This document shows positions 1 through 64,000 of a stretch of DNA of 64,000 nucleotides, piece after piece. Made by a program: the position numbers and the translations under genes. The notes below the pieces were generated by a model. The model worked only from the letters and a program-made list of their open reading frames with translations, was not told the origin of the DNA and made no database searches. The DNA comes from Escherichia coli (GTDB lineage: Bacteria > Pseudomonadota > Gammaproteobacteria > Enterobacterales > Enterobacteriaceae): the NCBI RefSeq assembly GCF_024223415.1, contig NZ_CP100500.1, one strand, 5' to 3'. How positions within the stretch are numbered: the stretch's first letter is position 1; each line of letters begins with the position of its first letter.

Positions 1-13920: not shown

Positions 13921-14538
13921 TCACACCTCCTTCGGGTTTGCCAGATAGCCAGTGGTATCCCCGGTCGGGCGGCTATTGGCATTGGGTTTGATCACAATAT
14001 TCGGTTTGGTAAAGTGAGCTCGCGGCAACGGCGCAACGGCCGCCAGATCGCCATGTTTTTTACGCAGCTCGTCGATAGGGCCGAAATCCAGCGCCCGCAG
14101 CGGACAAGATTCAACACAGATCGGCTTTTTACCCTCCGCAACACGGTCATAACAACCATCGCATTTGGTCATATGGCCTTTCGTTTCGTTATATTGCGGT
14201 GCGCCATACGGGCAAGCCATATGGCAGTAGCGGCAGCCAATGCACACATCTTCATCGACCACAACAAAACCATCTTCACGTTTATGCATCGCACCGCTCG
14301 GGCAGACTTTAGTACAAGCCGGATCTTCGCAGTGGTTGCACGAAATCGACAGATAGTAGGCAAACACGTTCTGGTGCCAGACACCGTCATCTTCCTGCCA
14401 GTCGCCACCAGCATATTCATAAATGCGGCGGAAGCTGACTTCTGGCGTCAAATCTTTGTAGTCTTTACAAGCCAGCTCGCAGGTTTTGCAACCGGTGCAA
14501 CGGCTGGAATCAATAAAAAATCCATACTGGGTTGTCAT
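13921..14538 (-). CDS. dmsB: DMSO reductase iron-sulfur subunit
   Basis: 205 aa with four ferredoxin-type Cys clusters (CTGCKTCELACK, CNHCEDPACTKVCP, CIGCRYCHMACP, CDGC...C). Confidence 0.95.
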   Translation of the reverse strand: MTTQYGFFIDSSRCTGCKTCELACKDYKDLTPEVSFRRIYEYAGGDWQEDDGVWHQNVFAYYLSISCNHCEDPACTKVCPSGAMHKREDGFVVVDEDVCIGCRYCHMACPYGAPQYNETKGHMTKCDGCYDRVAEGKKPICVESCPLRALDFGPIDELRKKHGDLAAVAPLPRAHFTKPNIVIKPNANSRPTGDTTGYLANPKEV

Positions 14539-14548
14539 CGGTTACTCC

Positions 14549-16993
14549 TTACACCTTTTCAACCTGAACAAGGTTTGTATGTGACGGATTCCCCTTAGCG
14601 AGAGGAGACGGACGTTGAGTGGTCAGTACGTTAATACAACCACCCTTATCGACACGTTTTGTATCCGGGTCATACCAGGCACCTTCACCCAGTGCGACCA
14701 CACCCGGCATCATTCGTGGCGTCACTTTCGCCTCAATATGAACCTCACCACGATCGTTAAAGATCCTGACTTTATCGCCGTTGTGGATACCGCGTTTTTG
14801 GGCATCAAGCGGGTTGATCCACATTTCCTGACGGCAAGCCGCTTTCAGCACATCAACGTTGCCGTAAGTTGAGTGAACGCGAGATTTATAGTGGAAACCC
14901 GTAAGCTGCAGCGGATACTGTTTGTTCAGCGGATCCTGATAACTTTCAAAGCCCGGCGTATAGATCGGCAGTGGATCGATCACATCGCCTTCTGGCAATT
15001 CCCAGGTAGCGGCAATGTCAGCCAGCGCCTGCGAATAAATCTCAATTTTACCCGATGGCGTGGTCAGTGGATTTGCCTGCGGATCTTCACGGAAGGCTTT
15101 ATAAGCAACGTGATGCCCTTGTGGGTCGCGCTTTTTAAAGATCCCCTGCTTGCGGAACTCTTCAAACGTTGGCAGTTCAGGAATCGCTTCCCGCGACTGG
15201 GCATACAGATGCCGCATCCACTCTTCCTGGGTACGGCCTTCAGTAAACTGTTGCTCAACGCCAAGACGTTTTGCCAGTTCGCTGGTCATTTCATAGATGG
15301 TCTTACATTCAAAGCGCGGTTTAATCACCTGATCGTTGAAAATCACGTAAGACATATTCCCGCAGGATGCATCCAGTGCAAAGTCCATCTGTTCGGAAGC
15401 GGTGCAGTCAGGCAGCAGGATGTCAGCATATTTCGCCGATGAGGTCATGTGGCAGTCGATAACCACAATCAGCTCGCACTTCTTATCATCCTGGAGGATT
15501 TCATGGGTACGGTTGATTTCAGAATGCTGGTTAATCAGGCAGTTACCGGCATAGTTCCAGATCATTTTGATCGGCACATCCAGCTTATCTTTCCCGCGCA
15601 CACCATCACGCAGCGCCGTCATTTCCGGGCCACGTTCAATGGCATCGGTCCACATAAACATCGAAATGCTGGTCTGGATCGGGTTTTCCAAGGTCGGCAT
15701 ACGGACAAACGGTAAGCTGTATGAACCTTCACGCGCGCCGCTGTTCCCTCCATTAATACCAACGTTACCGGTCAGAATCGCCAGCATCGAGATAGCACGG
15801 GTTGCGATTTCACCGTTAGCGTGACGCTGCGGGCCCCATCCCTGGCTGATAAACGCCGGTTTGGTACTGCCGATTTCACGAGCCAGTTTGATGATTTTGT
15901 CTGCCGGAACACCGGTGATTTGCGAGGCCCATTCCGGTGATTTAGCCACGCCATCTGGCCCTTCACCCAGAATATAAGCTTTATAGTGGCCATTTTTCGG
16001 CGCACTGGCTGGCAGGGTTTTCTCATCGTAGCCAACGCAATATTTATCGAGGAATGCCTGATCCACCAGGTTTTCAGTGATCATGACGTACGCCAGACCG
16101 TTAACCAGTGCGGCATCTGTTCCCGGACGAATAGGGATCCACTCATCTTCGCGCCCGGCACCGGTGTCGGTATAGCGCGGATCGATGATGATCATGCGGG
16201 CATTAGATTTCTGGCGTGCCTGTTCAAGATAGTAAGTCACCCCACCGCCACTCATTCGCGTTTCGCCAGGGTTATTACCAAACAGCACTACCAGCTTACT
16301 GTTTTCGATATCCGACGGGCTGTTGCCATCTGCCCAGCCGCCGTAGGTATAGTTCAGACCTTCCGCAATTTGCGCGGAAGAGTAGTCACCGTAATGGTTC
16401 AGATAACCGCCGCAGCAGTTCATCAGGCGCGCGACCAGGGTATTTCCCGGCGGCCAGGAGCGGGTCATGGTGCCACCCAGCGTACCGGTGCCATAGTTCA
16501 GATAGATGGATTCGTTGCCGTACTCTTTGATCAGGCGCTGCATATTGGTCGCGATGATGTCGTAGGCTTCTTCCCAGCTAATGCGCTCGAATTTGCCTTC
16601 ACCGCGCGCCCCGACTCGTTTCATCGGATATTTCAGGCGGTCCGGATTATAGACACGGCGACGCATGGAACGCCCACGCAGGCAGGCGCGAACCTGGTGC
16701 AGGCCGTCGTAATTGTCATCGCCGGTATTGTCCGTTTCGACATATTTGATTTCACCGTCCACGACGTGCATACGTAGCGGGCAGCGACTACCACAGTTAA
16801 CTGTACAGGCGCTCCAGATAACCTTTTCGTCTGATTTTGTTGGAATAGCGCTATCGACAGCGTGCGCAATCCGACTAAAAGGTAATGTTAATGCGCTGCT
16901 GGCCATTGCCAGGCCGCCGATCGCTGTCGTTTTTACCAAACCACGGCGACTCACCTCAGCAGCCAATACCGCATCAGGGATTTTCGTTTTCAT
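14549..16993 (-). CDS. dmsA: DMSO reductase catalytic molybdopterin subunit
   Basis: 814 aa with an N-terminal twin-arginine signal (SRRGLVKTTAIGGLAMASSALTLPFSRIAHA) and molybdopterin oxidoreductase motifs. Confidence 0.95.
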   Translation of the reverse strand: MKTKIPDAVLAAEVSRRGLVKTTAIGGLAMASSALTLPFSRIAHAVDSAIPTKSDEKVIWSACTVNCGSRCPLRMHVVDGEIKYVETDNTGDDNYDGLHQVRACLRGRSMRRRVYNPDRLKYPMKRVGARGEGKFERISWEEAYDIIATNMQRLIKEYGNESIYLNYGTGTLGGTMTRSWPPGNTLVARLMNCCGGYLNHYGDYSSAQIAEGLNYTYGGWADGNSPSDIENSKLVVLFGNNPGETRMSGGGVTYYLEQARQKSNARMIIIDPRYTDTGAGREDEWIPIRPGTDAALVNGLAYVMITENLVDQAFLDKYCVGYDEKTLPASAPKNGHYKAYILGEGPDGVAKSPEWASQITGVPADKIIKLAREIGSTKPAFISQGWGPQRHANGEIATRAISMLAILTGNVGINGGNSGAREGSYSLPFVRMPTLENPIQTSISMFMWTDAIERGPEMTALRDGVRGKDKLDVPIKMIWNYAGNCLINQHSEINRTHEILQDDKKCELIVVIDCHMTSSAKYADILLPDCTASEQMDFALDASCGNMSYVIFNDQVIKPRFECKTIYEMTSELAKRLGVEQQFTEGRTQEEWMRHLYAQSREAIPELPTFEEFRKQGIFKKRDPQGHHVAYKAFREDPQANPLTTPSGKIEIYSQALADIAATWELPEGDVIDPLPIYTPGFESYQDPLNKQYPLQLTGFHYKSRVHSTYGNVDVLKAACRQEMWINPLDAQKRGIHNGDKVRIFNDRGEVHIEAKVTPRMMPGVVALGEGAWYDPDTKRVDKGGCINVLTTQRPSPLAKGNPSHTNLVQVEKV

Positions 16994-17289
16994 AATGGCT
17001 CACTCAAGCTTGCTCACGATTGATTCCAGTAACAAACCGTATTGTGTAATTATTTCTATAGCAGATCGCTATATAGGCTTGTATACATCGAATAATTTGA
17101 AAATCAAAGAGATAGGTAGATTTTCACTCGAAAGTAGTATTACGTGTAAGTGAGGAGTAATTATTGTTCGGTATCAAAGGGAGACAAAAAAAGCGCCCGC
17201 AGGAGATTTAACGGTACTTACTCCTCTTGCTGATTTCCTTATTTTTCAATAAGTAAACAAAAACAAGGGGAGCAAATTATCACAAATAA

Positions 17290-18294
17290 TTACTGGTCGA
17301 TGGACAGTTTATGGACACTTTCAGCCAGCGGATTAAAGCTGATCGCATCCTGTAAAAAGTCCGGTGAAAAATGCGCATACGTCATCGTTTGCTGAATCGT
17401 GGCGTGACCCAGGATCCTCTGCAACGTGACGATGTTCCCGCCGTTCATCATGAAATGCGTGGCGAACGTGTGCCGCATGACATGCGTGGCCTGCCCTTTG
17501 GGTAAGTCGGGCTTCACCTCCTGAAGGATCTCCCTGAAACTGAGATAATCAACCTGATATAACAGGCCGGTCCGGCGGGTTTTAATTAACGGCACAACGG
17601 AATCAGCTACAGGAACCGAGCGCGATTTCCCGTTCTTTGTGTTAAAGAACGTCACCCTGTTACCCACGATGTGTTCCCCGCGAAGCGTTGACGCCTCTTT
17701 CCATCTGGCCCCGGTCGAAAGGCACAGAATGGCAATGCGTCGTGCATCACCCTCAAGCCGTTTCAGAAGGCGATCAATCTCGTCATCTGAAAGAAAGGCC
17801 ATTTCTGTATTCTGAACCTTGAGTTTACGTATTCCGCGCACAGGGTTTTCGTTATGATAAACCTCCGCGTCAATTAACAACGAAAACATCGCAGATAAGG
17901 CGCACAGGTCGCGATTGATACTGGACGGCATCAGTCCCGCCTGCAACTTATCCGAGCGATACTCAATCATGAATTTTCGTGTCATCTGGCTGGCGCGCGG
18001 GTCCCCCATTTCACGTATCACCTTCTCCAGTCTGGTTCTGTAGGTATCACCATATGCCTGATTACGACCATCAAGCATCCACCACACCTCAATCAGTTCT
18101 GATAACCGCCGTTGATCGGCGGGCCTTGCCTGCCACGGGTTATTGTGGAAATTCTGAAGAACGTATCTTTCGAATTCCTGCGCCTTTGATTTCAGGGTGA
18201 AAATCTTACGAATCCGCCTTCCTCCCGCCCCCTGAGGCCTTACATCAACCTGATAACGTCCGTCTTTGAGTTGCTTAATCGACATGATCAGCAC
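17290..18294 (-). CDS. int: P2-type tyrosine integrase
   Basis: 334 aa; N-terminus (SIKQLKDGRYQVDVRPQG...) and C-terminal catalytic region (ILCLSTGARW..., HVMRHTFATHFMMNGGNIVTLQRILGH...YAHF) resemble P2 Int. Confidence 0.9.
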   Translation of the reverse strand: MLIMSIKQLKDGRYQVDVRPQGAGGRRIRKIFTLKSKAQEFERYVLQNFHNNPWQARPADQRRLSELIEVWWMLDGRNQAYGDTYRTRLEKVIREMGDPRASQMTRKFMIEYRSDKLQAGLMPSSINRDLCALSAMFSLLIDAEVYHNENPVRGIRKLKVQNTEMAFLSDDEIDRLLKRLEGDARRIAILCLSTGARWKEASTLRGEHIVGNRVTFFNTKNGKSRSVPVADSVVPLIKTRRTGLLYQVDYLSFREILQEVKPDLPKGQATHVMRHTFATHFMMNGGNIVTLQRILGHATIQQTMTYAHFSPDFLQDAISFNPLAESVHKLSIDQ

Positions 18295-18354
18295 CTCCGA
18301 CGGATAAACCTGTTAACCCCTGCTTACTGAACGCCGCCCGTTCAATATACAGCG

Positions 18355-18696
18355 TCAGCCAGCATTGCGGCCTGATTGGGGTGATTTTTGGGTATTGCGG
18401 GTTGAAACCTGATCGTCCTCCGACTGCGTGGAGCCATCAAGAGAGAGAGCCGGGGCGATCTGACCGGCAACAGGTAGCGTCTTATCTTTGATTAACCAGA
18501 ACATATATTTTTCAAACCGATCCACTTGAAGGACGGCCTCAACAATCTTTGCTCTGGCGATCTTTTGCCCTGACTCATAATTCCTGACAGTTGCCAGAGA
18601 TAACCCTGTAATATCAGCAAATTGCTTTTGAGTTAGCCCTTCCGTCTTGCGTATCAAACGCAACTTTTTCGCATAGTCTATTGACAAGATACTCAT
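18355..18696 (-). CDS. P2 C-like immunity repressor
   Basis: 113 aa with the motifs YESG, KYMFWLI and GQIAPAL in the same order as I recall for P2 C; transcribed divergently from the Cox-like gene. Confidence 0.75.
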   Translation of the reverse strand: MSILSIDYAKKLRLIRKTEGLTQKQFADITGLSLATVRNYESGQKIARAKIVEAVLQVDRFEKYMFWLIKDKTLPVAGQIAPALSLDGSTQSEDDQVSTRNTQKSPQSGRNAG

Positions 18697-18719
18697 TTGG
18701 GGATTAATCTCCTACAAAA

Positions 18720-18737
18720 GATAACCGTACGGTTATC
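18720..18737. promoter_or_regulatory. perfect 18-bp palindrome (putative operator) in the repressor / cox-like divergent intergenic region
   Basis: gataaccgtacggttatc is a perfect inverted repeat, followed by the direct repeat tcatcaaaa x2. Confidence 0.5.
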
Positions 18738-18799
18738 TTTACAAGTCATCAAAAATCATCAAAAGGCGCAACAAGCGCACCAATGCAAGAGGATAACAA

Positions 18800-19321
18800 A
18801 TGCGGGAGATTATTGCCGACAAAGAGTTATCTGGCGCTCAACCGGTTCAGGATGATGGCGCGGACAATGAATTCATTGAAGCTGCCAACGACAACGAACA
18901 CCTGGAAACCAAAACCAGACCGTCCTACAAAAAGGGCGCAACCCTACGACTGGACGGCCCAGTCGCAGGACTTGTGTCACTGGAAAAAGGGGCTGCCTAT
19001 CTGGGGGTAACAAAATCTGCGCTACGCGCCGCCATTCAGCGCGGGCAGATGCCGGGTCACAAAACGCGCTCAAATCCCGAAGATGAAAAGTCAGACGGTA
19101 CATGGTGGTTTAACGCCAAAGCCTGGGACGAACTAGCCGACGAACTACTGGAGTGCGAACCGCCAGAGTGGCACAACTGGAAAAGCTACTGGACGTACGA
19201 CCGCAAGAAAAGAAAGTTTTCACCGGCAAACAAGGAGGACTGCCAGACCGTTAAAGGTAAGCAGGTTTACTCCCCCAGAGTTTCAAAACTGGAGCAACTC
19301 AAAAACAACCAGCCCGGCTAA
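18800..19321 (+). CDS. Cox-like excisionase/regulator with an N-terminal extension
   Basis: 173 aa; the central region (AYLGVTKSALRAAIQRGQMPG ... GTWWFNAKAWDE) parallels P2 Cox. First rightward gene after the repressor. Confidence 0.6.
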   Translation: MREIIADKELSGAQPVQDDGADNEFIEAANDNEHLETKTRPSYKKGATLRLDGPVAGLVSLEKGAAYLGVTKSALRAAIQRGQMPGHKTRSNPEDEKSDGTWWFNAKAWDELADELLECEPPEWHNWKSYWTYDRKKRKFSPANKEDCQTVKGKQVYSPRVSKLEQLKNNQPG

Positions 19322-19329
19322 ACACGAAA

Positions 19330-19536
19330 ATGACCAGCAATATCATCAGCGCCATTCTGACACTTGTTTTTATTGAGATAGGCGTAATAGCGATCTATTT
19401 GTTTCGTAAGTTAACGGGACATGAAGAACGCTTTATTGAACTCAGCATTGAATATATCGCCGCTTATACCAAAGGACTTTTCCCGGCAGCTATTGGGGCG
19501 ATGTTTATAGCGTTTGTTATCTGGTTTATCGGGTGA
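19330..19536 (+). CDS. small hydrophobic membrane protein (hypothetical)
   Basis: 68-aa ORF with two hydrophobic segments; weak ribosome-binding site. Confidence 0.4.
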   Translation: MTSNIISAILTLVFIEIGVIAIYLFRKLTGHEERFIELSIEYIAAYTKGLFPAAIGAMFIAFVIWFIG

Positions 19537-19787
19537 GAAACCTGATAAACCACAACTACTGCAATGAGGGTAATTATGTGTGGCATGGACAAATTGGACC
19601 TTATGTTAATTGTAATACTATCAATTAACTTCGGTTACCTCTTAAGCGGCGTAATTCTCATGTGCGGAGGCAAACGAAAATGAACCAGCAGTCCGCAAAA
19701 CGTGAACACAATGCGATGCGATTTAATCGCAAATATTTTGAGTTCGCCGCTATGCCGGAATAATTAAATCTGTACAGAGTCTTTAAC

Positions 19788-20126
19788 ATGAAACAGCAAC
19801 GTAATTCACGCTTTCGTAATGGTGCTGAACGTCACGCTAACCGTTTCGCTACCAGTGCATCACGTAGTAACTCCCGCTACAGCCTGAGCGAGACACACGC
19901 AACACCGGGCGGTCATGCTGTAAAACAGACTGGTCAACACACCTGGCTGATTGAGCAGGCCGGACTCGTGATCCACAGATGCCACCGCAATCCGTTTACC
20001 GGAAACCGCATTTTTGCACTGAGCAGCGGCGACAATCAGTTCGGACAGGATTTCACACTGCACGAAGCCTTGCGAACTGCCGACCGCTTAATCGAGGGGC
20101 GCAGCTTTCAGCATACCGACTACTAA
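19788..20126 (+). CDS. hypothetical early-region protein
   Basis: 112-aa ORF in the rightward early operon; no recognisable motif. Confidence 0.45.
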   Translation: MKQQRNSRFRNGAERHANRFATSASRSNSRYSLSETHATPGGHAVKQTGQHTWLIEQAGLVIHRCHRNPFTGNRIFALSSGDNQFGQDFTLHEALRTADRLIEGRSFQHTDY

Positions 20127-20164
20127 GGCAAAAGGAGTCTTAATAAGACAGAAGAGGCAGCAAG

Positions 20165-20407
20165 ATGAAAAGAGCCTATAAAGAACTCATTAACCACGCG
20201 CTTCAGAATTACCATTACGGACTTACAAGCCGTGGCACTAACGGTGACGCTGTTTCACTTGCAGCACTGACTACAGCAATCAAGGGCCTGACCTGTTGCG
20301 CCTTTGGTTCCGGAGATAATGAAGCTCTGACGGAATTACAGGCCATTAATAAAGACCTGTCTGAAGGAAACGTAATAACCCCCTTTGTAATTCAGGAGGA
20401 AGCATGA
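20165..20407 (+). CDS. hypothetical early-region protein
   Basis: 80-aa ORF with an upstream AGAGG; its stop overlaps the next small ORF (ATGA). Confidence 0.5.
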   Translation: MKRAYKELINHALQNYHYGLTSRGTNGDAVSLAALTTAIKGLTCCAFGSGDNEALTELQAINKDLSEGNVITPFVIQEEA

Positions 20408-20529
20408 GCGTATTTATGTCATGGTTAATTCTTATCCTTGCCATTATTTGCGCTGTGGGGATTATGCGGGTAATTAACAGCATTAACACCATTGAATCGT
20501 TATTTACTGGCGATAAGCGCCGTAAATAA
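20404..20529 (+). CDS. 41-aa hydrophobic peptide (hypothetical)
   Basis: Strong Shine-Dalgarno (aggagga) precedes an ATG overlapping the upstream stop; MSVFMSWLILILAIICAVGIMRVINSINTIESLFTGDKRRK is a single-helix membrane peptide. Confidence 0.45.
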   Translation: MSVFMSWLILILAIICAVGIMRVINSINTIESLFTGDKRRK

Positions 20530-20609
20530 ACAGGCGTTTAACACCAGAAACAACCAGAAACATCCGCTCACGCGGAGGGGTTGACCCGCTCAAAAAGGAG
20601 AAATCAGGA

Positions 20610-20903
20610 ATGCTTAATAATAAAAAAAACCGAATCATTGATAACAGTGAACAGGTCAACAAAATAATCGAAGGCACAAACAAATTAATTAAGAAAAAAA
20701 ACAAACTAAGCCGTGAATTAATGGAACATCCGGAAGAAATATTATTAGCCATGATGCACCAGACAGAAGCGATAGCCATCGCCCTTGCCGTGCAGGCGCT
20801 TTCTGAGTTCCGGGAAGAAAACATCAGGCTGGCTCAGGAGCTGAAAAACCTCAGACGTCAGCTTCAGAGCACTGAGGCTGGCACGTCATCACGAATGCAC
20901 TGA
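20610..20903 (+). CDS. hypothetical Lys-rich coiled-coil protein
   Basis: 97-aa ORF with a good RBS (aaaggag), AT-rich. Confidence 0.5.
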   Translation: MLNNKKNRIIDNSEQVNKIIEGTNKLIKKKNKLSRELMEHPEEILLAMMHQTEAIAIALAVQALSEFREENIRLAQELKNLRRQLQSTEAGTSSRMH

Positions 20904-20913
20904 GGGCCACACC

Positions 20914-21123
20914 ATGACTGCAATTCTGAGAAGACGCAATAAAACGCTTTTTACCGATACATCCGGGATGGAATACGAAGTGGAAAGCAGTGTCATAGCC
21001 ACCACCACCCGATGCCCGGCAGGTGACGAACTGATTTACGTCCACCTGACGGACGGGTCACAGATAACCGTCCTGACAGAGTCATGGCGCGAACTCGAGA
21101 TAATAAGCGAGGTAAGAACATGA
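20914..21123 (+). CDS. hypothetical protein
   Basis: 69-aa ORF translationally coupled to the next ORF (ATGA at 21120). Confidence 0.4.
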   Translation: MTAILRRRNKTLFTDTSGMEYEVESSVIATTTRCPAGDELIYVHLTDGSQITVLTESWRELEIISEVRT

Positions 21124-21332
21124 GCAGCAAACACGATACCAACGCACGCAGACCAGGCAAAGAGGCGCGTCACCATATCGCCGTAATGCGCAACCTGCTT
21201 ATGAGTGAAATCGACGATTTTGTGGCAGGCCTGGGGCAACCGGGCGAACCAGCAACACCAGGCCAGATACACAGGGAATTACGCCGCCGCGTGGAAAACG
21301 TCGTGGATTACGTCATAAACCCGAACGACTGA
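21120..21332 (+). CDS. hypothetical protein
   Basis: 70-aa ORF (MSSKHDTNARRPGKEARHHIAVMRNLL...), start overlapping the upstream stop. Confidence 0.45.
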   Translation: MSSKHDTNARRPGKEARHHIAVMRNLLMSEIDDFVAGLGQPGEPATPGQIHRELRRRVENVVDYVINPND

Positions 21333-21371
21333 CGGGAACATGGCGAGCGTCAGATGACACACGCAGGGCAC

Positions 21372-21854
21372 TTATCGGGACAAACCGATCGTAATCGCAG
21401 CCATCATCTTTTCAGCGAAAGAGAGAGATTCACGATGACTGATATTCAGAGACATACAGGCTTTGTTGTACGCCACATTTTCCATGCATTCCAGGACAGG
21501 AGAGTCATGCATCTCAAGCTCTGGAAGGCGTGCCAGCAGAGCTTCCGTACTGAGGAGGGCGCTTTTGGTAATCAACTCATTGTAGCGATGGGCATGCTCA
21601 CTCGCCGCCTGCGCACGTTGCCCGAAACGACATATGAAATTACAGGCTCCGAGAACCACCACCACTGCCCCCAGCACCCAGCCGAAATGCCAGCCGGCTA
21701 CGATGAACGCACCCGCCGCAAGGATCAAAATGTTGATGATCGCATCAAGGCGACGATTGAACACCGCCGCGATGCGCTCCAGCCAGTAGCTGTACCAGAG
21801 ACGGAACATGACCTCATCCCGTTCTCTCGATTTTTTACGTTGGTTGTTTTGCAT
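21372..21854 (-). CDS. two-transmembrane-helix protein, reverse-oriented inside the early region (hypothetical)
   Basis: 160 aa; charged N-terminus (MQNNQRKKSRERDE), two adjacent hydrophobic helices (AIINILILAAGAFIVAGWHFGWVLGAVVVVLGACNFI), then a ~90-aa soluble tail. Opposite strand to the flanking early genes. Confidence 0.55.
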   Translation of the reverse strand: MQNNQRKKSRERDEVMFRLWYSYWLERIAAVFNRRLDAIINILILAAGAFIVAGWHFGWVLGAVVVVLGACNFICRFGQRAQAASEHAHRYNELITKSALLSTEALLARLPELEMHDSPVLECMENVAYNKACMSLNISHRESLSFAEKMMAAITIGLSR

Positions 21855-22088
21855 GGTGTTTTATCCCTCATCGTCATCGCTCTGCCCCTAATCAGCGCAG
21901 AGTGCAGGGTAACCTGGCTCGTGGAATTTTTGCAGCCAGACATCTTTACCCCCGGGCGTGTTGAACAAAGTGTCCGCCAGATCCACTGAACGGCGGATTC
22001 ATCAATGCTAACACGCCCTTCTTTTCCGGTTGAAGGCGAAAAAACCGGACCATTACCCCGACACAAAACAGAACAACGGAGAACAACT

Positions 22089-22643
22089 ATGCCCGCACTT
22101 AAACCTATGGGTGTATCAGGTGTACCACCGAAGCATGTCAGAGCCTGGACACAACAGGAAGATGCTCTACTGGTCGGTTTATACCCCTCCCACACCGTAC
22201 CAGAACTGACAAAACACTTTCAGAGAACCGGGCCAGCAATACGAAGCCGCATCCGTCTTTTGCTCTCTCAGGGGGTTATCCACACCAAACAACCCCCCCT
22301 GAATACAAAAGAACTCAACACGCTCATCAGGAATCGCCACACAAAAACCATCCGGGAACTCGCGAATGAACTGGGGCGCTCGACATCCACGGTGGGACTG
22401 AACCTGAGAAAAAGAGGGTACCGGTTCAGGAAATACGGGGAACTCCACCACAGAGCCAGATACAGCGATCACCTGGTGGAGTTGGTAACTGAACTGCGCG
22501 ATGAACAGGGGATGACATTCAGCGAAATCAGAAAGTACATCCGGGACACGACCGGGATATCCCTTAAAAGATGGGTCCTCGCCCGGCTTTACGCACGATA
22601 TACCGCCGCTGACACCGTGCTTTGCGAACTGCTACCGGACTGA
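22089..22643 (+). CDS. hypothetical early protein with repeated helix-rich modules (possible DNA-binding)
   Basis: ORF 22005-22643; ATG at 22089 (MPALKPMGVSG...) follows ggagaacaact. Contains repeated ~45-aa segments. Confidence 0.45.
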   Translation: MPALKPMGVSGVPPKHVRAWTQQEDALLVGLYPSHTVPELTKHFQRTGPAIRSRIRLLLSQGVIHTKQPPLNTKELNTLIRNRHTKTIRELANELGRSTSTVGLNLRKRGYRFRKYGELHHRARYSDHLVELVTELRDEQGMTFSEIRKYIRDTTGISLKRWVLARLYARYTAADTVLCELLPD

Positions 22644-22760
22644 GTAACCACTATGCACACACAAAAAAACCGCTTGCCATGCCGCAATCAGTCAGGTTAC
22701 ATTTCCGCTGCACCTCATAAAACGGGTGCCGGGATTGCAACCCCCGCTGACAAACGAAGC

Positions 22761-22790
22761 GCACAACCGCGCCAGCGGTTTTTTTGTGCG
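22761..22790 (+). terminator. rho-independent terminator (possibly bidirectional)
   Basis: gcacaaccgc-gcca-gcggtt followed by tttttt, embedded in a wider palindrome cgcacaa...ttgtgcg. Confidence 0.6.
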
Positions 22791-22966
22791 TACCGTATCG
22801 CCACGTCTTTTTCGCACCAGAATTATGGTGGGGCGTACGGGGCCGACTTCGGTCGGGCCGGTTTCTTCGTTTGCCGGTGGTTGCAACCCTGTACGTCTCG
22901 CCACCCAGAATTGCAACCTCTGGATGGTGAGTATCCAAAAACTCACAAACGAAGAGGCCAAACACC

Positions 22967-23194
22967 ATGGCAAACCGCAAACAACAGCGCGCATACGCTG
23001 CGCGTCGTCACATCCAGACTGAAATCAACCGCAGACTTTCCCGCGCATTCCGCGTCGCGCATATCATGCACATCAATATGCTGCATGAGCGCAGCCACGC
23101 ACTGTCAAACATGTATTCCGCCGCTGTATTCAGCTACCTGGCGGATGACCTGCGCAAGCTGCAGGACCTCATTAACCAGCACTACCACCACTAA
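22967..23194 (+). CDS. hypothetical protein
   Basis: 75-aa basic ORF (MANRKQQRAYAARRHIQTEINRRLSRAF...). Confidence 0.45.
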   Translation: MANRKQQRAYAARRHIQTEINRRLSRAFRVAHIMHINMLHERSHALSNMYSAAVFSYLADDLRKLQDLINQHYHH

Positions 23195-23262
23195 TCAACA
23201 TCCCGGAGCCATCCCGCCCCCGTACGCGGGAGGCTTCCGCACGTCCGTTTCCGGAGGTTCTC

Positions 23263-23676
23263 ATGAAGAGCGTTAAGGGACTTTCAGATATTCAGGATTT
23301 TTTTAACTGGATGTGGGCGGTGGATCCACGCCTCGCTTCCCGTCTCAATGACCTGCATGACTATTACCGCCGCGCCTGTAAACAGGCCGCCAGCAGCGCC
23401 ACCACATACGGGAATTTTTCCTTCACCGTTGATGACCGTTACCGCGTGGATGTCAGAGACCAGAACCACAGCATGGTGCTGGGCCTGTTCCACATCAACG
23501 GGTGCGACAGCAGCGTTATCAGCTGGTCATCGTCAGAAATGGTGCTCGTTCTGGAAATGACCACCCACAGCGTGGTCGTGAAAGGGATTAAAACAGCAGA
23601 AGACTTTATCGCTGAATACCAGCGCCTTCTTGTGCTGTACCGGGCTGCATTTGAGAAGGCAACAGCAGGGGAGTAA
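23263..23676 (+). CDS. hypothetical protein upstream of the replication gene
   Basis: 137-aa ORF immediately preceding gene A. Confidence 0.5.
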   Translation: MKSVKGLSDIQDFFNWMWAVDPRLASRLNDLHDYYRRACKQAASSATTYGNFSFTVDDRYRVDVRDQNHSMVLGLFHINGCDSSVISWSSSEMVLVLEMTTHSVVVKGIKTAEDFIAEYQRLLVLYRAAFEKATAGE

Positions 23677-23681
23677 GCGGA

Positions 23682-26192
23682 ATGAGCCATCACCACACGC
23701 ACCTGGCGTACCCGTGGAACGCCCCGCTGCCGGTTATTGATCCTGAGACATTCGGCAGAGCATTACCGCAGAAGCCAACCGCATTACAACGGGCAATCCG
23801 TGACTACCTCACCGAAGACATTCGCACTGAGGCCCGGCTGGATGAAGAAACCGTGGCCTTCCTGACAACCACGGACAAAGGTAAGCAAATTAATTCACAC
23901 CTTCACCGGGACGAAGAGCGGCAGATAAGGCTGGATAAGCTGGCACGACACAGACGCGAAAATCCGCCAACGGCGGTATCGGAGGCGATAGCCGAACTTC
24001 GCACCCTGCCCTCGTTTCTTGCCAGTGTGTTGATCCGTGATCTGGCACGACTGAACCGGAAACAGCAAAGTGCCCGCAGTGAAGGTGTAAAAAACAACAG
24101 CGCATACGTGGCCGATAATTTCGTTCGCCGTGGACTGCGTGCGCGCCTGAAACGTATTGAAAGGGTTAACGACCGCTTTGCAACGCCGGCATTCAAAACC
24201 ACCGTCGTGCGCCATCGCCTTGAAGAACTGCTCACACTGCCGCAACTCACCCGTGACGAAATCCAGCGCATCGCCACACTGACAGCCCAGGCATTCGCCG
24301 CAGAATTTGAACGCATATGTGATGAAGTTCTTGAACGGACAGGCAAGGATAATGACAGCCCGGTTATCTGGCTGCTGGCCTACCAGAAGGTGGCACGCAC
24401 AGCCTTAATTCTGGGCGTGGTCCCGCCATACTGGCCGGAACTCGAAATCAGGCACAACCGACGCACACCGCCGGACCCTGAACGGGTTCCGGGTGCGGTA
24501 CTGCGCATCACCTGCGCGACCTGGTGGAACAACCAGTTACGCCACGTCGCCGATCTCTGGCGGGAGGAGTTACTGCGCGCCGCCGGCAGAGTGTCACGTA
24601 AACAATCCCCCTATATCAGCCATGAGTCACTACTGGAGTTCCGCGAGAAGCGCCAGCGCACCCGTGACTTTCTCAAAAGCTGGGATATTGAAAACGAAGA
24701 CGGCGAGCGCCTGAGTCTGGAGGACGTGTACTGGGCTGGCCTGGGTAATCCACGCAACCGCCGCAATGAAATGATGGTCTGCGTCAGAGGGATGGAGATG
24801 GTGGCCGAATTACGGGCTGACGTCGCATTCTTCATCACAGTAACCACCCCTTCCCGCTTTCACAGCGTGAACGAGAACGGCAGCCTGAACCCGAAATACA
24901 ACGGTGCCACAGTACGAGATGCCAGTGATTATCTGGTTTACGACTTCTTCGCAGCCGTAAGAAAAAAAATAAAAAAAGAGGGGCTGGGCTGGTACGGCGT
25001 GCGAACCGCTGAGCCACACCATGACGGCACGCCACACTGGCATATGCTGGTATTCACTTCCCCGGAGAACGCAGAGCGCATCATCGAAATTATGCGCGAA
25101 GCAGCAATTAAATCAGATCGCCACGAACTGGGGGACGATATTTCACCGCGCTTTAAATGCGAGAAGATAGACCCGGAAAAAGGCACACCGGCAAGCTATA
25201 TCGCAACCTATATCGGTAAGAACCTGGACGCCAGCGCTTTCCACAACAATGATCCGAAAACCGGAAAACCTTACGTTGATGAGGAATCCGGGAAAACCAT
25301 GGCGGAAACCGTGGAGAACGCCATTGCCTGGGCAAGCCTTCACCGCATCCGTCAGTTCCAGTTTTTCGGCATTCCGCCCCGCCAGGTATGGCGTGAACTC
25401 CGCCGCCTTGCAAGCCAGATGGAGCGCAACCCGGCATCACCGAAGCACCTCGATCATGACGATATTGACGCCATTATGGCTGCCGCAGATGTGGGATGTT
25501 TTGCCACCTACATCATGAAACAGGGTGGTGTGCTCATTCCGCGCAACCAGTATCTGGTCCGCACCGCATACGAAACCGCAGACGAAGCCAACGACTACGG
25601 TGAATTCCCTCAACGTATCTACGGAATCTGCGCCCCGTCGCTCGGAGAGCGGTACACCATATGCACCCATCCGGACGAGTGGAAACTGGTTAAAAAAGAA
25701 ACAACACCAGACAACCGCACGGGCGAGGGTTTTGACCTTCAGGGCGACCCCGTCGCCCCTTGGACTCGTGGCAATAACTGTCCCCGGGATGAAAAAACAG
25801 ACAATCACGGACCAGAAAACAGGCAGGACCCCGGACGACTGACGCTTCCCGAAGAGAACCTGGAAAGCTGGCTGAATACGTTAAGCAGGGGCGATCGGAG
25901 AAAACTGCGTAATCAGATTAAAAATCAGCCGTCGGGCGCAAAAACCGGACAAAACGACACCACACCGGCATCTGACACCCCTGTAAGGGTGGGGATTGTC
26001 GTGCCTGCGGATACCGCGACGGACACGCAAATCGCCCGCGAACTTGATGCGCTGGGTGTGCAGTTGCCTGACGCGGCCATCATCTCCGTGCGTAACGGTG
26101 CCCGTGTGCGTCTGGATAACGGGGGAACAGCGTACTGGGATGAGTCAGCCCGTCACATCATCACAGAGCAGCCAGTGGAGGCGGGAGCATGA
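23682..26192 (+). CDS. P2 gpA-like rolling-circle replication initiation endonuclease
   Basis: 836 aa with a conserved core including the HxH-type motif (PHWHMLVF) and the surrounding region (FFITVTTPSRFHS...YGVRTAEPHHDGTPHWHMLVF) as in P2/186 A proteins. Confidence 0.85.
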   Translation: MSHHHTHLAYPWNAPLPVIDPETFGRALPQKPTALQRAIRDYLTEDIRTEARLDEETVAFLTTTDKGKQINSHLHRDEERQIRLDKLARHRRENPPTAVSEAIAELRTLPSFLASVLIRDLARLNRKQQSARSEGVKNNSAYVADNFVRRGLRARLKRIERVNDRFATPAFKTTVVRHRLEELLTLPQLTRDEIQRIATLTAQAFAAEFERICDEVLERTGKDNDSPVIWLLAYQKVARTALILGVVPPYWPELEIRHNRRTPPDPERVPGAVLRITCATWWNNQLRHVADLWREELLRAAGRVSRKQSPYISHESLLEFREKRQRTRDFLKSWDIENEDGERLSLEDVYWAGLGNPRNRRNEMMVCVRGMEMVAELRADVAFFITVTTPSRFHSVNENGSLNPKYNGATVRDASDYLVYDFFAAVRKKIKKEGLGWYGVRTAEPHHDGTPHWHMLVFTSPENAERIIEIMREAAIKSDRHELGDDISPRFKCEKIDPEKGTPASYIATYIGKNLDASAFHNNDPKTGKPYVDEESGKTMAETVENAIAWASLHRIRQFQFFGIPPRQVWRELRRLASQMERNPASPKHLDHDDIDAIMAAADVGCFATYIMKQGGVLIPRNQYLVRTAYETADEANDYGEFPQRIYGICAPSLGERYTICTHPDEWKLVKKETTPDNRTGEGFDLQGDPVAPWTRGNNCPRDEKTDNHGPENRQDPGRLTLPEENLESWLNTLSRGDRRKLRNQIKNQPSGAKTGQNDTTPASDTPVRVGIVVPADTATDTQIARELDALGVQLPDAAIISVRNGARVRLDNGGTAYWDESARHIITEQPVEAGA

Positions 26193-26620
26193 CGCGATTT
26201 TGCTGCACCATGCAGCGCCCACAGTTTGAGGCCATCATGCGCCAGCGTATGCCGGTGCTGACACTGTTCAGGCCTGCCACAAGGCCACAACCGGGCGACG
26301 AGCTGGAAATCACGATAGTCAGCCCCGATCGCACCACGGAGACCACCATCGCCGACATACTCAACAGGCGGCCGGGCAGCGAGAGCCATAGCTGGACTGT
26401 CGTCATTCGTCCGCGCCGTTCGCCGGAGGAACCGGAGCCGTGCACGCCTGCCGGGAAAATCATGCAGAGATATCACGAAGAGCGGACACGCAGGCACAAC
26501 GGCGGACTGGCCAGAACACTGAACACAGTCAATCACAAGGCCGCGCTGGCGCGAATGGTCTTTTCACCACAACGCAATTCATTCGCCAGACCAGCACAGA
26601 ACGGGAGGAAACAACAGTGA
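26189..26620 (+). CDS. hypothetical Arg-rich protein coupled to gene A
   Basis: 143-aa ORF whose ATG overlaps the A stop (ATGA); GC-rich like the phage core. Alternative start at MQRPQF. Confidence 0.45.
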   Translation: MTRFCCTMQRPQFEAIMRQRMPVLTLFRPATRPQPGDELEITIVSPDRTTETTIADILNRRPGSESHSWTVVIRPRRSPEEPEPCTPAGKIMQRYHEERTRRHNGGLARTLNTVNHKAALARMVFSPQRNSFARPAQNGRKQQ

Positions 26621-26811
26621 GCAGAATATTACTTTTTCTGCTGTTTTTCGCGCCATTCGCACAATCAGCCACGCCGAACTGCGTAGCGAAAAAGAGCAAC
26701 ACCGTTGTCATTGTCCAGTGTGATGACGGCACGGTAACAATCACCGACTCGAGCAAAGGAAGCGTCATTGTCTGCCGTAAAGAGAAACCCTGTCAGCGAA
26801 CCGAACTTTGA
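26617..26811 (+). CDS. small secreted Cys-containing protein (hypothetical)
   Basis: GTG start preceded by gggagg; product SRILLFLLFFAPFAQSA| has a signal-peptide-like N-terminus, followed by a ~45-aa mature region with four Cys. Confidence 0.45.
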   Translation: MSRILLFLLFFAPFAQSATPNCVAKKSNTVVIVQCDDGTVTITDSSKGSVIVCRKEKPCQRTEL

Positions 26812-26822
26812 AGGAAAAATAT

Positions 26823-27137
26823 ATGAACAGGAAACAGAAGCAGGAACTGAAAGGCTTCTTACGTAAAGAAATTGCCAGGCTGGAAGATGTGGAATCTCAG
26901 TCATCAGATATTCCATTCGGAATGGATATCAACGACGCCTGTATGCTCCAGGTATACCGCATAGCTCAGGCTGCACTACAGGCAAAACCGTCAGATGGAC
27001 TGGTTAGAGCAGTACGTTTCTATGAACTGGTAAAGCGTGAGAATCCGCCAGTCGAAACCGGAGCATGGCAAGACGCTGTTGACTGGGTGCTCAAAGAGGC
27101 TTGTCAGGTTGTAAACACTGGCATCAAAGGAGACTGA
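26823..27137 (+). CDS. hypothetical protein (cargo operon)
   Basis: 105-aa ORF (MNRKQKQELKGFLRKEIARLEDVES...) with an RBS (gaaggaaaaatat), tightly packed with its neighbours. Confidence 0.5.
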   Translation: MNRKQKQELKGFLRKEIARLEDVESQSSDIPFGMDINDACMLQVYRIAQAALQAKPSDGLVRAVRFYELVKRENPPVETGAWQDAVDWVLKEACQVVNTGIKGD

Positions 27138-27138
27138 T

Positions 27139-27348
27139 ATGGCTATTGCCGCAAGTTACACCATGCATCTCTATTGTGATTGTCGCCAGTGTACAAATGG
27201 TAAATATCAAACGCCAGACTTCGGTGAATATATCGGTACGTCATGGACTGGCTGTGCAAAAGAGGCGCGTAAGGATGGCTGGCGAATAAGCAAAGACAAA
27301 ACTCGTGCTTTTGCGCCCGGGCATAAAGTTTTGAGGATTAACAAATGA
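27139..27348 (+). CDS. hypothetical small Cys-rich protein, possible zinc ribbon
   Basis: 69 aa with a CxCxxC ... C arrangement (C13, C15, C18, C39); start overlaps the upstream stop. Confidence 0.45.
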   Translation: MAIAASYTMHLYCDCRQCTNGKYQTPDFGEYIGTSWTGCAKEARKDGWRISKDKTRAFAPGHKVLRINK

Positions 27349-27746
27349 CCACTATAACCAAAGAGCGACTACTGACAATCAGGCAGTGGCGCGAAACATA
27401 CGGACCTGGTAGCAACGTTGTACTGCCAGCCGAAGAAGCGGAAAAACTGGCACGGATTGCTTTGGCATCGCTGGAAGCAAAACCAATAGGTGCTTTCCAC
27501 ATTGCAGAACAGCAGGTCGATGGCACAAGTGACTACATCAAGGATGGGGAGTACCGCTTGCTGACATCTGAAGAACAAAAGATAGCCCAACTTTTAGGCG
27601 ATGCATGGAACCTGTATTTTACATTGCCAGTTGAGCATCCAATGGGTAGAGATGAATTTTGCCGGGCAATTCATCATTGCCAAAATATGGTGTTGGCACG
27701 CCCTGCCATCAGGGCGCTGGCCAGTAAGGGGCAAGGCTATAAATAG
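27345..27746 (+). CDS. hypothetical protein (cargo operon)
   Basis: 133-aa ORF whose start overlaps the upstream stop (ATGA); followed by a terminator. Confidence 0.5.
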   Translation: MTTITKERLLTIRQWRETYGPGSNVVLPAEEAEKLARIALASLEAKPIGAFHIAEQQVDGTSDYIKDGEYRLLTSEEQKIAQLLGDAWNLYFTLPVEHPMGRDEFCRAIHHCQNMVLARPAIRALASKGQGYK

Positions 27747-27761
27747 ATGAGCAAAACGCCC

Positions 27762-27790
27762 TCCTCCAGGGCGTTTATTTCAATGCACAA
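27762..27790 (+). terminator. rho-independent terminator after the cargo operon
   Basis: aacgccct-cctcc-agggcgtt hairpin followed by a T-rich tract. Confidence 0.55.
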
Positions 27791-27792
27791 TA

Positions 27793-27819
27793 GTGCACAA
27801 ATTTGCACAATTTTTTTGA
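27793..27819. promoter_or_regulatory. three TGCACAA direct repeats phased at exactly 10 bp
   Basis: TGCACAA at 27793, 27803 and 27813, i.e. one helical turn apart; candidate protein-binding array. Confidence 0.4.
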
Positions 27820-28236
27820 ACGACTTTTTGCCCTTCCGGCCCGTGTGGCGTCTGGATCCGTCGGGGATCCGTGCGTGCACGAAAAAAGGCCTTTTTCTGC
27901 GCGCAGGTGACGGGGGAACAGCCCGCGTTTCAGGGGGTAAATAGCATTCCCTGAACGATGTTGCAGCGACACAACAGAATGGCTGTATTTCTCACGCTGA
28001 GCGTAAAAAAGACGTAAAAGCTTGATTTGATGGGGGTGAAAGATAAGGCCGTCAAAATCGCACTGAGGCAGCGAGAATATGTCGTCAGAGTTGCGGGGTT
28101 GCGTAAGCATCCGCCCGGCGATGATGGCTACAAGGTTGGAGATGTTGTGAAATTATCTGAAGGAATAACCAGCTTGCAGGAGAACCCGGGCAAAGTCAGA
28201 ATAGCGGCAGGCATCAACTCAAAAGAGGATAATGTC

Positions 28237-28740
28237 ATGAGCCACTTTAATGATTTATGCCAGATCAATCGTGAAGCTGAAGAAAAACGCGCTGAGGCAG
28301 CTCAAATTTTGCGGGATGAAGCGGCAAGGCTGATTGATTTCTATGAAGAATGGCTGGGGCTTCCATCCATGTACTGGGAAGACGATGATGGCGACCTGCA
28401 CCGCTACGTGGAGACAGGCTTGCCATGTAAGACAGCGGCGGATTTTAGTCCTCTTTCAGTCCACAATATCGCATCTGCACCAGACAATATTTTCCGCATG
28501 GCCGTGCGAACCTGGGTTAAGTCATCTGACAGCAGCTACCCGGTAAGCGTGGTTATTGCACTTGAATTATATTCAGTAGATGCGGAACGGGTGTCTCTGA
28601 GAGTCCGGGTGGAAGACGATATTTCTGTTCGCGTATTTATCAATAAACCCAGCGAAGAAGCCTGGGGCGATGTTGTTATGCACATGAAAAAGCACATCGC
28701 TAATCACCTGAAAAAGCGAGCGCCATCAGCACTTCGTTAA
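28237..28740 (+). CDS. hypothetical acidic protein between the cargo operon and the portal gene
   Basis: ORF 28027-28740; ATG at 28237 has the best RBS (aagagga, 7 nt spacer), giving 167 aa (MSHFNDLCQINREAEEKRAEAAQ...). In-frame alternative start at 28030. Confidence 0.5.
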   Translation: MSHFNDLCQINREAEEKRAEAAQILRDEAARLIDFYEEWLGLPSMYWEDDDGDLHRYVETGLPCKTAADFSPLSVHNIASAPDNIFRMAVRTWVKSSDSSYPVSVVIALELYSVDAERVSLRVRVEDDISVRVFINKPSEEAWGDVVMHMKKHIANHLKKRAPSALR

Positions 28741-28755
28741 GCAGAGCTGGAGAGT

Positions 28756-28780
28756 CGGGGCATAAATTTTTTATGCCCCG
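28756..28780. terminator. bidirectional terminator hairpin between the convergent hypothetical gene and Q
   Basis: cggggcataaa/tttttatgccccg palindrome with A/T tracts on both sides. Confidence 0.55.
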
Positions 28781-28806
28781 GCGAAGCAGCAGACAAGCGA
28801 AGCGCG

Positions 28807-29862
28807 TCAGGATATGGGCTGGGTGTCTAACAGTGCGTAAGGGTTAAAACGGATCACCTCTTCGCCCAGCCAGTCGTTGACGTGTTTCATTGCTTCCATG
28901 ACGGGCATCAGTTCGTTAATGGCAAACACACGGGCTGCCTTCTCCACATCCCCGAATGACCCCTTCTCACCCGGCATGGCCCCCATCAGCTGCGGCGGTA
29001 CACGGTGCACGGACAGCACATCATCACGCGATGCAGCCTTGACGTTCATGAACTCATCCTTTGCGGTGATTTGCTGAAACGGCAAAATCTGTACGCCATC
29101 CTTACCACCTCCCGCCGCGTGGATGAGCAGATTTTTAAACGCCCCGCCACCACGCGCGCTTTGCAGTGTTTCCCGCAGTTTTTCCATGCTTTCACGGTCA
29201 ACCTGCGCCGCACCGATGTAGACAATACAGCCCGCGTGTGAGCCGTTATCGTAGTAGAGCTTGCGGAAGATATCGGCGGAATGTGACAGGCTGGCAGACA
29301 GCAGGCCGCCCAGGTAATCCGGCATCCCGTAAATCTCCTGGTTGATATCAGGATTCATCAGGTGGCATATCGTCCCCTCACGAAAGCGGTACTCTTCCTG
29401 TCCTTCCTGTATATACCACCATGATTTCATATCGCTGCCACGTCGCATGTATTTCGCCAGCGCCCGGCGCAGGGCCAGCGGTTCGCCAAGCATGTTGCGC
29501 CGCAGCTCAAGACAGGCATTACCGAACACAAACCAGTCCATCGCCACCCCGGCGAACTCCTGGCGGGACAGCAGAGGATGTGGAATATAGCAGCCCAGCA
29601 GCACATTACGTTTGAAGCTGAGCGCCGACTGGTGCCAGGACGTCTGGCGGGCAGCCCGTGCCAGTCCGTACCAGTCAACGGGCGTTTCAAACCACCGCCC
29701 GTTGTCGGCGCAGTACATGCTGTCCAGCAGGTCGGCCCCTGACAGCCGGTAAGGTCCTTCAAACGTGAAGGCACTTAGTGTCGGGTCGCTTCGCAGGGAA
29801 TCCGCAAGGCTGCCCTGCGCTGCGCGGGCGTTCGTACGTCGTTGTTTATTTTTTCTGCTCAT
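28807..29862 (-). CDS. P2 gpQ-like portal protein
   Basis: 351 aa; size, position next to the terminase gene (overlapping P's stop) and conserved blocks resemble P2 Q. Confidence 0.85.
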   Translation of the reverse strand: MSRKNKQRRTNARAAQGSLADSLRSDPTLSAFTFEGPYRLSGADLLDSMYCADNGRWFETPVDWYGLARAARQTSWHQSALSFKRNVLLGCYIPHPLLSRQEFAGVAMDWFVFGNACLELRRNMLGEPLALRRALAKYMRRGSDMKSWWYIQEGQEEYRFREGTICHLMNPDINQEIYGMPDYLGGLLSASLSHSADIFRKLYYDNGSHAGCIVYIGAAQVDRESMEKLRETLQSARGGGAFKNLLIHAAGGGKDGVQILPFQQITAKDEFMNVKAASRDDVLSVHRVPPQLMGAMPGEKGSFGDVEKAARVFAINELMPVMEAMKHVNDWLGEEVIRFNPYALLDTQPIS

Positions 29863-31613
29863 CAGAACTCCGTAACACTGAAGGGGGCGGCATCATGTTC
29901 ACCGCCGACAGGTTCGTTGATAACGGCCAGCATGGTGGCCCATGCAAGATCGCCATGGCTTACGCCTCTTGCGCGATCTGTTTCGTAGGTGATAAATCCG
30001 GCCTGCGTTTTTGTTTTGCGTACCGCGTTAAAGGCGCTCACCAGTTCGCGCTCGCTGCGGTCGTACTCCCACCGCCCGGCGCGCATGAGCTGCAGCATCT
30101 TCAGAACCAGCGTGCGCTTTGATGACAGGGTGAAGGTGTAGGGAATGGCTGCCGGAAAAAAGCGCTTCACAATCTGATACACCGCATCCCCGTGACCGCC
30201 GGTTACGTCAATACCGATATGCTCAACGTTATAGCGAAAGGTGAACTCTTCAATCACCTTCGCCTGCGCCTCAAACTCCAGCCCCTGCACCCGCCGCGTC
30301 TCCACGGTGCGAAAACGCCCGCCCGGTACGGCTGGCGGCACCACCACGACAACCGCCCCGCTGTCACCGTTCCCGCTACTGCCGTTGGCGTCGTACCCAA
30401 TCCACACAGGGCGGTTCCCCATCGGACGCGGTGCAAACGGCTTCCAGTCCGGCCACTCGTCGTATCCGTCAACACCGCAGCCAATCAGGATATTCAGGTT
30501 AAATGCCGATTCCCCTTCGCGAGCAAATTCACACATGTAGAGATTGCGGAACTCGTCTTCAGTGTTATTGCGCCGGATTTTGTCAATGTTGGTTAACGTC
30601 CATCCCTGACTGACCACATCTTCCAGCGTCACAATTTGCCGCCAGATATAGTCAGGACAGATAAGGCCGTTATGAAGCGCATTCCAGCTCACATCAAAAT
30701 GCTGACGTTTATGAGTACGAAGCCCTTCATTCCAGTGATCGCCGTTCCAGTATGCATACGCCTCATGTGTTTCACTTGATGGCGTGGAAAAATAGGTACA
30801 CCGCAAACCATCCAGCGTTGCCATAGCAGCAGCCACCTTGCGCAGCTCTGCGAAACGCCCCGTCCAGAAAAACTCATCAAAATACAGATTCCCTGTGTAC
30901 GCTTGCGCGGTGGCCGCAGAAGTGCCGAGAAAATGCAGCTCTGCACCGTTGGAGAGGATGACTTTATCGCCCCCTTTCAGTTCCACATCAACTTCAGATG
31001 CAGCCTTCTGAATAATGCTTTTAAACTGGAGCGCCTGACGACGAGACGCAGACAAAAAAATCTGGTTACGCTGGTAAGGTTGTGCCACATCGTCACGCAG
31101 CGCCATCAGCAGCGCTTCCTGCGCAAAATACCAGGTCGCCCCAATCTGGCGGGATTTCAGGATCATCCTGTCAGTAATTCCGGCACGCTCACAGGCACCG
31201 ATAGCATCAAGCCATTTGCGCTGGTGTCCGGCCAGCCTGTCGGTAATTTTTTCCCGCAGCGCCGCGATCTGTTCCGGCGTGAAATGATTTTTGCGTTTTT
31301 TCGCCCGGCCTTTCTTTCCTGTTGCCGTCTCATCCGGCAGACCGTCATGCAGCTTTTTAAGCTGACGGGTCAGCAAATCAATTTCCTTAAAGTCCCCGCC
31401 TGTTTTATTCTGTTTTTCCGTGAGCTGAATGAGTCGCGCATCCATGGACTGCGTGACACGCTGAACCGGGGGCGTCTCATCCCACTGGTCGCGTTTTTTC
31501 CACGAATGGATCGTGTTCTGGTTGATACCCATAAGGCGGGAAATTTCCGCAACAGGGTAACCCTGCCAGTACAGCTGGCGTGCCCGCTGGCGAACAAATG
31601 TATCCTGAATCAT
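29862..31613 (-). CDS. P2 gpP-like terminase large (ATPase) subunit
   Basis: 583 aa; MIQDTFVRQRARQLYWQGYPVAEISRLMGINQNTIHSWKKRD... matches the P2 P N-terminus; divergent from O. Confidence 0.88.
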   Translation of the reverse strand: MIQDTFVRQRARQLYWQGYPVAEISRLMGINQNTIHSWKKRDQWDETPPVQRVTQSMDARLIQLTEKQNKTGGDFKEIDLLTRQLKKLHDGLPDETATGKKGRAKKRKNHFTPEQIAALREKITDRLAGHQRKWLDAIGACERAGITDRMILKSRQIGATWYFAQEALLMALRDDVAQPYQRNQIFLSASRRQALQFKSIIQKAASEVDVELKGGDKVILSNGAELHFLGTSAATAQAYTGNLYFDEFFWTGRFAELRKVAAAMATLDGLRCTYFSTPSSETHEAYAYWNGDHWNEGLRTHKRQHFDVSWNALHNGLICPDYIWRQIVTLEDVVSQGWTLTNIDKIRRNNTEDEFRNLYMCEFAREGESAFNLNILIGCGVDGYDEWPDWKPFAPRPMGNRPVWIGYDANGSSGNGDSGAVVVVVPPAVPGGRFRTVETRRVQGLEFEAQAKVIEEFTFRYNVEHIGIDVTGGHGDAVYQIVKRFFPAAIPYTFTLSSKRTLVLKMLQLMRAGRWEYDRSERELVSAFNAVRKTKTQAGFITYETDRARGVSHGDLAWATMLAVINEPVGGEHDAAPFSVTEF

Positions 31614-31677
31614 TTCTCCCCCTCATGTGATTCAGGCAGTTTACTCACCCCTTACAGGCCTCCTGCCATGCCCGGTG

Positions 31678-31695
31678 TTGTCGGCATTCGCTTAC
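31678..31695. promoter_or_regulatory. candidate Ogr-dependent late promoter element (TGT-N12-ACA) in the P/O divergent region
   Basis: TGTcggcattcgcttACA matches the dyad consensus described for P2/P4 late promoters, between the divergent P and O starts. Confidence 0.5.
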
Positions 31696-31767
31696 AACAA
31701 ACGCACTTTGTCTGTCCCTGCCCCGTTTTGCCATCATGAGACAAACGATCATCACGAGGGCCCGACA

Positions 31768-32604
31768 ATGCCTGAACAGAAAAAAACATCCCGTAAAACA
31801 TTCCGCGTGGCCGTTTCCGGTCCCACCGCAGACGGTCGCGAAATCAGTGCCGCAGATTTGCGCGCGGCGGCCAGTAACTTCAACCCTGAGATTTACGGCG
31901 CACGCGTGAACGTGGAGCACTGGCTTTCACCGGTTCCGTCCAGTGAATTTTCCGCCATGGGTGATGTGACGGCACTGAGCACAGAAGAAATCACCGAAGG
32001 TCCGCTGGTCGGTCGTACTGCGCTGTATGCGGAAATCGAACCCACCGACCGCATGAAAAATCTGGTCTCCCGGGGTAAGAAAATTTACTCCAGTATTGAG
32101 CTGGCACGAAATTTCACCCCTACGGGCACCCCGTATCTTATTGGCCTTGCCATGACAGACACCCCGGCAAGCATCGGCACGGAGCGTCTTCAGTTCGCCC
32201 TGCAGCAGCGCCGTTCGGTCATGACCTTCAATAATCAGCAGACGGAAGCACCGATGTTCTCTGACGCCATTGAGGCTGAAGTGATCGAACTGACGGAGCG
32301 CCGCAGCGAGGAAGGTGCGCAGTGGCTTAACCGCGTGATGAACATGATTGGGCGAGGACGCAGGGCTGACGACACCCGGTTCTCCCGCATTCATGACGCC
32401 GTTGAGGGGATAGCCTCATCGCATGCCGACCTTCTCGACCGCTTCAGTGCACTGGAATCGCGCCATCAGGCAGACAGACAGAAAATCGCCACCCTGTCCA
32501 CTGAGCTGGCAGAGCTGAAAAACAGACTGCGCGGACTGGACGCTGATCAGGAAAGTCGTTTTACGGCAACCGGCGGGCAGTCCAGACAACTGGCTGACTA
32601 CTGA
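31768..32604 (+). CDS. P2 gpO-like capsid scaffolding protein
   Basis: ORF 31627-32604; ATG at 31768 follows gaggg (MPEQKKTSRKTFRVAVSGPTADGREISAADLRAAASN...), 278 aa. Confidence 0.85.
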   Translation: MPEQKKTSRKTFRVAVSGPTADGREISAADLRAAASNFNPEIYGARVNVEHWLSPVPSSEFSAMGDVTALSTEEITEGPLVGRTALYAEIEPTDRMKNLVSRGKKIYSSIELARNFTPTGTPYLIGLAMTDTPASIGTERLQFALQQRRSVMTFNNQQTEAPMFSDAIEAEVIELTERRSEEGAQWLNRVMNMIGRGRRADDTRFSRIHDAVEGIASSHADLLDRFSALESRHQADRQKIATLSTELAELKNRLRGLDADQESRFTATGGQSRQLADY

Positions 32605-32632
32605 CAGAAATAACCACAAGAGGTGATAACCG

Positions 32633-33772
32633 ATGAATCTGATCATGAGCGATGCCGCGCGGGCCGAGCTTTTTGCTTACCAGGCACAACAGGCGGAGAT
32701 GAATAACATCACAATATCTGCGCTCTCCTCCCGCTTTTCGGTACAGCCGGCAGTGCAGCAGAGATTTGAAAACGCATCAAAGGAAAGCCATGATTTTCTT
32801 CAGAAAGCCAACAGCATTGGTGTGACAGAGCAGAAAGGTGAAAAGGTACTCCTGGACACCACCGGGCCGGTTGCGCGCACGAACAGCAGTTATGACGGTA
32901 CAAATCGTCGTAACCCGCTGAATGTGGTGGACATGAAAGCGCGACGCTATGAGTGCGAGCAGGTGAACTACGACACCTTCATCTCCTACCCTCAGCTTGA
33001 CATGTGGGCCGGACACCCTGACTTCCAGCTGCGTGTGAGTCGCCAGATTGCCAGACAGGTGGCACTTGATCGCATCATGACAGGTTTTAACGGTACGCAC
33101 CATGCGGAAGTCTCGGATATAAAAAAACACCCGCGACTTGAGGACGTCAATAAGGGGTGGCTGCAGGATATCAGGGACCAGGCCCCGCAACGCGTCATGA
33201 AAGACGTGATGCTGACTGCGCGCAATATGGACAATTCGGTGGCATACACAGGCAGATACGCCAATCCCGATGCACTGGTCCAGGATGCACGCTCATCCCT
33301 GCTTGACGAATGGCACAAGGACGCAGACGACCTCGTTGTCATCATGGGGCGAAACCTCTTTAACTCCCTGCGCCTGCCGGTCCTGAACAGTATCAGCATG
33401 CAGAATGCGAATGCCGAACTGCTTGCCGGACAGCTCATTGTGTCAACGCGGACCATTGGCGGCCTTGATGTGTACCTTGCGCCATTTTTCCCGGCTCAGT
33501 CAATGCTCATCACCTCATTCAGCAACCTGTCGGTTTACTGGCAGAAGGGGTCCATGCGTCGTCTCATGAAGGATGAGCCCGAATACAACCGTATCGCCAT
33601 CTATCAGTCCGTTAACGACTGCTATGTGGTTGAGGACCATGGTAAGTGCGCACTGATTGAGAATATCAGCTTTGCCACATATGACCATGACGCGCCGGAC
33701 TGGTACCGGGAGGACATAAAAGCACTGTCAGCGCAGGCTGAAGACAAGGATGCAGGGGAAGAGGAGGATTAA
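32633..33772 (+). CDS. P2 gpN-like major capsid protein
   Basis: 379 aa with blocks paralleling P2 N (RYECEQVNYDTFISYPQLDMWAGHPDFQLR..., ...MLITSFSNLSVYW...). Confidence 0.88.
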   Translation: MNLIMSDAARAELFAYQAQQAEMNNITISALSSRFSVQPAVQQRFENASKESHDFLQKANSIGVTEQKGEKVLLDTTGPVARTNSSYDGTNRRNPLNVVDMKARRYECEQVNYDTFISYPQLDMWAGHPDFQLRVSRQIARQVALDRIMTGFNGTHHAEVSDIKKHPRLEDVNKGWLQDIRDQAPQRVMKDVMLTARNMDNSVAYTGRYANPDALVQDARSSLLDEWHKDADDLVVIMGRNLFNSLRLPVLNSISMQNANAELLAGQLIVSTRTIGGLDVYLAPFFPAQSMLITSFSNLSVYWQKGSMRRLMKDEPEYNRIAIYQSVNDCYVVEDHGKCALIENISFATYDHDAPDWYREDIKALSAQAEDKDAGEEED

Positions 33773-33774
33773 CC

Positions 33775-34551
33775 ATGCTGACACCGGCACAGGCTCATTT
33801 CCAGCACGTGATGGCTTTACGGGCAGGAACGGCAGCAGAAAACGAGGATATCGTGGCCCGCACGGCTCATGAGCAGGTCCTTCACCGTCTGCGCCTGGCA
33901 CAGCAACGCATAAAGGGCGTCCAGGCAAAAGCGGCAAAGGCCGCGCTCAAGCGTGAAATGCTGCCGGGTTTTGCAGGCTGGATAGACGGCACGCTGGAAG
34001 CCGACGGCGGACAGCAGGATGAGGTGATAGCCACACTCATGGTGTGGGCCGTGGACTGTGGCGACCTGGCGCTTGCACTGCGCATCGGGGATTATGTGGT
34101 TCGCCACAACCTCACGATGCCTGACAACTTCGGGCGTACGGCAGCCACGGTACTGACCGAGGAAATCTGCAACCCTGTTCTGACACAGGCCGGAACGGAT
34201 GCACACGCCGATTTGTCCGGCTACATCGAACCGCTGGACACCCTCTGGCAAATTGTCGCGAACCGGGACATGCCCGATGAGGTCCGCGCCAAGCTGTGCA
34301 AGGCATGCGCCTTTGCCCGTCGTGGCCTGACCGATGCCGACAGCATGGCGGTGAGTCTGAAGCTGTTCCGTGAGGCAATGCACCTTAACCCGAATGCGGG
34401 GGTAAAACGTGAGATTGCCACGCTTTCACGGGCCCTGAAAAAGGCCGGACAGGATGAAGCCGCTGCCGCACAGGAGCCTGCGGCACAGAAAGATACAACC
34501 AGAGAACAGACCACGACGCCGAAGGCGAAAGCGAAGGCGAAACGTGGTTAA
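33775..34551 (+). CDS. P2 gpM-like terminase small (endonuclease) subunit
   Basis: 258 aa in the position and size of P2 M, after N. Confidence 0.8.
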   Translation: MLTPAQAHFQHVMALRAGTAAENEDIVARTAHEQVLHRLRLAQQRIKGVQAKAAKAALKREMLPGFAGWIDGTLEADGGQQDEVIATLMVWAVDCGDLALALRIGDYVVRHNLTMPDNFGRTAATVLTEEICNPVLTQAGTDAHADLSGYIEPLDTLWQIVANRDMPDEVRAKLCKACAFARRGLTDADSMAVSLKLFREAMHLNPNAGVKREIATLSRALKKAGQDEAAAAQEPAAQKDTTREQTTTPKAKAKAKRG

Positions 34552-34654
34552 CGGCTGACCCCGTCAGAAGGCGGCGTGCCGGGCGTTCCGGTTACGGTTT
34601 TCCGTTCCCCTTACACCCGGCACCCACCGCCTTTTTTTTCTGAAGGAGCGATTT

Positions 34655-35149
34655 ATGAGCATGGTCGCAAGACCGGAAGCCGCCCCTGCACGGGACGATA
34701 TCCCCGACACCGACGACGGCGACGCCACCATCACCGCCGGGGCATTCTGGCCGGAGATTGTGCTGCGGGAGCTGCGCCTTGCAGTACGCCTGCCGGGCCG
34801 CATCACCTCCACACGTCTGGCGCACGTTGCCACGGGAGCCGTGGCTCACGTCACGCGGGAGCTGGAAGAGTGGCAGAAGACGCAGTCTGCCGCAGGGTTC
34901 AGCATCCTCGCAGAAGTGCCTGCCGCCACCATCAACGGTGAGAGCGTCAACGTATGGCATTACCGCAACGCCGTCTACAGCGCCACCCGCGCCCTGATTC
35001 TGGAACGCTGGCGGGATGTGGACACCACTGATAAAGGGAACCGCCGGGCTGACGCACTGGATGAGCAGATGGAAGACTTATGGCGCGATGTGCGCTGGTC
35101 CGTGGCAGATATTCTGGGTCGCCCCCGTCTTTTTGCGGAGCTGGTGTGA
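34655..35149 (+). CDS. P2 gpL-like head completion protein
   Basis: 164 aa, conserved position between M and X. Confidence 0.8.
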   Translation: MSMVARPEAAPARDDIPDTDDGDATITAGAFWPEIVLRELRLAVRLPGRITSTRLAHVATGAVAHVTRELEEWQKTQSAAGFSILAEVPAATINGESVNVWHYRNAVYSATRALILERWRDVDTTDKGNRRADALDEQMEDLWRDVRWSVADILGRPRLFAELV

Positions 35150-35346
35150 TGAAAGTGAGGGCACTCCAGGGGGATACCGTCGATTTACTCTGTTTCCGGC
35201 ACTACGGCACCACGCAGGGGGTGACCGCACAGGTACTTGATGCCAATCCCGGGCTCTGCCGCCAGGTAATTCTGGAAGCGGGACAGGAGGTGGAGATGCC
35301 GGAGCCGGAAAAGAAACAGCAACGCGAAAAGGTAAAGCTATGGTGA
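35149..35346 (+). CDS. P2 gpX-like tail protein
   Basis: 65 aa (MKVRALQGDTVDLLCFRHYGTTQGVTAQVLDANPGL...); start overlaps the L stop. Confidence 0.75.
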   Translation: MKVRALQGDTVDLLCFRHYGTTQGVTAQVLDANPGLCRQVILEAGQEVEMPEPEKKQQREKVKLW

Positions 35347-35630
35347 CGGGATTTTTTCAGCGCGTCAGTGACTGGATCACCTTCTGGGCGTCAGTGACGG
35401 CAACAACCATTGGTGTTATGACCATCAGCGAAAAAATTGCGCTGGCCGGGCTGCTTCTGGGGTCACTTTCCGCCATCCATGCCTGGTGCCACCGCAGGCG
35501 TACGGAGCAGGCAATGAAGCGCCGCAATGACCTTATCGCCCGCATCCTGGCACGTTCAGAAAACCGCGAGCTTCACGACGGTGAGAGACGGGCACTGGAC
35601 AGCGTGAGACAGGACGGAGAAGAGCGGTGA
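35340..35630 (+). CDS. holin (P2 gpY position)
   Basis: 96 aa with hydrophobic segments (FWASVTATTIGVMTI, ALAGLLLGSLSAIHAW) then a charged C-terminus; directly precedes the endolysin. Confidence 0.7.
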   Translation: MVTGFFQRVSDWITFWASVTATTIGVMTISEKIALAGLLLGSLSAIHAWCHRRRTEQAMKRRNDLIARILARSENRELHDGERRALDSVRQDGEER

Positions 35631-36172
35631 AACTGCCGGTAAAACGTTATGCGGTGGCGGCCATTGTGGCGCTGGGCGTCTCCATGGCACCCGGTGAACT
35701 GAGAACCTCACGGGAAGCACAGATAAAAATCGCCACCCGGGAAGAGTGCCGGGCGACACCGTACCGTGATATTGCAGGAGTAATGACCGTGGGATGTGGT
35801 TCAACAGGGGGCGTGGAGAACCGGGTTTACGGAGAAAAGGAGGTGGCCCGCCGCTGGGTGAATGACCTGCGGCACGCGGAAAACTGTATCAACCAGAACT
35901 TCAGCGGTGCCGCCATGCCCCAGTCCGCCTTTGAGGCGATGACCGACGCGGCGTTCAACGTCGGCTGTACCGGCCTGATGTGGTACCGGGACAGGAGCGG
36001 CAACCGGCAGCGCACCACCATCTGGAAGCACGCACAGGCGCACCGCTGGGTGGCGATGTGCGGGAGACTGACCGATTTTGTCAACAGTGGCGGACGCCGC
36101 TCACAGGGGCTGGTTAACCGCCGGGAGGAGTTCAGACAGTGGTGTCTTCGCGACACGGGAGGCAGCACATGA
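35627..36172 (+). CDS. endolysin, lysozyme family with an N-terminal signal-anchor-like segment
   Basis: 181 aa from GTG; hydrophobic N-terminus (AVAAIVALGVSMAPG) followed by a lysozyme-like region (ATPYRDIAGVMTVGCGST). Confidence 0.8.
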   Translation: MKLPVKRYAVAAIVALGVSMAPGELRTSREAQIKIATREECRATPYRDIAGVMTVGCGSTGGVENRVYGEKEVARRWVNDLRHAENCINQNFSGAAMPQSAFEAMTDAAFNVGCTGLMWYRDRSGNRQRTTIWKHAQAHRWVAMCGRLTDFVNSGGRRSQGLVNRREEFRQWCLRDTGGST

Positions 36173-36576
36173 GACCGGTTTACGCCGTGATTGTTGCCCT
36201 CATGGTGACCACCCTGACGGCGGCGGCCATGTGGCAGTCATACCGGCTGGGGCGTGCCGGTGAGGCACGTGACGCCGCAGAGCAGCAGCTGGGCGAATAC
36301 AGCCGGGCGCTGCGTGAGTCCTCCGCCGTTATCAGCGATGCCTCCGCCGTACTGCATGAGGTGATGACGCAGCGACAGAAAAGGGCACAGGAAGGAGAAG
36401 TCAGACGTGAACAGCTTCGCGAAATTGCTGCGACGGATGAGTGCGCCGGCACTCTTCCTGACCACCGTTTTACTGACCGGCTGCGCGAACACACGGAACG
36501 CGCCACTGCCCGCGCCCTCCTTCCGGTTCATTCCGGCGGGACTGACGACGGGAACACGGCCCCCGCCCTTCCCTGA
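36169..36576 (+). CDS. Rz-like inner-membrane spanin (P2 lysB position)
   Basis: 135 aa with an N-terminal transmembrane helix (VYAVIVALMVTTLTAAAMW) then a charged helical region. Confidence 0.7.
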   Translation: MRPVYAVIVALMVTTLTAAAMWQSYRLGRAGEARDAAEQQLGEYSRALRESSAVISDASAVLHEVMTQRQKRAQEGEVRREQLREIAATDECAGTLPDHRFTDRLREHTERATARALLPVHSGGTDDGNTAPALP

Positions 36577-36721
36577 ACACCCCACCTGGGGAAATATCGG
36601 GATATGGAGCGACAGCCTCCTGGATGCACTGGAAACCTGCAACGCAGACAAACGGGCCATTGAGGCGATGGAGCGCCGGAGACTCAACCGACAGAACGGA
36701 GAGGCGCATGCTGAAAAGTAA
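36407..36721 (+). CDS. Rz1-like outer-membrane lipoprotein spanin in the +1 frame overlapping the Rz-like gene
   Basis: GTG start with RBS gaaggag; signal plus lipobox (MNSFAKLLRRMSAPALFLTTVLLTG|C) followed by a Pro-rich sequence (PLPAPSFRFIPAGLTTGTRPPPFPEHP). Confidence 0.65.
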   Translation: MNSFAKLLRRMSAPALFLTTVLLTGCANTRNAPLPAPSFRFIPAGLTTGTRPPPFPEHPTWGNIGIWSDSLLDALETCNADKRAIEAMERRRLNRQNGEAHAEK

Positions 36722-37172
36722 ATCCCTGAGCACACACATGAGTACAGCGTGCCGGTGGTGCAGGGCCAACCCGGAAAAGTTCACCGTGTTCATTGAACGT
36801 GGCGGGATAGAGACCACCGGCGAGACGCCGACGTTCGTGTACAACTACCGGCTGGTGATGTTCGTGATGGACTACACGGGCGATCTGGACAACCTGACGC
36901 TTCCACTGATTGTCTGGCTGGCAGAGAACCAGCCGCAGTTGCTGCTTAATCCTGAGCGCAACAACGATATTCAGTTCACGGCGGCCATTAACGACGACGA
37001 CAGCGCGGACGTGCTGTTTGAGCTGCCGTTACGTGAACGCGTGCGCGTCACCCGCAGGGATGACGGCACCCTCATGACAGAACATCTACCGGAGCCGAAA
37101 TCACGCATCCCGCAGGACGGCGACTGGTCACACATTCTGGAGGATGTGACGTGGAACATTGTCACCGGATAA
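36708..37172 (+). CDS. P2 gpR-like tail completion protein
   Basis: 154 aa from MLKSKSL...; the central region (VMDYTGDLDNLTLPLIVWLAENQPQLL) parallels P2 R. Confidence 0.8.
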   Translation: MLKSKSLSTHMSTACRWCRANPEKFTVFIERGGIETTGETPTFVYNYRLVMFVMDYTGDLDNLTLPLIVWLAENQPQLLLNPERNNDIQFTAAINDDDSADVLFELPLRERVRVTRRDDGTLMTEHLPEPKSRIPQDGDWSHILEDVTWNIVTG

Positions 37173-37187
37173 CACGCGGAGAATGTT

Positions 37188-37844
37188 ATGGGGAAACTGA
37201 GATACCGTAACCTCGTTCCCGCTGAAGGAATGAGTAACATGTTTGTCAATATCCGGCTGGCAACCAGCCCGCAGGCAGTGAAGCGCATTGCCGCGCATGT
37301 GGGTAAGGAGCTGCGGCGCGTGAACCAGAGCCGGATGCGCGCCCAGAAAGCGCCGGACGGTTCGGTGTGGACACGCCGTAAACGCCGTATATCACGCCTT
37401 CAGGAGCGCATCAGCTTTATCTGGCAAAACCAGAACCGCACCCTGAAAAACTGGCATCACGGTTCAGGAAAATACGGCCAGACCATCACCGGCTGGGATG
37501 AAGACCGGAGCGGCATACGTACCTTTTACCGGAGTGATATCCTCCGTTTCCTTGAAATCAGGACACGCCGCATCAACCGTGACACCACAAAAACGGTGCC
37601 GATGTTTGCGAAGCTGCGCACGGCCCGTTATCTGAAAGTGAAGGCGGACGCATCAGGTGTGACGGTGGGCTACAGCGGCGTGGCGGCACGCATTGCCCGC
37701 GTTCACCAGTTCGGGGAGCGCGACCGGGTGGCCGCAGGGATGTATACGGATTATCCGGCCCGTGAACTTCTTGGAATAACACCGGCAGATGAACGACTTA
37801 TTCAGCGTATCATTATGGACAATATCGCGAGGGCTGTGGCATGA
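37188..37844 (+). CDS. P2 gpS-like tail completion / virion morphogenesis protein
   Basis: 218 aa; MRAQKAPDGSVW... and ...IARVHQFGERDRV... blocks match gpS-family motifs, with an internal insertion relative to P2 S. Confidence 0.75.
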   Translation: MGKLRYRNLVPAEGMSNMFVNIRLATSPQAVKRIAAHVGKELRRVNQSRMRAQKAPDGSVWTRRKRRISRLQERISFIWQNQNRTLKNWHHGSGKYGQTITGWDEDRSGIRTFYRSDILRFLEIRTRRINRDTTKTVPMFAKLRTARYLKVKADASGVTVGYSGVAARIARVHQFGERDRVAAGMYTDYPARELLGITPADERLIQRIIMDNIARAVA

Positions 37845-38422
37845 ACGCGGAATTAATGCGCCTTATCAGCAACATCATCAGAACCGGCGTGATTTTCGAC
37901 GTGAACCCGCAGACCTGGGAGGTCCGGGTGCGCAGTGGCGGACTGGAGACAGGCTGGCTTCGCTGGAGCACCGCGCGGGCGGGCGCGTTCAGTGTCTGGG
38001 TGCCGCCAGCCACCGGTGAACAGGTGGCGTTCGTCTGTATCGGTGGTAATCCCGAAACCGCGATAATCATCGGCAGCCTCTGGAGCGATGATATCCCGGC
38101 ACCGGGCAGCACACTGAAGGAAATCATCATGACAGCACCGGACGGTGCGGTATTCCGCTACGATGCAGACGCCGGTGCACTGGAGGTTAAGGGGATTAAA
38201 ACAGCCAGCATTCAGGCCGACACGCGCATCACCCTGGACACGTCGGAGGTGGTGTGTACCCGCAAACTTATCACCGCCACCCTGGAGGTGCAGAACGGCG
38301 GCGAGATGCGCGGCAGCATATCCCACAGCGGCGGCAGCCTGACATCCAACGGTATCACCGTTCATACGCACACCCACGGTGGCGTCAGGACGGGCCCGGG
38401 CACCACGGGAGGCCCGCAATGA
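37841..38422 (+). CDS. P2 gpV-like baseplate spike protein
   Basis: 193 aa; start overlaps the S stop. Confidence 0.85.
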   Translation: MNAELMRLISNIIRTGVIFDVNPQTWEVRVRSGGLETGWLRWSTARAGAFSVWVPPATGEQVAFVCIGGNPETAIIIGSLWSDDIPAPGSTLKEIIMTAPDGAVFRYDADAGALEVKGIKTASIQADTRITLDTSEVVCTRKLITATLEVQNGGEMRGSISHSGGSLTSNGITVHTHTHGGVRTGPGTTGGPQ

Positions 38423-38769
38423 CCGCTGTTTACAGGGGGATGAACCCGCAGGGAACCGGCACGCTGAGCGACAGCGAACACCTGAAAAACAGCGTGCGGG
38501 ATATCCTGACCACACCGCCAGGCAGCCGGGTGATGCGCCGCGAATACGGCAGCCTGTTACCGGACCTCATCGACGAGCCCATGAACGACACCACGCGTTT
38601 ACAGTGCATGAGCGCCACGGTGACTGCGCTGGCGCGCCATGAACCCCGTATAGCACTGCAGAACGTCGATGTGAACTGGCGGGCTGGCGGACGCGCCGTG
38701 GTGACGTTATCCGGCATCATCACCGAAACCATGCAGAACATCACATTCAGTATCACCCTGAGGGAGTAA
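38419..38769 (+). CDS. P2 gpW-like baseplate wedge protein
   Basis: 116 aa (MTAVYRGMNPQGTGTLSDSEHLKNSVRDILTTPPGSRVMRREYGS...); start overlaps the V stop. Confidence 0.85.
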   Translation: MTAVYRGMNPQGTGTLSDSEHLKNSVRDILTTPPGSRVMRREYGSLLPDLIDEPMNDTTRLQCMSATVTALARHEPRIALQNVDVNWRAGGRAVVTLSGIITETMQNITFSITLRE

Positions 38770-38772
38770 ATC

Positions 38773-39669
38773 ATGCCTTCCGTTGACCTGTCACAGTTAC
38801 CGGAACCGGCCATCATCGCGCAGCCGGATTTTGAGTCCATCCTGGCAGACATTAAAACCATGATGGTGAGCTCCTTCCCGGAAGAATACCGCGCCGCCGT
38901 CACCCGTGCCCTTACTCTGGAATCCGAGCCATTGAACATCATTTCCCAGGCCATGGCCTTTCGTGAAATGCTGCTTCGCCAGCGCATCAATGAAGCCGCC
39001 CGCGCCTGCATGCTCAGCCACAGCCGGGGCAGTGACCTGGACAATCTGGCCGCCAACAACAACACCCGCCGCCTGGTCATTCATCCGGCCACTGATACCA
39101 CGGAAGCAGTGATGGAAAGCGACACATCGCTGCGTCTGCGTGCCCAGTCAGCCTGGGACGGCCTGAGTGTGGCCGGACCGTCCGGCGCGTATGAGTATTT
39201 TGCCCGGAGCGCAAGCGGTCTTGTCCGTGATGCGCGCGCCATCAGCCCGTCACCGGCCACAGTCACCGTCTCCATCCTGTCAGCAGACGGTGACGGCACC
39301 GCCGGTGAGGCGTTACTGAACACGGTGCGCACCGCCCTGAATGCCGAGAACGTGCGCCCGGTTGCCGACCGCCTGACTGTGCAGAGTGCTACCATCGTGA
39401 ACTGGGTAATGGAAGCGAAGCTGTATTTTTATCCAGGGCCGGAGTCTGAACCCATGCTTGCGGCCGCTGACGCCGCTTTCCGTGCATGGCTGGCAGACCA
39501 GGGCCGTATCGGTCAGGACGTGGCCCTGTCAGCCATCACTGCAGCGCTGCATGTTCACGGTGTCCAGCGCGTTGAGGTCATAAAACCCACGCAGAACATC
39601 ACCATCAGTGACACTCAGGCAGCCAGATGTACCACATTCAGCATCAGCGAAGGAGGACGCAATGAGTGA
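38773..39669 (+). CDS. P2 gpJ-like baseplate protein
   Basis: 298 aa, conserved position after W. Confidence 0.85.
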   Translation: MPSVDLSQLPEPAIIAQPDFESILADIKTMMVSSFPEEYRAAVTRALTLESEPLNIISQAMAFREMLLRQRINEAARACMLSHSRGSDLDNLAANNNTRRLVIHPATDTTEAVMESDTSLRLRAQSAWDGLSVAGPSGAYEYFARSASGLVRDARAISPSPATVTVSILSADGDGTAGEALLNTVRTALNAENVRPVADRLTVQSATIVNWVMEAKLYFYPGPESEPMLAAADAAFRAWLADQGRIGQDVALSAITAALHVHGVQRVEVIKPTQNITISDTQAARCTTFSISEGGRNE

Positions 39670-40225
39670 CAGGAAAAAAACAGACAGCGCACAGCACAGT
39701 ACATCACTGCTTCCACCGTCCGCAGGGCCATTCATGCGCGCCACAGAGGCGACAGGAGTACGCATCAGTACCATACCGGTGGACGCCGACACCCTGTGGT
39801 CGCCGGACCGCTGCCCTGCTCACCTCCTGCCCTACCTTGCATGGGCATGTTCCGTTGACAGCTGGGACCGCAACTGGCCGGAAGAGACCAGGCGACAGGT
39901 GATTCGGGACGCATGGATGATACATCGCCACAAAGGGACCATCAGTGCACTCCGCCGCATCGTTGAACCACTGGGCTACCTCATCCGTGTATCAGAATGG
40001 TGGGAGTTTGACGGCTCGCCCGGGACCTTCACCATTGAGATTGGCACACTTGAAACCGGAGTAAGTGAAGAGCTGCATGAAGAAATGGAGCGTCTGATTG
40101 CCGATGCGCGCCCCGTCAGCCGCCACCTCGTGGGGCTTAGTATCATCCAGGAAATACACGGTGCCATTTACGCCGCTGCCGCAGGTTACGACGGCGACAT
40201 CATCACCATTTACCCGGAAGACTGA
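39662..40225 (+). CDS. P2 gpI-like baseplate protein
   Basis: 187 aa from an ATG following ggagg; overlaps the J end. Confidence 0.8.
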   Translation: MSDRKKTDSAQHSTSLLPPSAGPFMRATEATGVRISTIPVDADTLWSPDRCPAHLLPYLAWACSVDSWDRNWPEETRRQVIRDAWMIHRHKGTISALRRIVEPLGYLIRVSEWWEFDGSPGTFTIEIGTLETGVSEELHEEMERLIADARPVSRHLVGLSIIQEIHGAIYAAAAGYDGDIITIYPED

Positions 40226-40228
40226 ACC

Positions 40229-42463
40229 ATGAGCACGAGAAAATTCAGAACCCTTATCACCGACATCGGGCTGGCAAAGCTGGCCGCAACAACGGCGCCT
40301 GGCGGTAGACCTGTACGCCTTACGCACATGGCTGTAGGGGACGGCAATGGAGAGCTTCGTCAGCCGCAGAAAAACCAGACATCGCTTTACAATGAGGTTT
40401 GGCGCCAGTCTGTCAACCGCGTCTTCACCGACCCGGAGAACCCGAACCGCCTCATCGCCGAACTGGTCATTCCTCCTGAAACCGGCGGATTCTGGGTGCG
40501 TGAAATTGGTGTGTTTGATGATACAGGTACAATGATTGCAGTAGGAAATACCGCTGAAAGTTACAAGCCCACCAGAGAGGAAGGTTCAGGGCGGGCGCAG
40601 ATATTCCGTGCAGTAATCACCGTCACCTCCGACGCCGTGGTGGAACTGGTCATGGACACAACAACAATTCTGCCGACCACGGACTACATTGATGAGAAAA
40701 TAGCGGAACACGCACGTTCCCGTAACCACCCTGACGCGACACTGACAGAAAAAGGATTCACCCAACTGAGCAGCGCCACAAACAGCACCTCTGAAACACT
40801 GGCCGCCACACCGAAGGCCGTCAAGGCTGCATATGACCTTGCAGCCGGTAAAGCACCCGCCAGCCACACCCACCCGTGGAATCAGATAACAGGTGTGCCA
40901 TCAGCCTCGCTGACGGCAAAAGGCACCGTACAGCTGAGCAGTGCCACAAACAGTGAGTCAGAGACTGAGGCCGCCACCCCCAAAGCGGTTAAAGCCTTAC
41001 ACGATATGGTGACGAGCAAGTATACAGGACAGGATGCAACCACCGGACGCAAAGGCATCGTACAGCTGAGCAGCGCCACAAACAGCAATTCCGAAACACT
41101 GGCGGCCACACCGAAGGCAGTAAGTGATGCACTGAGCATGGCGTTCGTGAAGCCAACAACATCCCTGGGGGAAACAGACCTGAACACTCTGGGGAGTAAG
41201 GAAGACGCGGGAGATTATTACCAGCAGAGTGACTCAGGTGCGAGAACAGACAGAAACTATCCTGTAGAGAAGGCAGGAGAGTTACGCATCCGTGTTGGTG
41301 CATGGGGATTCTGCCAGCATGAATACACGAGCTGGGATCCGCCACGAAAATTTATCAGGACAGTTACCGGAAACTTTAACGGTAACGGCCCATGGTCAGA
41401 GTGGGTGGAGGTGACAAACACAGATGCAACAACTGGACGCAAAGGCATCGTACAGCTGAGCAGCGATACAAACAGCAATTCCGAAACGCTGGCGGCCACA
41501 CCAAGAGCCGTCAAGGCTGCATATGACCTTGCAGCCGGTAAAGCACCCGCCAGCCACACCCACCCGTGGAATCAGATAACAGGTGTGCCATCAGCCTCGC
41601 TGACGGCAAAAGGCACCGTACAGCTGAGCAGTGCCACAAACAGTGAGTCAGAGACTGAGGCCGCCACCCCCAAAGCGGTTAAAGCCTTACACGATATGGT
41701 GACGAGCAAGTATACAGGACAGGATGCAACCACCGGACGCAAAGGCATCGTACAGCTAAGCAGCGCCACAAACAGCAATTCCGAAACGCTGGCGGCCACA
41801 CCAAAAGCTGTTAAAGCTGCGTATGACCTTGCCAACAGCAAAGCCTCGGCAGCCCACACTCATCGCTGGGCTCAGATCACAGACGCCCCTGTTTTTTCGT
41901 CTGTTGCCCGCGTCATCATGGGTAAACAAAGCATAAAAGATATTCTTGATTACCTTGGTTTAGGAGAAGGCTCGACGCTGCCAGTTGGCGTACCCGTTCC
42001 GTGGCCTTCGTCAAGACCACCTGAGGGGTGGTTACAGTGCAACGGTGCCGCATTCACGCGTACAAAATACCCAAAACTGGCGGTGGCCTACCCTGACCTC
42101 AGGCTACCAGATTTGCGCGGGGAATTTATTCGTGGATGGGATGACCTGCGAATGATTGACAGGGGACGCTTATTGTTATCCACACAGGAAGCAACATATA
42201 TTTGTACCGCCATACAGGCGTACCACGGCGTAGCGGGAGGTGCAGATATTCAGGCAGGGATTTCATTTGCATCACATGATAACGACATCATAAACATAAC
42301 CCCTGATCAACCCAGAACCGGTAACGGCATCCTGTACGGCACAAAACCAGTTGACAGATGGGCAATAGCCAGAGCCGGTAAGCTGGTGAGTAATGAAAAA
42401 GACAGATGGATAGCGATCAGACCGCGCAATATCGCTTTTAATTATATTGTGAGGGCAGTTTAA
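40229..42463 (+). CDS. tail fiber protein (P2 gpH-like) with internal repeat modules
   Basis: 744 aa; N-terminus MSTRKFRTLITDIGLAKLAATTAPGGRPVRLTHMAVGDGNGE... is like P2 H. Six copies of the tail-fibre repeat motif (QLSSATNS..ETLAATPKAVKA) and a perfect 251-bp internal duplication. Confidence 0.88.
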   Translation: MSTRKFRTLITDIGLAKLAATTAPGGRPVRLTHMAVGDGNGELRQPQKNQTSLYNEVWRQSVNRVFTDPENPNRLIAELVIPPETGGFWVREIGVFDDTGTMIAVGNTAESYKPTREEGSGRAQIFRAVITVTSDAVVELVMDTTTILPTTDYIDEKIAEHARSRNHPDATLTEKGFTQLSSATNSTSETLAATPKAVKAAYDLAAGKAPASHTHPWNQITGVPSASLTAKGTVQLSSATNSESETEAATPKAVKALHDMVTSKYTGQDATTGRKGIVQLSSATNSNSETLAATPKAVSDALSMAFVKPTTSLGETDLNTLGSKEDAGDYYQQSDSGARTDRNYPVEKAGELRIRVGAWGFCQHEYTSWDPPRKFIRTVTGNFNGNGPWSEWVEVTNTDATTGRKGIVQLSSDTNSNSETLAATPRAVKAAYDLAAGKAPASHTHPWNQITGVPSASLTAKGTVQLSSATNSESETEAATPKAVKALHDMVTSKYTGQDATTGRKGIVQLSSATNSNSETLAATPKAVKAAYDLANSKASAAHTHRWAQITDAPVFSSVARVIMGKQSIKDILDYLGLGEGSTLPVGVPVPWPSSRPPEGWLQCNGAAFTRTKYPKLAVAYPDLRLPDLRGEFIRGWDDLRMIDRGRLLLSTQEATYICTAIQAYHGVAGGADIQAGISFASHDNDIINITPDQPRTGNGILYGTKPVDRWAIARAGKLVSNEKDRWIAIRPRNIAFNYIVRAV

Positions 42464-43074
42464 TGAGTAACACTGCAGTTCTGGATGAAAACGGTATCGC
42501 CACTTTCGCAGGCGATATCACTGTATATCACTATGATGAGGAAACCCGGGAATACACCTCATCCTCTGTGGAGTATCTGGCCCTGGGGGTGGGTACCCCG
42601 GCACATTCATGCGCCGATGCCCCGCCAGAGGCAATGCCGGGTTACGTGATTTGCCGGACGTCCACGCTGGACGGGTGGGAGTATGTCCCCGATCATCGTG
42701 GAGAGACGGTATACAGCACAGAGAACGGTAATCCGGTCCAGATTACCCAACCAGGTGACTACCCGGAAGGGACAACGACAAAACAGCCTGCCACACCATG
42801 GGATACCTGGAACGGTGAGGCGTGGGTAACCGATACAGAACGGCAGCAAGCCGAAGAGCTGGAGGTTGCCAGACAGCAACGCAAGGAACGGGTGGATCAG
42901 GCGATGAAGTCCATCGACCTCATCAACCTTAAGTTGCGGGCAGGTCGCAGTCTGACACCAGAAGAAACGGCAAAACTGAATGCCGTGCTGGATTATATCG
43001 ACGAGCTGAACGCACTGGATATCAGCACGGAGCCTGAAATAAGCTGGCCGGAAACACCACCAGAAATGGAATGA
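42463..43074 (+). CDS. tail fiber assembly chaperone (P2 gpG-like)
   Basis: 203 aa; start overlaps the H stop; MSNTAVLDENGIATFAGDITVYHYDEETREY... is typical of tail fibre assembly proteins. Confidence 0.85.
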   Translation: MSNTAVLDENGIATFAGDITVYHYDEETREYTSSSVEYLALGVGTPAHSCADAPPEAMPGYVICRTSTLDGWEYVPDHRGETVYSTENGNPVQITQPGDYPEGTTTKQPATPWDTWNGEAWVTDTERQQAEELEVARQQRKERVDQAMKSIDLINLKLRAGRSLTPEETAKLNAVLDYIDELNALDISTEPEISWPETPPEME

Positions 43075-43116
43075 GCGGGGAAAAGGAACGGGCATTCATA
43101 AATAATTCATCATGCA

Positions 43117-43136
43117 GGTGCCGCAAGAATGCGGCA
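43117..43136. terminator. bidirectional terminator hairpin between convergent G and U
   Basis: gtgccgca-agaa-tgcggcac perfect stem in the 70-bp gap between the G stop and the U stop. Confidence 0.5.
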
Positions 43137-43144
43137 CATTACCT

Positions 43145-43633
43145 TCACATCAGATCATTTACGCCGCTTACTGTGGTATTCCAGACCGAACTTAACTTCC
43201 CTTTCATTCCCGAAAGCATATCAGACACCGGTGACGAGGCCATACTCTCCCGCAAATCCTCATCACAGCGTTCCAGACTGACAGTGAACTCAATTTTTTT
43301 GGCCTTACCGTGGCGGTCAAGTTCGCTTCGCGTTGTGCGGACAGCCGTTATCACATACATGCCGTATATCTGCCCCACACCGTCAATCAGCGGCCATGGG
43401 CGACCAGTGTAAGCCTGCGTCGTTAAAAGGCTGAGGGAAACCTCACCGCCGGTAATTTCGGGATAAAGCACACCGGACAACGTGATCTGGTCGTCACCCG
43501 CCCCGATATACTGCCAGCTGGCCGAACGATTGATGCGTTCATTTTTAACGTGGCGCCAGGTTTTATTATGTTGCAGTTGTTGATGAGGCAGCGTACGCAA
43601 CTCAAAAACAAACATGCCGTAAATCATCATCAT
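43145..43633 (-). CDS. P2 gpU-like tail protein
   Basis: 162 aa (MMMIYGMFVFELRTLPHQQLQHNKTWRH...); last gene of the leftward sheath-tube-tape-measure block. Confidence 0.8.
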   Translation of the reverse strand: MMMIYGMFVFELRTLPHQQLQHNKTWRHVKNERINRSASWQYIGAGDDQITLSGVLYPEITGGEVSLSLLTTQAYTGRPWPLIDGVGQIYGMYVITAVRTTRSELDRHGKAKKIEFTVSLERCDEDLRESMASSPVSDMLSGMKGKLSSVWNTTVSGVNDLM

Positions 43634-43644
43634 GCGAGGTACTC

Positions 43645-46600
43645 CTAATCTCTGTCACGGAAACTACCGACTGTCTGGCGGATACGGCGTTCCATTTCCG
43701 CACGGACGGCATCACCCACCATTTTTGCCAGTTCGCGCGGGTTTTGCGTGTGAACATCATGCAGGTGAATATGCAGTTCGCCAGTTAATCCCCATGGTGC
43801 CGCCTCACTCTGGCGCGGTCGGGGCGATGCGGGGGATATGGGCTGGCGCACAGCCTCAACCACCGGACGGGATGTTGCCGCCATCACTGGTGTCATTAGC
43901 GGGGAGAACGTCGGCATGACATCGTGAGTCATAACCGGTTTGATCACCGGCGGAACCACTGGCGTAATATTACCGGACAGTACCGGACGGACGACCGGAG
44001 GAATAACCGGCACATTATTCACGGACACCACCGGCTTCACGACCGGCGACACGTTCGCCGTGGTGGATATCAGCGGCGAAACACTGACAGGCGGTGGCGC
44101 TGGCAGCGGTGGCAACGAAGGCACACTGACCGACGGCACCTGCGGCAGTCTGACAGGTGGCTCACTGACACTACCCGGTAACAGGGAAGCTGCGCGGTTA
44201 AAGCGTTCCTCCTTCCACTCACCACGAACGGCCAGCGCTTCCGGCAGGTTTTTAAAGATAATATCGCCGGGACCAGCGCGTTTTTTCGCCTGTTTCGCCT
44301 CATCCAGCAGACCACCGGTGTTATCGACGATTTTGTTCAGGCGGCGCATAGTGCCGGTATTCTCCCCCGTCAGGGGTGGTTGCCCCCCTTTGGGTTTTTC
44401 GCCGTATTTTTTATCCTCGTCCTTTTTCGGCGGATTAATGACGTTAACATCCGCCAGAAGCATGGCAGCTTTCTCGTTCAGCAACTCCTTCTGTTTTAGT
44501 TCTTCCGCTTTTTTCCGGGCGCGCTCAACCGCTGACGGAATCAGCCCGAGTTTTTCCAGCACCCGGGTTAATGAGTCAATCAGCAGCGTAACCGGACCGG
44601 TCACCAGATTGCTGATAAACTCCCCGACCTTCTGCCCGAACGTCCGCCCGGCTTCCGTGCACTTGTCCAGCTCATCCTTTGTTGTGCTTACCGGCGCGAA
44701 CAAATCCACGAACCACTGCCACACACGCCCGATTGTCTGCCCGACATACTCAAACAATGGTCCCAGTGGTGCCACAGCCTCGCGCAGTGGCGTAAGCCCC
44801 TGCCACAGGCCGGACAAGAACCCGCCCACGACAGCCTTCAGCTGGTCCCAGTGCCGCCAGATAAGCACTGCCGCACCGACCAGTGTCGCCACCACAAGGC
44901 CCACCGGACTTAACAGAAAACCCAGCGCCCCGCCAAGTGCGCCCACCGCACCACTCACCATCCCCCACAGTGCGGGCAGACCTGACAGTCTGAGCGCCAG
45001 TATTCCGATACCGCGCCCCAGTGAAATCAGTGCGCCGCCAGGTGAAGTGAACGCAGCCAGCAGACCACCACGCAGCGCGCCAAGTCCCGCCTGCACACCA
45101 CGAAGCCGCCCCGCAACTACGCCCAGCAGTGCAGCAAACCGTCCGGCACCGGAGGTGATACCGACAAACAGCACGCGCCAGCCACCGATACCGCCCAGCG
45201 GACCACCGAGTACGCCGCGCAGCTGCGTCAGTAACGGCAGCGCACGACCGAGGCCGGATGTGCCGGTCAGCAGGGCAAACCCAAGACGCAGTTTTGCCAG
45301 CGGCCCCATCAACACACCAGTGGCAAGTGACAGCGCCCCCATGGCCGCAACCGCAGCCAGCAGTACACCACCGGCAATCAGCAGTTGTTTTGTCAGTTCA
45401 GGGTGCGCCTGAGCCAGCGCGGTGACTTTCGCAATAACCCGGGTGAACGACTGCGTGACAGAACGCAGCGGCCCGTCAACGAGGTCAGCGATACGGATAC
45501 GCAGTCCTTCCCATGCGCTGTTCAGTGATTTCAGGTCACCGTCCAGGTTATCAACCATAACACGGGCAGTCTGATTAAGTTCCCCGGTGGCCAGTTCAAT
45601 CTCCTGCGTAAGACGGGGAAGATTATTTTCCCCCGCCGCAGTGACAAGATTCATCAGGGAAACATAGGACTCCTGCCCGGCAATAGCCCTGAAAAAGGAG
45701 ACCTGCGCGGCATTACCGTATTTTCGGGTGGCCTGGTACAGCTCATTCAGGATATTTTCCATCCGGCGCATGTTCCCGTAAGCATCCTGCGTCTCCACGC
45801 CAAGCTCTTTCAGTGCCATTGCAGCGGCCTTCGGCGGATCAACCAGACGTGACAGACTGGCACGCAGCGCCGTACCTGCATCACTTCCACGGATCCCCAC
45901 ACTGCCAAGGACACCCGTCATGGCTGCCGCCTGTTCAAGGGACAGGCCAAGTGAAGCTGCAACCGGCCCCGTGTACTTCATGGTTTCACCCAGCGAACGG
46001 AGATCCGTATTGGTTCGTGTGAAGGTGGCGGCCAGCGTGTCACCCACGCGATCCATCTGGTCAGCGGACAGACCAAACTGTGTGAGGATATTCGAACTGA
46101 TATCGGCAGTCTGTCCCAGGTCCATCCCTGCAGCCATTGCCAGATCAAGCACGCCGGGTAGCGCCGCCTGTATGGCCTGTGGTGTGAAGCTGGCCATGGC
46201 AAGGAACGCCTGACCGCTGGCAGCATCACCGGCGGTAAACTGCGTTTCAGAGCCCAGCTTAATGGCCTGTTCGCGCAGCGCCTTAAACTGCGGACTGTTT
46301 TTGTCAATACGGGTCAGCGCCTGGACGCGCGACATCTCCTTACCAAAACTGACCGCCGGTTGCAGGAAACGTCCGGCCGCATAGCCGCCTGCCGCCGCCG
46401 TACCAACCGCCGTAAGTCCGACCGTTTTAAGTTTTCCCGCCGTCTCCTGAGCACGGGAATATTGCTGGCGTGCCTGCGTGACACGTGCCAGCGCCTGCCG
46501 TTCGCGTTCCAGCTGGTCGTTGTATTGCTGTGTTCGCCGTATGGCCTGTTGAATGGTGTTGTCACTGCCGGAAAGCGCAATACCGTGGCGCCGCAGCTCA

Positions 46601-46956
46601 CCACCCAGTTCGCGCATTCGCTGAACTTCACGCGCACGGACCTCATTGAGACGCTCAAGTTTGAGGCTCAAATCGTTCATCAGCTTTTTCTGTTTGTCAG
46701 ACAGCACGGTTCCGGCGCGCTGAATTTGCTGAAGTGCGCTTAACTGGCGTTGCGCCCTGACAATGCCGTTTCCGGCCTTGTTTGCAGCCTCGCGGGCGCG
46801 ATCAAATGAACGGGCGTGGCGTTCCAGGTTTTTGATCGCACCCTGCGTTCTCTGTATGGAGTCGCCAAGCTGGCCCATCATGCGACGGGCGTTTTCGGTG
46901 GGACGGGTCAGCCTGTCAACAGCGCTGAAGGCGACCCGTATATCAAGCGTTTTCAT
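43645..46956 (-). CDS. tail tape measure protein (P2 gpT-like)
   Basis: ORF 43645-46992; ATG at 46956 (MKTLDIRVAF...) overlaps the predicted E' stop, giving ~1103 aa. Long helical N-terminus and Gly/Ala-rich membrane-like core typical of tape measure proteins. Confidence 0.85.
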   Translation of the reverse strand: MKTLDIRVAFSAVDRLTRPTENARRMMGQLGDSIQRTQGAIKNLERHARSFDRAREAANKAGNGIVRAQRQLSALQQIQRAGTVLSDKQKKLMNDLSLKLERLNEVRAREVQRMRELGGELRRHGIALSGSDNTIQQAIRRTQQYNDQLERERQALARVTQARQQYSRAQETAGKLKTVGLTAVGTAAAGGYAAGRFLQPAVSFGKEMSRVQALTRIDKNSPQFKALREQAIKLGSETQFTAGDAASGQAFLAMASFTPQAIQAALPGVLDLAMAAGMDLGQTADISSNILTQFGLSADQMDRVGDTLAATFTRTNTDLRSLGETMKYTGPVAASLGLSLEQAAAMTGVLGSVGIRGSDAGTALRASLSRLVDPPKAAAMALKELGVETQDAYGNMRRMENILNELYQATRKYGNAAQVSFFRAIAGQESYVSLMNLVTAAGENNLPRLTQEIELATGELNQTARVMVDNLDGDLKSLNSAWEGLRIRIADLVDGPLRSVTQSFTRVIAKVTALAQAHPELTKQLLIAGGVLLAAVAAMGALSLATGVLMGPLAKLRLGFALLTGTSGLGRALPLLTQLRGVLGGPLGGIGGWRVLFVGITSGAGRFAALLGVVAGRLRGVQAGLGALRGGLLAAFTSPGGALISLGRGIGILALRLSGLPALWGMVSGAVGALGGALGFLLSPVGLVVATLVGAAVLIWRHWDQLKAVVGGFLSGLWQGLTPLREAVAPLGPLFEYVGQTIGRVWQWFVDLFAPVSTTKDELDKCTEAGRTFGQKVGEFISNLVTGPVTLLIDSLTRVLEKLGLIPSAVERARKKAEELKQKELLNEKAAMLLADVNVINPPKKDEDKKYGEKPKGGQPPLTGENTGTMRRLNKIVDNTGGLLDEAKQAKKRAGPGDIIFKNLPEALAVRGEWKEERFNRAASLLPGSVSEPPVRLPQVPSVSVPSLPPLPAPPPVSVSPLISTTANVSPVVKPVVSVNNVPVIPPVVRPVLSGNITPVVPPVIKPVMTHDVMPTFSPLMTPVMAATSRPVVEAVRQPISPASPRPRQSEAAPWGLTGELHIHLHDVHTQNPRELAKMVGDAVRAEMERRIRQTVGSFRDRD

Positions 46957-47469
46957 GCTCTGCGTTCCCGCTGCGAAGGGCCGCCCGCTCACGCCAGGCG
47001 ACCACCTCGCCGGGATCCATCAGGAAGATTTCAGCGGGAGACCAGTTGAAAATAACGGCGATATCCGCCACAAAGTCTTCAATGTGCTCAAAGGGCACGA
47101 CGGTTATCAGCCTGCCGTCGCCGCCCCGCTCTTCCCGCCAGAGTCCTGACCGGCCAAAAAATTAACCGCCACCCCGCACAGCTGAATAAAATCAGCGGAC
47201 CCCATGCGCTTAAGCAGAACCTCGTCCAGTCGCGGCGAAGTGACGCGCGGGAGTAACTCAAACATCGCGTCCGTTTTCATGTTCAGCACGTCAAGCAGTG
47301 ACAGCCCGCGCAGTGAACCGGCCTGCTGTACAGCAGGCGTGATTTCCACATACGTGATTTTTTTGTTACCGAGCACAAGGGGCGTTTTCAGCGTCACGCC
47401 GCGCTCACTGGTCACGTCCGCCGCATCAGCACCGTCAGTAACAGGGGCAACAACCGGATTTTCTTTCAT
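46952..47469 (-). CDS. tail assembly chaperone E (47107-47469) and its -1 frameshift extension E+E' (to 46952)
   Basis: 120-aa E ORF ends at 47107. A TTTTTTG slippery heptamer (minus strand, 47155-47161) lies near its 3' end; after a -1 shift the frame runs to a TGA at 46952-46954 that overlaps the T start codon. Confidence 0.7.
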
Positions 47470-47519
47470 GCATAAAACCTCAAATCAGGGGGCGACGCCG
47501 CGCGCCGCCGTGGGAAACA

Positions 47520-48038
47520 TTAACCACCAAGACCAATCGCCGAGCGCACGCGGTCCGGGAAGACGTTTTTGCCGTCCTTGCGTTCGATGTGGTTCAGTAA
47601 ATCAATCTCCAGCACCGGACGGTCGTTAATGCTGAGTTTGTAGTAGGTACTCCTGACCGCATAGGTGTGAGACGTGACCTCACCCTGTTTTGCCTCCCCC
47701 GTATCAATTTCCGTCACGCGGCCGCGAAGCTCAATTTCATACAGGTCGCTCTGCTCTTCATCGTTGTAGTACTCACCGACAAAGCGCAGCAGCGTACCGT
47801 CGATCGTGCCGCCGTACTTAAGGAACAGTTCGCGGGTCGGCCCGCCCATGGTGAAACTCGCATCCAGCGCGCCGTCATCCAGACCAAGGTCGATATTCAC
47901 CGCGCCGGCCATACCACCACCGCGATAGGCTTCCGTTTTACGGGTCAGTTTGGGGGGCGTGAAGCCGGTCACCCTGCCAATCTGGTTCACCCCGTCAGTA
48001 AACAGCGTGAACACCCTGAGATTTTTTGGTACGGCCAT
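47520..48038 (-). CDS. P2 gpFII-like tail tube protein
   Basis: 172 aa (MAVPKNLRVFTLFTDGVNQIGRVTGFTPPKLTRKTEAYRGGGM...). Confidence 0.88.
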   Translation of the reverse strand: MAVPKNLRVFTLFTDGVNQIGRVTGFTPPKLTRKTEAYRGGGMAGAVNIDLGLDDGALDASFTMGGPTRELFLKYGGTIDGTLLRFVGEYYNDEEQSDLYEIELRGRVTEIDTGEAKQGEVTSHTYAVRSTYYKLSINDRPVLEIDLLNHIERKDGKNVFPDRVRSAIGLGG

Positions 48039-49321
48039 TAAGCACCTCCAAGCGTCGCAAATGCAGGACCAAAGAATTCATCAGTAAACGTCTGGTAAAG
48101 TTCCATATCCTCAAGCGGCGGAACGGGCGTGTACTTGTAGCGGATACGCACGCGTCCCTGACGAAGTTCCGTGGTGCTGTTATCCACCACGTCATACCAG
48201 CACTCCGCACCAATGAGACGTCCTGACGTAACCAGCGCATCCAGTTTTGCGCGAATTGCGCTTAACACGTCTTTCACATTAGCAGGGGTCAGCGGGGCAT
48301 CAATCGTTTCAAACTGCGCTTCCGCAATGGAATCAGCCAGCACCTGAGCGGTTCGCGTGTACACCTCAAAGATATACGCCTTCGTTTCCGGCGTACGGTT
48401 GCCCCAGAAGCGGAAACCGTTACGGCAAATGATGGTAGTGATTTCCTTGTTGTTGAGATTGTTGGCATCGCTGTCTTCGGACTGAAGGGACCAGAACACC
48501 GGGCTGGAAATACCCAGCACATTTGTTACCGGCACGTTGGACAGCGATTTATGCCAGCCCTGTTCGTGGTCAATACGTGCACGTAAACCGCAGGCGTACG
48601 CCGCAGCCGGGAAGACCTCATTAGCGCCGGATTTCGGGTTATAGGCGATGAAGTCAGGCCAGAGCAGCATAAGTTCGCGCTCGTTAAATCTGGCGCGGTA
48701 GCTGATTGCATCAGCGGGCTTCTTGCAGTTGTGACAGCCCGCGTAGACAAATGCGCGAAGTTTTTCTGCAATTACACACAGGGATTTTGTGACAGCTTCA
48801 GTATCCAGTCCGGGAGCTGCGATGATGCGCGGACGGTAACCGATGGCATCATCCTGTTCAGCTATCAGAAGTGCATACATACCGGTATAATTACCGTCGC
48901 CATCCGTGCCACCAATGACATACTGGTCCTGCGTTTTGTGTGGGTATACAGGATGTGCATCTTCAGACTCATCAATACCAAAAAATGCCCTGTCTTCAGG
49001 ATCCAGATGACCGAATGATGTAACTCCTGTATCCGGGGCGCCCTGAGAACTGGTATCAGGAACGCGCACCACAATCACCTTCGTGCTCACCTGGTCGGCG
49101 ACAGCCTTAAGCGATTTGTAAAGCGTCCCCTTTGTGCCGGCCTTACCCAGCACATCACTGACGCGGGTCAGCAGTGTGGGTTTGTTCAGCGGGAACAGAG
49201 TTTCATCCGCGTCATCTGCCGTAGCCACAATACCAATAACACTGGAATCCACATCATTAATGGCGGTGGCAAGGCCGGTACTTTCCCTTACGCGCGCACC
49301 ATGAAAGCGTGTTTCACTCAT
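48038..49321 (-). CDS. P2 gpFI-like tail sheath protein
   Basis: ORF 48038-49468; start placed at MSETRFHGARV... (49321). Blocks ...FPLNKPTLLT...GTKGTLYKSL..., ...LRARIDHEQGWHKSLSNV..., ...RNGFRFWGNRT..., ...YTRTAQV..., ...YTPVPPLE... parallel P2 FI. Confidence 0.88.
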   Translation of the reverse strand: MSETRFHGARVRESTGLATAINDVDSSVIGIVATADDADETLFPLNKPTLLTRVSDVLGKAGTKGTLYKSLKAVADQVSTKVIVVRVPDTSSQGAPDTGVTSFGHLDPEDRAFFGIDESEDAHPVYPHKTQDQYVIGGTDGDGNYTGMYALLIAEQDDAIGYRPRIIAAPGLDTEAVTKSLCVIAEKLRAFVYAGCHNCKKPADAISYRARFNERELMLLWPDFIAYNPKSGANEVFPAAAYACGLRARIDHEQGWHKSLSNVPVTNVLGISSPVFWSLQSEDSDANNLNNKEITTIICRNGFRFWGNRTPETKAYIFEVYTRTAQVLADSIAEAQFETIDAPLTPANVKDVLSAIRAKLDALVTSGRLIGAECWYDVVDNSTTELRQGRVRIRYKYTPVPPLEDMELYQTFTDEFFGPAFATLGGA

Positions 49322-49397
49322 ATGTTTCACCCTTGTCTGGCTGGTTGATTTTGCGTAATCATTACCCACACACGCGGTAATCTCACCCCTTTGATGT

Positions 49398-49415
49398 TGT
49401 CTCCTGACAGCGACA
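49398..49415. promoter_or_regulatory. candidate Ogr-dependent late promoter dyad (TGT-N12-ACA) in the divergent FI / D intergenic region
   Basis: TGTctcctgacagcgACA, nested in a longer palindrome (tgttgtc...gacaaca); lies ~75-80 bp from both the FI and D start codons. Confidence 0.5.
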
Positions 49416-49482
49416 ACAAAACAGCCATTCAACGCCGCTGCGGTGCATGAAACCATTACAGAACGCACCAGGAGAGAACACC

Positions 49483-50574
49483 ATGAAAGAGCTGTCAGTT
49501 ACCGTTCCGTCACCGGATATCGACATCACCATCAACAACAACACACTGGCAAACCTCACAGAGCGACTCATGACGCTGACCCTGACGGATAACCGGGCCT
49601 TTGAGGCAGACCGCGTCACCCTCACCCTTGACGATACGGACGGGCAGTTACAGTTGCCACCACGTGGCGCACGCCTGAGAGTGATGATTGGCTGGCGAGG
49701 AGAATCACTGGTTAACAAGGGCACCTACGTCGTTGATGAGGTTGCGTGGGAAGGACCTCCAGATAAACTGATCATCACCGCCAGCAGCGCAGATTTTCGG
49801 GAAGAGTTCAACGTGAGGCGGGAGGTATCCTGGCACGACGTGACCGTAAAACAGGTTGTGTCAGCCATCGCTCACCGCTACGGCCTGAAGACACAGATAA
49901 GCGAAATCCTCATGGATATCGAAATTGACCACGCTGACCAGACCGAAGAGAGCGATATATCCTTCCTGACCCGCATGGCTGAAATGCTGGGTGCGATTGC
50001 CACCGTAAAAAACGGCAGCCTGTTATTCATTCTGCCGGGTGGCGGAACCGGGCCGGACGGAAGAGCCCTGCCTTCGTTCGCCATTACCCGCAGCAGCGGC
50101 GACAGTCACCGCTTTCGCATTGCTGACCGTGATGCGTATACGGGGGTCCGGGCGCACTGGCTCGATCTGAAGTTCGGGCAAAAGAAAAAAGTGAACGTGA
50201 AGCGACGCAGGGAAGCCGGGAAACAGAAACAGGAGAAGAGCAGCAGCCGGGAGGGTGATTACATGGAAGGCGCGGAAGGGAACGTCTACGTTCTGCGCAG
50301 GACTTACCAGAATGAAGAAACCGCACGACGTGCAGCTGCGGCAAAGTGGCAGGAGTTACAGCGGGGAGCAGCGGCATTCTCCATCACTCTGGCACGGGGT
50401 CGTGCCGACCTGTACCCCGAAATGCACGGCAGGGTAACAGGTTTTAAAAGCGAGGTGGACAATCAGGACTGGATTATTGCCAGGGTGGAGCACATCATAG
50501 ATGAAAGCGGCTTCACCACACAACTGGAGCTGGAAGCGAAAATCCCCGAATGGATAGCAGATTCAGGCGGATAA
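49483..50574 (+). CDS. P2 gpD-like tail protein
   Basis: ORF 49447-50574; ATG at 49483 follows aggaga. Blocks LTLTDNRAFEAD, SWHDVTV, HADQTEESDISFLTRMAEMLGAIATVKNGSLLF, ITRSSGDSHRF, GRADLYPE parallel P2 D. Confidence 0.88.
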   Translation: MKELSVTVPSPDIDITINNNTLANLTERLMTLTLTDNRAFEADRVTLTLDDTDGQLQLPPRGARLRVMIGWRGESLVNKGTYVVDEVAWEGPPDKLIITASSADFREEFNVRREVSWHDVTVKQVVSAIAHRYGLKTQISEILMDIEIDHADQTEESDISFLTRMAEMLGAIATVKNGSLLFILPGGGTGPDGRALPSFAITRSSGDSHRFRIADRDAYTGVRAHWLDLKFGQKKKVNVKRRREAGKQKQEKSSSREGDYMEGAEGNVYVLRRTYQNEETARRAAAAKWQELQRGAAAFSITLARGRADLYPEMHGRVTGFKSEVDNQDWIIARVEHIIDESGFTTQLELEAKIPEWIADSGG

Positions 50575-50617
50575 AATTAAAATGAGCCATCTCCACTCAG
50601 CCAGATAAGGAGAAGCC

Positions 50618-50869
50618 ATGTTCCGTTGTCCCCTATGCGGTGCATCCGCACGTATCCGCACCAGTCGCAATGAAAATGATTCAGGCACAGTTCGCCTGAA
50701 GTACTACCAGTGCAATAACCTCGAATGCGGGATCGGCTTTACCACACTGGAGGGTTTTAACAAATTCACATCAAAACGCGCCCCGTCGCCGCAGGGTACA
50801 GAGCGGATACCGTGGGAAGATTTTCCGGGATCTCACAGGGGGAATACTCAGATTAATCTTGATATTTAA
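50618..50869 (+). CDS. ogr: Ogr/Delta-family zinc-finger late gene activator
   Basis: 83 aa; MFRCPLCGASARIRTSRNENDSGTVRLKYYQCNNLECGIGF parallels P2 Ogr (MFHCPLC...YHQCQNVNC...) with a C4 zinc finger (C4, C7, C32, C37). Confidence 0.85.
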   Translation: MFRCPLCGASARIRTSRNENDSGTVRLKYYQCNNLECGIGFTTLEGFNKFTSKRAPSPQGTERIPWEDFPGSHRGNTQINLDI

Positions 50870-51804
50870 GAACAATAATCAGGTTGAGAGGACATCATAA
50901 GGCAAGTAGATTAACGGCAGATACTTTCCCGCAACCACGGGCAAGTATTTAATTATCCATGATGAAATATGACCTAAATTGTTTTTTGCCCGCCGGAAAG
51001 CGGGCATTTTTTTATTCTTTTGTGGTTATGGGGTCATCAGGAACCACGTGCAGATTATATTTTTGTTTTTTTGGCGTTCCTCCGGCAGCAACGAGTTCAT
51101 CAATAAGACACTGACACGCCTGAACATCCCGGGCATGTCTTAGTTTCACCTTTATTGATTTAACCTTATCCTCACCGGAGGAGAAATGCAGTTCAATCTC
51201 AATATCGTTTCTTCGGAACAATCTCATACGCCCCCTGAATATATCAGAAATACTAGTATCGAAAAATGAGAAAACAGTTAGACAGGAGAAACATATTAAC
51301 ACAAATCATTTATACCTATAGATGAAATTATAATTTCATTCATGAATATGATAGATAACTATATTGTGAACAAAATGAAAAATGGCTAAATTAAAAATGG
51401 GCATGGAGGAATGCCCGGTTATCAATATAATGTGACGTAGATCATTGTTTTGCCCGCCGGAGAGCGGGCATTTTTTTTGCGCCTGCCATCGAGGCGCCTT
51501 CCCTGGCGCACACAAAGCAGCCCTGATTTTCCATGAAAACTTCAGGGTTGAGCTGCGGGCACAAAGTGAGTAGATTAGCTACGGGTACCTCCCCCTGACA
51601 ACAGGAAGGGTGTCCATTATCCATGATATACAAACGAAAAGTCTTGTTTTTTGCCCGCCGAAGCGCGGGCATTTTTTTATGCATCAGACAAGATACAGCC
51701 CACCCCAACTGACACCTGAAATATTGCCGCAACAAAAAGAAACAGTTAAATTACGCGCGGGTGCCTTTCGGCTGATGGCCGGAGGGAAAACCTGAAGGCC
51801 GGAT

Positions 51805-52038
51805 GTGGAAAGGCCCCGGAAAACATTTCTGTTTAACCGAGGCCCTAACCGCATTACCTTGACAAGTGAAAGGTTAGCGCCTCTCCGGAAAAGGAGCAAG
51901 TGCTATGTCGCAAAAATCGCTTACGGCCATCACGTTCTGCGTGACGGCAATCCTCATCATCTGGATATTGCACGGTTCGCTGTGCGAAATACGGATGAGC
52001 TTCTGGGGAGCGGAGTTTGCGGCGTTCTTACAATGTAA
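51805..52038 (+). CDS. mok-like overlapping reading frame upstream of and overlapping the hok-like gene
   Basis: 77-aa ORF in a different frame that overlaps the Hok-like ORF, as in hok/mok/sok loci; may be regulatory rather than a stable protein. Confidence 0.35.
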   Translation: MERPRKTFLFNRGPNRITLTSERLAPLRKRSKCYVAKIAYGHHVLRDGNPHHLDIARFAVRNTDELLGSGVCGVLTM

Positions 52039-52045
52039 GAAGTAA
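51905..52045 (+). CDS. Hok/Gef-family type I toxin-like small membrane protein
   Basis: 46 aa, MSQKSLTAITFCVTAILIIWILHGSLCEIRMSFWGAEFAAFLQCKK: N-terminal transmembrane helix plus the conserved SLCEI...AAF... C-terminal pattern of Hok proteins. RBS aaaggag upstream; terminator at ~52140-52170. Confidence 0.7.
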   Translation: MSQKSLTAITFCVTAILIIWILHGSLCEIRMSFWGAEFAAFLQCKK

Positions 52046-53909
52046 GGAAACCGCGACGGGGGAGCAATCCCCCGTCAATCGGTTGCCAGGGTAAGGTCGA
52101 TAAGGCACCCTATCTCACAGACATGAACAAACAAACCCGCAGCATAAAAACTGCGGGTTTTCTTTTTGGTGTCCTCACCGACTTGAAACAGTGATCAGAC
52201 TATAAGACAAAGCCCGCAATGTTGCGGGCTTACTCTACCTCTCGAAAATGTGGTCACTGCGTGGACATACGCTGATACAAATCCTTTATATCAATAAATT
52301 AAATCTTTGTTTTTTTCATCAACAATGATTTAACCTTATCCTCACCGGAGGAGAAATGCAGTTCAATCTCAATATCGTTTCTGTGGAACAGCCTCATAAG
52401 ACAACCTCCTGAATTCATCAGAAACACAGTCAACTGAAAACCAGAAAGCAGACAAACAGTGGACACACATTAATACAAATCATTTATACCTATAGATGAA
52501 ATTGCAGTTTCATCTATAACATGACAGGTAACAATATTGTGAAAAAACTCAAAACTCGTTAGATTAAAGACGGACAGAGCAATGCTACTTTATCAATAAC
52601 ATGTAACCTGTACTTCCTTATTTTGCCCGCCGAAGCACGGGCATTTTTTTTGCGCCTGCCATCGAGGCGCCTTCCCTGGCGCACACAAAGCAGCCCTGAT
52701 TTTCCATGAAAACTTCAGGGTTGAGCCAAAAGCACAAAGACAGTAGATTAACCACGGGTGCCTTCCACCTGACAACAGGAAGGGTGTCCAGTATCAATGA
52801 CAGACAACTCACATTGCTGTTTTGCCCGCCGGAAAGCGGGCATTTTTTTATTCTTTTGTGGTTATTGGGTCATCAGGAACAACATGCAGATTATGCTTTG
52901 ATTTTTTTGGTGTTATTACAGCAGCAACGAGTTTATTAATAAGACACTGACATGCCTGAACATCCCTGACATATCATAATATCACTTTATTTTTTTAGCT
53001 TGTCCTTTCTGGAGCAGAAATATCTCAACATCGTTTCTGTGGAACAACCTCATTTGCCCTTGAATGTATCATAAATATCAGCATCGGAAAACCAACAGCA
53101 ATACAGAAGAAACATGTTAATGCAAATCACTTATACCTATAGATGAAATTACAGTTTTGTTCATAAATATGATAAGTAACTATATTGTGAATAAAATGAA
53201 AACTAGCTAAATTAAACGTGGGCATGGTGGAATGCCTCGTAATCAATAATACATGATCCGTACTTCCTTGTTTTGCCCGCCGGAAAGCGGGCATTTTTTT
53301 GGCGGTTACCATCGCCTCACCTTCCTGGTTCACATGAAGCAACCCTGATTTTCCATGAAAACTTCAGGGTTGAGACAAAAGCACAAAGACAGTAGATTAA
53401 CCACGGGTACCTTCCACCTGACAACAGGAAGGCTGTCCAGTATCAATGACAGACAACTCACATTGCTGTTTTGCCCGCCGGAAAGCGGGCTTTTTTTGGC
53501 AGTTATCATAGCCGCACCTTCCTGGCACATATGAAGCAACCCTGATTTTCCATGAAAACTTCAGGGTTGAGACAAAAGCACAAAAACAGTAGATTAACCA
53601 CGGGTGCCTGCCACCTGACAACAGGAAGGGTGTCCATTATCCATGATATACAAACGAAAAGTCTTGTCTTTTGCCCGCCAAAGCGCGGGCATTTTTTTAT
53701 GCATCAGACAAGATACAGCCCACCCCAACTGACACCTGAAATATTGCCGCAACAAAAAGAAACGGGTGCCTTTCGGCTGATGGCCGGAGGGAAAACCTGA
53801 AGGCCGGATGTGGAAAGGCCCCGGAAAACATCTGTGTTTAACCGAGGCCTGACCCTTCCTACCGTGACAAGTGGAAGGTTAGCGCCTCTTTGTAAAAGGA
53901 GCAAGCGCT

Positions 53910-54050
53910 ATACCGCAAAAAACGATTATTGTTGGCATTTTATGCCTGACAATAACCCTGGTCATCTGGATGGTCCACGATTCGTTATGTGAATTCAGCT
54001 TTGATATCTGGGGAGCGCGTTTTGCGGCGTTCTTGCAGTGTAAACCGTAA
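53910..54050 (+). pseudogene. second Hok-family copy with a non-canonical start (ATA in place of ATG)
   Basis: Same frame and context as the first copy (...ggagcaagcgctATAccg...) giving (I)PQKTIIVGILCLTITLVIWMVHDSLCEFSFDIWGARFAAFLQCKP; ~60% identical to copy 1. The upstream mok-like ORF (53810-53992) is present. Confidence 0.5.
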
Positions 54051-54583
54051 GAAACCGCAGCGGGGGAGAAATTCCCCGCTATCCGGTTGTTGGGGTGGGC
54101 CGATATGGCGCCCTTTCCCTGTAGAGACAAAACAAAAAACCAGATTTGCCCGCCATTGAGAGGGCTTTTTTGTCACCCTCACCAGTGAGGGCATCATCAT
54201 TCAGAGGCGCGTAAGCCACCCGGCGTTAACATCCTGCCTGTCAACCCTGGCCGCAGAGTCTGAACGGCAGGTACCGGAAGGAGTACCAAAAACATCCCTG
54301 ACAAGTTCCGCCACCTTCCCGATATCATCAGGTGTCACATTCCTCACCTCGGCAGTGATCCGTGGCGTACCATCATCGTTAACAAGAGTGGCTTTAAAGC
54401 TGGTGCGAAGGGAAAACAACATCAACATCCCCTCCCTTTGGTTCGTTGCACTGACGGCACGACACCATCAGGAAAAAGAAAAGCCCACAACGTCAGTATT
54501 GTGGACTTTTTTCTTCAAAGATGGACATTATCTGGACACATGAAAATAAAATCCATTTATTTTCATATAGTTAAGTACCATGC

Positions 54584-54606
54584 AAAAGCGCCCGCAGGCG
54601 CTTTTT
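54584..54606 (-). terminator. serS rho-independent terminator (contains the attR core)
   Basis: aaaaGCGCCcgcaGGCGCttttt immediately downstream of the serS stop on the minus strand. Confidence 0.75.
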
Positions 54607-54626
54607 AGATTCAGAAAAATTAGGTA

Positions 54627-55940
<1,314 letters not shown>

Positions 55941-56009
55941 TTAAATGGGAGATGTGGCCACAGCCTGCGACCACAGGGATACAGTAACAACATTACCGCA
56001 ACGATAACA

Positions 56010-57353
56010 TTAACGGTAGCGTTTTATGGGGCTATTTTGATCCTGTTCAGCCAGCCAGGCGAGCTTTTCGCCAATCTTGCCTTCAAGGCCCCTGTTTGTC
56101 GGGAAATAATAGCGTGTTTGTGCTATTTCCGGCGGGAAGTAAACCTCACCGGCAGCATAAGCGTTTGATTCATCATGAGCGTAACGATATTCCTGCCCGT
56201 AGCCCATTTCCTTCATTAATTTCGTCGGCGCATTACGCAAATGAACCGGCACGTCATAATCCGGGCGTTCGCGAGCATCGGCCAGCGCGGCTTTAAACGC
56301 AGTGTAGACAGCGTTGCTTTTTGGCGCGCAGGCCAGGTAAACAATCGCCTGAGCAATGGCGCGTTCACCTTCCGCCGGGCCAACGCGAGTAAAGCAATCC
56401 CAGGCCGCAATTGCCACCTGCATCGCCCGTGGATCGGCATTACCGACGTCTTCAGACGCTATCGCCAAACAGCGACGCGCGACATATAACGGATCGCCAC
56501 CAGCGGTAATAATTCGCGCATACCAGTAGAGCGCCGCATCGGGTGCGCTACCACGTACCGACTTATGCAGTGCGGAAATCAGATCGTAAAAGCGATCGCC
56601 TTTGTTATCAAAGCGGGCGCTACGTTCACCGGCGATTTCGGTCAGTAATTCAGGCTTCAGGACCCGCTTACCGCTATCATCGACTTCGGCCATATCCGCC
56701 ATCATTTCCAGCGTATTTAACGCCCGGCGCGCGTCGCCATTCACCAGTTCTGCAATGGCACGTCGTGTTTCATCTGGCAGAACAATATCCTGACCACCAT
56801 AGCCACGGGTTTTGTCTTCCATCGCCTGAGTTAGTACTTGCTCAATATCCTCTGTACTCAGGGATTTCAACAGATAAACACGGGCACGGGAAAGCAGTGC
56901 CGAATTAAGCTCAAACGACGGGTTTTCAGTGGTTGCGCCAATAAAAGTGATGGTGCCGTCTTCAATATGTGGCAGAAATGCATCCTGCTGGCTTTTGTTG
57001 AAACGGTGAACTTCGTCAACAAAAAGAATAGTGCGGCGACCTGCATTGCGGTTTTGCCGGGCGCGCTCGATCGCCTCGCGAATCTCTTTCACGCCAGAGG
57101 TGACGGCAGAAATACGTTCCACATCAGCGTTCGCATAGCGGGCAATCACTTCAGCGAGGGTTGTTTTGCCGGTACCCGGTGGCCCCCAGAGGATCATAGA
57201 ATGCAAATGCCCGGCTTCGATAGCGCGCGGCAGCGGCTTCCCCGCAGCCAGCAAATGTTGCTGGCCGATATACTGTGCTAAATTTTCTGGCCGCATACGC
57301 GCGGCCAGAGGTTGAAAAGTATTATCCGAAAAATCGAGCGACAGATTGCTCAC
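56010..57353 (-). CDS. rarA: replication-associated recombination protein A (AAA+ ATPase)
   Basis: 447 aa with a Walker A motif ([11 protein letters not shown]) and the RarA/MgsA C-terminal domain; between serS and lolA. Confidence 0.95.
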
Positions 57354-57363
57354 TCAGGTGCCT

Positions 57364-57975
57364 CTACTTACGTTGATCATCTACCGTGACGCCTTGCGGC
57401 GGGGTGAAGGTAAATTTCGCTGCATCCACAGCCCCATTTTGCTGGGATTTCAGCTGATAACTGCTGCGCTGATCGTCCTGCTCCACCGCGCTAAACTGAT
57501 GGATTGTGCCATCACGTCCCACGTTAATGGTGAACTGCTTCAGATTGCCATTGCTGGCTTTCGGCGTCAGGACAAAGTCATCGCCATTCTGTTTGATATT
57601 GTACTGCTGCCAGTCGCTGGACTGGTTGCGGGCAATCAGCATAAACGGCGTATTACCGGTGGCATCTTTCAGCCAGGTTGCCGTAGCTTGCTCAACGAAC
57701 GGGTTATAGAACCACAGTGTTTTACCGTCAGAAACCAGAATGCTTTCATCAGGTTGTGTCATATGCCAGTTGAATAAGTTTGGACGTTTCACCCACAGAT
57801 CGCCCTGACCTTCCTGCACCGCCGCGCCGCTACCGTCAGTCACTTTTTGTGTGAAGCTGGCGTGGAAGCTGCTGACTTTATCCAGGCGGCTTTTCAGATC
57901 GCTTGCGGCATCAGCCCAAACGCTGCTTGCTACTAAGCTTGAGAGTAATGCACAGGTGATGGCAATTTTTTTCAT
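57364..57975 (-). CDS. lolA: outer-membrane lipoprotein carrier protein LolA
   Basis: [21 protein letters not shown] signal peptide followed by the LolA sequence ([24 protein letters not shown]...); the ORF carries one extra upstream Met. Confidence 0.95.
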
Positions 57976-58086
57976 CATTATTCCTCAAATTACGTCACTC
58001 CCGATCGGGAGTTCCCTCTACTCTCTATTCCAGGCTAATAATCAGCTTGAGGAAAGAAGAAAATACTGAATTTTCAGTTGATAGAG

Positions 58087-58122
58087 TGCCGGATGCGACG
58101 CTACCGCGCCTTATCCGGCATA
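58087..58122. repeat. REP (repetitive extragenic palindromic) element between lolA and ftsK
   Basis: gccggatgcgacgctaccgcgccttatccggc matches the E. coli REP consensus. Confidence 0.7.
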
Positions 58123-58133
58123 CGATGCATTAA

Positions 58134-61100
58134 TTAGTCAAACGGCGGTGGGGCCAGCACTTCACGATTACCGTTGTGCCCCTGTTCGCTGACAATCCCC
58201 TGCGCTTCCATCTGTTCGATAATACGCGCTGCACGGTTATAACCAATGCGGAACTGACGCTGTACGCCAGAAATTGACGCTTTGCGTTTTTCAGTGACAA
58301 ACTGCACCGCCTGATCGAACAACGGATCCAGTTCTTCAGCGCCATCGAAACCACCCGCACCACCTTCGCTTTCGCTGTCGGAGGTGATGCCATCAACATA
58401 CTGTGGGCGACCACGCGCTTTCCAGTCCTGCACCACGGCATGAACTTCCTGATCGCGAACAAAAGCACCATGGACACGTACCGGCAACGTGGAGTTCGGC
58501 CCAGAGTAGAGCATATCCCCCATACCCAGCAGTGATTCCGCGCCAGCCTGATCAAGAATGGTACGTGAGTCAATCTTACTGGATACGGTAAAGGCGATAC
58601 GGGTCGGAATATTCGCTTTAATCAGACCAGTAATAACATCAACCGATGGACGCTGAGTTGCCAGTACGAGGTGGATACCCGCGGCACGGGCTTTTTGCGC
58701 CAGACGTGCTATCAGCTCTTCCACTTTTTTACCTACCGTCATCATCAGGTCGGCAAATTCATCCACCAGCACCACAATGTATGGCTCTTTTTTCAGCACC
58801 GGATGCTGAGCATCCATACTGTCACCCGGCTTCCAGTACGGGTCTGGAATCGGACGCATCATGCGATCGGCTTCAGCAATTTTTTCGTTATAACCCGCCA
58901 GATTACGCACACCCAGCGCAGACATCAGTTTATACCGACGCTCCATCTCGTTAACACACCAGCGCAGCGCGTTGGCGGCATCTTTCATATCAGTAACGAC
59001 TTCCGTTAACAGATGCGGAATGCCTTCATAAACCGAAAGCTCCAGCATTTTCGGGTCGATCATGATGAAACGCACATCTTCTGGCTGCGCTTTATAAAGC
59101 ATGCTCAGGATCATCGCGTTCACACCGACAGACTTACCGGAACCGGTAGTCCCCGCAACCAACAAGTGCGGCATTTTCGCCAGATCGGCAACCACCGGCT
59201 CACCGGCGATATCTTTACCCAGCACCACGGTTAATGGCGACGGATTATCGCGGAATTTGGCGTTATCCAATACTTCGCGCAGATAAACGGTTTGTCGTTT
59301 TTTATTCGGTAACTCCAGACCTACATAGGGTTTGCCAGGAATAACTTCAACGACACGCACCGCCACCGTCGAAAGTGAACGGGCAAGGTCCCGTGACAAG
59401 TTAGAAATGCGCGCCGCTTTTACGCCCGGTGCCAGGTTAAGTTCAAAGCGAGTGATAACCGGCCCCGGAGAGTAATTGACGACATCGGCTTTAATACGGA
59501 AATCAGCCAGACGTGCTTCCACCAGACGCGCCATTTGTTCAAGCGCAAAGGTATCTACCGGCTCCACTTCGCTCGGCGGCGGTGTCAGCAAATCCAGAGA
59601 AGGCAGCGGCGTCGTCGGTTTATGCAACGGACGGCTGTCGCCATTACGCATCAACAGCGGATGAAGCAGAGTATCCTGCGGCTGTGGCGCAACTGGCTGT
59701 TGCGGCTGCTGATATTGCGGCTGTGGTGCAGCCGATTGTTGTGGCTGCTGATACTGCGGCTGCGGCGCAACTGGCTGTTGCGGCTGCTGATATTGCGGCT
59801 GCGGTGCAACCGGTTGTTGCGGCTGCTGATATTGCTGCTGCGGTGCAACCGGTTGTTGCGGCTGCTGATATTGCTGCTGTGGCGCAACCGGCTGTTGTGG
59901 CTGCTGATACTGCTGCTGCGGTGCAACCGGTTGTTGCGGCTGCTGTACAGGTTCAACAATTGGCGTAAACAACGGTTCGTGTGGACCATCATCCAGCAAC
60001 GCTTTCATTGGCGAAAATTCAAAATCATCCAGCGAGAACGGATTCGCCCCAGCCGGTTGTTCGCCGGAATAACGTTGTTGTTGAGTTTGCGCAAACTGAC
60101 GAGCCAGTTCAGCCTCTGCCGCAGCATCTGCATCTTCTGCGTTTACGGGCACATCATGTTGATACTGTTCGCCATAGCGTTGCTGCTGTGTCTGGGCGAA
60201 CTGACGTGCCAGTTCATCCTGCTGCATCGCATCGATTTCATCATCGTTATACTGATCGCCAGAATCGTACTGATTGCGCTGGGCTTCACGGGCTTTTTCT
60301 TCCGCCGCACGCTGTGAGGGCAGCTTAATACCGTAAGACGCCAATTCACGACGAGTTGGCACGCGGATACGTTTCGGTCGTGGCAACTGCGGGCCAATCC
60401 CCTCTTTGACCTGCGGACGCGGTCCACCGCTATTTGCCAGACTGAAGACTGGCGCGGCAACGGTTGCGGCAGCCCCCGTCGCCAGTGTCGCTTTTTTCAC
60501 GCCAGATGCCAGCGGAGAAACAGCGGCAGCGGCTTCTACTGGAGGTACTGCTGCAACAGAAGGTGCTTTCAGCGAAGATTTGATCGGTTCTGGTTCTTTA
60601 ACCGGTTCTGGAATCGGTTGATACCAGGCCGCAAGTTGTTCACGTTCACGGGCTCGCTTCTCTTCCACTTCTTCAAAGTAGTAAAGCGGCGGACGCGCGG
60701 GTTTTGTCTCTTCTACAACGGGTTCAGGCTCCACAATAGGCTGCTGTTCAACAGGTTGCTGCTGTTGGTACAACGGCTCCTGAGCGGCTGGCTGCTGATA
60801 AGTTTGCTCAGTCTGGTATGTAGACTGTGGAGCAAAAGTGGATTGCTGCTCTTCGGCTTGCCAGGCGTTACCTGCCACCGGTTGTTCTGGCGCAGGGGCA
60901 TAATACGGCTGTTGCGCAGGCTGTTCCGGCGCAGTTGCGTAATACGGTTGCTGAACAGGTTGTTCCGCCGCAGGAGCGTAGTAAGGTTGTTGCGCAGGTT
61001 GTTCAGCTGCAGGTGCATAATACGGCTGCTGCGGCTGTACTGGTTGTTGCAGCGGCTCATTATATTGCACTGCAGGCTGCGCATATTGTGACTGCTGTGG

Positions 61101-62240
61101 GTAACCTTCCGGTGCAGGAGCAATAACCGGCTCTCCCGTTTGTGGACCCGGTACAGGCTGCCAGGCTACTGTAGGTTGCGCAGGTGGAACATCAACAGAG
61201 GCAACAGGTGGCGTCTGAGTCACAGGTTCAACCGGTGCAGCCCAGCTTTGCGTCGCCGTGGTAGCAGCAGCTGCTACAGCGACAGGTTCGGTAATTGGCG
61301 CACCGTTTAATAATGGATCGTATTCGTCATATTCTGGCTGCGTTGCACGATTGCCCGAAAATAGGACGTCGTCCGGGTCGGCAGCCACACCGCGTGCAGT
61401 GTAGGTAATCTCTTCGTCATCATCCATCCGCTTACCGGAGAACAACGCAGCGTCTGTTTGCCGCCCCATCGGATTAATGAATTTTTCCGCCAACCGTTTA
61501 CGACGCGCTAGCGCGCCGCGAAGAATACGGGCACGGCGTGATTCATGCTGTTTGCCGTGATTTTCATCTTCATACTCTTCGTCGTCTTCATACTCATCTT
61601 CATCGACCCAGGTATCATCGCGACGGGTACGATTACTGGCGAAGGTGAGAATGTTTAAAATCCAGCCGCCGAGTTTTTCAGCAATGGTCACCCATGACCA
61701 ACCGGTGAACAACGTCAGGCCCGCTGCCCAAACGCAGAGCAGCGCAATAGTTCCCCCGCTACTGTGTAGCAGTGGTTGTAGCGTAGTGCTTAGTAAGCTG
61801 CCAATGACGCCACCGGAGGCAAAATACCAGATATCGTCAGCGTTGATTGCCGCCAGACCACAGGAGGTAAGGATGAGCGCCAAAACGCCAATGATGCGTA
61901 GCGAAACGGCAAAATAATCAATGTATTCGTCGCTGGACTGATGACGCCAGGCAAACCAACAACCGCCGACAATAATGACGGGAATGGTGTAAGCCATCAC
62001 GCCAAAAATAAAGAACAGCGTATCTGCCAACCACGCACCGGGCATCCCACCTAAATTATGGATAGGTTCATGCCAGGCCGTTTGCGACCAGCTGGGGTCC
62101 GAAGGGTTAAAGCTTAGTAAGGCAGCCATCAACCAGACGGCAAACAGGACAATAAGGATCAGCAACGCCTCCAGAAGGCGGCGGCCGCTACTTAACTTTG
62201 TCAATGTGACTTCTTTGTCTTCAGTGTATTCCTGGCTCAA
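58134..62240 (-). CDS. ftsK: DNA translocase FtsK
   Basis: 1368 aa with N-terminal transmembrane helices, a long Pro/Gln-rich linker with tandem repeats, and a C-terminal motor with Walker A ([10 protein letters not shown]) and the gamma domain. Confidence 0.97.
59680..59950 (-). repeat. in-frame tandem ~39-bp repeats encoding the PQ-rich FtsK linker
   Basis: Repeated unit on the plus strand (ggctgttgcggctgctgatattgcggctgcggtgcaacc and variants) encoding ...[13 protein letters not shown]... about seven times. Confidence 0.8.
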
Positions 62241-62374
62241 GAAAGGCTCTCCAGGTTACAGGCTTTTCCTGCCCGATGCTAAAACGGACAACAGTACCAG
62301 GTTACCCCAGTACTGTTGCTGTATGGATTAACAGGAGTGTAATCAAAATACGCCGATTTTGCACCTGTTCCGTG

Positions 62375-62869
62375 TTAGCGCGTCTTAATAACCAGACGAT
62401 TACTCTGCTTGACTTCTTCCATAACAACGTATGTCCGTGTGTCATTGACGCCAGGCAGACGCAGCAGGGTTTCCCCCAGCAACTTACGGTAAGCTGACAT
62501 ATCCGGCACGCGTGTTTTCAACAGGTAGTCGAAATCACCGGATACTAAATGACACTCCTGAATTTCTTCAAGTTTTTGTACAGCGGTATTGAATTGTTCA
62601 AACACATCCGGTGCGCCACGATTCAGAGTAATCTCAACGAATACCAGAAGTGATGCATCCAGATAATGGGGGTTCAGCAGCGCCGTATAGCCCTGAATAA
62701 ACCCTTGTCTTTCCAGCCGACGCACACGCTCAAGGCACGGCGTTGGGGAAAGTCCCACACGTTTAGAAAGCTCGACGTTAGAAATACGCCCATCCTTTTG
62801 CAACTCATTAAGAATGTTACGATCGATACGGTCGAGATCTTTGCCAGGGCGCTTCTTGCTATCTACCAT
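62375..62869 (-). CDS. lrp: leucine-responsive regulatory protein
   Basis: ORF 62375-62923; canonical start at MVDSKKRPGKDLDRIDRNILNELQKDGRISNVELSKRVGLSPTPCLERVRRLER... (164 aa). Confidence 0.97.
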   Translation of the reverse strand: MVDSKKRPGKDLDRIDRNILNELQKDGRISNVELSKRVGLSPTPCLERVRRLERQGFIQGYTALLNPHYLDASLLVFVEITLNRGAPDVFEQFNTAVQKLEEIQECHLVSGDFDYLLKTRVPDMSAYRKLLGETLLRLPGVNDTRTYVVMEEVKQSNRLVIKTR

Positions 62870-63296
62870 TATTATTGTCTCTCTGTATTCCTTCCCTACT
62901 CCTGTCTGACCCTGAAACATCACTGTTCAGAGTCGCTACCCGTCACGATAGACCGAAATCATGAAGATTCACGGCGCGCAATGCCTGGGTCTACGGTGAG
63001 AAGACCGTTGCCTTGTGGCAGCTATCGACATCACGAATGGCGTCTGTCCACGCCATACGTAGATTTCACTAGCACGGTAAACATGGTATTTACATGCATG
63101 GTTATGCGCATATAAGAATACTGTTTTTTTTCTTCCTCGAATGTTTTCGCAAAACACCAGGGGATTGTCAAAGCAAAACATCGATTTTTAGTACAACATG
63201 CCAGATATTCATTAACAGGGGCGTTTATTCATCATTTAATCGGCTTATAAAGCGGGAAATTTAAGTAGCAGAGGTGATAATGACGGGAGAATTTGA

Positions 63297-64000
<704 letters not shown>

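What the first reader, a model, noticed from the sequence alone, without database searches (positions are those of the whole stretch)
40817..41757. Perfect 251-bp in-frame direct duplication inside the tail fibre gene, flanking an inserted domain
40817-41067 and 41507-41757 appear identical by eye, offset by 690 bp (230 codons). The segment between them encodes ...ETDLNTLGSKEDAGDYYQQSDSGARTDRNYPVEKAGELRIRVGAWGFCQHEYTSWDPPRKFIRTVTGNFNGNGPWSEWVEVTN, which looks like a globular insertion. The gene therefore appears mosaic and is prone to recombinational deletion or expansion, a possible route to host-range switching. A long perfect repeat is also a misassembly risk.
Basis: seen in the sequence. 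Interest (0 to 1): 0.45.

Follow-up and report, generated by a model that had tools for sequence, protein, structure and literature searches.

The report
Repeat-built phage tail fibre shaft
The 251-bp perfect repeat is real, but it is part of the ordinary repeat-built shaft of a P2-type prophage tail fibre carrying a known "pyocin knob" domain; only the perfection of the repeat is peculiar to this sequence, and it comes from gene conversion or from the assembler.

Summary
Window 40817-41067 equals 41507-41757 (251/251), in frame, 690 bp apart, inside the P2-type tail fibre gene H (40229-42463, 744 aa).

The repeat is not a one-off duplication around a foreign insert. The shaft is an array of Phage_fiber_2 units: A (56 aa, with an HxH motif), B (44 aa) and K (130 aa, unit head plus knob). 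The window reads N-A-B-K-A-B-T. The domain between the copies is a pyocin-knob domain, shown by a profile hit to R2 pyocin Knob2 and by a confident AF2 model whose best fold matches are 6CL6, 6CT8 and 6CL5.

The two-copy architecture is the dominant allele of this E. coli prophage family, so it is not a misassembly. It occurs in 22 complete-genome records and on hundreds of contigs. Relatives carry at least 10 other unit orders, which shows in-register unit shuffling.

In the relatives checked, the copies differ at 2-4 sites in the 251-bp block. The window differs from them precisely by paralogue-directed changes. That is the signature of gene conversion, or of assembler homogenisation; reads are needed to decide.

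The predicted 690-bp deletion product (514 aa) does exist in public data. It is found only in short-read assemblies, which also contain orphan knob-loop contigs, so it is probably a collapse artefact.

This is an ordinary feature of low novelty.

The parts
40229..42463 (+). Tail fibre gene (P2 gpH type), 744 aa; architecture N-A-B-K-A-B-T
   Evidence: ORF. Pfam PF12571 aa 4-151, six PF03406 repeats, PF07484 aa 587-634. Identical to WP_254539300.1/UTJ24874.1.
40817..41067 (+). Copy 1 of the perfect 251-bp repeat: last 34 codons of unit A1, all of B1, first 17 nt of K
   Evidence: 251/251 identity to copy 2; unit map.
41507..41757 (+). Copy 2 of the perfect 251-bp repeat: last 34 codons of A2, all of B2, first 17 nt of T
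40751..40918 (+). Unit A1 (56 aa Phage_fiber_2 unit with HxH motif SHTHPW)
40919..41050 (+). Unit B1 (44 aa Phage_fiber_2 unit, no HxH)
   Evidence: 100% identical to B2.
41051..41440 (+). Unit K (130 aa): Phage_fiber_2 head, then knob, then DATTGR linker
41141..41425 (+). Pyocin-knob domain (aa 305-399)
   Evidence: Profile hit to R2/R1 pyocin fibre Knob2, E=2.4e-6. AF2 pLDDT 93.5. Foldseek top hits 6cl6, 6ct8, 6cl5 with TMq 0.68-0.74. NCBI names a fragment 'pyocin knob domain-containing protein'. 252 clusters of homologues.
41441..41608 (+). Unit A2
   Evidence: 90% DNA identity to A1, with the differences concentrated in the first 66 nt.
41609..41740 (+). Unit B2
41741..42460 (+). Terminal unit T (240 aa): A-like unit with HxH, linker, T4 gp37-like collar and distal tip
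   Evidence: Collar PF07484. PDB 2xgf gp37 match at aa 581-641 and at the C-terminal NIAFNYIVR.
40891..40972 (+). Two paralogue-diagnostic sites (40891, 40972) where the window carries the copy-2 state; minimum conversion tract 82 bp
41699..41699 (+). Diagnostic site in copy 2 where the window and CP070393.1 carry the copy-1 state (G, Val491 instead of Leu)
42463..43074 (+). Tail fibre assembly chaperone (Caudo_TAP)

Best explanation
The 251-bp repeat is the most conserved stretch of a higher-order repeat in the shaft of a P2-family prophage tail fibre.

Anatomy (shown). The shaft is a chain of Phage_fiber_2 units that share a roughly 24-aa head, KGxVQLSSATNSxSETLAATPKAV. There are three unit types: A (56 aa, with an HxH motif), B (44 aa), and K (130 aa, in which a pyocin-knob domain follows the head). 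The window reads N-A-B-K-A-B-T, so the block [A tail - B - next head] occurs twice, 690 bp apart.

Mechanism (inferred). Because all units share heads and are whole numbers of codons, homologous recombination in register adds, removes or swaps whole units without breaking the frame. The shown evidence for this is that the same prophage family carries at least 10 other unit orders. The two-copy arrangement itself is old and widespread.

The perfect identity. In the relatives examined the copies differ at 2-4 sites in the block. In this sequence those sites have been made identical by paralogue-directed changes. That is the signature of intragenic gene conversion: a copy2-to-copy1 tract of at least 82 bp, added to an earlier copy1-to-copy2 change shared with CP070393.1. 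The same pattern could also be produced by an assembler or polisher, and this cannot be excluded without reads.

Function (inferred from R-pyocin fibres). Unit number sets fibre length and the position of a possible secondary LPS-binding knob. The distal gp37-like tip that most likely binds the primary receptor is unaffected.
For: Exact repeat and 300/690-bp periodicities. Domain content and synteny. Unit map and unit-to-unit identities: heads are 69-92% identical, B1 equals B2, and the K tail resembles the B tail. The same 2235-bp gene at 99.7-99.8% in 22 complete E. coli records, and 73 distinct 744-aa protein variants, one of them on 444 contigs. Other architectures include A-B-K-A-A-T, A-A-B-K-A-T, A-A-B-K-A-B-T, A-B-K-A-B-A-T, A-A-B-K-A-A-T, A-A-B-A-K-A-T, A-B-K-A-A-A-T, A-B-K-A-B-A-A-T and the knob-less A-B-A-A-T; a 901-aa knob-less array with a different tip brings the total to at least 10. 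In five complete genomes the copies read TGG versus ACC at the three diagnostic sites, while the window reads ACG in both. The closest relative, CP070393.1, reads TGG/ACG and differs from the window at only 4 of 3235 bp, two of which are the homogenising sites; the chance probability is about 1e-6. Protein variants at residues 261/491 are V/L in 48, L/L in 14, V/V in 11 and never L/V. Knob identity. Buth et al. 2018 (PMC6116203) report that repeats allow fibre length to be adjusted and that Knob2 is among the most diverse, putatively LPS-binding parts of the fibre.
Against: No reads are available, so a real conversion cannot be separated from assembler or polisher homogenisation. Other perfect-repeat alleles (TGG/TGG, AGG/AGG) were seen only in short-read or metagenome assemblies. 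The seven other large-contig or complete sequences examined all keep 2-4 differences. The window pattern needs two conversion events in opposite directions. No functional data exist for fibre length or for the knob in this phage. The 690-bp deletion product is not seen in any complete genome.
Confidence: 0.75

Rival explanations
1. The two-copy architecture is real, but the perfect identity is an assembly or polishing artefact. The true sequence of this strain would have 2-3 mismatches, like its relatives, and a shared graph node or ambiguous short-read polishing wrote the same consensus into both copies.
For: Both copies carry the same mosaic (A, C, G) of copy-1 and copy-2 alleles, which one consensus step explains, whereas biology needs two opposite conversions. 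Other zero-difference alleles with different mosaics come from short-read or metagenome assemblies (L027-L033). Draft assemblies demonstrably fail at this locus: orphan contigs equal window 41120-41466 and 41052-41498, and they fall in clusters of 22-23 members.
Against: The window comes from a 5.56-Mb contig. The longest exact run shared by the copies in the common allele is only 80 bp, so large-k graphs and 150-bp read mapping should resolve them. The sister genome CP070393.1, also complete, carries one of the three homogenising changes, which gives a plausible stepwise biological path. TGG/TGG recurs in five different samples and assemblers, which is not expected from random bubble-popping.
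Confidence: 0.4
2. The whole duplication is a misassembly: only one copy of the 251-bp segment exists and the gene is really 1545 bp.
For: Exact 514-aa single-copy products occur on 12 public contigs.
Against: The same 2235-bp gene is present in 22 complete-genome records, about 15 strains from several countries and laboratories, and on hundreds of contigs. All 514-aa forms are in short-read assemblies (MEGAHIT k141, Logan, drafts). Their junction patterns differ between samples of one study, and three (L018-L020) are non-monotonic relative to the common allele. Orphan knob-loop contigs show where the missing segment goes.
Confidence: 0.02
3. The repeat is a very recent tandem duplication in this strain, and the copies are identical simply because they have had no time to diverge.
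For: 251/251 identity.
Against: The same architecture is widespread with diverged copies: 3 differences in the core and 16 in the 5' 66 bp. The window's own 5' part of the repeat is as diverged as in the relatives. The nearest relative has the same architecture with 2 differences.
Confidence: 0.03
4. The repeat is the substrate of a programmed diversification system, such as a DGR template/variable repeat pair, an invertase shufflon, or a dedicated phase-variation switch.
For: Tail fibre genes are classic targets of DGRs and of Gin/Cin inversion (established knowledge).
Against: The copies are direct repeats in the shaft of the same gene, not in the tip. The paralogue differences are T/A, G/C and G/C, not adenine-specific. 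No meaningful inverted repeat is present; the only one is 27 nt at 70%. No invertase or reverse transcriptase turned up among the ORFs scanned around the gene or among the large prophage ORFs; not every ORF was scanned.
Confidence: 0.02

Closest known systems
Bacteriophage P2 gpH-type tail fibres with Phage_fiber_2 (PF03406) repeats; modular tail-fibre evolution as described by Haggard-Ljungquist 1992 and Sandmeier 1994 (own knowledge)
   Same: N-terminal PF12571 domain, gene order V-W-J-I-H-tfa, repeated roughly 40-aa fibre motif, a Caudo_TAP chaperone downstream, and mosaicism by exchange of sequence motifs.
   Different: The head module is P88-like at only about 78% identity and no isolated phage is close. 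The tail block U-T-FII-FI is inverted relative to P2. The shaft carries a knob unit and a 690-bp higher-order repeat.
R-type pyocin fibre Knob domains (PA0620; PDB 6CL5, 6CL6, 6CT8; Buth et al. 2018 PMC6116203; Salazar et al. 2019 PMC6363177)
   Same: The fold and sequence profile match Knob2. The knob sits inside a rod built from short repeats with an HxH metal site.
   Different: There is a single knob rather than a tandem pair, at 22% identity. The distal tip is a T4 gp37-like collar domain rather than a lectin-like foot. No binding data exist.
T4 gp37 long tail fibre tip (PDB 2XGF)
   Same: Collar motif at aa 581-641 and the C-terminal NIAFNYIVR strand.
   Different: Only about 90 aa lie between the collar halves, so there is no long needle. 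The relation to the repeat is only positional.
Identical large in-frame tandem repeats in bacterial surface proteins, for example the group B Streptococcus alpha C protein with 246-bp repeats, where repeat deletion changes the phenotype (own knowledge)
   Same: Long, in-frame, near-identical repeats kept homogeneous by concerted evolution; copy-number change by homologous recombination.
   Different: Here the copies are interrupted by a knob unit, there are only two of them, and no phenotype change has been shown.

Membership tests
P2 gpH-type tail fibre | N-terminal baseplate-attachment domain (PF12571) | tested here: met
   E=6e-50, aa 4-151.
P2 gpH-type tail fibre | Position after baseplate genes V-W-J-I and before a tail fibre assembly chaperone | tested here: met
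   Baseplate_J, Tail_P2_I and Caudo_TAP flank the gene. RefSeq annotation of homologous loci agrees.
P2 gpH-type tail fibre | Homotrimeric fibre on the virion | not testable with these tools
   Only monomer prediction is available.
Phage_fiber_2 repeat array | Multiple PF03406 repeats | tested here: met
   Six stretches, E=9e-105. The Mu S fibre (5yvq) aligns to one unit.
Pyocin knob domain | Sequence-profile similarity to a solved knob | tested here: met
   hmmsearch of profile A1 against PDB: 6cl6_A E=2.4e-6, chain residues 140-209, which is Knob2.
Pyocin knob domain | Antiparallel five- or six-stranded beta-sheet knob fold | tested here: met
   AF2 pLDDT 93.5 with 5 strands. Foldseek top hits 6cl6, 6ct8, 6cl5 with TMq 0.68-0.74 and prob 1.00, although the E-values are only 0.02-0.03.
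Pyocin knob domain | Saccharide or LPS binding | not testable with these tools
   Inferred only from PMC6116203.
Recombination-driven repeat-number polymorphism | Natural alleles that differ by whole units in register | tested here: met
   At least 10 other architectures, 626-901 aa.
Recombination-driven repeat-number polymorphism | The specific 690-bp deletion or duplication between the 251-bp copies seen in a reliable assembly | tested here: inconclusive
   Exact 514-aa products occur on 12 contigs, all from short-read assemblies. None of the complete-genome hits has this form. The two 974-aa duplication products looked up were not found.
Intragenic gene conversion (concerted evolution) | Clustered changes that each convert one copy to the state of its paralogue | tested here: met
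   3 of the 5 differences from the common allele, and 2 of the 4 from CP070393.1, are of this kind; chance P about 7e-9 and 1e-6.
Intragenic gene conversion (concerted evolution) | Pattern verified in reads, not produced by the assembler | not testable with these tools
   No read data.
Diversity-generating retroelement | Reverse transcriptase plus adenine-specific TR/VR differences | tested here: not met
   The differences are T/A, G/C and G/C. No RT among the scanned ORFs.
Gin/Cin-type invertible tail fibre segment | Inverted repeats flanking alternative C-termini, plus an invertase | tested here: not met
   Only one weak 27-nt inverted repeat. The downstream genes are the tfa chaperone and then gpU.

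The most novel reading that the evidence does not exclude
The long near-perfect repeat could make the knob-containing 230-codon cassette (K-A-B) excise and re-expand at appreciable frequency during prophage or phage replication. A lysate would then be a mixture of long knob-bearing (744 aa) and short knob-less (514 aa) fibres. This would be a RecA- or replication-slippage-driven bet-hedging switch in adsorption. Under this reading some of the 514-aa contigs in public data are real variants, and gene conversion actively keeps the repeat recombinogenic.
Probability: 0.1. Interest if true: 0.5.

Novelty: new member of a known kind. Interest (0 to 1): 0.2.

Why it matters
The biological weight is small. 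The locus is a clean natural example of how repeat-built fibre shafts change length and knob content by in-register unit exchange, and of concerted evolution inside a phage gene.

The practical weight is larger. Public databases hold truncated 514-aa versions of this fibre and orphan knob fragments that are most likely short-read artefacts. Perfect repeat identity in assemblies cannot be trusted without spanning reads. Several database entries also name this fibre a 'short-chain fatty acid transporter'. Anyone predicting host range from receptor-binding protein sequences, or engineering P2-type fibres or tailocins, should treat this locus with care.

Tried and rejected
(1) Megablast of the gene against isolated phages found only partial hits of about 82% to repeat units in two records, so no close phage exists. 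The 24.6-kb late region gave at best about 78% over head genes.

(2) A word-indexed homologue search with the knob peptide returned only fragments. These fragments turned out to be informative as orphan contigs.

(3) NCBIfam had no model for the knob or for the whole protein. Pfam has no knob model that scores here.

(4) An exact look-up of the window protein's encoding contig failed, so the source record and its sequencing method could not be inspected.

(5) Two 974-aa duplication products were looked up and not found.

(6) I designed a look-up for knob-only deletions (614 aa; K-head by A2-head recombination) but did not run it. It would not discriminate real events from artefacts, and it costs shared compute.

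(7) DGR, invertase and fresh-duplication readings were rejected (see rivals).

(8) Literature searches for a prior description of this exact locus or of PF03406 repeat shuffling found nothing specific.

(9) The apparent association between perfect repeats and short-read assemblies is biased. L027-L033 were chosen through a protein that is already homogenised at residue 491, so I did not use it as a statistical test.
Full report
**1. The observation**

Window 40817-41067 and 41507-41757 are identical at all 251 positions, 690 bp apart. The repeat finder independently reports a 300-nt pair with 690-bp spacing. It also reports a four-member family with spacings of 300, 390 and 300 bp.

Similarity continues on both sides of the perfect block.
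- On the 3' side it runs to 41112 with two mismatches (41068, 41098).
- On the 5' side it runs back to 40751, but with 16 mismatches in 66 bp.
- The 5' border of the perfect block is therefore sharp.

Both copies lie in frame in one ORF, 40229-42463 (+), 744 aa.

**2. What the gene is**

Pfam finds three things in the protein:
- the P2-type fibre N-terminus (PF12571, aa 4-151);
- six Phage_fiber_2 repeats (PF03406, E=9e-105);
- a Collar domain (PF07484, aa 587-634).

Upstream lie Baseplate_J and Tail_P2_I. Downstream lies a Caudo_TAP chaperone (42463-43074), and then gpU on the other strand.

The wider region is a P2-family prophage. It contains an integrase (17290-18294), gpA, portal, terminase, a P2 capsid, tape measure, tube, sheath and gpD.

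The distal part of the fibre aligns to the T4 gp37 collar, including the C-terminal NIAFNYIVR. One repeat unit aligns to the Mu S fibre.

No isolated phage is close. The repeats reach about 82% identity in two phage records, and the head genes reach about 78% to P88-like phages.

**3. Anatomy of the repeat**

Cutting the protein at each KGxxQLSS head gives these units:

| Unit | Window coordinates | Length | Feature |
|---|---|---|---|
| A1 | 40751-40918 | 56 aa | HxH motif SHTHPW |
| B1 | 40919-41050 | 44 aa | no HxH |
| K | 41051-41440 | 130 aa | head, knob, ...TDATTGR |
| A2 | 41441-41608 | 56 aa | HxH motif |
| B2 | 41609-41740 | 44 aa | identical to B1 |
| T | 41741-42460 | 240 aa | A-like unit with HxH, then collar and tip |

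A+B is 300 bp and A+B+K is 690 bp, which explains both periodicities. The perfect block is [last 34 codons of A] + [B] + [first 17 nt of the next head].

K is built like its neighbours. It has the same 24-aa head, and a tail (GATGCAACAACTGGACGC) nearly identical to the B tail. So K reads as one more unit of the array that carries a knob, not as a foreign insertion with a target duplication.

**4. The domain between the copies**

- A full HMMER scan of 1.84 billion cluster representatives found 252 clusters with this domain at E<=1e-3.
- In a local re-scan of the best 149 hits, 42 carry 2-4 copies of the domain.
- A 45-sequence profile hits the R2 and R1 pyocin fibre structures 6CL6, 6CT8 and 6CL5 in the Knob2 region, E=2.4e-6.
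- The AF2 model is confident, with pLDDT 93.5 and pTM 0.84.
- Its best Foldseek matches in the PDB are the same three entries: TMq 0.68-0.74, prob 1.00.
- NCBI names a fragment of this region 'pyocin knob domain-containing protein'.

Buth et al. 2018 (PMC6116203) describe knobs interspersed in a rod of short repeats with a buried iron at an HxH site. They argue that repeats let fibre length be tuned. They propose that Knob2 and the C-terminal lectin domain are the two LPS-binding regions (HxH also).

**5. Is the duplication real?**

Yes. The same 2235-bp gene at 99.7-99.8% identity is present in 22 complete-genome records of E. coli. Eight of those records are one 5,067,659-bp genome, which leaves about 15 strains, mostly from poultry and humans in several countries.

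In the protein collection the 744-aa architecture has 73 distinct sequence variants. The commonest variant is on 444 contigs. The window protein is exactly WP_254539300.1/UTJ24874.1, on a 5,559,392-bp contig.

**6. Unit shuffling in the population**

The same prophage family, with identical flanking genes, carries many other unit orders:

| Length | Architecture |
|---|---|
| 756 aa | A-B-K-A-A-T; A-A-B-K-A-T |
| 800 aa | A-A-B-K-A-B-T; A-B-K-A-B-A-T |
| 812 aa | A-A-B-K-A-A-T; A-A-B-A-K-A-T; A-B-K-A-A-A-T |
| 856 aa | A-B-K-A-B-A-A-T |
| 626 aa | A-B-A-A-T (no knob; complete genome SCU-115) |
| 901 aa | A/B array with no knob and a different tip |

All of these differ from each other by whole units. 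This is direct comparative support for in-register recombination among units. It does not show how often such events occur, or in which direction.

**7. Why the repeat is perfect here**

In the five complete genomes examined, copy 1 reads T, G, G at 40891, 40972 and 41009. Copy 2 reads A, C, C at the matching sites.

The window reads A, C, G in both copies. So three of its five differences from those genomes each turn one copy into the state of the other. The probability of this from random substitutions is about 7e-9.

The nearest sequence found is CP070393.1, a 5.59-Mb chromosome.
- It reads TGG/ACG, so it already carries the copy-2 change.
- It differs from the window at 4 of 3235 bp.
- Two of those four are 40891 and 40972.

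Other assemblies show other paralogue-directed patterns: TGC..G/ACC, TCC/ACC, AGG/AGG and TGG/TGG. At the one non-synonymous site, residues 261/491, protein variants are V/L in 48, L/L in 14, V/V in 11 and L/V in none.

This is the signature of recurrent intragenic gene conversion. It is equally the pattern expected if assemblers or polishers write one consensus into both copies. Several points bear on which is true:
- The zero-difference alleles other than the window all come from short-read or metagenome assemblies.
- That sample was selected through an already homogenised protein, so it is biased.
- Against an artefact, the longest exact run shared by the copies in the common allele is only 80 bp.
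- Also against an artefact, the window and its half-converted sister both come from chromosome-size contigs.

I cannot decide this without reads. I put a real conversion at roughly even odds, slightly above.

**8. The predicted deletion**

Recombination between the two copies would remove K-A-B and give N-A-B-T, 514 aa.

I looked up the exact predicted products on three allelic backgrounds. Three of the five deletion forms exist in public data, on 12 contigs. Neither of the two duplication forms (974 aa) looked up was found.

Every carrier of a 514-aa form is a short-read assembly: MEGAHIT k141 metagenome contigs, a Logan contig, metagenome scaffolds and fragmented drafts.

Their junction patterns differ between samples of the same study. 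Relative to the common allele, three are non-monotonic mosaics of copy-1 and copy-2 alleles: L018, L019 and L020. L021 carries the window-like A, C, G pattern. This fits independent graph collapses better than a circulating deletion clone.

Draft assemblies also contain orphan contigs that are exactly the loop between the copies. L022 equals window 41120-41466 and L023 equals 41052-41498. They fall in clusters of 22 and 23 members.

None of the complete-genome hits has the 514-aa form. However, only 27 complete records carry this fibre family at more than 90% identity, so a rare real variant is not excluded.

**9. Mechanism and function**

Shown:
- the anatomy of the units;
- the knob fold;
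- the population polymorphism in unit order;
- the paralogue-directed changes.

Inferred:
- Homologous recombination is the agent. This could be RecA-dependent, or replication-associated between close direct repeats; 251 bp of identity is far above the minimal substrate length known for E. coli (established knowledge).
- The A units bind a metal through HxH, as in pyocin and T4 fibres.
- Unit number sets fibre length, and the knob may offer a secondary saccharide contact.

The claim of host-range switching is not supported by anything measured here. The gp37-like tip is identical across the shuffled architectures. Only the 901-aa variant has a different tip.

**10. Verdict**

The finding is real but ordinary. 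It is a P2-type fibre shaft built of known repeats with a known knob domain, evolving in the way such fibres are known to evolve.

Two things are worth keeping. One is the gene-conversion (or homogenisation) signature. The other is the demonstration that short-read assemblies mis-handle this locus and have seeded databases with truncated fibres and knob fragments.

Noticed in passing
window 40229-42463 (database names of identical or near-identical proteins P0036, P0044, P0050, P0061, P0076, P0078, P0087, P0090, P0098): Several NCBI and UniRef entries for this tail fibre protein are named 'short-chain fatty acid transporter', an evident annotation error that has propagated through many records.
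   Followed up: no
window 43145-49468 (- strand) versus 37188-43074 (+ strand): The tail block gpU, tape measure, tube FII and sheath FI lies on the opposite strand to the baseplate and fibre genes and directly abuts the fibre chaperone. This order differs from canonical P2, where FI-FII-E-T-U-D follow H-G on the same strand (own knowledge of P2).
   Followed up: partly
window 17290-50574: A complete-looking P2-family prophage (integrase to gpD) sits next to a molybdopterin oxidoreductase gene (14549-16993, - strand). No isolated phage in the GenBank phage collection is close: the best match is about 78% over head genes, to P88-like phages.
   Followed up: partly
window 5867-8149 (+) and 5888-8140 (-): Two almost full-length ORFs of 760 and 750 aa overlap each other on opposite strands. 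The antisense ORF is unusually long for a chance ORF.
   Followed up: no
window 34001-40000 and 44001-48000 versus 52001-54000: GC content is about 60% in the prophage late genes, about 50% in the chromosomal flanks, and dips to 43% just beyond the prophage end.
   Followed up: no
L003 6819-6891 (NZ_AP045770.1): In strain 23CRST011 the tape measure gene of the homologous prophage is annotated as an incomplete pseudogene, so that copy of the prophage is probably defective although its fibre gene (812 aa) is intact.
   Followed up: no
L025 (JBIPKN010000001.1), copy 1 of the repeat: Copy 1 carries the copy-2 state at 41009 and 41098 but keeps the copy-1 state at 41068 between them. This is a discontinuous paralogue-directed pattern that a single conversion tract does not explain.
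   Followed up: no

Follow-up and report, generated by a model that had tools for sequence, protein, structure and literature searches.

The tail genes of a P2-like prophage of Escherichia coli depart in orientation from those of P2. Within the window (the 64,000-nucleotide stretch of E. coli DNA analysed here), the minus strand carries FI, FII, E/E', T and U (49321 down to 43145), and the plus strand carries the flanking genes G, D and ogr. The inverted tail block is a known and fixed gene order, that of phage P88 and its kin, and is not new. The account I consider probable as a whole is that the block was inverted a single time and that this left promoters back to back around one shared Ogr site, so that D, split from the F transcript, is probably still controlled by Ogr.

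Gene Content and Orientation of the Tail Block

The prophage has the complete late set of a P2-like phage (Peduoviridae), H, G, FI, FII, E/E', T, U, D and ogr, with PHROG matches at E-values of 8e-14 to 2e-195 and concordant gene names in PGAP. On the plus strand, H (40229-42463) is followed by G (42463-43074; PHROG 105, E = 2e-87; "tail fiber assembly protein" in PGAP), the tail-fibre assembly gene that ends the rightward V-G unit. The minus-strand block begins with the tail sheath gene FI (48038-49321; PHROG 23, E = 6e-119), whose product is 78% identical to FI of P88 and 43-44% identical to FI of the P2 type. There follow the tail tube gene FII (47520-48038; PHROG 55, E = 1e-54; "phage major tail tube protein" in PGAP), the tail assembly chaperone gene E (47107-47469; PHROG 103, E = 5e-31) and the E' extension (46943-47098), an open frame at -1 relative to E, to which a "GpE family phage tail protein" of PGAP corresponds in position. 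The minus-strand sequence reads as a slippery heptamer, T_TTT_TTG, at 47161 to 47155, suited to a -1 frameshift from E to E+E'. The last two genes are T, the tape-measure gene (open reading frame 43645-46992, with the PGAP start equivalent to 46956; PHROG 28, E = 2e-181), and U, a tail protein gene (43145-43633; PHROG 76, E = 3e-71) whose product is 50% identical to that of P2.

Back on the plus strand, D (49483-50574; PHROG 52, E = 2e-148) belongs to the baseplate hub or late control D family. It has a leader and a ribosome-binding site (AGGAGA) of its own and starts with the ATG at 49483, a start with which PGAP agrees; its N-terminus is intact and collinear with that of P2 D (amino acid 10 to amino acid 14). 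The gene for a zinc-finger late activator of the ogr/delta family (50618-50869, plus strand; PHROG 603; "ogr/Delta-like zinc finger family protein" in PGAP) starts 43 bp downstream of D. Its product is 42% identical to P2 Ogr and retains the Cys motif. A canonical terminator found by a terminator scan (stem plus T7, 50987-51006, plus strand) closes the D-ogr unit.

These gene calls were checked against PGAP's annotation of an E. coli genome of 99.7% identity, which gives the same coding sequences and the same start for D, and they bear out the strand arrangement given in a preliminary description of this DNA. The P2 order given there, FI-FII-E-E'-T-U-D, is also right: the P2 RefSeq record annotates exactly one such F operon, with U and D overlapping. 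That canonical order, with FI through U collinear with D in one operon, is absent from this prophage.

Distribution and Polarity of the Inverted Order

The preliminary description took the block to be either a genuine lineage-specific inversion or an inversion made in assembly. The second reading, by which an assembler flipped a block that in the real genome has the P2 orientation, draws on the expectation set by P2 and has nothing specific in its favour. As far as sequence data go, it is refuted by 27 complete, independently assembled genomes of E. coli that differ in laboratory and host of origin, in which the region from 42400 to 50900 (8.5 kb, both junctions included) aligns as a single collinear piece at 93.6-99.9% identity. 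Related phages have the order as well: FI and D are adjacent and divergent in 48 of 48 phage records with an FI more than 50% or a D more than 60% identical, and FI and D diverge in all 78 IMG/VR loci. Both junctions, moreover, bear conserved signals that are specific to the orientation (the -10 and ribosome-binding site of D, and the hairpin after U), and no inverted repeats that might confuse an assembler flank the block. I put the chance of a misassembly at close to nil and regard the inversion as genuine. Since an entire clade within the P2-like phages of Enterobacterales has the inverted order, a departure from the P2 textbook map at this place should not be read by annotators as evidence of misassembly.

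The phages with divergent FI and D include members of the Peduoviridae genera Xuanwuvirus (P88), Novemvirus (phiT5282H), Reipivirus (ST16-OXA48phi5.4), Reginaelenavirus (3LV2017) and Senquatrovirus (SEN4/5), together with Serratia phage KSP20. All have the order and strands of the window, in that H-G and D-ogr share a strand while U-T-E'-E-FII-FI, which stands between them, occupies the other, and the order is visible in the annotated references P88, phiT5282H, 3LV2017, ST16-OXA48phi5.4 and SEN4. In the window, as in the clade, U converges on the fibre module. Protein identities to the window set these phages apart: for FI they are 51-78% within the inverted clade and at most 45.5% outside it, and for D 60-79% within and at most 52.4% outside. 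A literature search, which did not take in the P2-like prophage survey of Casjens and Grose (2016), found no paper describing the inversion, and the paper on SEN4/5 does not mention it.

The prophage does not fall into any named genus of the inverted clade at the nucleotide level. Megablast of positions 40000-51000 against any phage record covered 12% of the query at 78% identity, and the prophage is likely to be a clade member with a species or genus of its own. It differs from its inverted relatives in the length of the tape measure (1103-1115 amino acids against 935).

In the phages sampled outside the clade the order is that of P2. By annotation, 186 and Fels-2 are collinear, and the paired match coordinates of FI and D show the same for phiE52237, PhiBP82.2, PHL101, STYP1, FoX1 and ECOO78. 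The comparison with P2, 186 and other P2-like genomes proposed in the preliminary description thus upholds the inversion. The idea that the block is also inverted in Fels-2/SopEPhi and in P2-like phages of Burkholderia and Ralstonia was rejected for phiE52237 and PhiBP82.2 (match coordinates) and for Fels-2 (annotation). Given the collinear order of P2, 186, Fels-2 and relatives further removed, the inversion is best read as derived and clade-wide, and the identity bands, taken with the outgroup comparison, suggest that it had a single origin. The reverse polarity, with the antiparallel order ancestral and the collinear order of P2 derived, is very improbable. I found no support for it. Every lineage sampled outside the clade has the genes collinear, whether in phages of Burkholderia, Mannheimia, Xanthomonas, Salmonella or Klebsiella or in more distant myoviruses, and the antiparallel order is limited to Enterobacterales phages within a single tight band of identity.

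The Junction between G and U

As the preliminary description had it, G and U converge on a hairpin. It has an 8-bp stem, GTGCCGCA-AGAA-TGCGGCAC (43118-43137), and lies in a gap of 70 bp. When either strand is folded, the minimum-energy structure contains this hairpin, which is a candidate two-way terminator. Termination at the junction is nevertheless doubtful, since no U tract was found on either side of the hairpin and the terminator scan made no call there. A strong hairpin directly follows U in all relatives examined except the two Reipivirus representatives, where none was seen right after U in Kp4850-1 (folded from a guessed end of U) or in ST16-OXA48phi5.4 (which gave the weakest fold).

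The 70-bp gap holds no open reading frame, hence no cargo of the Z/fun type, again in agreement with the preliminary description. Relatives use the G/U junction for cargo, which may be DUF262 genes, a glycosyltransferase, or an invertase accompanied by alternative fibres. What P88, Shae_phiSM, ST16-OXA48phi5.4 and Chuche carry between G and U (an invertase, an alternative fibre segment or cargo) is missing from the window. The location should help those who hunt for accessory genes in such prophages.

The proximity of invertases raises the question of whether the block from FI to U is a switch, inverted by site-specific recombination as tail-fibre segments are in Mu, P1, Fels-2 and P88. A DNA invertase does adjoin U in P88-type relatives, and a Mu-like crossover site occurs in the fibre gene of 186. 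The window, however, has no invertase gene and, with 70 bp between G and U, no room for one, nor does any inverted repeat pair positions 43075-43144 with 49322-49482. A single orientation is seen in the 27 genomes, the 48 phage records and the 78 viral contigs, and the P2 orientation would place D after U, both without the junction signals that are observed. I therefore regard a switching block as hardly credible and retain a fixed inversion.

The Region between FI and D

FI and D diverge from a gap of 161 bp (taking the ATG of D as 49483), which agrees with the figure of about 160 bp and the single TGT-N12-ACA (49398-49415) of the preliminary description. That motif by itself is not rarer than chance would have it, with 12 instances found in the window against 16.6 expected, so I relied instead on an extended dyad and on conservation between phages. 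The sole dyad of the gap is GTTGTC-N10-GACAAC (49396-49417, centred at 49406.5), a perfect 6+6 palindrome that contains the TGT-N12-ACA and is the predicted Ogr site. With up to one mismatch allowed, the extended dyad occurs within the window only here and in the divergent P/O region of the same prophage (GTTGTC-N10-TACAAC, 31677-31698), where one -10 lies 49.5 bp to each side.

The predicted leftward promoter, P_F, has a -10, AATGAT, at 49358-49363 on the minus strand, with its T6 48.5 bp from the centre of the dyad and a predicted start near 49351. The predicted rightward promoter, P_D, has an extended -10, TGaAACCAT, at 49448-49456 on the plus strand, with its T6 49.5 bp from the centre and a predicted start near 49463. 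A promoter scan of the gap for a sigma-70 consensus promoter found none.

These elements were compared over seven lineages, the five named genera, KSP20 and the window prophage; CP052639, a "plasmid" record with a split FI that looks rearranged, was left out. Half-sites and both -10s are conserved across the seven, with spacing that is nearly unchanged, and the dyad and both -10s of the window are shared by all the inverted-clade phages compared, in gaps between FI and D of about 150-200 bp. The right half of the dyad, ACAACAAAA, is identical in eight of eight aligned loci. The left half is degenerate in several lineages (TCT for TGT in P88, phiT5282H and Kp4850-1), and the perfect palindrome of the window is a point of difference from its relatives; in Kp4860-2 the dyad is maintained through paired changes (GTTGTG/CACAAC). 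The P_F -10 (rAnnAT) retains A2, A5 and T6 in 7/7 lineages; in six of these the offset is identical without gaps, and in Kp4860-2 the hexamer has moved by 1 nt. The P_D -10 (TGnNAyCAT) has TG, A2 and T6 invariant across the alignment, again with an equal offset in six lineages of seven, SEN4 aligning only with a 1-nt shift. Among 45 variants of the P88 type, polymorphism falls in the dyad spacer and the linkers and spares the half-sites and both -10s.

Inversion and the Control of D

The proposal judged probable at the outset runs as follows. In the ancestor of an Enterobacterales P2-like clade (Xuanwuvirus/P88, Novemvirus, Reipivirus, Reginaelenavirus, Senquatrovirus and KSP20, with the E. 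coli prophage of the window a member), FI-FII-E/E'-T-U would have been inverted once together with their late promoter. One breakpoint would have lain between G, or a cargo slot after G, and the activator site of P_F, and the other where U meets D. Since the site bound by Ogr is a palindrome, the inversion would have set it directly upstream of D. The addition of a -10 and a ribosome-binding site for D would then have produced two late promoters dependent on Ogr, P_F reading leftward and P_D rightward, that have one activator site in common, at a distance of about 55-56 bp from either predicted start, as in the P/O design of P2. The hairpin after U would end the shortened F operon and possibly also the converging V-G transcript. 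D was said in the preliminary description to be uncoupled from the F operon. That stands for the transcript; for regulation it probably does not, given a dyad placed symmetrically between the conserved -10s of FI and D.

It may instead be that the inversion is real and D is independent of Ogr, served by a constitutive or early promoter, the dyad acting for FI only. Both start sites are predicted ones and the left half of the dyad is weak in several lineages; P2 ogr, furthermore, has an Ogr-independent promoter, which sets a precedent for mixed control in this part of the genome. I nonetheless think this unlikely. No sigma-70 consensus promoter was found in the FI/D gap, and the conserved TGnNAyCAT lies 49.5 bp from the dyad, the distance at the window's own P_O (the mapped P_O of P2 has 48.5 bp). 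The spacing is free of indels in 6/7 lineages despite diverging surroundings, and D is a late structural protein required together with the products of FI through U.

Returning to the shared Ogr site, I lean towards the view that the inversion made a one-directional Ogr promoter two-directional, giving the prophage a second pair of the P/O type, a positive feedback loop from Ogr through P_D to D-ogr, and perhaps a stand-in for P_V. The last suggestion comes from a search upstream of V, where no activator dyad was found. A candidate P_V dyad inside S (36859-36876) was rejected for its poor right half and the absence of a -10 at the right distance, and another candidate late promoter dyad (TGTTG-N8-CAACA, 27959-27976) because the half-site spacing is 6 bp too short. 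If the model is true, these phages offer a clean natural example of how the symmetry of an activator site lets an inversion split an operon while co-regulation is kept. They would also serve as a natural test case in which an essential gene, D, is cut from a long operon and keeps its late, Ogr-dependent timing.

Comparison with P2, 186 and Invertible Tail Segments

The late promoters of P2 that depend on Ogr/Delta have a TGT-N12-ACA dyad whose centre lies about 55 bp upstream of the start and need Ogr and the alpha subunit of RNA polymerase. Two of them share a site: the P2 record annotates a single "activator binding site; pO, pP promoters" with starts at 3016 and 3127; by my calculation the centre of its TGT-N12-CCA lies midway, 55.5 bp from each of them. 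The record of 186 likewise has a single B site for "activation of pV and p12". Like P_P/P_O of P2 and p12/pV of 186, the FI/D gap has a single dyad midway between back-to-back promoters, here predicted ones. The distance from start to start is about 111-112 bp in both P2 P_P/P_O, where it is mapped, and the FI/D gap, where it is predicted, and the predicted FI and D starts would put the dyad at about -55.5 and -56.5, compared with 55.5 for the mapped P2 pair. Measured from the T6 of the -10 to the centre of the dyad, the distance is 48.5 bp for P2 P_P and P_O and for P_F of the window, and 49.5 bp for P_P, P_O and P_D of the window. The P/O region of the window is built like that of P2. The FI/D pair differs from P2 P_P/P_O in that it would serve FI-U and D, not the packaging and capsid operons, and in having predicted starts; the F promoter of P2 and of 186 is one-directional, unlike the predicted FI/D pair.

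The genes of the P2 F operon (P_F: FI, FII, E, E', T, U and D, with read-through to ogr) are all shared with the window, as are the -1 frameshift from E to E', which the P2 record marks at E, and an activator of the Ogr type. What sets the window apart from P2 is that D is out of the operon and out of its overlap with U, that FI-U runs antiparallel to V-G, and that U is followed by a hairpin, of which P2 has none at that place. The segments flipped by Gin, Cin and Hin (Mu, P1, Fels-2 and P88) likewise present inverted tail genes beside fibre genes, but the block in the window consists of 6.2 kb of essential tail genes, not fibre tips.

Gene order and strands

The earlier gene calls and strands hold against the ORF table and PHROG profile matches of the window. 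Genes H (40229-42463) and G (42463-43074) lie on the plus strand, followed on the minus strand by U (43145-43633), T (43645-46992; PGAP start 46956), E (47107-47469), FII (47520-48038) and FI (48038-49321), and again on the plus strand by D (49483-50574) and ogr (50618-50869). The strand assignments of the preliminary description, with the tail block FI, FII, E/E', T and U opposite to G, D and ogr, are thereby confirmed. Within E there is a slippery T_TTT_TTG (47161->47155), and the -1 frame is open into E' at 46943-47098. The same CDSs are annotated by RefSeq/PGAP on an E. coli chromosome of 99.7% identity, with D starting at the equivalent of 49483. On its right flank the window carries core genes of the E. 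coli chromosome (ftsK, rarA, serS, lolA, trxB), and the prophage is therefore one of E. coli.

At 1103-1115 aa, the tape-measure protein exceeds those of P88 (935 aa) and P2 (815 aa); provided that tail length is proportional to T, a noticeably longer tail is expected. The T ORF is intact in the window (43645-46992), unlike in the 99.7%-identical prophage of E. coli NRZ14408 (NZ_LT599825, 3735-7057), where T is annotated as a pseudogene lacking its C-terminus.

The low-GC stretch from ogr to the chromosome (51000-54100) is built of direct repeats that have diverged (2-4 copies of units of 95-231 nt), in which terminator-like hairpins recur (at 50987-51006 and 51451-51470, among others). A near-identical genome has a Hok/Gef family toxin annotated at the equivalent of 51905-52045, and the prophage end looks like several hok/sok-type modules in tandem.

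The orientation of the tail block

A megablast query spanning both junctions (42400-50900) was covered to at least 80% by 27 complete genomes of E. coli, whose sources include chickens and humans; the matches listed were 93.6-99.9% identical in one or two collinear pieces. I also searched for FI and D by tblastn in 50,697 phage records. In 48 of these FI is 51-78% and D 60-79% identical to the window, separated by a clear gap from all remaining records (FI at most 45.5%, D at most 52.4%). The 48 comprise Xuanwuvirus (P88, P88_4B11, 500465-2, 520873, Shae_phiSM), Novemvirus (phiT5282H), Reipivirus (ST16-OXA48phi5.4, Kp48xx-1 series), Reginaelenavirus (3LV2017, Kp48xx-2/-3 series), Senquatrovirus SEN4/5, Serratia phage KSP20 and unclassified phages. 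In every one (48/48) FI and D are neighbours read from opposite strands, and they diverge in all 78 loci having both genes, among 80 kept from a scan of IMG/VR. No inverted repeats joining the two junctions were found, and the window's block region contains no invertase. The recurrence of the orientation, together with the lack of such repeats and of an invertase, therefore disposes both of an assembly inversion, which the preliminary description had offered as an alternative, and of a programmed invertible segment; its other reading, a genuine lineage-specific inversion, is supported.

Two records are irregular. In the record of Escherichia phage 520873 (CP025923, 5613-8757), deposited as a "phage", FI is split: some 1.9 kb separate residues 1-361 from residues 352-428, so that this essential tail gene seems to carry an insertion, perhaps of an IS. 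CP052639.1, labelled as an unnamed Klebsiella pneumoniae plasmid in the phage collection, has its sheath gene broken into two pseudogene pieces, which flank D-ogr and lie on different strands; it represents a Reginaelenavirus-like phage in rearranged or misassembled form.

In the P2 RefSeq record FI, FII, E, E', T, U and D make up a single F operon, the order given in the preliminary description, and U overlaps D. Phages 186 and Fels-2 are also collinear, as are, by paired FI/D match coordinates, phiE52237, PhiBP82.2, PHL101, STYP1, ST15-OXA48phi14.1, FoX1 and ECOO78. The collinearity of these outgroups argues that the antiparallel order is the derived state, distinguishing a single clade of phages of Enterobacterales, a call based on outgroup comparison and identity bands rather than on a formal tree. 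Since the N-terminus of D is intact (aa 10 aligns with aa 14 of P2 D) and U is full length, one break would fall at the U/D junction. The invertase is flanked by the fibre genes and FI in Fels-2, but by the fibre genes and U in P88, which would place the other break between the fibre/cargo slot and the activator site of P_F, the predicted leftward late promoter of FI.

The G/U junction

Between the stops of G (43074) and U (43145) are 70 bp, containing a hairpin, GTGCCGCA-AGAA-TGCGGCAC (43118-43137), that is present in the minimum-energy fold of either strand. Neither side of it bears a U tract, and a simple terminator scan did not call it; because the U tracts are absent, its efficiency as a candidate terminator after U is uncertain. 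The relatives examined have a strong hairpin directly 3' of the U stop, except for the Reipivirus pair Kp4850-1 (U end estimated) and ST16-OXA48phi5.4 (weak fold, -15.1 kcal/mol). An A run and a T run flank the stem in P88, PhiR44_2 and Chuche, as would be the case in a two-way terminator, and phiT5282H, SEN4 and Kp4860-2 have GC-rich stems of other sequence.

In relatives the G/U gap is a cargo slot, occupied by an invertase with alternative fibre segments (P88, Shae_phiSM), DUF262-domain genes (ST16-OXA48phi5.4) or a glycosyltransferase (Chuche). The slot is empty in PhiR44_2 and in the window, in agreement with the earlier statement that no Z/fun-type cargo separates G from the tail block.

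A predicted activator site shared by FI and D

The ATGs of FI (49321) and D (49483) are 161 bp apart, the latter preceded by AGGAGA. As first described, the gap holds a single TGT-N12-ACA dyad (49398-49415); it lies within a perfect GTTGTC-N10-GACAAC (49396-49417, centre 49406.5). By itself TGT-N12-ACA is not above chance in the window (12 observed, 16.6 expected), but the extended dyad, with at most one mismatch, has a single further copy, at 31677-31698 between the divergent P/O genes. No sigma-70 consensus promoter was found in the FI/D gap.

The P2 record annotates an activator binding site with promoters pO and pP (3057-3087; starts 3016 and 3127), the starts computed to lie 55.5 bp, and the last base of each -10 hexamer (T6) 48.5 bp, from the centre of TGT-N12-CCA on both sides. 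In the window T6 lies 49.5 bp from the dyad centre for P_O (TGcCATCAT, 31729-31737), P_P (TAAACT, 31643->31638) and P_D, the predicted rightward promoter of D (TGaAACCAT, 49448-49456), and 48.5 bp for P_F (AATGAT, 49363->49358). Aligning the FI/D gap of eight phages shows the right half-site and A tract, ACAACAAAA, retained in 8/8 amid otherwise divergent sequence; also kept are T.T on the left and, on both sides, the -10 positions (TG, A2, T6). An ungapped comparison of twelve phages from 7 lineages, anchored on the dyad, places half-sites and -10s at equal offsets, the only shifts being of 1 nt (F-side -10 in Kp4860-2, D-side -10 in SEN4); Kp4860-2 maintains the palindrome by paired changes, GTTGTG...CACAAC. 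The 45 distinct P88-type variants compared are polymorphic in the dyad spacer and the linkers; half-sites, A tract and both -10s are free of variation. The gene 43 bp past D encodes an Ogr homologue that shares 42% identity with P2 Ogr and retains the Cys motif.

From this geometry and conservation, the adjacent Ogr homologue and the lack of a sigma-70 promoter, I infer one Ogr site common to P_F (start ~49351) and P_D (start ~49463), a neat promoter pair predicted from sequence. An in-frame ATG at 49447 is unlikely to start D, because it lies upstream of the predicted transcription start. D-ogr would form a short unit ending at a canonical terminator (50987-51006). The proposal that the inversion uncouples D from the F operon would then be right for the transcript, which D would have left, but probably not for control, D probably remaining a late, Ogr-dependent gene.

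Other dyads and motifs deserve mention. AAGGGGTGAG (minus-strand reading) is shared by the two leftward late promoter regions, P_F (49378-49389) and P_P (31639-31649), at different distances from the dyad, and at P_F it is kept between the window and P88-type phages. A perfect TGTTG-N8-CAACA (27959-27976), between the replication region and the portal gene and directly upstream of an ORF (28027-28740, plus strand), has half-sites like those of Ogr sites at a spacing 6 bp shorter.

Only 15 bp (37172-37188) separate the S stop from the V ATG, and no Ogr-type dyad was found upstream of V in the window prophage. The TGT-N12-ACA at 36859-36876, inside S, was rejected as a P_V dyad, because its right half is poor and a -10 is missing at the proper distance. 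In P2 a separate P_V is served by an activator site of its own. Here, therefore, the O operon may run on through V-G, or P_V may be unrecognisable.

Relation to known phages

A literature search found no paper discussing the inversion, the likeliest source (Casjens & Grose 2016) being outside its reach. Annotated reference genomes from at least five ICTV genera nonetheless already show the antiparallel arrangement. Over the block region megablast against named phages gave 12% coverage at 78% identity: at the nucleotide level the window prophage is no named phage, and it is therefore a new, additional member of this already annotated group. Its predicted regulatory design also has precedent. 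P2 and 186 already have a back-to-back late promoter pair with a single activator site, annotated in 186 as one site for B, its late activator ("activation of pV and p12"), and the arrangement proposed between FI and D would copy the known P/O architecture of P2.

What the first reader, a model, noticed from the sequence alone, without database searches (positions are those of the whole stretch)
46952..47165. Conserved -1 programmed frameshift site for E/E' with the stop overlapping the tape-measure start
The minus strand has T-TTT-TTG near the end of E (complement of 47155-47161). Shifting -1 there extends translation ~50 codons to a TGA at 46952-46954 that overlaps the ATG of T (ATGA). This is the same arrangement as P2 E+E' and the lambda G/GT tail chaperone, and supports the gene calls and orientation of the inverted block.
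Basis: partly seen in the sequence, partly recalled or inferred. Interest (0 to 1): 0.3.

Follow-up and report, generated by a model that had tools for sequence, protein, structure and literature searches.

The report
P2-type tail chaperone frameshift site
This is the ordinary, well-known -1 ribosomal frameshift that P2-family phages use to make a short and a long tail-assembly chaperone from one gene, here in an E. coli prophage.

Summary
The core of the finding holds. On the minus strand, gene E (47469..47107, 120 aa) carries T TTT TTG at 47161..47155 in the correct phase. The -1 frame is closed by TAA (47164..47162) directly before the heptamer and is then open for 70 codons. The predicted 175-aa fusion aligns end to end with P2 gpE+E' across the junction (36% identity, E=1e-27). 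The extension matches Pfam Phage_P2_GpE (4e-12) and phrog_1756 (1e-32).

Two details are wrong. The E' stop is TGA at 46945..46943, not 46952-46954. It does not form an ATGA with the tape-measure start: the TGA of that ATGA is in the +1 frame. E' and T (ATG 46956..46954) overlap by 14 nt (ATGAAAACGCTTGA).

Each of 67 distinct complete E genes from related phage loci has an in-phase X XXY YYZ heptamer at this site and none elsewhere in E. Three variants occur: TTTTTTG, AAATTTT and CCCTTTC. That favours tandem tRNA slippage over RNA-polymerase slippage. No conserved stimulatory RNA structure was found, as reported for P2.

The window is an E. coli chromosomal prophage of the P88-like branch of Peduoviridae. 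RefSeq annotates E and a 51-aa "GpE family" ORF separately, without the join. This is a textbook feature of low interest; its value is a corrected annotation.

The parts
47520..48038 (-). Tail tube gene (P2 FII homologue), directly upstream of E
   Evidence: PF04985 Phage_tube, E=1.8e-44. PGAP name: 'phage major tail tube protein'.
47107..47469 (-). Gene E, the zero-frame product (120 aa): short form of the tail assembly chaperone. Ends in TGA TAA.
   Evidence: Translation. phrog_103 at 4.7e-31, the same PHROG as P2 gpE. BLASTP to P2 gpE+E'. No hit to PF10109.
47155..47161 (-). Slippery heptamer T TTT TTG, in phase with E (AAT TTT TTG = N F L)
   Evidence: Same heptamer, phase and aligned position in P2, P88 and 500465-2. 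It is the only in-phase XXXYYYZ in the whole of E.
47162..47164 (-). TAA in the -1 frame immediately 5' of the heptamer. It closes the -1 frame, so E' can only be entered at or after the heptamer.
   Evidence: -1 frame reads ...GGG*FFGRSG.... No ATG, GTG or TTG occurs in the -1 frame between 47161 and the GTG at 47098 (read from the sequence).
46943..47155 (-). E' extension in the -1 frame: 70 sense codons (GRSGLWREERGGDGRLITVVPFEHIEDFVADIAVIFNWSPAEIFLMDPGEVVAWRERAALRSGNAEHENA) plus TGA at 46945..46943
   Evidence: PF06528 Phage_P2_GpE at 4e-12, 45.8 bits against a 23-bit cutoff. phrog_1756 at 9.9e-33, covering residues 2-67 of 70.
46943..47469 (-). E+E' fusion CDS, complement(join(46943..47155,47155..47469)), 175 aa
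   Evidence: Aligns with P2 gpE+E' (142 aa) over residues 19-169, through the junction, at 36% identity and E=1e-27.
46943..46956 (-). 14-nt overlap ATGAAAACGCTTGA between the T start codon (46956..46954) and the E' stop (46945..46943)
   Evidence: PGAP places the T start at the same ATG. The same 14-nt overlap (ATGAAGACTCTTGA) is found in P88-like loci; the P2 overlap is 8 nt.
43645..46956 (-). Tape measure gene T (1103 aa), same frame as E
   Evidence: PF10145 PhageMin_Tail, E=1.4e-51. Uninterrupted ORF.
43145..43633 (-). gpU homologue, downstream of T
   Evidence: PF06995 Phage_P2_GpU, E=2.8e-41.

Best explanation
This is a -1 programmed ribosomal frameshift site in the tail-assembly-chaperone gene of a P2-family (P88-like) E. 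coli prophage.

Most ribosomes translate E (47469..47107) to its stop and make a 120-aa protein. A minority slip back one base, with tRNA-Phe on UUU in the P site and tRNA-Leu on UUG in the A site, so that U UUU UUG (47161..47155) is re-read as UUU UUU. They then continue in the -1 frame for 70 codons to TGA 46945..46943 and make a 175-aa E+E' protein that shares the first ~105 residues of E. The E' stop lies 14 nt inside the tape-measure gene T, an arrangement that could allow translational coupling (inferred).

By analogy with P2 E/E+E' and lambda G/GT, both forms would bind the tape measure protein through the shared E part. The rarer E' domain would recruit the tube subunit and start tail polymerisation, and neither form would end up in the virion.

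Shown here: sequence anatomy, homology in both frames, and conservation of the site. Inferred: that the shift occurs, its low efficiency, and the chaperone roles.
For: - Heptamer in phase, TAA closing the -1 frame just 5' of it, and 70 open codons after it.
- The fusion aligns with P2 gpE+E' through the junction, with 'FL' on 'FL', E=1e-27.
- The -1 extension matches PF06528 above the curated cutoff and phrog_1756 from residue 2 onward. So the part of E' that overlaps E, upstream of any start codon, is conserved as protein.
- In the 15-codon overlap, the -1 frame is better conserved than the zero frame: 11/15 against 8/15 versus P88-like loci, and 8/15 against 4/15 versus L065.
- All 67 distinct complete E genes (82 loci) have an in-phase XXXYYYZ heptamer at this site. 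None has one at any of 6863 other codon positions.
- The heptamer varies (TTTTTTG, AAATTTT, CCCTTTC) while the X XXY YYZ pattern is kept.
- E lies between the tube and tape-measure genes.
- P2 uses TTTTTTG to make the 91-aa E and the 142-aa E+E' (GenBank annotation; PMC3091744 citing Christie 2002 and Xu 2004).
- Role and ratio of lambda G/GT: PMC5009743.
Against: - There is no experimental evidence for this prophage, whether protein, ribosome profiling or induction.
- U_UU.U_UU.G is not among the most efficient heptamers listed for E. coli (PMC4066793).
- No stimulatory structure or conserved SD-like element was found, so efficiency may be low. That would fit a chaperone ratio like that of lambda.
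- E does not reach any score against Pfam PF10109.
- PGAP and the closest phage records annotate E' as a separate 51-aa gene.
Confidence: 0.9

Rival explanations
1. E' is an independent small gene, translated from GTG 47098 as a 51-aa protein as RefSeq/PGAP annotates it, with no frameshift.
For: PGAP calls WP_001115715.1 'GpE family phage tail protein' at exactly this ORF. P88, 500465-2 and Chuche carry the same separate call. A GTG is present at this position in the window and in P88.
Against: - No Shine-Dalgarno sequence sits at a usable distance; the nearest AGG ends 12 nt upstream.
- The 19 -1-frame codons upstream of the GTG (GRSGLWREERGGDGRLITV) are conserved as protein and are covered by phrog_1756. 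They contain no start codon and are preceded by TAA.
- The CCCTTTC group has GCG rather than a start codon at the equivalent position.
- In P2 the homologous region is expressed as a fusion.
Confidence: 0.04
2. The same E+E' fusion is made mainly by RNA-polymerase slippage on the T6 run, which inserts one extra U into the mRNA, rather than by ribosomal slippage.
For: A run of six T is present. A +1-nt transcript would encode the same fusion. Nothing run here can separate the two routes for this locus.
Against: - Close relatives keep the two-ORF arrangement with TTTTATG (a T4 run within A AAT TTT) or C CCT TTC (C3 and T3 runs). These are too short for polymerase slippage but fit the tandem-tRNA X XXY YYZ rule.
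- From general knowledge, six bases is short for productive transcriptional slippage in E. coli.
- The P2 literature treats the event as translational.
Confidence: 0.04
3. The site is an inherited relic in a silent or defective prophage. It is never used, so the resemblance is historical only.
For: No expression data exist. In one near-identical genome PGAP flags the adjacent tape-measure gene as a pseudogene.
Against: - All tail genes in the block are intact ORFs with strong family matches.
- The 'pseudogene' has no in-frame stop.
- The region is at least 99% identical in 25 complete E. coli genomes.
- The -1 frame shows protein-level conservation.
Confidence: 0.02

Closest known systems
Bacteriophage P2 E / E+E' -1 programmed frameshift (FETUD tail operon; Christie et al. 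2002, cited in PMC3091744)
   Same: - Same heptamer (TTTTTTG) in the same phase, at the aligned ...(G/N)FL position of a homologous protein.
- E' is homologous (PF06528).
- The gene lies between tube gene FII and tape-measure gene T.
- The E' stop lies inside the start of T.
- No downstream RNA structure.
   Different: - E is 120 aa against 91 aa, with an N-terminal extension of about 18-25 residues, depending on the alignment.
- The site lies 52 nt rather than 25 nt before the E stop, so the dual-coding overlap is 15-16 codons rather than 6.
- There is a 10-residue insertion after the junction.
- The E'/T overlap is 14 nt rather than 8 nt.
- E fails Pfam PF10109.
- The whole FI-FII-E-T-U block is inverted relative to D/ogr and the baseplate genes.
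P88-like phages (Xuanwuvirus P88, Gemsvirus 500465-2, Citrobacter phage phiSM): the nearest sequenced phages
   Same: - About 77% nucleotide and 73% protein identity in E+E'.
- Same gene order and block orientation.
- Same 14-nt E'/T overlap.
- TTTTTTG at the same position.
   Different: P88-like genes read GTA AAT TTT TTG, which gives two overlapping heptamers (A AAT TTT and T TTT TTG). The window reads GTT AAT TTT TTG. That removes the first heptamer and creates a -1-frame TAA. None of these records annotates the join.
Lambda G / GT tail assembly chaperone frameshift (Levin 1993; Xu, Hendrix, Duda 2004, 2013, 2014)
   Same: - Same logic and synteny: two overlapping ORFs between the major tail (tube) gene and the tape-measure gene.
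[quoted passage not shown]
   Different: - No sequence similarity to lambda G/GT was tested or seen here.
- Lambda is known (from general knowledge) to use G GGA AAG.
- Lambda has a non-contractile tail.
- The binding roles of the E and E' domains are inferred by analogy only.
dnaX / IS3-type bacterial -1 frameshift signals
   Same: An X XXY YYZ heptamer with tandem tRNA slippage.
   Different: Those signals use an upstream SD-like element and/or a downstream hairpin or pseudoknot. None is conserved here: fold z-score -0.56, alignment consensus energy -4.2 kcal/mol with no covariation support, and no Rfam match.

Membership tests
P2-type gpE/gpE+E' frameshifted tail assembly chaperone | The gene pair lies between the tail tube gene and the tape-measure gene, on the same strand | tested here: met
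   FII 47520..48038(-), E 47107..47469(-), T 43645..46956(-), each with a Pfam hit. PGAP annotation of the identical locus agrees.
P2-type gpE/gpE+E' frameshifted tail assembly chaperone | A second ORF in the -1 frame overlaps the 3' end of the first and has no stop after the shift site | tested here: met
   The -1 frame is open for 70 codons from 47155 to TGA 46945..46943.
P2-type gpE/gpE+E' frameshifted tail assembly chaperone | A slippery heptamer X XXY YYZ (TTTTTTG in P2) in zero-frame phase within the overlap | tested here: met
   T TTT TTG at 47161..47155, the same as P2 at the aligned position. All 67 distinct complete E genes from related loci have one at this site and none elsewhere in E.
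P2-type gpE/gpE+E' frameshifted tail assembly chaperone | The upstream ORF is homologous to gpE | tested here: met
   phrog_103 at 4.7e-31; P2 gpE hits the same PHROG at 6.4e-45. BLASTP to P2 gives 1e-27. Caveat: Pfam PF10109 (Phage_TAC_7), which P2 gpE hits at 1.5e-12, gives no hit even at E<=10.
P2-type gpE/gpE+E' frameshifted tail assembly chaperone | The -1-frame extension is homologous to E' (Pfam Phage_P2_GpE) | tested here: met
   PF06528 at 4e-12, 45.8 bits against a 23-bit cutoff, residues 134-169 of the fusion. phrog_1756 at 9.9e-33.
P2-type gpE/gpE+E' frameshifted tail assembly chaperone | Both E and E+E' are actually produced from one start codon, and both are needed for tail assembly | not testable with these tools
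   Needs protein detection and genetics. Reported for P2 only (cited).
Lambda G/GT-type conserved tail frameshift (Xu-Hendrix-Duda class) | Two overlapping ORFs immediately upstream of the tape-measure gene, linked by a slippery sequence, with the longer product made at low frequency | tested here: met
   The anatomy is met. The frequency cannot be tested.
Lambda G/GT-type conserved tail frameshift (Xu-Hendrix-Duda class) | Sequence homology to lambda gpG/gpGT | not tested
   No lambda comparison was run. Pfam and PHROG hits are to P2-type families only.
Stimulator-dependent bacterial -1 PRF (dnaX / IS3 type) | A conserved downstream hairpin or pseudoknot 5-9 nt from the heptamer, and/or an upstream SD-like element | tested here: not met
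   - The 95 nt downstream fold no better than shuffles (z=-0.56).
- A 7-sequence alignment gives -4.19 kcal/mol with a positive covariation term.
- No Rfam family matches at E<=1.
- The upstream GGGGTGGCGG is not conserved in P88-like loci.

The most novel reading that the evidence does not exclude
The shift site itself may turn over within this chaperone family. Relatives use A AAT TTT, C CCT TTC (one codon upstream) or T TTT TTG. The first two belong to the H_HH.U_UU.Y class, which is rated highly efficient in E. coli; U_UU.U_UU.G is not in that class. The window's lineage lost the A AAT TTT option through a change that is silent in E (GTA to GTT) and that also plants a -1-frame TAA. If these variants set different E:E+E' ratios, the family would be a natural series for asking how tightly the chaperone ratio must be tuned in contractile-tail phages. 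The window would be a low-efficiency, single-site extreme. An A-site-only U_UU.U slip, giving ...NFFGR instead of ...NFLGR, is also not excluded.
Probability: 0.25. Interest if true: 0.3.

Novelty: already known. Interest (0 to 1): 0.1.

Why it matters
Its practical value is in annotation. RefSeq/PGAP and the closest phage records list E as 'hypothetical' or 'tail protein' and E' as a separate 51-aa gene. The correct model is one start codon with two products, E of 120 aa and E+E' of 175 aa: complement(join(46943..47155,47155..47469)).

The site also confirms the minus-strand orientation of the FI-FII-E-T-U block in this P88-like prophage. Biologically it adds nothing new to the long-established conserved tail-chaperone frameshift. 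The only mildly interesting by-product is that three different heptamers occupy the same site in close relatives.

Tried and rejected
- **Heptamer counting.** TTTTTTG occurs 29 times in the window against 16.6 expected, so it is not informative alone.
- **Open -1 frame as evidence.** 7% of codon positions in long ORFs have at least 70 open -1 codons. An in-phase GGGCCCG/CCCGGGC at 38392(+) followed by 123 open codons is just the next gene (baseplate W after V). The case at 21836(-) is likewise two adjacent ORFs. This measure was rejected as sufficient evidence.
- **Downstream stimulatory structure.** The MFE is no better than shuffles and there is no conserved or covarying structure in 7 relatives. 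A stable hairpin over the E stop (GGCGACGG...CCGTCG) starts about 34 nt after the heptamer (its outer stem about 27 nt) and is not conserved. Rejected.
- **Rfam.** No family matched at E<=1.
- **Pfam on E alone.** No family matched, not even PF10109.
- **Solved structures.** Nothing relevant was found.
- **Antisense and +1-frame ORFs over the region** (46763..47149+, 46816..47049+, 47088..47261-). None has a family match, so they were treated as spurious.
- **Promoter or terminator between tube, E and T.** No promoter-like site was found and terminator-like sites are at background level. This is consistent with one operon.
- **Christie et al. 2002 (PMC135442).** The paper could not be read because it is not held. 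It is cited only through PMC3091744.
- **Single-sequence search of viral contigs.** It gave only 2 loci. The 3-sequence alignment was needed to reach 80.

Full report
**Observation.** Reading the minus strand and translating all three frames shows an ORF from ATG 47469 to TGA 47109..47107, followed at once by TAA. It encodes a 120-aa protein.

In the -1 frame the triplet just before the heptamer is TAA (47164..47162). From the heptamer onward the -1 frame is open for 70 sense codons and ends at TGA 46945..46943. The ATGA at 46956..46953 does exist, but its TGA is in the +1 frame relative to E. The tape-measure gene T starts at ATG 46956..46954, the same start PGAP uses. E' and T therefore overlap by 14 nt (ATGAAAACGCTTGA), with the E' stop embedded in T codons 4-5. 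The extension is 70 codons from the shift, or 54 beyond the E stop.

**Is it more than chance?** Not on anatomy alone. TTTTTTG occurs 29 times in the window against 16.6 expected. A -1 frame open for at least 70 codons is found at 7% of codon positions in long ORFs here. The same scan turns up an in-phase heptamer near the end of baseplate gene V (38392+) whose 'extension' is simply the next gene. The decisive evidence is homology and comparison with relatives.

**Context.** The window is E. coli chromosome carrying a P2-family prophage next to serS.
- The 621-nt region is at least 99% identical in 25 complete E. coli genomes.
- The nearest phages are P88-like Peduoviridae (Xuanwuvirus P88, Gemsvirus 500465-2, Chuche, Citrobacter phiSM), at about 77% nucleotide identity.
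- On the minus strand the order is sheath, tube (PF04985, 1.8e-44), E, E', tape measure (PF10145, 1.4e-51), gpU (PF06995, 2.8e-41). The gpD homologue is on the opposite strand.
- Relative to P2, the FI-FII-E-T-U block is inverted between G and D. P88 and 500465-2 share this arrangement, so it is a lineage trait.
- PGAP annotates E as 'hypothetical protein' and a separate 51-aa 'GpE family phage tail protein' starting at GTG 47098, with no join. The P88, 500465-2 and Chuche records do the same, and phiSM omits E' altogether.

**Homology of both frames.**
- The predicted fusion (175 aa) aligns with P2 gpE+E' (142 aa) from residue 19 to 169, straight through the junction, at 36% identity and E=1e-27. 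The 'FL' encoded by TTT TTG aligns with P2's 'FL'.
- The extension matches Pfam PF06528 Phage_P2_GpE (4e-12, 45.8 bits against a 23-bit cutoff).
- It also matches phrog_1756 (9.9e-33) from residue 2 to 67 of 70. The part of E' that overlaps E, which lies upstream of any possible start codon, is therefore conserved as protein.
- E matches phrog_103 (4.7e-31), the PHROG of P2 gpE. It does not match Pfam PF10109, which P2 gpE does hit.

**Comparative test of the site.** An alignment-seeded scan of viral contigs returned 80 loci. With P2, P88, 500465-2, L005 and the window itself, that makes 85 loci and 70 distinct E-E' regions.
- All 67 distinct complete E genes (82 loci) have at least one in-phase X XXY YYZ heptamer at the homologous site. 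None has one at any of the other 6863 codon positions.
- Three variants occur: T TTT TTG (window, L065, P2); A AAT TTT, with or without an overlapping T TTT TTG (P88-like; a large subgroup reads TTTTATG); and C CCT TTC, one codon upstream (a more distant group).
- The sequence changes while the slippery pattern is kept. That is what selection for tandem tRNA slippage predicts. It argues against RNA-polymerase slippage, for which T4 or T3 runs are too short.
- In the 15-codon dual-coding overlap, the -1 frame is better conserved than the zero frame: 11/15 against 8/15 versus P88-like loci, and 8/15 against 4/15 versus L065.
- The three exceptions are two genes cut short or oddly started and one metagenome contig (L008). 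In L008 a 1-nt indel fuses E and E' into one ORF.

**Stimulators.**
- The 95 nt downstream fold no better than shuffled sequence (z=-0.56).
- A 7-sequence alignment gives a consensus of only -4.19 kcal/mol, with no covariation support.
- Rfam has no match.
- No SD-like element is conserved upstream.
- This agrees with the literature, which finds no structure for P2 or for the Burkholderia P2-like phages (PMC3091744).

**Mechanism.** The best-supported account is a low-frequency -1 ribosomal frameshift on U UUU UUG. It would yield E (120 aa) and E+E' (175 aa) from one start codon. The E' stop lies inside the start of T.

By analogy with lambda G/GT, whose product ratio is about 30:1, the shared part would bind the tape measure and the extension would bind the tube subunit (PMC5009743). 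P2 E and E+E' are both annotated as essential tail proteins. On that basis both forms here are presumed to be tail assembly chaperones. These roles are inferred, not shown.

According to Sharma et al. 2014 (PMC4066793), H_HH.U_UU.Y heptamers are among the most efficient in E. coli, whereas U_UU.U_UU.G is not listed in that class. The window reads GTT AAT where P88 reads GTA AAT. It therefore lacks the A AAT TTT option and retains only the P2-type site. An A-site-only slip on U_UUU is possible and would give ...NFFGR instead of ...NFLGR at the junction.

**Rivals.**
- Independent initiation of E' at GTG 47098, the PGAP model. This is unlikely: there is no usable SD, the peptide upstream of the GTG is conserved, and the CCCTTTC group has no start codon there.
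- Transcriptional slippage on T6. The short-run variants in relatives disfavour it.
- A relic in a dead prophage. All tail ORFs are intact, and the tape-measure gene flagged 'pseudogene' in NZ_CP033635 has no in-frame stop.

**Verdict.** The finding is real and correctly interpreted, but it is textbook. It is the P2 E/E+E' frameshift in a P88-like E. coli prophage, with corrected coordinates: stop at 46945..46943, a 14-nt overlap with T, and no ATGA. Novelty: already known. Interest is low, and the useful outcome is an annotation correction.

Noticed in passing
L008:1431-1943 (IMGVR_UViG_3300031110_000632): In this one metagenome contig, E and E' read as a single ORF of about 155 aa. A 1-nt indel about 10 codons upstream of the CCCTTTC site puts the N-terminal part of E into the E' frame. 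It is either a sequencing error or a natural 'fusion-only' variant.
   Followed up: partly
window 43645-46956 (-): The tape-measure ORF is intact and long: 1103 aa, against 935 aa in P88 and 815 aa in P2. It has a Pro/Val-rich C-terminal stretch (…PPVRLPQVPSVSVPSLPPLPAPPPVSV…PVVKPVV…). The 99.5%-identical copy in NZ_CP033635 is split and flagged as a pseudogene by PGAP, although it has no in-frame stop.
   Followed up: partly
window 43145-50574: The FI-FII-E-E'-T-U block is on the strand opposite to gpD/ogr and to the baseplate and fibre genes, so it is inverted relative to the P2 gene order. P88 and 500465-2 have the same arrangement, so this is a lineage feature and not a rearrangement of this genome.
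   Followed up: partly
window 38392-38401 (+): In-phase GGGCCCG/CCCGGGC heptamers lie 8-9 codons before the stop of baseplate gene V, with the -1 frame open for about 123 codons. From the annotation mapped to window coordinates, that open frame is the next gene (W/gp25 family), whose start overlaps V's stop. It probably serves as a negative control rather than a second frameshift.
   Followed up: partly
window 47358-47364 (-): A run of seven A lies inside E (AAC AAA AAA ATC). It is not an in-phase XXXYYYZ heptamer, and the -1 frame stops after about 25 codons. There is no sign that it matters.
   Followed up: partly
L009, L038, L039 and about 20 other loci; L066-L085: Close relatives replace TTTTTTG with TTTTATG, keeping only A AAT TTT. 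A more distant group uses C CCT TTC one codon upstream. So the shift site turns over within one chaperone family.
   Followed up: yes
window 21372-22195 (-): An in-phase AAAAAAT at about 21836 lies in a dubious 156-aa ORF and leads into a 160-aa membrane-like ORF that has its own ATG at 21854. It looks like two adjacent or overlapping ORFs, not recoding.
   Followed up: partly

Follow-up and report, generated by a model that had tools for sequence, protein, structure and literature searches.

The 161-bp spacer between the divergent tail genes FI and D of a P2-like prophage is probably a bidirectional, activator-dependent late control region, a reading to which we give a probability of roughly three in four. 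One predicted binding dyad for the late activator Ogr would lie between two promoters, PF and PD, that face away from each other. The prophage, recognized by gene calls and Pfam, is carried in the window, the 64-kb stretch of Escherichia coli DNA analyzed here. A single Ogr dyad for both directions had been put forward in the original prediction and is supported, at the level of sequence, by conserved dyad arms, by conserved hexamers and by a spacing that matches P2. From these features we infer Ogr binding at the dyad, Ogr dependence of both promoters and the exact positions at which they start.

The proposal gives P2-like prophages of a widespread group a concrete promoter map, and describes how a genome inversion could be absorbed by reuse of a symmetric activator site. 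It would account for expression of D after loss of the F operon promoter and suggests that the late regulon of this prophage needs only two Ogr sites. Such a map could be used in annotation and in the engineering of P2/P4-type delivery systems.

Gene order around the FI/D spacer

FI is the first gene of an inverted FI-FII-E-T-U operon, with FII and the GpU gene downstream on the same strand, and D diverges from it across the spacer at 49322-49482 (Table 1). Late morphogenetic genes thus occupy both flanks, FI with FII, E, T and U on one side and the GPD hub on the other. The gene for the cognate activator of the Ogr/Delta family lies just downstream of D, and its product is 41.5% identical to P2 Ogr over 53 amino acids. 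In P2, U lies upstream of D on the same strand; relative to that arrangement the FI-to-U block of the window is inverted, which makes FI and D diverge from the 161-bp spacer. The separation of D from the F operon, which the original prediction mentions, agrees with this order, and the arrangement is not peculiar to this phage, since it recurs in five genera.

The same prophage is carried by 30 of 5426 complete E. coli genomes, and P88-like phages were the sole megablast matches, with ~78% identity over FI/FII. Divergent FI and D genes are found in P88, P88_4B11, Shae_phiSM (Xuanwuvirus) and 500465-2 (Gemsvirus), and a GenBank phage protein search added SEN5 (Senquatrovirus), Kp4847-1 (Reipivirus) and Kp4860-2 (Reginaelenavirus), which brings the genera with this order to the five named here. 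When IMG/VR was scanned with the D protein, FI lay divergently upstream of D at every one of the 80 loci recovered (80/80). The hosts of these relatives are E. coli, Citrobacter, Klebsiella and Salmonella. In the GenBank record of Shae_phiSM (L003) the gene labels are shifted, such that the sheath gene (4467-5651) is called 'late control gene D protein' and gene D (5809-6918) 'ogr/Delta-like zinc finger family protein'.

Table 1. Genes, predicted control elements and invariant alignment columns of the prophage, in window coordinates
Feature	Position	Strand	Remarks
Q	28807-29862	minus	
P	29862-31613	minus	
PP -10, TAAACT	31643-31638	minus	
Second 6+6 dyad	31676-31699	none	common to the divergent P and O promoters; layout as in the P2 pP/pO annotation
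PO TG and hexamer CATCAT	31729-31730 (TG), 31732-31737 (hexamer)	plus	
O	31768-32604	plus	
R	36624-37172	plus	
S	37188-37844	plus	
V	37841-38422	plus	
G	42463-43074	plus	end of the plus-strand late block
U	43145-43633	minus	GpU by Pfam
T	43645-46992	minus	
FII (tail tube)	47520-48038	minus	Pfam
FI (tail sheath)	48038-49321	minus	Pfam Phage_sheath_1, Gp18_domIII_N, sheath_1C
Invariant A, T, A, T	49358, 49359, 49361, 49362		read as FI-strand -10 nATnAT (A2, T3, A5, T6)
Predicted PF -10, AATGAT	49358-49363	minus	43.5 bp from dyad centre; predicted start near 49351
PF -35-like GTGAGA	49381-49386	minus	17 bp upstream of -10; weak (4/6)
Invariant CA, with T nearly invariant	49384-49385 (CA), 49383 (T)		plus-strand TCA, TGA core of the PF -35-like GTGAGA
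Predicted Ogr-binding dyad, TGTTGT-N12-ACAACA	49395-49418	none	centre 49406.5; common to the FI and D promoters
Invariant G, T, T	49396, 49398, 49400		dyad left arm
Invariant ACAAC	49413-49417		dyad right arm
Invariant TG, A, T	49448-49449, 49452, 49456		D-strand TG and hexamer positions 2 and 6
Predicted PD extended -10	49448-49456	plus	TG 49448-49449, one base, AACCAT 49451-49456
D ribosome-binding site, GGAG	49471-49474	plus	8 nt before D ATG; conserved GGAG/GGGAGG block
D (baseplate hub, Phage_GPD)	49483-50574	plus	Pfam PF05954, E = 1.2e-16
Predicted -10 of ogr's own promoter, TAAAAT	50578-50583	plus	D-ogr gap, just after D stop
ogr (Ogr/Delta zinc-finger late activator)	50618-50869	plus	Pfam PF04606, E = 4.9e-14, above cut-off
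Terminator-like hairpin and T-run	50987-51016	plus	ends the D-ogr unit

The dyad, its flanking hexamers and their conservation

A pattern scan of the spacer returned TGTCTCCTGACAGCGACA at 49398-49415 as its sole TGT-N12-ACA, as had been predicted. This minimal motif is not enriched, with 12 occurrences in the 64-kb window against 16.6 ± 3.8 expected, and the 3+3 motif of the original prediction is therefore weak evidence when taken alone. The longer form is rare: the perfect 6+6 dyad TGTTGT-N12-ACAACA occurs twice in 64 kb, GTTGT-N12-ACAAC occurs exactly twice against 0.06 expected, and one mismatch in the 12-base pattern returns the same two sites and nothing more (0.29 expected). The prophage has just two spacers between divergent late genes, and each holds one of these dyads. 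Within 49322-49482 no second dyad appears when two mismatches are allowed, which leaves exactly one activator-type site between FI and D. Published motifs are TGT-N12-ACA for P2-like phages (PMC3931495) and TGTTGT-N13-ACAACA for phiRSY1 (PMC5694545); the 6+6 dyad of the window agrees with this P2-family motif and resembles the P2 PF site.

From the dyad centre it is 85.5 bp to the FI ATG and 76.5 bp to the D ATG, in agreement with the distances originally given. Two coordinates of the original prediction needed correction by one base: the FI start codon occupies 49319-49321 on the minus strand, with 49321 and not 49322 as its first base, and the second minimal dyad, which is indeed present in the P/O region, lies at 31679-31696 and not at 31678-31695. 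Leaders of 20-30 nt had been assumed, and the promoter elements described below predict leaders of 30 nt for FI and 20 nt for D.

Candidate promoter elements are found on either side of the dyad. The PF core, GTGAGA-17-AATGAT, matches 8 of the 12 positions of the sigma-70 consensus. On the D side, the PD hexamer AACCAT is weak (3/6 relative to TATAAT) and lies 44.5 bp from the dyad centre with a predicted start near 49463, and its -35 zone shows no conservation among the spacers compared. No consensus sigma-70 promoter (at least 9/12) was found in the FI/D spacer, nor in the P/O spacer, as expected for activator-dependent promoters. The elements predict starts at 49351 and 49463, 112 bp apart, relative to which the dyad would be centred at about -55.5 (PF) and -56.5 (PD).

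The start of D was assigned to the ATG that is common to all lineages and follows the conserved GGAG, at 49483 in the window. An upstream ATG at 49447, taken from the ORF list, has no ribosome-binding site, and for a start of this type the equivalent TG is out of frame or then followed by a stop in 7-8 of the 11 lineages. Since the D-side TG does not form an in-frame D start in most lineages, its conservation does not derive from coding. ORFs annotated within the spacers of P88 (33155-33286) and SEN5 (20707-20859) were likewise set aside, being unconserved and embedded in a pattern of conservation that is not codon-like. A terminator-like hairpin on the minus strand (49439-49420) was also rejected: it has 6 pairs, is unconserved and has no transcript in its direction.

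To assess conservation, we compared 56 distinct FI/D spacers, which represent five Peduoviridae genera and no fewer than seven lineages, and aligned 11 lineage representatives, whose mean identity is 58%. All of these spacers are homologous, and counts over them are not counts of independent events. The 56 spacers keep few elements, namely the dyad arms at fixed spacing, an nAnnnT hexamer on each side, the D-side TG and the ribosome-binding sites. Among the 11 representatives, almost all invariant columns fall on promoter or dyad elements (Table 1), with four isolated columns elsewhere. Between the dyad arms the length of 12 bp is fixed and the sequence varies. The left arm contains T(G/C)T, which reads TGT in some lineages and TCT in others, P88 included; with TCT in most relatives, the dyad is imperfect there.

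Spacing was examined with the sequences anchored on the dyad and no gaps introduced. An nAnnnT begins at column 56 or 57, ~43.5-45 bp from the centre, on both sides in 11 of 11 lineages, and at any other offset in at most 3 of 11. All 56 distinct spacers carry the hexamer at that offset on both sides, and 55 of them carry the D-side TG; by itself, nAnnnT has a chance of ~1 in 8 in a test that admits two offsets. A small negative control came from three unidirectional promoters, P2 PF, P2 PV and SEN5 PV: none of them (0/3) has such a hexamer on the other side of its dyad.

Precedents and competing readings

The four hexamers of the window, those of PP, PO, PF and PD, fall in columns equivalent to those of P2, and PO and PD carry TG at an identical distance from their own dyads. 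P88, Kp4847-1, Kp4860-2 and SEN5 have the same hexamer placement in all four directions. For P2 and 186, the promoter facts used here are RefSeq feature annotations. In the P2 record (NC_001895) each of the P, O, V and F operons has an annotated start, and the activator-binding sites are annotated as well; the hexamers TAGCCT (PP), GAAACT (PO), CAATCT (PV) and GAAAAT (PF) occupy columns 56-62 and the annotated starts columns 68-70.

P2 pP/pO has the layout proposed for FI/D, one dyad between two divergent late operons. A single feature, 'activator binding site; pO, pP promoters' (3057-3087), lies between starts at 3016 and 3127; these are 111 bp apart, compared with the 112 bp predicted for FI/D, and the dyad centre is at -55.5 for both. 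Both regions have weak nAnnnT -10 elements (43.5 bp from the centre in P2) and no good -35. They differ in the genes served, which at P2 pP/pO are P/Q and the O operon (head and packaging), and in the site itself, since P2 sites are imperfect (TGT-N12-CCA at pP/pO) whereas the FI/D site of the window is a perfect 6+6 dyad. In addition, the P2 starts were mapped experimentally, whereas those of FI/D are predicted. A comparable case is phage 186, where one B-protein site (NC_001317, protein_bind 3798-3817), annotated for 'activation of pV and p12 promoters', reads GTTGT...CCA and is the single site for two divergent late promoters, as predicted in the window. The activator there is B, of the same Ogr/Delta family, instead of Ogr, and the genes are head genes. 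In 186, D presumably remains in an F-type operon.

The counterpart of PF is P2 pF, a unidirectional promoter of the FI-FII-E-T-U-D operon that is homologous to it. The distal arm and the next bases are alike (TTGTGCTGTC in P2, TTGTCGCTGTC in the window), the hexamer has the same offset, and both promoters drive FI. The P2 pF dyad has no -10-like hexamer on its opposite side, and D comes last in the F operon; in the window, by contrast, the FI-U genes are inverted, and the far side of the dyad carries a separate promoter predicted for D.

In Smp131, the same dyad coordinates have been assigned to PP' and PO' (PMC3931495). Late promoters are not discussed in the P88 paper or in the paper on phiSM, the Citrobacter rodentium relative, and we found no paper describing a shared FI/D site in P88-like phages in a search whose scope lay outside the classical P2 promoter papers. 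Given the P2 and 186 precedents, what is proposed for FI/D is a second occurrence of the P/O architecture; the design itself was known already, and current understanding of late-gene control is left unchanged. Class I sites common to divergent promoters, such as those of CRP-dependent pairs in E. coli, are likewise symmetric and used both ways. The CRP pairs involve an unrelated activator family and centre-to-start distances of about -61.5 and longer, compared with about -55 in the window.

The main rival to this reading, unlikely but deserving of weight, holds that the dyad serves PF only, as in P2, and that an extended -10 promoter independent of Ogr, be it constitutive, early or otherwise regulated, transcribes D together with ogr, the symmetric placement of the dyad being a by-product of the inversion by which PF came to lie beside D. 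Extended -10 promoters can function without a -35 element or an activator, and the retention of TG two bases upstream of the hexamer in 55 of 56 spacers, together with the unconserved -35 zone of PD, would fit such a promoter. What an Ogr-independent PD leaves unexplained is why hexamer and dyad centre stay 43.5-44.5 bp apart in all lineages although the bases between them vary almost freely. The TG and hexamer also recur at the same offset in PO of the same phage, which belongs to a P2-type pP/pO pair, and the PD hexamer is poor (3/6). Moreover, D encodes a structural tail protein needed only late, and with a conserved -10 of its own upstream of ogr (see below) an early D promoter would not be needed for Ogr synthesis.

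Two other readings do without a late promoter in the spacer or without a late activator at the dyad. D might be reached by read-through from the O-to-G operon across U-to-FI in antisense, or from a promoter inside FI. A simple scan found no strong plus-strand terminator from the end of G (43074) to the spacer, and the spacer has no consensus promoter, both of which would suit this possibility; we nevertheless consider it very improbable, because transcription would have to run antisense for 6 kb and collide with that of the highly expressed F operon, and because the TG, A2 and T6 conserved at a set offset from the dyad would go unexplained; in P88-type relatives, moreover, an invertase and additional genes intervene between G and U. 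A palindrome arisen by chance, or a site for another protein (Cox, C repressor or IHF) unrelated to late activation, seems to us to have a close to negligible probability. The chance frequency of the minimal motif would agree with it, but the perfect 12-base form is confined to the two divergent late spacers, its arms are kept across genera while the sequence between them is free, and it matches the P2-family motif and the P2 PF site as set out above; a chance origin is already contradicted by this conservation.

Late regulon, ogr and accompanying features

Under the preferred reading, in which one Ogr dyad serves both FI and D, ogr would be made first from its own promoter, and Ogr would then bind the two dyads and activate PP/PO and PF/PD. 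At the single FI/D dyad it would activate two weak, outward-facing promoters, of which PF on the minus strand would drive FI-FII-E-T-U and PD on the plus strand would drive D and, by read-through, ogr. Late activation in P2 needs the C-terminal domain of the RNA polymerase alpha subunit, and by analogy activation here may proceed through the alpha subunit.

Tentatively, and at somewhat less than even odds, we suggest that a latent capacity for transcription in both directions may reside in every late promoter, given that the Ogr site is a true dyad. On this view the inversion would have left D facing the back of PF, where D needed only a correctly spaced -10 to come under Ogr control, and the outcome would be a late regulon of two sites and four operons with a shared node that feeds back positively on Ogr.

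A separate PV promoter was considered and rejected, since S overlaps V by ATGA (37841-37844) and leaves no PV spacer. Between 33.4 and 49.4 kb no dyad was found with up to two mismatches, and the prophage has only two good Ogr-type dyads. With the S/V overlap and no further dyad, the late regulon appears to rest on two bidirectional nodes, compared with three sites in P2. Under the same tentative view, the FI-U inversion would have taken place in the ancestor of the P88-like genera, and V would have been fused to the O operon. P88 likewise lacks a PV spacer and has only two such dyads, and SEN5 keeps a PV-like region. This PV region of SEN5 (L087, 9260-9330) nearly duplicates its PD region (20787-20860), with the dyad followed by GCGTTGTT..GCGCGCGCG; the likeness suggests that late promoters are copied or homogenized within a genome.

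Upstream of ogr, a TAnAAT hexamer in the D-ogr gap is invariant in 11 sequences across all lineages and is probably the -10 element of ogr's own promoter. Were ogr made only from PD, a chicken-and-egg problem would arise, which the conserved TAnAAT -10 removes. In 500465-2 (L004, 6919-8252) D and ogr are separated by an inserted 1-kb gene that reads in the opposite direction, and ogr keeps an upstream TAGAAT and a ribosome-binding site despite the insertion. The gap measures 43 bp in the window compared with 81 bp in P2. The terminator scan predicted nothing on the plus strand in the D-ogr gap and one hairpin beyond ogr (Table 1), so PD transcripts probably include ogr; in P2, too, the annotation makes the terminator downstream of ogr the endpoint for both the ogr transcript and the F operon. 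With no terminator between D and ogr, a shared FI/D node would also give positive feedback on Ogr.

The arm variants of the P/O and FI/D dyads agree within each of five genomes. The left arms at P/O and FI/D, respectively, are TGTTGT and TGTTGT in the window, TGTTCT and CGTTCT in P88, AGGTCT and CGGTCT in Kp4847-1, and GGTTGT and GGTTGT in Kp4860-2; the right arms in SEN5 are ACAAAG and ACAATG. The idea that these variants track Ogr specificity was discarded: the relative L008 has the same first 55 Ogr residues as the window, yet its left arm is CGTTCT, which points to a tolerated G/C difference and not to a specificity switch.

In 13 of 25 late-promoter directions, the stretch separating the -35 zone from the -10 contains an alternating purine-pyrimidine tract at least 8 nt long, compared with 5.3% of 25-nt background windows. 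The tract is at 49358-49367 in the PF spacer of the window, and falls within dyad-anchored columns 34-58 of late promoters in L005, L086, L087, L088 and L089. The tract is often (CG)3-5, as in SEN5 PD (CATGCGCGCGCGCGTG), P88 PD (CGCACGCACATGCG) and the PF of the window (CGCGTGTGTG). Runs of at least three CG occur in 9 of 25 directions against a background of 1-2%, counts that are not independent, the promoters being homologous. The tract might be a functional, supercoil-sensitive part of late activation.

Downstream of ogr, the region 50985-54200 is a mosaic of diverged direct repeats. It holds nine copies of the hairpin TTTGCCCGCCGGAAAGCGGGCATTTTTTT, modules of 40-230 nt that are each present 2-5 times, and three or more paralogous starts of a small ORF on the minus strand (MRLFRRNDIEIELHFSS...). 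The mosaic has no Rfam or Pfam match, and an Rfam search over 49000-54800 returned none. Identical TGT-N12-ACA 18-mers at 52785 and 53434 belong to the repeats of the mosaic and are not Ogr sites. In P88, the corresponding place is occupied by a hok/gef gene.

Follow-up and report, generated by a model that had tools for sequence, protein, structure and literature searches.

The 3.7-kb interval between ogr and attR of a P2-like prophage in Escherichia coli is, on balance, probably an accessory ('moron') prophage end, made up of a hok1/sok1 locus, a decayed second hok locus (hok2), eight predicted small RNA (sRNA) genes, ORF71 and relic P' arms. Such an interval would have grown as hok-type modules and phage right ends were duplicated and recombined, with the relic P' arms recording growth of the array. 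A hok gene downstream of ogr is common, already annotated cargo of P2-like prophages and of phages such as P88. What is new, judged from sequence, is the set of eight unannotated sRNA-like units, each with a putative hok-like promoter and transcript start.

The prophage right end

The window (the whole 64,000-nucleotide stretch of DNA analysed here, with positions counted from its first letter) contains a P2-like prophage, located at about 17.2-54.6 kb and inserted into the serS terminator, and the array occupies 50870-54200 within its right end. The prophage is flanked by att cores and Int arm repeats, with the attL core at 17189-17203, two copies of ATGGACA at about 17301-17317, and an attR core (54584-54598) that is the serS terminator itself. 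The borders of the array and its smaller elements are as follows.

50618..50869, plus strand: ogr, an Ogr/Delta zinc-finger late activator and the left array border (ORF, PGAP annotation, phrog_603 and NF007241 matches)
51012..51227, minus strand: ORF71, hypothetical protein WP_001236182.1, matching the C-terminal half of phrog_14142 (E 4.9e-12)
51285..51341, no strand assigned: attP P' arm-like relic (repeat family D8), between the divergent ORF71 and B1
52205..52331, no strand assigned: captured right end of another P2-like lineage, with a hairpin (52210-52231) and a 92-bp P' arm (52240-52331)
54201..54428, minus strand: 75-aa ORF between the array and the P' arm, with a hypothetical at the homologous position in CS5L
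54521..54598, no strand assigned: true P' arm and attR core, with Int arm-type repeats ATGGACA and CTGGACA at 54521-54538 and the core AAAAGCGCCCGCAGG at 54584-54598

A preliminary description of this DNA had placed a 3.7-kb array at 50875-54200. The length is right for the whole distance between ogr and attR (from 50870 to the attR core, 54584-54598), whereas 50875-54200 spans 3.3 kb. Its statement that the first module begins directly after the ogr stop agrees with a gap of 15 nt between the stop (end at 50869) and the first -35 element (50884). The array is phage-borne, as had also been proposed, because it lies inside attL and attR, is missing from the empty K-12 site and occurs at other sites in related prophages. 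In K-12, the empty serS-dmsA intergenic region aligns to window positions 16893-17209 and 54584-54747 and contains none of the array, while the same array type has moved together with ogr to prophages at zapB and at copA, with 4 to 8 units per related prophage. The empty site and these copies refute the idea that the array is conserved host intergenic DNA of serS-dmsA lying outside the phage; no evidence in its favour was found, and we give it practically no credence.

ORF71 is the sole intact copy of its kind, with degenerate copies at about 52299-52466 and about 52850-53060. It had no Pfam, NCBIfam or PADLOC match, and P0009 had no Pfam match. Only 8 relatives of ORF71 were found among 1.8 billion representative proteins, none with a PADLOC match, and the AlphaFold model of a long homologue is poor (pLDDT 53). 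The 75-aa ORF at 54201..54428 had no PHROG or NCBIfam match. The relic between ORF71 and B1 includes a perfect 18-bp palindrome, ATGAAATTATAATTTCAT, at 51322-51339. The captured P' arm carries the Int arm-type repeats TGTGGTCA/CGTGGACA, and across about 300 genomes the attR-proximal end of flk-site prophages matches the captured right end at 86-98% identity.

The hok loci

51724..52166, plus strand: hok1 locus, with promoter TTGCCG-17-TAAATT (51724-51752), mRNA at about 51759-52166, hok ORF 51905-52045 and terminator 52133-52160
53764..54172, plus strand: hok2, a decayed hok locus, with ORF 53910-54050 (ATA start, otherwise open), truncated mok 53810-53992 and terminator 54145-54172
53925..53952, minus strand: strong promoter-like antisense site within hok2, TTGTCA-16-AATAAT (10/12 matches, the best in the region), a candidate Sok2 promoter

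By homology and architecture, hok1 is to be regarded as a genuine hok-type locus. Its 46-aa product (51905-52045), which PGAP names 'Hok/Gef family protein', matches Pfam HOK_GEF (PF01848; E 9.8e-7, model positions 5-42 of 42) and phrog_251 (E 8.5e-22) and is 39% identical to Hok of plasmid R1 (BLASTP E 6e-7), which bears out the earlier view that this ORF is Hok-related. In common with hok/sok of plasmid R1 and the chromosomal hok genes of E. coli, the locus has SLCEIR and AAF motifs, an overlapping mok in a different frame (GTG ORF 51805-52038) and a long folded mRNA with 5'-3' pairing. In its minimum free energy fold (51754-52166; z -9.1), the 5' sequence GGGUGCCUUUCGGCU is paired with the 3' sequence GGUCGAUAAGGCACCC, and a 3' fold-back element at about 52097-52113 pairs with the mRNA 5' end. 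The covariance-model search that had been suggested found both hok leaders with the Rfam sok model at 46-48 bits (E about 1e-8; for hok1, 46.2 bits and E 2.4e-8), below the gathering score of 59. Unlike the R1 and chromosomal loci, hok1 encodes a 46-aa toxin of an 'MSQKSL' subfamily that falls below the NCBIfam and Rfam curated cut-offs (30.7 bits against NCBIfam HokA, cut-off 89), and no consensus-like Sok promoter was found on its minus strand, where the antisense Sok region lies around 51850-51910; hok2 has TTGTCA-16-AATAAT at the corresponding place.

We propose, conditionally, that hok1/sok1 is a complete type I toxin-antitoxin locus in which a fold-back-locked hok mRNA encodes a 46-aa Hok/Gef membrane peptide. 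Following the hok/sok paradigm, the mRNA would be translated only after 3' processing, once the labile antisense Sok had been depleted. The effect could be to stabilise the prophage, to kill cells in which transcription has been shut off, or to help lysis after induction.

Close relatives of hok1 occupy the same position relative to ogr in P2-like phages (P88, PhiR44_2, P884B11, 500465-2, Chuche) and in flk-site prophages, at 90-95% DNA identity, and a hok downstream of lom in Stx phages is 81% identical; the records name the gene 'MokW-like host killing' or 'Hok/Gef family'. In contrast to the present array, the P2-like phages with hok after ogr have a single hok and lack the A and B units described below, and our covariance model of the units (R1) found none in the P88, E110019 and 14EC047 loci. 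The hokW-sokW locus of Sakai prophage 5 has been characterised experimentally as a type I system that is RNase III- and Hfq-dependent and speeds phage release after induction (PMC8621323). It is a prophage-borne hok-type locus, as is hok1, but it encodes a 51-aa Hok, its cloning primer starts ATGAAGCAGCAAAAGGCGATG, and the Sp5 locus is not the hok1-related one. The identification of hok1 with hokW of Takada et al. was thus rejected, the locus and the protein both being different. Faster phage release after induction is, by analogy, a plausible role for hok1.

The second locus is present but damaged. In alignment, a 15-bp deletion removes the TAAATT -10 element of the promoter and the +1 position, and ATA replaces the ATG start codon; the same defects, ATA included, recur in two related arrays (L003 and L026). 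Two hok loci had been described as two Hok-family toxin loci; with promoter -10 and ATG both lost, hok2 does not pass as an expressible toxin gene, and hok1 is the only one of the two that looks functional. The hok2 toxin would no longer be made, though a Sok-like antisense RNA may persist.

The A and B units

The preliminary description had counted at least nine terminator hairpins in a mosaic of diverged tandem modules, and both statements hold. Nine hairpins of one family, TTTGCCCGCC-loop-GGGC(A/T)TTTTTT (repeat family D2), lie at 50985, 51449, 51650, 52622, 52821, 53272, 53470, 53670 and 54145, and three further terminator-like hairpins of different sequence at 52133-52160, 52210-52231 and 54479-54510. 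Terminator-like sites number 17 in 50500-54700, against 5.0 +/- 2.3 in shuffles, and the direct-repeat modules fall into families D1-D13, supported by alignments. Eight of the nine related hairpins are best taken to terminate sRNA-like units, and the ninth (54145-54172) to terminate the hok2 mRNA; the first probably also ends the ogr mRNA. Bit scores below are those of covariance model R1.

50884..51013, plus strand: unit A1, TTGAGA-17-TAGATT (50884-50912), predicted RNA about 50919-51013, terminator 50985-51013, 75.4 bits
51364..51478, plus strand: unit B1, TTGTGA-17-TAAATT (51364-51392), predicted RNA about 51399-51478, with terminator, 63.5 bits
51548..51678, plus strand: unit A2, TTGAGC-17-TAGATT, predicted RNA about 51583-51678, 103.8 bits
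52537..52651, plus strand: unit B2, TTGTGA-17-TAGATT, predicted RNA about 52572-52651, 58.8 bits
52721..52849, plus strand: unit A3, TTGAGC-17-TAGATT, predicted RNA about 52756-52849, 100.6 bits
53185..53300, plus strand: unit B3, TTGTGA-17-TAAATT, predicted RNA about 53220-53300, 71.1 bits
53370..53497, plus strand: unit A4, TTGAGA-17-TAGATT, predicted RNA about 53405-53497, 93.7 bits
53567..53698, plus strand: unit A5, TTGAGA-17-TAGATT, predicted RNA about 53602-53698, 97.9 bits

Run over 184 kb, the covariance model finds exactly these eight hairpin-ended units, five A-type and three B-type (E 1e-8 to 1e-17; predicted RNAs of about 80-97 nt), and no others; the unit diversity available was small, at 16 distinct sequences, all from E. 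coli. The promoter pattern TTG(A/T)G(A/C)-17-TA(A/G)ATT is present in 13/13 distinct variants with exact 17-bp spacing and diverged spacers, and the promoters are only consensus-like (9/12 matches at best). A 5' stem-loop follows in every unit except B2, where the stem is degenerate (fold z -1.05). Three distinct stem sequences are found at this same position (A1; A2 to A6; B1/B3): A1 has UAUCCAUGA of its own (fold z -3.4), and B1 has the stem GGGCAUGGAGGAAUGCCC, then UAUCAAUA, then the terminator. In an alignment fitted to the model, 6/8 pairs of the 5' helix are changed on both sides, and paired cells make up 90%, compared with 30-50% in slid controls; fold z-scores of the units are modest (-1.0 to -3.4). 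A box, UAUC(A/C)AU(G/A)A, is unpaired in centroid folds and precedes the U-rich terminator; B3 (UAAUCAAUAA) and the variant B1b have UAAUCA(A/G)UAA in its place.

In silico, each unit thus has its own promoter and intrinsic terminator around a predicted transcript within the range of 50-300 nt, and, B2 excepted, a single-stranded seed and a conserved structure, as expected of an sRNA gene. The predicted RNAs, with a 5' stem-loop, a single-stranded box and a U-rich 3' end, have the design of Hfq-dependent base-pairing sRNAs, and the earlier suggestion that the array could encode an sRNA family fits this anatomy. Each unit would be transcribed from its own sigma-70 promoter, active in the lysogen, and end at the shared intrinsic terminator to give an RNA of about 80-97 nt. 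The box may pair with translation-start regions of mRNAs, because its complement, UCAU(G/U)GAUA, contains AUG or UUG.

Coding was considered on both strands and rejected. Plus-strand ORFs from the conserved AUG read through the terminator in frames that differ between A1 and A2/A3, and the units are therefore not coding; on the minus strand, MPAFRRAK ORFs are the reverse complement of the hairpin, lack a Shine-Dalgarno sequence and are frame-broken between copies. Rfam 15 gave no gathering-level match over 50500-54700, the best non-sok scores being 17-26 bits. A resemblance of A3 and A4 to RyhB, with whose core they share an 11-nt word, was discarded (Rfam RyhB 24 bits, gathering score 55), as an 11-mer match is expected by chance. 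An RNAduplex scan of the 64-kb window gave no convincing RNA target, and complements of the conserved box outside the array are at about chance level within the window. The one outlier, a duplex between B1 and the mRNA of gene A (24763-24790) with 18 contiguous pairs, G-U among them, and -34 kcal/mol, was rejected as not significant with seven RNAs tested, shuffled B1 attaining 18 pairs in 6/200 trials.

The anatomy of the units also bears on the original proposal that the entire interval is a multi-copy type I toxin-antitoxin array, every hairpin-closed module being toxin-antitoxin-like and serving addiction or abortive infection. Two hok-type loci do exist, the promoters and 5' ends of the units resemble hok, and tandem duplication of type I loci is documented, degenerate copies being common (PMC2887945). 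However, in 8/10 units there is neither a toxin ORF nor a mok frame nor a Sok target region, only the two hok leaders are matched by the Rfam sok model, ORFs through the units are not frame-conserved, and one of the two hok loci has lost its -10 element and ATG. The proposal is largely refuted by the anatomy, and we rate it as improbable. The ldr/rdl, ibs/sib and zorO/orzO loci are likewise diverged direct repeats of an sRNA-controlled toxin module in one intergenic stretch; most repeats here differ in having neither toxin nor antisense partner while keeping promoter, 5' stem and terminator. A type III (ToxIN-like) system, in which an adjacent endoribonuclease toxin processes short tandem RNA repeats, was also rejected: the units are spaced at 200-470 bp and have individual promoters and terminators, the ORF71 relatives have no PADLOC match, and ORF71 and P0009 have no Pfam match.

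A more serious competitor, to which we give about one chance in four, is that the A and B units are recombination debris: non-functional sequence left behind by repeated unequal crossing-over and by P2-like prophages recombining end to end, with hok1 alone active. The array is indeed a mosaic that includes a dead hok, truncated copies of ORF71 and a P' arm captured from another phage lineage, its copy number ranges from 4 to 8 between close relatives, the B2 stem is degenerate, IS elements lie in or beside the array in some strains, and the array is rare (30/5,426 genomes). The kept promoter-like and terminator sequences would then mean that the units are young or homogenised by gene conversion, and gene conversion instead of selection could account for the near-identical terminators. 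Against this, A1, A2-A5 and the B units have diverged to about 50-60% overall identity and still share promoter hexamers, 17-bp spacing, a 5' stem of differing sequence (B2 excepted), the UAUCNAUGA box and the terminator, a conservation pattern not expected from neutral decay.

Probable kinship with hok, distribution and meaning

The -35, the -10 and GGGTGCCTT align gap-free between the hok loci and the units, and in local alignments z is 3-5.5 at the hok promoter and 3-6 for unit terminators against the hok2 terminator; A3 can be aligned to the hok1 promoter over its own promoter and 5' end. With homology partly shown for promoter, transcript start and terminator, internal deletion of hok transcripts is the probable origin of the units ('mini-hok'). 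This origin is read from only about 45 + 27 nt, because the similarity of the middle part of the units to the hok 3' tail is not significant.

The kinship raises the prospect that hok itself is the target: mini-hok RNAs would bind the ends of its mRNA in trans and modulate activation of the toxin, either as decoys or as a second layer of antitoxin. A-type RNAs share the hok 5'-end sequence GGGUGCCUU with hok mRNAs and pair it with a 3'-arm similar to the fold-back element; A3 and A5 cofolded with the hok1 3' region gain 6-11 kcal/mol over separate folds; and A units stand immediately upstream of both hok loci (A2-hok1, A5-hok2). The duplex energies, however, come mostly from unspecific pairing of the GC-rich terminator, the shared 5' sequence is missing from the B units and A1, and units are retained in arrays without an intact hok (L003, L010), so that we hold this role to be unlikely.

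A wider possibility, which we advance tentatively, is that the prophage has turned mini-hok RNAs into a multi-copy functional sRNA family, the eight being expressed in the lysogen from hok-type promoters and acting, through the UAUCNAUGA seed that they have in common, on mRNAs of the host or of rival phages or on the ends of hok mRNA. If true, this would document how a toxin mRNA scaffold can give rise to trans-acting sRNAs and be the largest tandem sRNA array on a coliphage. The sibling sRNAs OmrA/OmrB, PrrF1/2 and Qrr1-5 are comparable in being neighbouring short paralogues, each with its own promoter, that have a box and terminator in common; the present set differs in being eight prophage copies, predicted, and apparently derived from toxin mRNA. 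LhrC1-5 of Listeria is another tandem sibling set. Prophage sRNAs of pathogenic E. coli (PasA-D, AgvB, AsxR, DicF, IsrK) are likewise short, terminator-ended prophage cargo. Rfam AgvB, RyhB and rseX reach only 17-26 bits in the array (gathering scores 50-56). Pas copies are dispersed, not tandem, and are linked to Stx-type phages (10.64898/2026.05.13.724894); their source strain E2348/69 is in the searched collection and is not among the 30 genomes with A or B units.

The units were found in 30/5,426 complete E. coli genomes. Neither A3 nor B1 had a match in 50,697 phage records, and three IMG/VR contigs match units. Only 2 matches were found in 100,044 species representative genomes, both in unrelated metagenome-assembled genomes and likely due to chance, and seven metagenomic contigs match the exact pattern, 6/7 with two or more family terminators.

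Should the units prove not to be expressed, the interval would be a well-resolved case in which recombination between phage right ends has heaped up debris at the end of a prophage. Expressed units would be an example of new sRNA genes arising from toxin-mRNA scaffolds, would provide a natural series of 4-to-8-copy arrays in which to follow the birth, expansion and decay of sibling sRNAs, and would represent a new class of lysogenic-conversion cargo in Peduoviridae.

Location of the array within the prophage

A sequence search identifies the source of the window as E. coli. The K-12 dmsA–serS intergenic region aligns to 16893-17209 and 54584-54747 with a short overlap, and both junctions can be read to give a 15 bp att core, AAAAGCGCCCGCAGG, which is the serS terminator and is present at 17189-17203 and 54584-54598. 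Paired Int arm-type repeats, (A/C)TGGACA with 11 bp spacing, are found on both arms (~17301-17317 and 54521-54538), together with the following gene:

17290-18294, minus strand, integrase gene

From the att cores, the arm repeats and the integrase position, the prophage spans ~17.2-54.6 kb, with the entire array (the ogr-to-attR interval at its right end) inside it. The ogr-plus-array order also adjoins zapB in strain SCU-115 and copA in CS5L, hence the array travels with the phage, as the preliminary description proposed, and the alternative that it is conserved host intergenic DNA of empty serS–dmsA sites is refuted. The prophage (17204-54583) lacks a close sequenced relative; even in the best-matching phage records (PhiR44_2, Chuche and P88; P88-like Xuanwuvirus), coverage is at most 29% of 24.6 kb from its late region, at ~78% identity.

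Further RNA elements were seen by Rfam search. STnc130 (125.8 bits, 17084-17218) lies in the dmsA–serS intergenic region, and its 3' end is the serS terminator and phage att core; after integration, attL retains a full-length match (model 1-135 of 135) that departs from K-12 in its last bases past the core, and attR (54584-54604) has a partial copy of 21 nt. In the prophage early region (22710-22908, plus strand), isrK (61.9 bits) and C4 antisense RNA (79.3 bits) each give a gathering-level match; the two matches are adjacent, and close downstream of them come a 75-aa ORF (22967-23194), a 137-aa ORF and replication gene A (23682-26192). This pair deserves a look as a putative P1/P4-style antisense-RNA immunity element in a Peduoviridae prophage.

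Repeat structure and the two hok loci

The repeat array is present as described (direct-repeat families D1-D13), and its first module follows directly on ogr, which ends at 50869, with the first -35 beginning at 50884. The hairpin TTTGCCCGCC-loop-GGGC(A/T)TTTTTT (family D2) occurs in nine near-identical copies with a T-run from 50985 to 54172, in agreement with the earlier count of at least nine, and 50500-54700 contains 17 terminator-like sites vs 5.0 ± 2.3 in dinucleotide shuffles. The repeat families and alignments define two module types, A (five copies, A1-A5) and B (three copies, B1-B3), and the two hok-type loci already noted are also found:

51758-52072 and 53763-54077, hok-type repeat pair (D3/D13; hok1 and hok2), ~72-82% identical
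51012-51227, minus strand, ORF71, matching the C-terminal half of phrog_14142 (function not assigned)

The hok1 ORF (51905-52045, 46 aa) is recognised by Pfam HOK_GEF (E 9.8e-7) and by phrog_251 'MokW-like host killing' (E 8.5e-22), is labelled Hok/Gef by PGAP, and encodes a product with 39% identity to R1 Hok (E 6e-7). It is overlapped by a mok-like GTG frame (51805-52038), in line with the hok-like architecture first suggested. In the predicted fold of transcript 51754-52166 the 5' end is paired to a 3' element (z -9.1), the fold-back arrangement typical of hok mRNAs. In the covariance search earlier proposed, the Rfam sok model matches both hok leaders (E ~1e-8), but below its gathering score.

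The hok1 locus shows 90-95% identity to loci of the P2-like phages P88, PhiR44_2, P884B11, 500465-2 and Chuche. Stx phages carry, on the downstream side of lom, a locus that is 81% identical to it. In Stx2 phage Sp5 this lom-side locus (L027 401-773 = VT2-Sakai 44534-44906) is without annotation in the VT2-Sakai record, and is distinct from the experimentally studied hokW-sokW. P2-like prophages inserted at flk (two loci sampled) have the order ogr, hok, cargo and P' arm (the attachment-site arm with Int arm-type repeats), and the flk-lineage P' arm is present in ~300 genomes; a hok at the ogr position is therefore ordinary and already annotated.

In hok2, the -10 (TAAATT) and the first part of the hok mRNA are lost to a 15 bp deletion, ATA replaces ATG as start codon and the mok frame is shortened, defects shared by the SCU-115 array and a metagenome contig (L026). 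Inside hok2, on the antisense strand (53952-53925) and at the place expected for Sok, is TTGTCA-16-AATAAT, the best promoter match found in the region, and so hok2 may yield an orphan antitoxin RNA. Of the two loci, hok1 looks live and hok2 dead.

ORF71 is divergent from B1, with a perfect 18 bp palindrome between them. Its relatives are long (128-133 aa) or short (57 aa), and occupy accessory positions, at the edge of a prophage or in P4-like satellites. A 128-aa relative adjoins raiA at a prophage edge (L004 5001-5387), and a 57-aa relative lies beside a convergent 159-aa gene downstream of the primase in P4-like satellites (L006 5001-5742). Searches with ORF71 and its relatives matched no Pfam, NCBIfam or PADLOC family and no known defence family; the structure model of the long homologue has low reliability (pLDDT 53). 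Between the array and the P' arm, a further ORF of 75 aa (54201-54428, minus strand) matched neither PHROG nor NCBIfam and does not resemble the P88 gene in the same position.

The A and B units as candidate sRNAs

The predicted A/B unit promoters consist of TTG(A/T)G(A/C), exactly 17 bp, and TA(A/G)ATT in 13 of 13 distinct variants from all loci, followed by ~80-97 nt ending in the common hairpin and U run. In the alignment of type A both hexamers are almost invariant, with the spacer and remainder diverged. In the predicted RNAs, a 5' stem-loop is followed by the box UAUC(A/C)AU(G/A)A, which is unpaired, then by a U-rich segment and finally the terminator; B3 has UAAUCAAUAA at the box position, and B2 has lost the stem. 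Three unrelated sequences form the 5' stem at the same place (A1; A2-A5; B1/B3). Two-sided changes are seen at 6/8 pairs of the 5' helix in a model-fitted alignment, which inflates the count, and helix cells are 90% paired vs 30-50% with a slid partner, a figure inflated by the same fit. A covariance model built from 11 distinct units recovers exactly the eight units (58.8-103.8 bits) and, weakly, the hok2 3' end (23.9 bits); the rest of the 184 kb searched, which took in P88, the flk-site prophages and the K-12 locus, gave no hit.

Plus-strand ORFs from the conserved AUG read through the terminator in a frame that differs between copies, and minus-strand ORFs are reverse complements of the hairpin. 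The units are thus judged non-coding; that they encode small peptides is one of the less likely explanations. Their modelled anatomy is that of Hfq-dependent base-pairing sRNAs, and we consider them candidate sRNAs. The multi-copy type I toxin-antitoxin array first proposed therefore gives way to the other option raised with it, a family of sRNAs, as all eight units have in silico a promoter, a 5' stem-loop (B2 excepted), the box or its B3 equivalent, and a terminator.

In a multiple alignment the hok, A and B promoters are in register and gap-free:

hok promoter and 5' end: ATTGCCG-17-TA(A/G)ATTA-CGCGCGGGTGCCTTTCGGCTGA
A promoter and 5' end: GTTGAG(A/C)-17-TAGATTA-ACCACGGGTGCCTTCCACCTGA
B promoter: ATTGTGA-17-TAAATTA

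In local alignment, the 5' parts of the units match best at the hok1 promoter (51721-51775, z 3-5.5) and their 3' parts at the hok2 terminator (54145-54171, z 3-6); the middle stretch has no significant similarity to the hok 3' tail. With moderate confidence, the units may be said to descend from hok loci via loss of the mok/hok/sok body. In this sense the idea of a single diverged module family holds.

The mechanism proposed starts from what is observed: how the units are built and conserved in sequence, their linkage to the phage and their homology to hok elements. The eight units would derive from hok, be transcribed from sigma-70 promoters and work as Hfq-type sRNAs by means of their conserved, unpaired box, with the UAUCNAUGA region as the proposed stretch for pairing with host or prophage transcripts. 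Since the sequence complementary to the box includes a start codon, the targets would likely be translation-initiation regions of host or phage mRNAs. Transcription, Hfq dependence and targets, like any fitness effect, are here inferred from sequence. Action in trans on hok mRNA ends is a less likely alternative, to which cofolding and duplex energies give no specific support.

Growth, distribution and significance of the array

The flk-site phage lineage is the source of the P' arm at 52240-52331, arm repeats included, and of the cargo terminator that precedes it. B units hold a more degenerate copy of the flk-type arm sequence (family D8), and of the three ORF71 copies one is intact and two are truncated. 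Entire blocks distinguish the related arrays:

Composition of related arrays
SCU-115 (L003): A1 B1 A3 B3 A4 A5 hok2
Metagenome contigs L024/L026: A1 B2 A3 B3 A4 A5 hok2
CS5L (L010) and L016/L021: A1 B1' A6 A5' (hok leader sequence also kept in L021)
Window: longest form, with the extra block B1-A2-hok1-terminator-P' arm

These differences point to unequal recombination among paralogous units and among the right ends of P2-like phages resident in the same host. Type I loci are well known to duplicate in tandem and degenerate (PMC2887945). The main rival to the sRNA reading takes the units for recombination debris. In some strains insertion sequences lie within or beside the array: IS1 interrupts the truncated ORF71 belonging to unit B2 (one metagenome contig, L023 13752-13981), and IS421 lies between the array and serS in strain GF4 (L011 6532-7644).

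A/B units were found in 30 of 5,426 complete E. coli genomes, always on the chromosome and never annotated, and the full window-type array in 25. Poultry isolates (chicken, chicken meat), from several countries, are over-represented among the carriers (hits H115-H144), and some carriers are human isolates; F11, TUM1886, NRZ14408 and SCU-115 are among the array-bearing strains. Exact unit patterns were matched in three IMG/VR contigs and seven metagenome contigs; the only 2 matches among 100,044 species representative genomes, in unrelated MAGs, are likely due to chance. No deposited phage record matches the units, and no Rfam family does at threshold. Pas sRNA genes lie scattered and show linkage with phages of the Stx type (10.64898/2026.05.13.724894), whereas the A/B units form an array at a P2-like prophage end; the Pas source strain E2348/69 was in the searched collection and is without them. 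A literature search found no description of sRNAs between ogr and att of P2-like phages. Judged from sequence, the hok part is known and the sRNA-like family is a new, rare variant.

Taken together, the initial observation is confirmed and its interpretation partly supported: the array is phage-borne and has a live-looking hok, a dead one and, in place of a toxin-antitoxin array, an sRNA-like family. On the favoured reading, hok1/sok1 would act as a standard hok-type module. The hokW-sokW system of Sp5, which has been experimentally characterised (PMC8621323), is another Hok at another locus and not an orthologue of hok1, but shows the service such a locus may provide to a prophage.

What the first reader, a model, noticed from the sequence alone, without database searches (positions are those of the whole stretch)
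53910..54050. Second Hok-family copy has ATA where the first has ATG, and lacks 16 nt in its leader
The two hok-like loci are clearly homologous but diverged (~60% protein identity). Copy 2 has no canonical start and has lost the segment cagttaaattacgcgc upstream. It may be a decaying pseudogene, or translated only through coupling to the overlapping mok-like frame. Either way the copies are not recent duplicates.
Basis: seen in the sequence. Interest (0 to 1): 0.4.

Follow-up and report, generated by a model that had tools for sequence, protein, structure and literature searches.

The report
Disarmed second hok toxin gene
The second hok-like toxin gene in this E. coli prophage has lost both its start codon and the key part of its promoter, so it is an ordinary decaying toxin pseudogene, although its antisense antitoxin RNA gene still looks intact.

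Summary
Copy 2 (53910-54050) has ATA where copy 1 (51905-52045) and six intact relatives have ATG. Copy 2 lacks 15 nt net, not 16. The peptides are 50% identical, not about 60%.

The missing segment is not leader. It is the conserved -10 box (TAAATT) plus the 6-nt spacer of the hok promoter, with the same geometry as the mapped R1 promoter.

ATA is not a sequencing error. Among 5,426 complete E. coli genomes, 26 carry the locus. Seventeen match the 80 nt around the codon exactly, and both one-mismatch records I read have ATA. No full-length match has room for the 15 nt. Nine records (two read) carry a further change, a TTA-to-TGA stop at codon 11. RefSeq leaves the locus unannotated.

The nearest intact cousin (91% protein identity, in a P2-like prophage at another site) has the same upstream block, the 16-nt stretch that copy 2 reduces to one base, and ATG. 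In plasmid R1 hok, -10 box and start-codon third-position substitutions abolish toxicity, so rescue through mok coupling is unlikely.

The antisense Sok promoter, the Sok hairpin and the 5'-3' fold-back pairing are all intact in copy 2.

Verdict: a toxin-dead hok/sok locus, possibly an orphan antitoxin. Ordinary; low interest.

The parts
53910..54050 (+). Copy 2 hok-like ORF: 46 codons, first codon ATA, stop TAA. This is the toxin pseudogene.
   Evidence: (Pfam HOK_GEF 22.6 bits against a cut-off of 22). ATA is present in every assembly I read, and 17 of 26 complete genomes match the surrounding 80 nt exactly.
53940..53942 (+). Codon 11 (TTA). It reads TGA (stop) in the two variant records I read. 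Nine of the 26 complete-genome records carry a single mismatch in this 80-nt stretch.
   Evidence: read in L002 and L003. The other seven records show the same 98.8% identity and have the same chromosome size as L002.
53744..53763 (+). Remnant of the copy 2 hok promoter. The -35-like TTGCCG (53744-53749) is kept. The 15-nt deletion junction lies at 53762-53764, so the -10 box and spacer are gone.
53764..54113 (+). Copy 2 hok-mRNA-like body. The 5' end GGGUGCC (tac-like, 53764-53770) pairs with GGCGCCC (fbi-like, 54107-54113), with one U-G pair.
   Evidence: Rfam RF01794 hit at 53764-53921 and the RNAalifold 5'-3' helix.
53896..53901 (+). hok Shine-Dalgarno sequence AAGGAG, 8 nt upstream of the ATA. 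It is intact.
   Evidence: the columns are invariant in A3 and A5.
53810..53992 (+). mok-like overlapping frame: GTG at 53810, and an in-frame GTG at 53864 that is positionally equivalent to the R1 mok AUG. It stays open across the hok start.
   Evidence: The frame is not conserved in L004A, L005 or L007, so its status is inconclusive.
53812..53904 (-). Copy 2 Sok-like antitoxin gene: -35 TTGCTC (53904-53899), 17-nt spacer, -10 TAACCT (53881-53876), and a predicted RNA of about 58 nt (53869 to 53812) with a free 5' tail and a hairpin.
   Evidence: (-22 kcal/mol, z = -2.6). The geometry matches the R1 Sok promoter and the sokW -10 implied by the primers in PMC8621323.
51724..51758 (+). Copy 1 hok promoter: -35 TTGCCG (51724-51729), 17-nt spacer, -10 TAAATT (51747-51752), spacer ACGCGC, and +1 G at 51759.
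   Evidence: Conserved as TTGCnn-N17-TA(A/C)ATT-N6-G in six intact loci. The geometry equals R1 TATGAT-N6-G (PMC9841398).
51759..52110 (+). Copy 1 hok mRNA-like body. It contains the intact hok ORF 51905-52045 (ATG), which PGAP annotates as WP_000078913.1, Hok/Gef family protein.
51807..51899 (-). Copy 1 Sok-like gene: -35 at 51899-51894, -10 at 51876-51871, and an RNA of about 58 nt from 51864 to 51807.
   Evidence: (-22.9 kcal/mol, z = -3.6).
53555..53701 (+). sRNA-gene-like unit u8, with a terminator at 53672-53698. It lies directly upstream of copy 2 and is 96.5% identical to unit u3 (51535-51681) upstream of copy 1.

Best explanation
[quoted passage not shown] It sits as cargo between ogr and the serS-side end of a P2-like prophage.

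Two lesions are present in every carrier examined. The first is a 15-nt deletion that removes the -10 hexamer and spacer of the hok promoter, so little or no hok mRNA should be made. The second is a G-to-A change that turns the hok start codon ATG into ATA, which would cut initiation to a few percent or less. A third lesion, a stop at codon 11, appears in a sub-lineage. This is what relaxed selection on a dead ORF looks like.

The antisense Sok gene, the hok ribosome-binding site and the mRNA fold-back elements are still intact. Either the decay is recent, or Sok is still useful as an orphan antitoxin.

Shown directly: the lesions, their polarity (ancestral versus derived), their spread among genomes, and the conservation of the RNA elements. 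Inferred: loss of transcription and translation, and Sok expression.
For: (1) Polarity. Copy 1, L004 hokA, L004 hokB, L005, L007 and L012 all have ATG and the TA(A/C)ATT-N6-GGG(T/C)GCC segment, with TTGC exactly 17 nt upstream. Only copy 2 and its allele in L006 lack both.

(2) Geometry. It matches the mapped R1 promoter, which is TATGAT (T-12 to T-7) followed by 6 nt and then +1 GGCGCTTGAGG (PMC9841398). Rfam model position 1 and the first base of the 5'-3' helix both fall on G51759 and G53764.

(3) Closest intact cousin. L007/P0002 has 93.6% CDS nucleotide identity and 91% protein identity. It carries the same upstream block, the 16-nt stretch that copy 2 reduces to one base, and ATG.

(4) Population. 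Twenty-six of 5,426 complete genomes carry copy 2. Seventeen match the 80 nt around the ATA exactly. The two of the nine one-mismatch records that I read have ATA, as does draft L006. None of the 25 full-length matches has room for the 15 nt; the matched spans are 611-612 nt. The nine one-mismatch records carry TTA to TGA at codon 11 where read, and L006 has V22L. Both CDS variants change the protein, while the copy 1 CDS is unchanged in L002.

(5) Experimental precedent in R1. Single -10 box substitutions abolish hok transcription. Substitutions at the second and third positions of the start codon (for example G176T) suppress toxicity despite mok coupling (PMC9841398). AUA initiates at roughly 0.02-3% of AUG (bioRxiv 10.1101/063800).

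(6) PGAP annotates copy 1 but nothing at copy 2 in the complete RefSeq genomes.
Against: The ORF is otherwise full length in 17 of 26 genomes. Its Shine-Dalgarno sequence, the tac/fbi pairing and the mok-like frame are intact, which would be unexpected for an old pseudogene. AUA is a near-cognate start with measurable activity, and Hok is toxic at low doses. One NCBI third-party annotation calls the ORF with ATA as its start (P0001). Read-through from the upstream unit u8, or a cryptic promoter, could still supply some transcript. No expression data were available. The promoter assignment rests on homology and conservation. The generic promoter scan did not flag it, because it scores 8 of 12 and the tool needs 9.
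Confidence: 0.8

Rival explanations
1. Attenuated but live toxin. Copy 2 is still expressed at a low level, with initiation at AUA helped by ribosomes translating the overlapping mok-like frame.
For: The ORF, the Shine-Dalgarno sequence and the mok-like frame (GTG 53810 or 53864, open across the hok start) are intact in most carriers. AUA supports about 0.02-3% of AUG initiation (bioRxiv 10.1101/063800). NCBI calls an ATA-start Hok/Gef protein in one assembly.
Against: The -10 box of the promoter is deleted. In R1, a third-position start-codon substitution abolishes toxicity even with mok coupling (PMC9841398). Nine of 26 records carry a single change here, which is a stop at codon 11 in the two I read. 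A canonical mok start is missing in three of six intact relatives.
Confidence: 0.08
2. Orphan antitoxin under selection. The toxin was disarmed, and the locus is kept because Sok2 RNA neutralises related incoming hok mRNAs from plasmids or other phages, acting as anti-addiction or immunity. This extends the best explanation rather than excluding it.
For: The Sok2 promoter (TTGCTC-N17-TACCT-type hexamer TAACCT) and hairpin are intact and identical in all sequences read. The Sok2 5' tail differs from the Sok1 tail: cognate tail duplexes are -41 and -46 kcal/mol against -21 and -22 for the crossed pairs. The Sok2 tail nearly matches the target region of the L004 hokB-type mRNA (-34 kcal/mol).
Against: Among carriers there is almost no sequence variation in the locus outside the hok ORF, so selection cannot be told apart from recent decay. 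Genome CP033635.1 holds no other member of this hok subfamily for Sok2 to act on; only two places matched, copy 1 and copy 2. R1 work found no cross-talk from chromosomal Sok RNAs (PMC9841398). No expression data exist.
Confidence: 0.2
3. Sequencing or assembly error at 53912.
Against: Seventeen independent complete genomes match the 80 nt around the codon exactly, which includes ATA. Both one-mismatch records I read, and one draft assembly, also have ATA. The isolates come from several countries and hosts.
Confidence: 0.01
4. RNA editing restores the start codon. TadA deaminates the last A of AUA to inosine, which is read as AUG, giving a conditionally expressed toxin, by analogy with hokB editing.
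For: TadA edits hokB mRNA in E. coli, and inosine is read as G (PMC12214031). The A is preceded by U and followed by C (UAC).
Against: The TadA motif is UACG. Here the context is UACC (GCGCUAUACCGC). The local sequence forms no stable stem-loop (-2.6 kcal/mol, z = +0.4). The promoter deletion still applies.
Confidence: 0.01

Closest known systems
hok/sok (parB) of plasmid R1, the archetypal type I toxin-antitoxin system
   Same: The layout matches throughout: a -10 box, 6 nt, then +1 G of a 5' tac element that pairs with a 3' fbi element; a hok Shine-Dalgarno sequence and ORF; and an antisense Sok promoter (TTGCnC-N17-TAnCCT) whose -35 overlaps the hok Shine-Dalgarno sequence. Both peptides reach the Pfam HOK_GEF cut-off.
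   Different: The peptides are 46 aa, not 52. They fall below the NCBIfam Hok and HokA cut-offs, and the leader is below the Rfam gathering score. Copy 2 lacks the -10 box and the AUG. A conserved mok start is not evident across this subfamily. The locus is in a prophage, not on a plasmid.
Chromosomal hokA-E loci of E. coli K-12, reported as mostly inactive
   Same: These are hok loci that have lost toxin expression while remnants of the system persist. This is the same kind of decay (summarised in bioRxiv 10.1101/2025.08.07.668861; the original Pedersen and Gerdes 1999 work is cited from my own knowledge).
   Different: Here the lesions are a promoter microdeletion plus a start-codon point mutation. 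From my own knowledge, the K-12 loci were inactivated by IS insertions or rearrangements. This locus is also one half of a two-copy islet in a P2-like prophage.
hokW/sokW of Stx2 prophage Sp5 (E. coli O157 Sakai)
   Same: It is a prophage-borne hok/sok with experimentally shown toxin and antitoxin activity. The sokW -10 implied by the published primers (…AAGAGGC|TAACC…) corresponds to the TAACCT assigned here (PMC8621323, Table 2).
   Different: HokW is 51 aa and more distant. Phage-database hits to copy 2 are at most 64% identical. HokW is intact and aids phage release; copy 2 is disarmed.
Intact cousin P0002 (MSQKAIIVGILCLTITLVIWMVHDSLCGFSFDIWGARFAAFLQCRP) in P2-like prophages next to a copA-like ATPase gene
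   Same: It has 91% protein and 93.6% CDS identity to copy 2, an identical upstream sRNA-like block, and the same position after ogr.
   Different: It has ATG and the full promoter segment. Its Sok-target region is of a different type. It is a single copy rather than a pair.

Membership tests
Hok/Gef toxin family (Pfam PF01848) | Profile match at or above the Pfam gathering score | tested here: met
   Copy 1 scores 29.0 bits and copy 2 scores 22.6 bits, against a cut-off of 22. Copy 2 is marginal.
Hok/Gef toxin family (NCBIfam HokA equivalog NF007290; Hok subfamily NF007279) | Score above the curated cut-off | tested here: not met
   Scores are 30.7-39.5 bits against 89, and 21 bits against 73. 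This is a separate Hok subgroup, not HokA-E.
Hok/Gef toxin family | [quoted passage not shown] | tested here: not met
   Copy 2 has AAGGAG, 8 nt, then ATA, with no canonical in-frame start until codon 21. Copy 1 meets this feature.
hok/sok type I TA locus (R1 type) | hok mRNA leader matches the Rfam RF01794 covariance model | tested here: inconclusive
   Scores are 48.1 and 46.2 bits, with E = 6e-9 and 2e-8, over the full model length, but below the gathering score of 59.
hok/sok type I TA locus (R1 type) | Long-range 5' tac / 3' fbi pairing | tested here: met
   RNAalifold pairs columns 1-7 with 351-357 in all five loci. Copy 2 keeps the helix through one U-G pair. Eighteen pairs elsewhere show compensatory changes.
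hok/sok type I TA locus (R1 type) | hok promoter with a -10 box at -12 to -7 | tested here: not met
   Copy 2 has it deleted. It is present in copy 1 and five other intact loci, and in an R1-type locus.
hok/sok type I TA locus (R1 type) | Antisense Sok gene: a promoter overlapping the hok Shine-Dalgarno region, and a short RNA with a free 5' tail and a hairpin | tested here: met
   This is sequence-level evidence only. Both copies have TTGCTC-N17-TAACCT and a 58-nt RNA. The hairpins fold at -22.9 and -22.0 kcal/mol (z = -3.6 and -2.6). Transcription was not tested.
hok/sok type I TA locus (R1 type) | An overlapping mok frame whose translation reaches the hok ribosome-binding site | tested here: inconclusive
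   The frame is open in both window copies, with TTG or GTG at the R1-equivalent position. L004A, L005 and L007 have no canonical start there.
hok/sok type I TA locus (R1 type) | Toxicity of the peptide and neutralisation by the antisense RNA | not testable with these tools
   This needs growth or killing assays.
TadA A-to-I mRNA editing substrates | A UACG motif presented in a stem-loop | tested here: not met
   The context is UACC, and there is no stable local hairpin. The motif is as given in PMC12214031.

The most novel reading that the evidence does not exclude
The toxin was disarmed, but the locus is maintained as a Sok-only gene. The prophage would then carry an orphan antisense RNA, with a recognition tail different from Sok1 and nearly matching another hok subtype (L004 hokB type). 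This RNA would neutralise hok mRNAs brought in by competing plasmids or phages, acting as an anti-addiction or immunity function.
Probability: 0.15. Interest if true: 0.45.

Novelty: new member of a known kind. Interest (0 to 1): 0.15.

Why it matters
It matters little beyond annotation. The locus shows how a type I toxin gene is silenced in nature by the same two kinds of lesion (-10 box loss and start-codon loss) that laboratory selections recover as toxicity suppressors. It also flags an inconsistency in public annotation: the locus is unannotated in complete RefSeq genomes, but one assembly calls it as an ATA-start Hok/Gef protein. If Sok2 proved to be expressed and protective, it would be a natural example of an orphan type I antitoxin carried by a phage.

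Tried and rejected
(1) Sequencing error. Rejected: seventeen complete genomes match the 80 nt around the codon exactly, and all other assemblies I read also have ATA.

(2) An apparently intact 98%-identical protein, P0001, suggested an ATG allele at the same serS site. Reading the DNA showed that it too has ATA and the deletion. NCBI simply accepted ATA as a table-11 start.

(3) The generic sigma-70 scan did not report the hok promoter, because it scores 8 of 12 and the tool needs 9. The assignment rests on conservation and on the R1 geometry instead.

(4) I first took the long GTG-initiated mok-like frame (77 and 60 codons) as mok. It closes after 14 codons in L004A and L004B, so it is not a conserved feature.

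(5) A-to-I editing as a way to recreate AUG. The motif and the structure are not met.

(6) Neither the sRNA-like units nor copy 2 has a close match in sequenced phages. The units gave no DNA match, and the best protein match to copy 2 is 64%.

(7) A full-text search for the terminator sequence of the units found nothing.

(8) Supplementary Table S6 of PMC9841398 is not held, so I could not check whether G176A (AUG to AUA) itself is listed there. Only G176T is named in the main text.

(9) dN/dS between copy 2 and L007 has no power: 4 synonymous and 5 non-synonymous codon differences.

Full report
**Setting.** The window is E. coli. A P2-like prophage ends here with gpD (49447-50574) and ogr (50618-50869). 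The host gene serS follows at 54627-55919 on the minus strand. The 3.7 kb between them holds two hok/sok-like loci about 2 kb apart, embedded in eight repeated sRNA-gene-like units.

**Checking the observation.**
- Copy 1 is an ATG-initiated 46-codon ORF at 51905-52045. Copy 2 is the colinear 46-codon frame at 53910-54050, and its first codon is ATA.
- Both peptides reach the Pfam Hok/Gef cut-off of 22 bits (29.0 and 22.6 bits). Both are far below NCBI's HokA and Hok models.
- Both leaders match Rfam RF01794 over its full length, with E about 1e-8, but below the gathering score.
- The peptides are 23/46 = 50% identical, not about 60%.
- The length difference upstream is 15 nt net. Copy 1 has CAGTTAAATTACGCGC where copy 2 has a single C.
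- Copy 2 has no ATG, GTG or TTG in frame between the upstream TAG at 53880 and the ATA. The next canonical start is codon 21.

**What the missing segment is.** Rfam model position 1, and the first base of a conserved 5'-3' helix (GGGUGCC pairing with GGCACCC, or GGCGCCC in copy 2), both fall on G51759 and G53764. These bases therefore mark the mRNA 5' end, as the tac element does in R1. In an R1-type plasmid locus the arrangement is TATGAT, 6 nt, then +1 GGCGCTTGAGG. Le Rhun et al. mapped that hexamer as the -10 box, spanning T-12 to T-7, and showed that single substitutions in it stop hok transcription (PMC9841398). Copy 1 reads TTGCCG, 17 nt, TAAATT, ACGCGC, then G(+1). The same TTGCnn-N17-TA(A/C)ATT-N6-G arrangement is present in five other intact loci: L004 hokA, L004 hokB, L005, L007 and L012. 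Copy 2 keeps the -35 hexamer but has lost the -10 hexamer and the spacer.

**Polarity and spread.**
- All six intact relatives have ATG, so ATA is the derived state.
- The closest intact cousin is P0002, at 91% protein and 93.6% CDS identity. It lies after ogr in P2-like prophages inserted next to a copA-like gene. It has the identical upstream block, the promoter segment and ATG.
- Among 5,426 complete E. coli genomes, 26 carry copy 2 at 99% identity or better. The next relatives are only about 80% identical.
- Seventeen of the 26 match the 80 nt around the ATA exactly. Nine differ by one base. In the two of those nine that I read, the difference is TTA to TGA at codon 11, a premature stop. 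Eight of the nine records have the same chromosome size, so they probably represent one clone. There are therefore at least two sources of the stop allele, not nine independent ones.
- A draft assembly at the same serS site (L006) also has ATA and the deletion, plus V22L. NCBI called that ORF with ATA as its start.
- The matched spans of 611-612 nt leave no room for the 15 nt in any full-length hit.
- PGAP annotates copy 1 as Hok/Gef and leaves copy 2 blank.

**What is still intact in copy 2.**
- The hok Shine-Dalgarno sequence (AAGGAG, 8 nt before the ATA) is present.
- The tac/fbi pairing is kept through one U-G pair, and the rest of the predicted fold is preserved.
- On the other strand there is a Sok-like gene: TTGCTC, 17 nt, TAACCT, then an RNA of about 58 nt with a 14-15-nt free 5' tail and a hairpin of -22 kcal/mol.
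- This matches the R1 Sok promoter geometry (TTGCGC-N17-TATCCT) and the sokW -10 implied by the mutagenic and probe primers of Takada et al. (PMC8621323, Table 2).
- The two Sok tails differ. Cognate tail duplexes are -41 and -46 kcal/mol, against -21 and -22 for the crossed pairs. Cross-protection between the two copies is therefore unlikely. Le Rhun et al. likewise found no cross-talk from chromosomal Sok RNAs.

**Mosaic structure.** Between the two copies, the upstream unit is 96.5% identical and leader positions +1 to +77 are 97.4% identical. The Sok-target stretch is 68% identical, the CDS 68% and the 3' UTR 76%. L007 shares the same upstream block but has a third type of Sok-target region. 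The loci are therefore modular recombinants. The 5' module was exchanged or homogenised recently. Because the deletion lies inside that near-identical tract, it happened after the exchange.

**Mechanism.** The best reading is a toxin-dead locus. Without a -10 box there should be little transcription. With AUA, initiation would fall to roughly 0.02-3% of AUG (bioRxiv 10.1101/063800). In R1, start-codon substitutions at the second or third position were recovered as toxicity suppressors even though hok translation is coupled to mok (PMC9841398). The codon-11 stop in a sub-lineage shows that the ORF is not being maintained by selection.

The idea that mok coupling rescues translation is weak for a further reason. 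The long GTG-initiated frame closes after 14 codons in L004A and L004B. A canonical start at the R1-equivalent position is present only in the window copies and L004B.

I also considered and rejected an RNA-editing rescue. The TadA motif is UACG, whereas the context here is UACC with no stable hairpin.

Whether Sok2 is retained by selection or simply has not yet decayed cannot be decided. There is almost no variation among carriers in the locus outside the hok ORF. At least one carrier genome also has no other hok of this subfamily for Sok2 to act on.

**Comparison with what is known.** The locus works like R1 hok/sok and prophage hokW/sokW. It belongs to the Pfam Hok/Gef family but not to NCBI's HokA-E models. 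Decay of chromosomal hok loci is long known. A recent survey reports that about 10% of hok genes lie in islets of 2-6 copies within 2 kb of each other, that 98% of islets hold a single cluster at 60% identity, and that 5.3% of predicted peptides lack both a start codon and a Shine-Dalgarno sequence (bioRxiv 10.1101/2025.08.07.668861). This pair, at 50% identity, is one of the rare mixed islets.

**Verdict.** The pseudogene reading is strongly favoured (0.8), and interest is low (0.15).

Noticed in passing
window 50870-53701 (+): units at about 50870-51016, 51334-51480, 51535-51681, 52507-52653, 52706-52852, 53157-53303, 53355-53501 and 53555-53701: Eight tandem sRNA-gene-like units. Each has an invariant TTGnG, about 17 nt, then TA(G/A)ATTA; a body of 75-95 nt with a 5' hairpin, a CA-rich CCUGACAACAGGAAGG stretch and a conserved UUAUC(A/C)AU; and a strong terminator, UGCCCGCC…GCGGGCAUUUUUUU. 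There are two subtypes. No Rfam family reaches its gathering score; the only hits are weak ones to AgvB, RyhB and rseX. The units occur in only 30 of 5,426 complete E. coli genomes and in no sequenced phage, and nothing is annotated there. They may be an undescribed family of prophage sRNAs.
   Followed up: partly
window 51836-51860 against 53841-53865; L007 and L004 equivalents: The stretch complementary to the Sok 5' tail is a hypervariable island (68% identity) inside an otherwise roughly 97%-identical leader. It comes in at least three types among close relatives. This suggests modular exchange, or diversifying change, of antitoxin specificity.
   Followed up: partly
L017 (NZ_AP045770.1) 2141-4007, compared with window 50618-54100: Another P2-like prophage, inserted next to ihfA, has the same sequence of ogr, a 71-aa ORF and sRNA-like units, but carries hicAB where this window carries hok/sok. 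The slot after ogr is therefore an exchangeable cargo site for toxin-antitoxin modules.
   Followed up: no
L006 1354-1494; window 53970-54050: Public annotation of copy 2 is inconsistent. It is unannotated in complete RefSeq genomes. One third-party NCBI annotation calls it as an ATA-start Hok/Gef family protein (P0001). Elsewhere the internal 26-aa ATG ORF is called as a hypothetical protein (P0003, on 15 contigs).
   Followed up: yes
window 53925-53952 (-): This is the best sigma-70-like match in the region: TTGTCA, 16 nt, AATAAT, scoring 10 of 12. It lies on the antisense strand inside the copy 2 ORF and points toward the hok start and the Sok gene. The total number of promoter-like sites is not above the shuffled expectation (9 against 6.9), so it may be chance.
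   Followed up: no
window 51012-51302 (-) and 52299-52466 (-): There is a small ORF that PGAP annotates as the 71-aa hypothetical protein WP_001236182.1, conserved after ogr in several P2-like prophages. A partial second copy sharing the motif RNDIEIELHFSSGEDKVKS lies between the two hok loci.
   Followed up: no
window 17084-17218, 22710-22785 and 22821-22908 (+): Three Rfam matches above gathering score lie elsewhere in the window: STnc130, and an adjacent isrK plus C4 antisense RNA pair.
   Followed up: no
L004 (NZ_CP148318.1) 1830-1970 and 2552-2692: This is another two-copy hok islet, next to ytfP and tamB, in which both copies are intact (ATG and promoter segment present). It serves as a useful contrast to the pair in this window.
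   Followed up: partly
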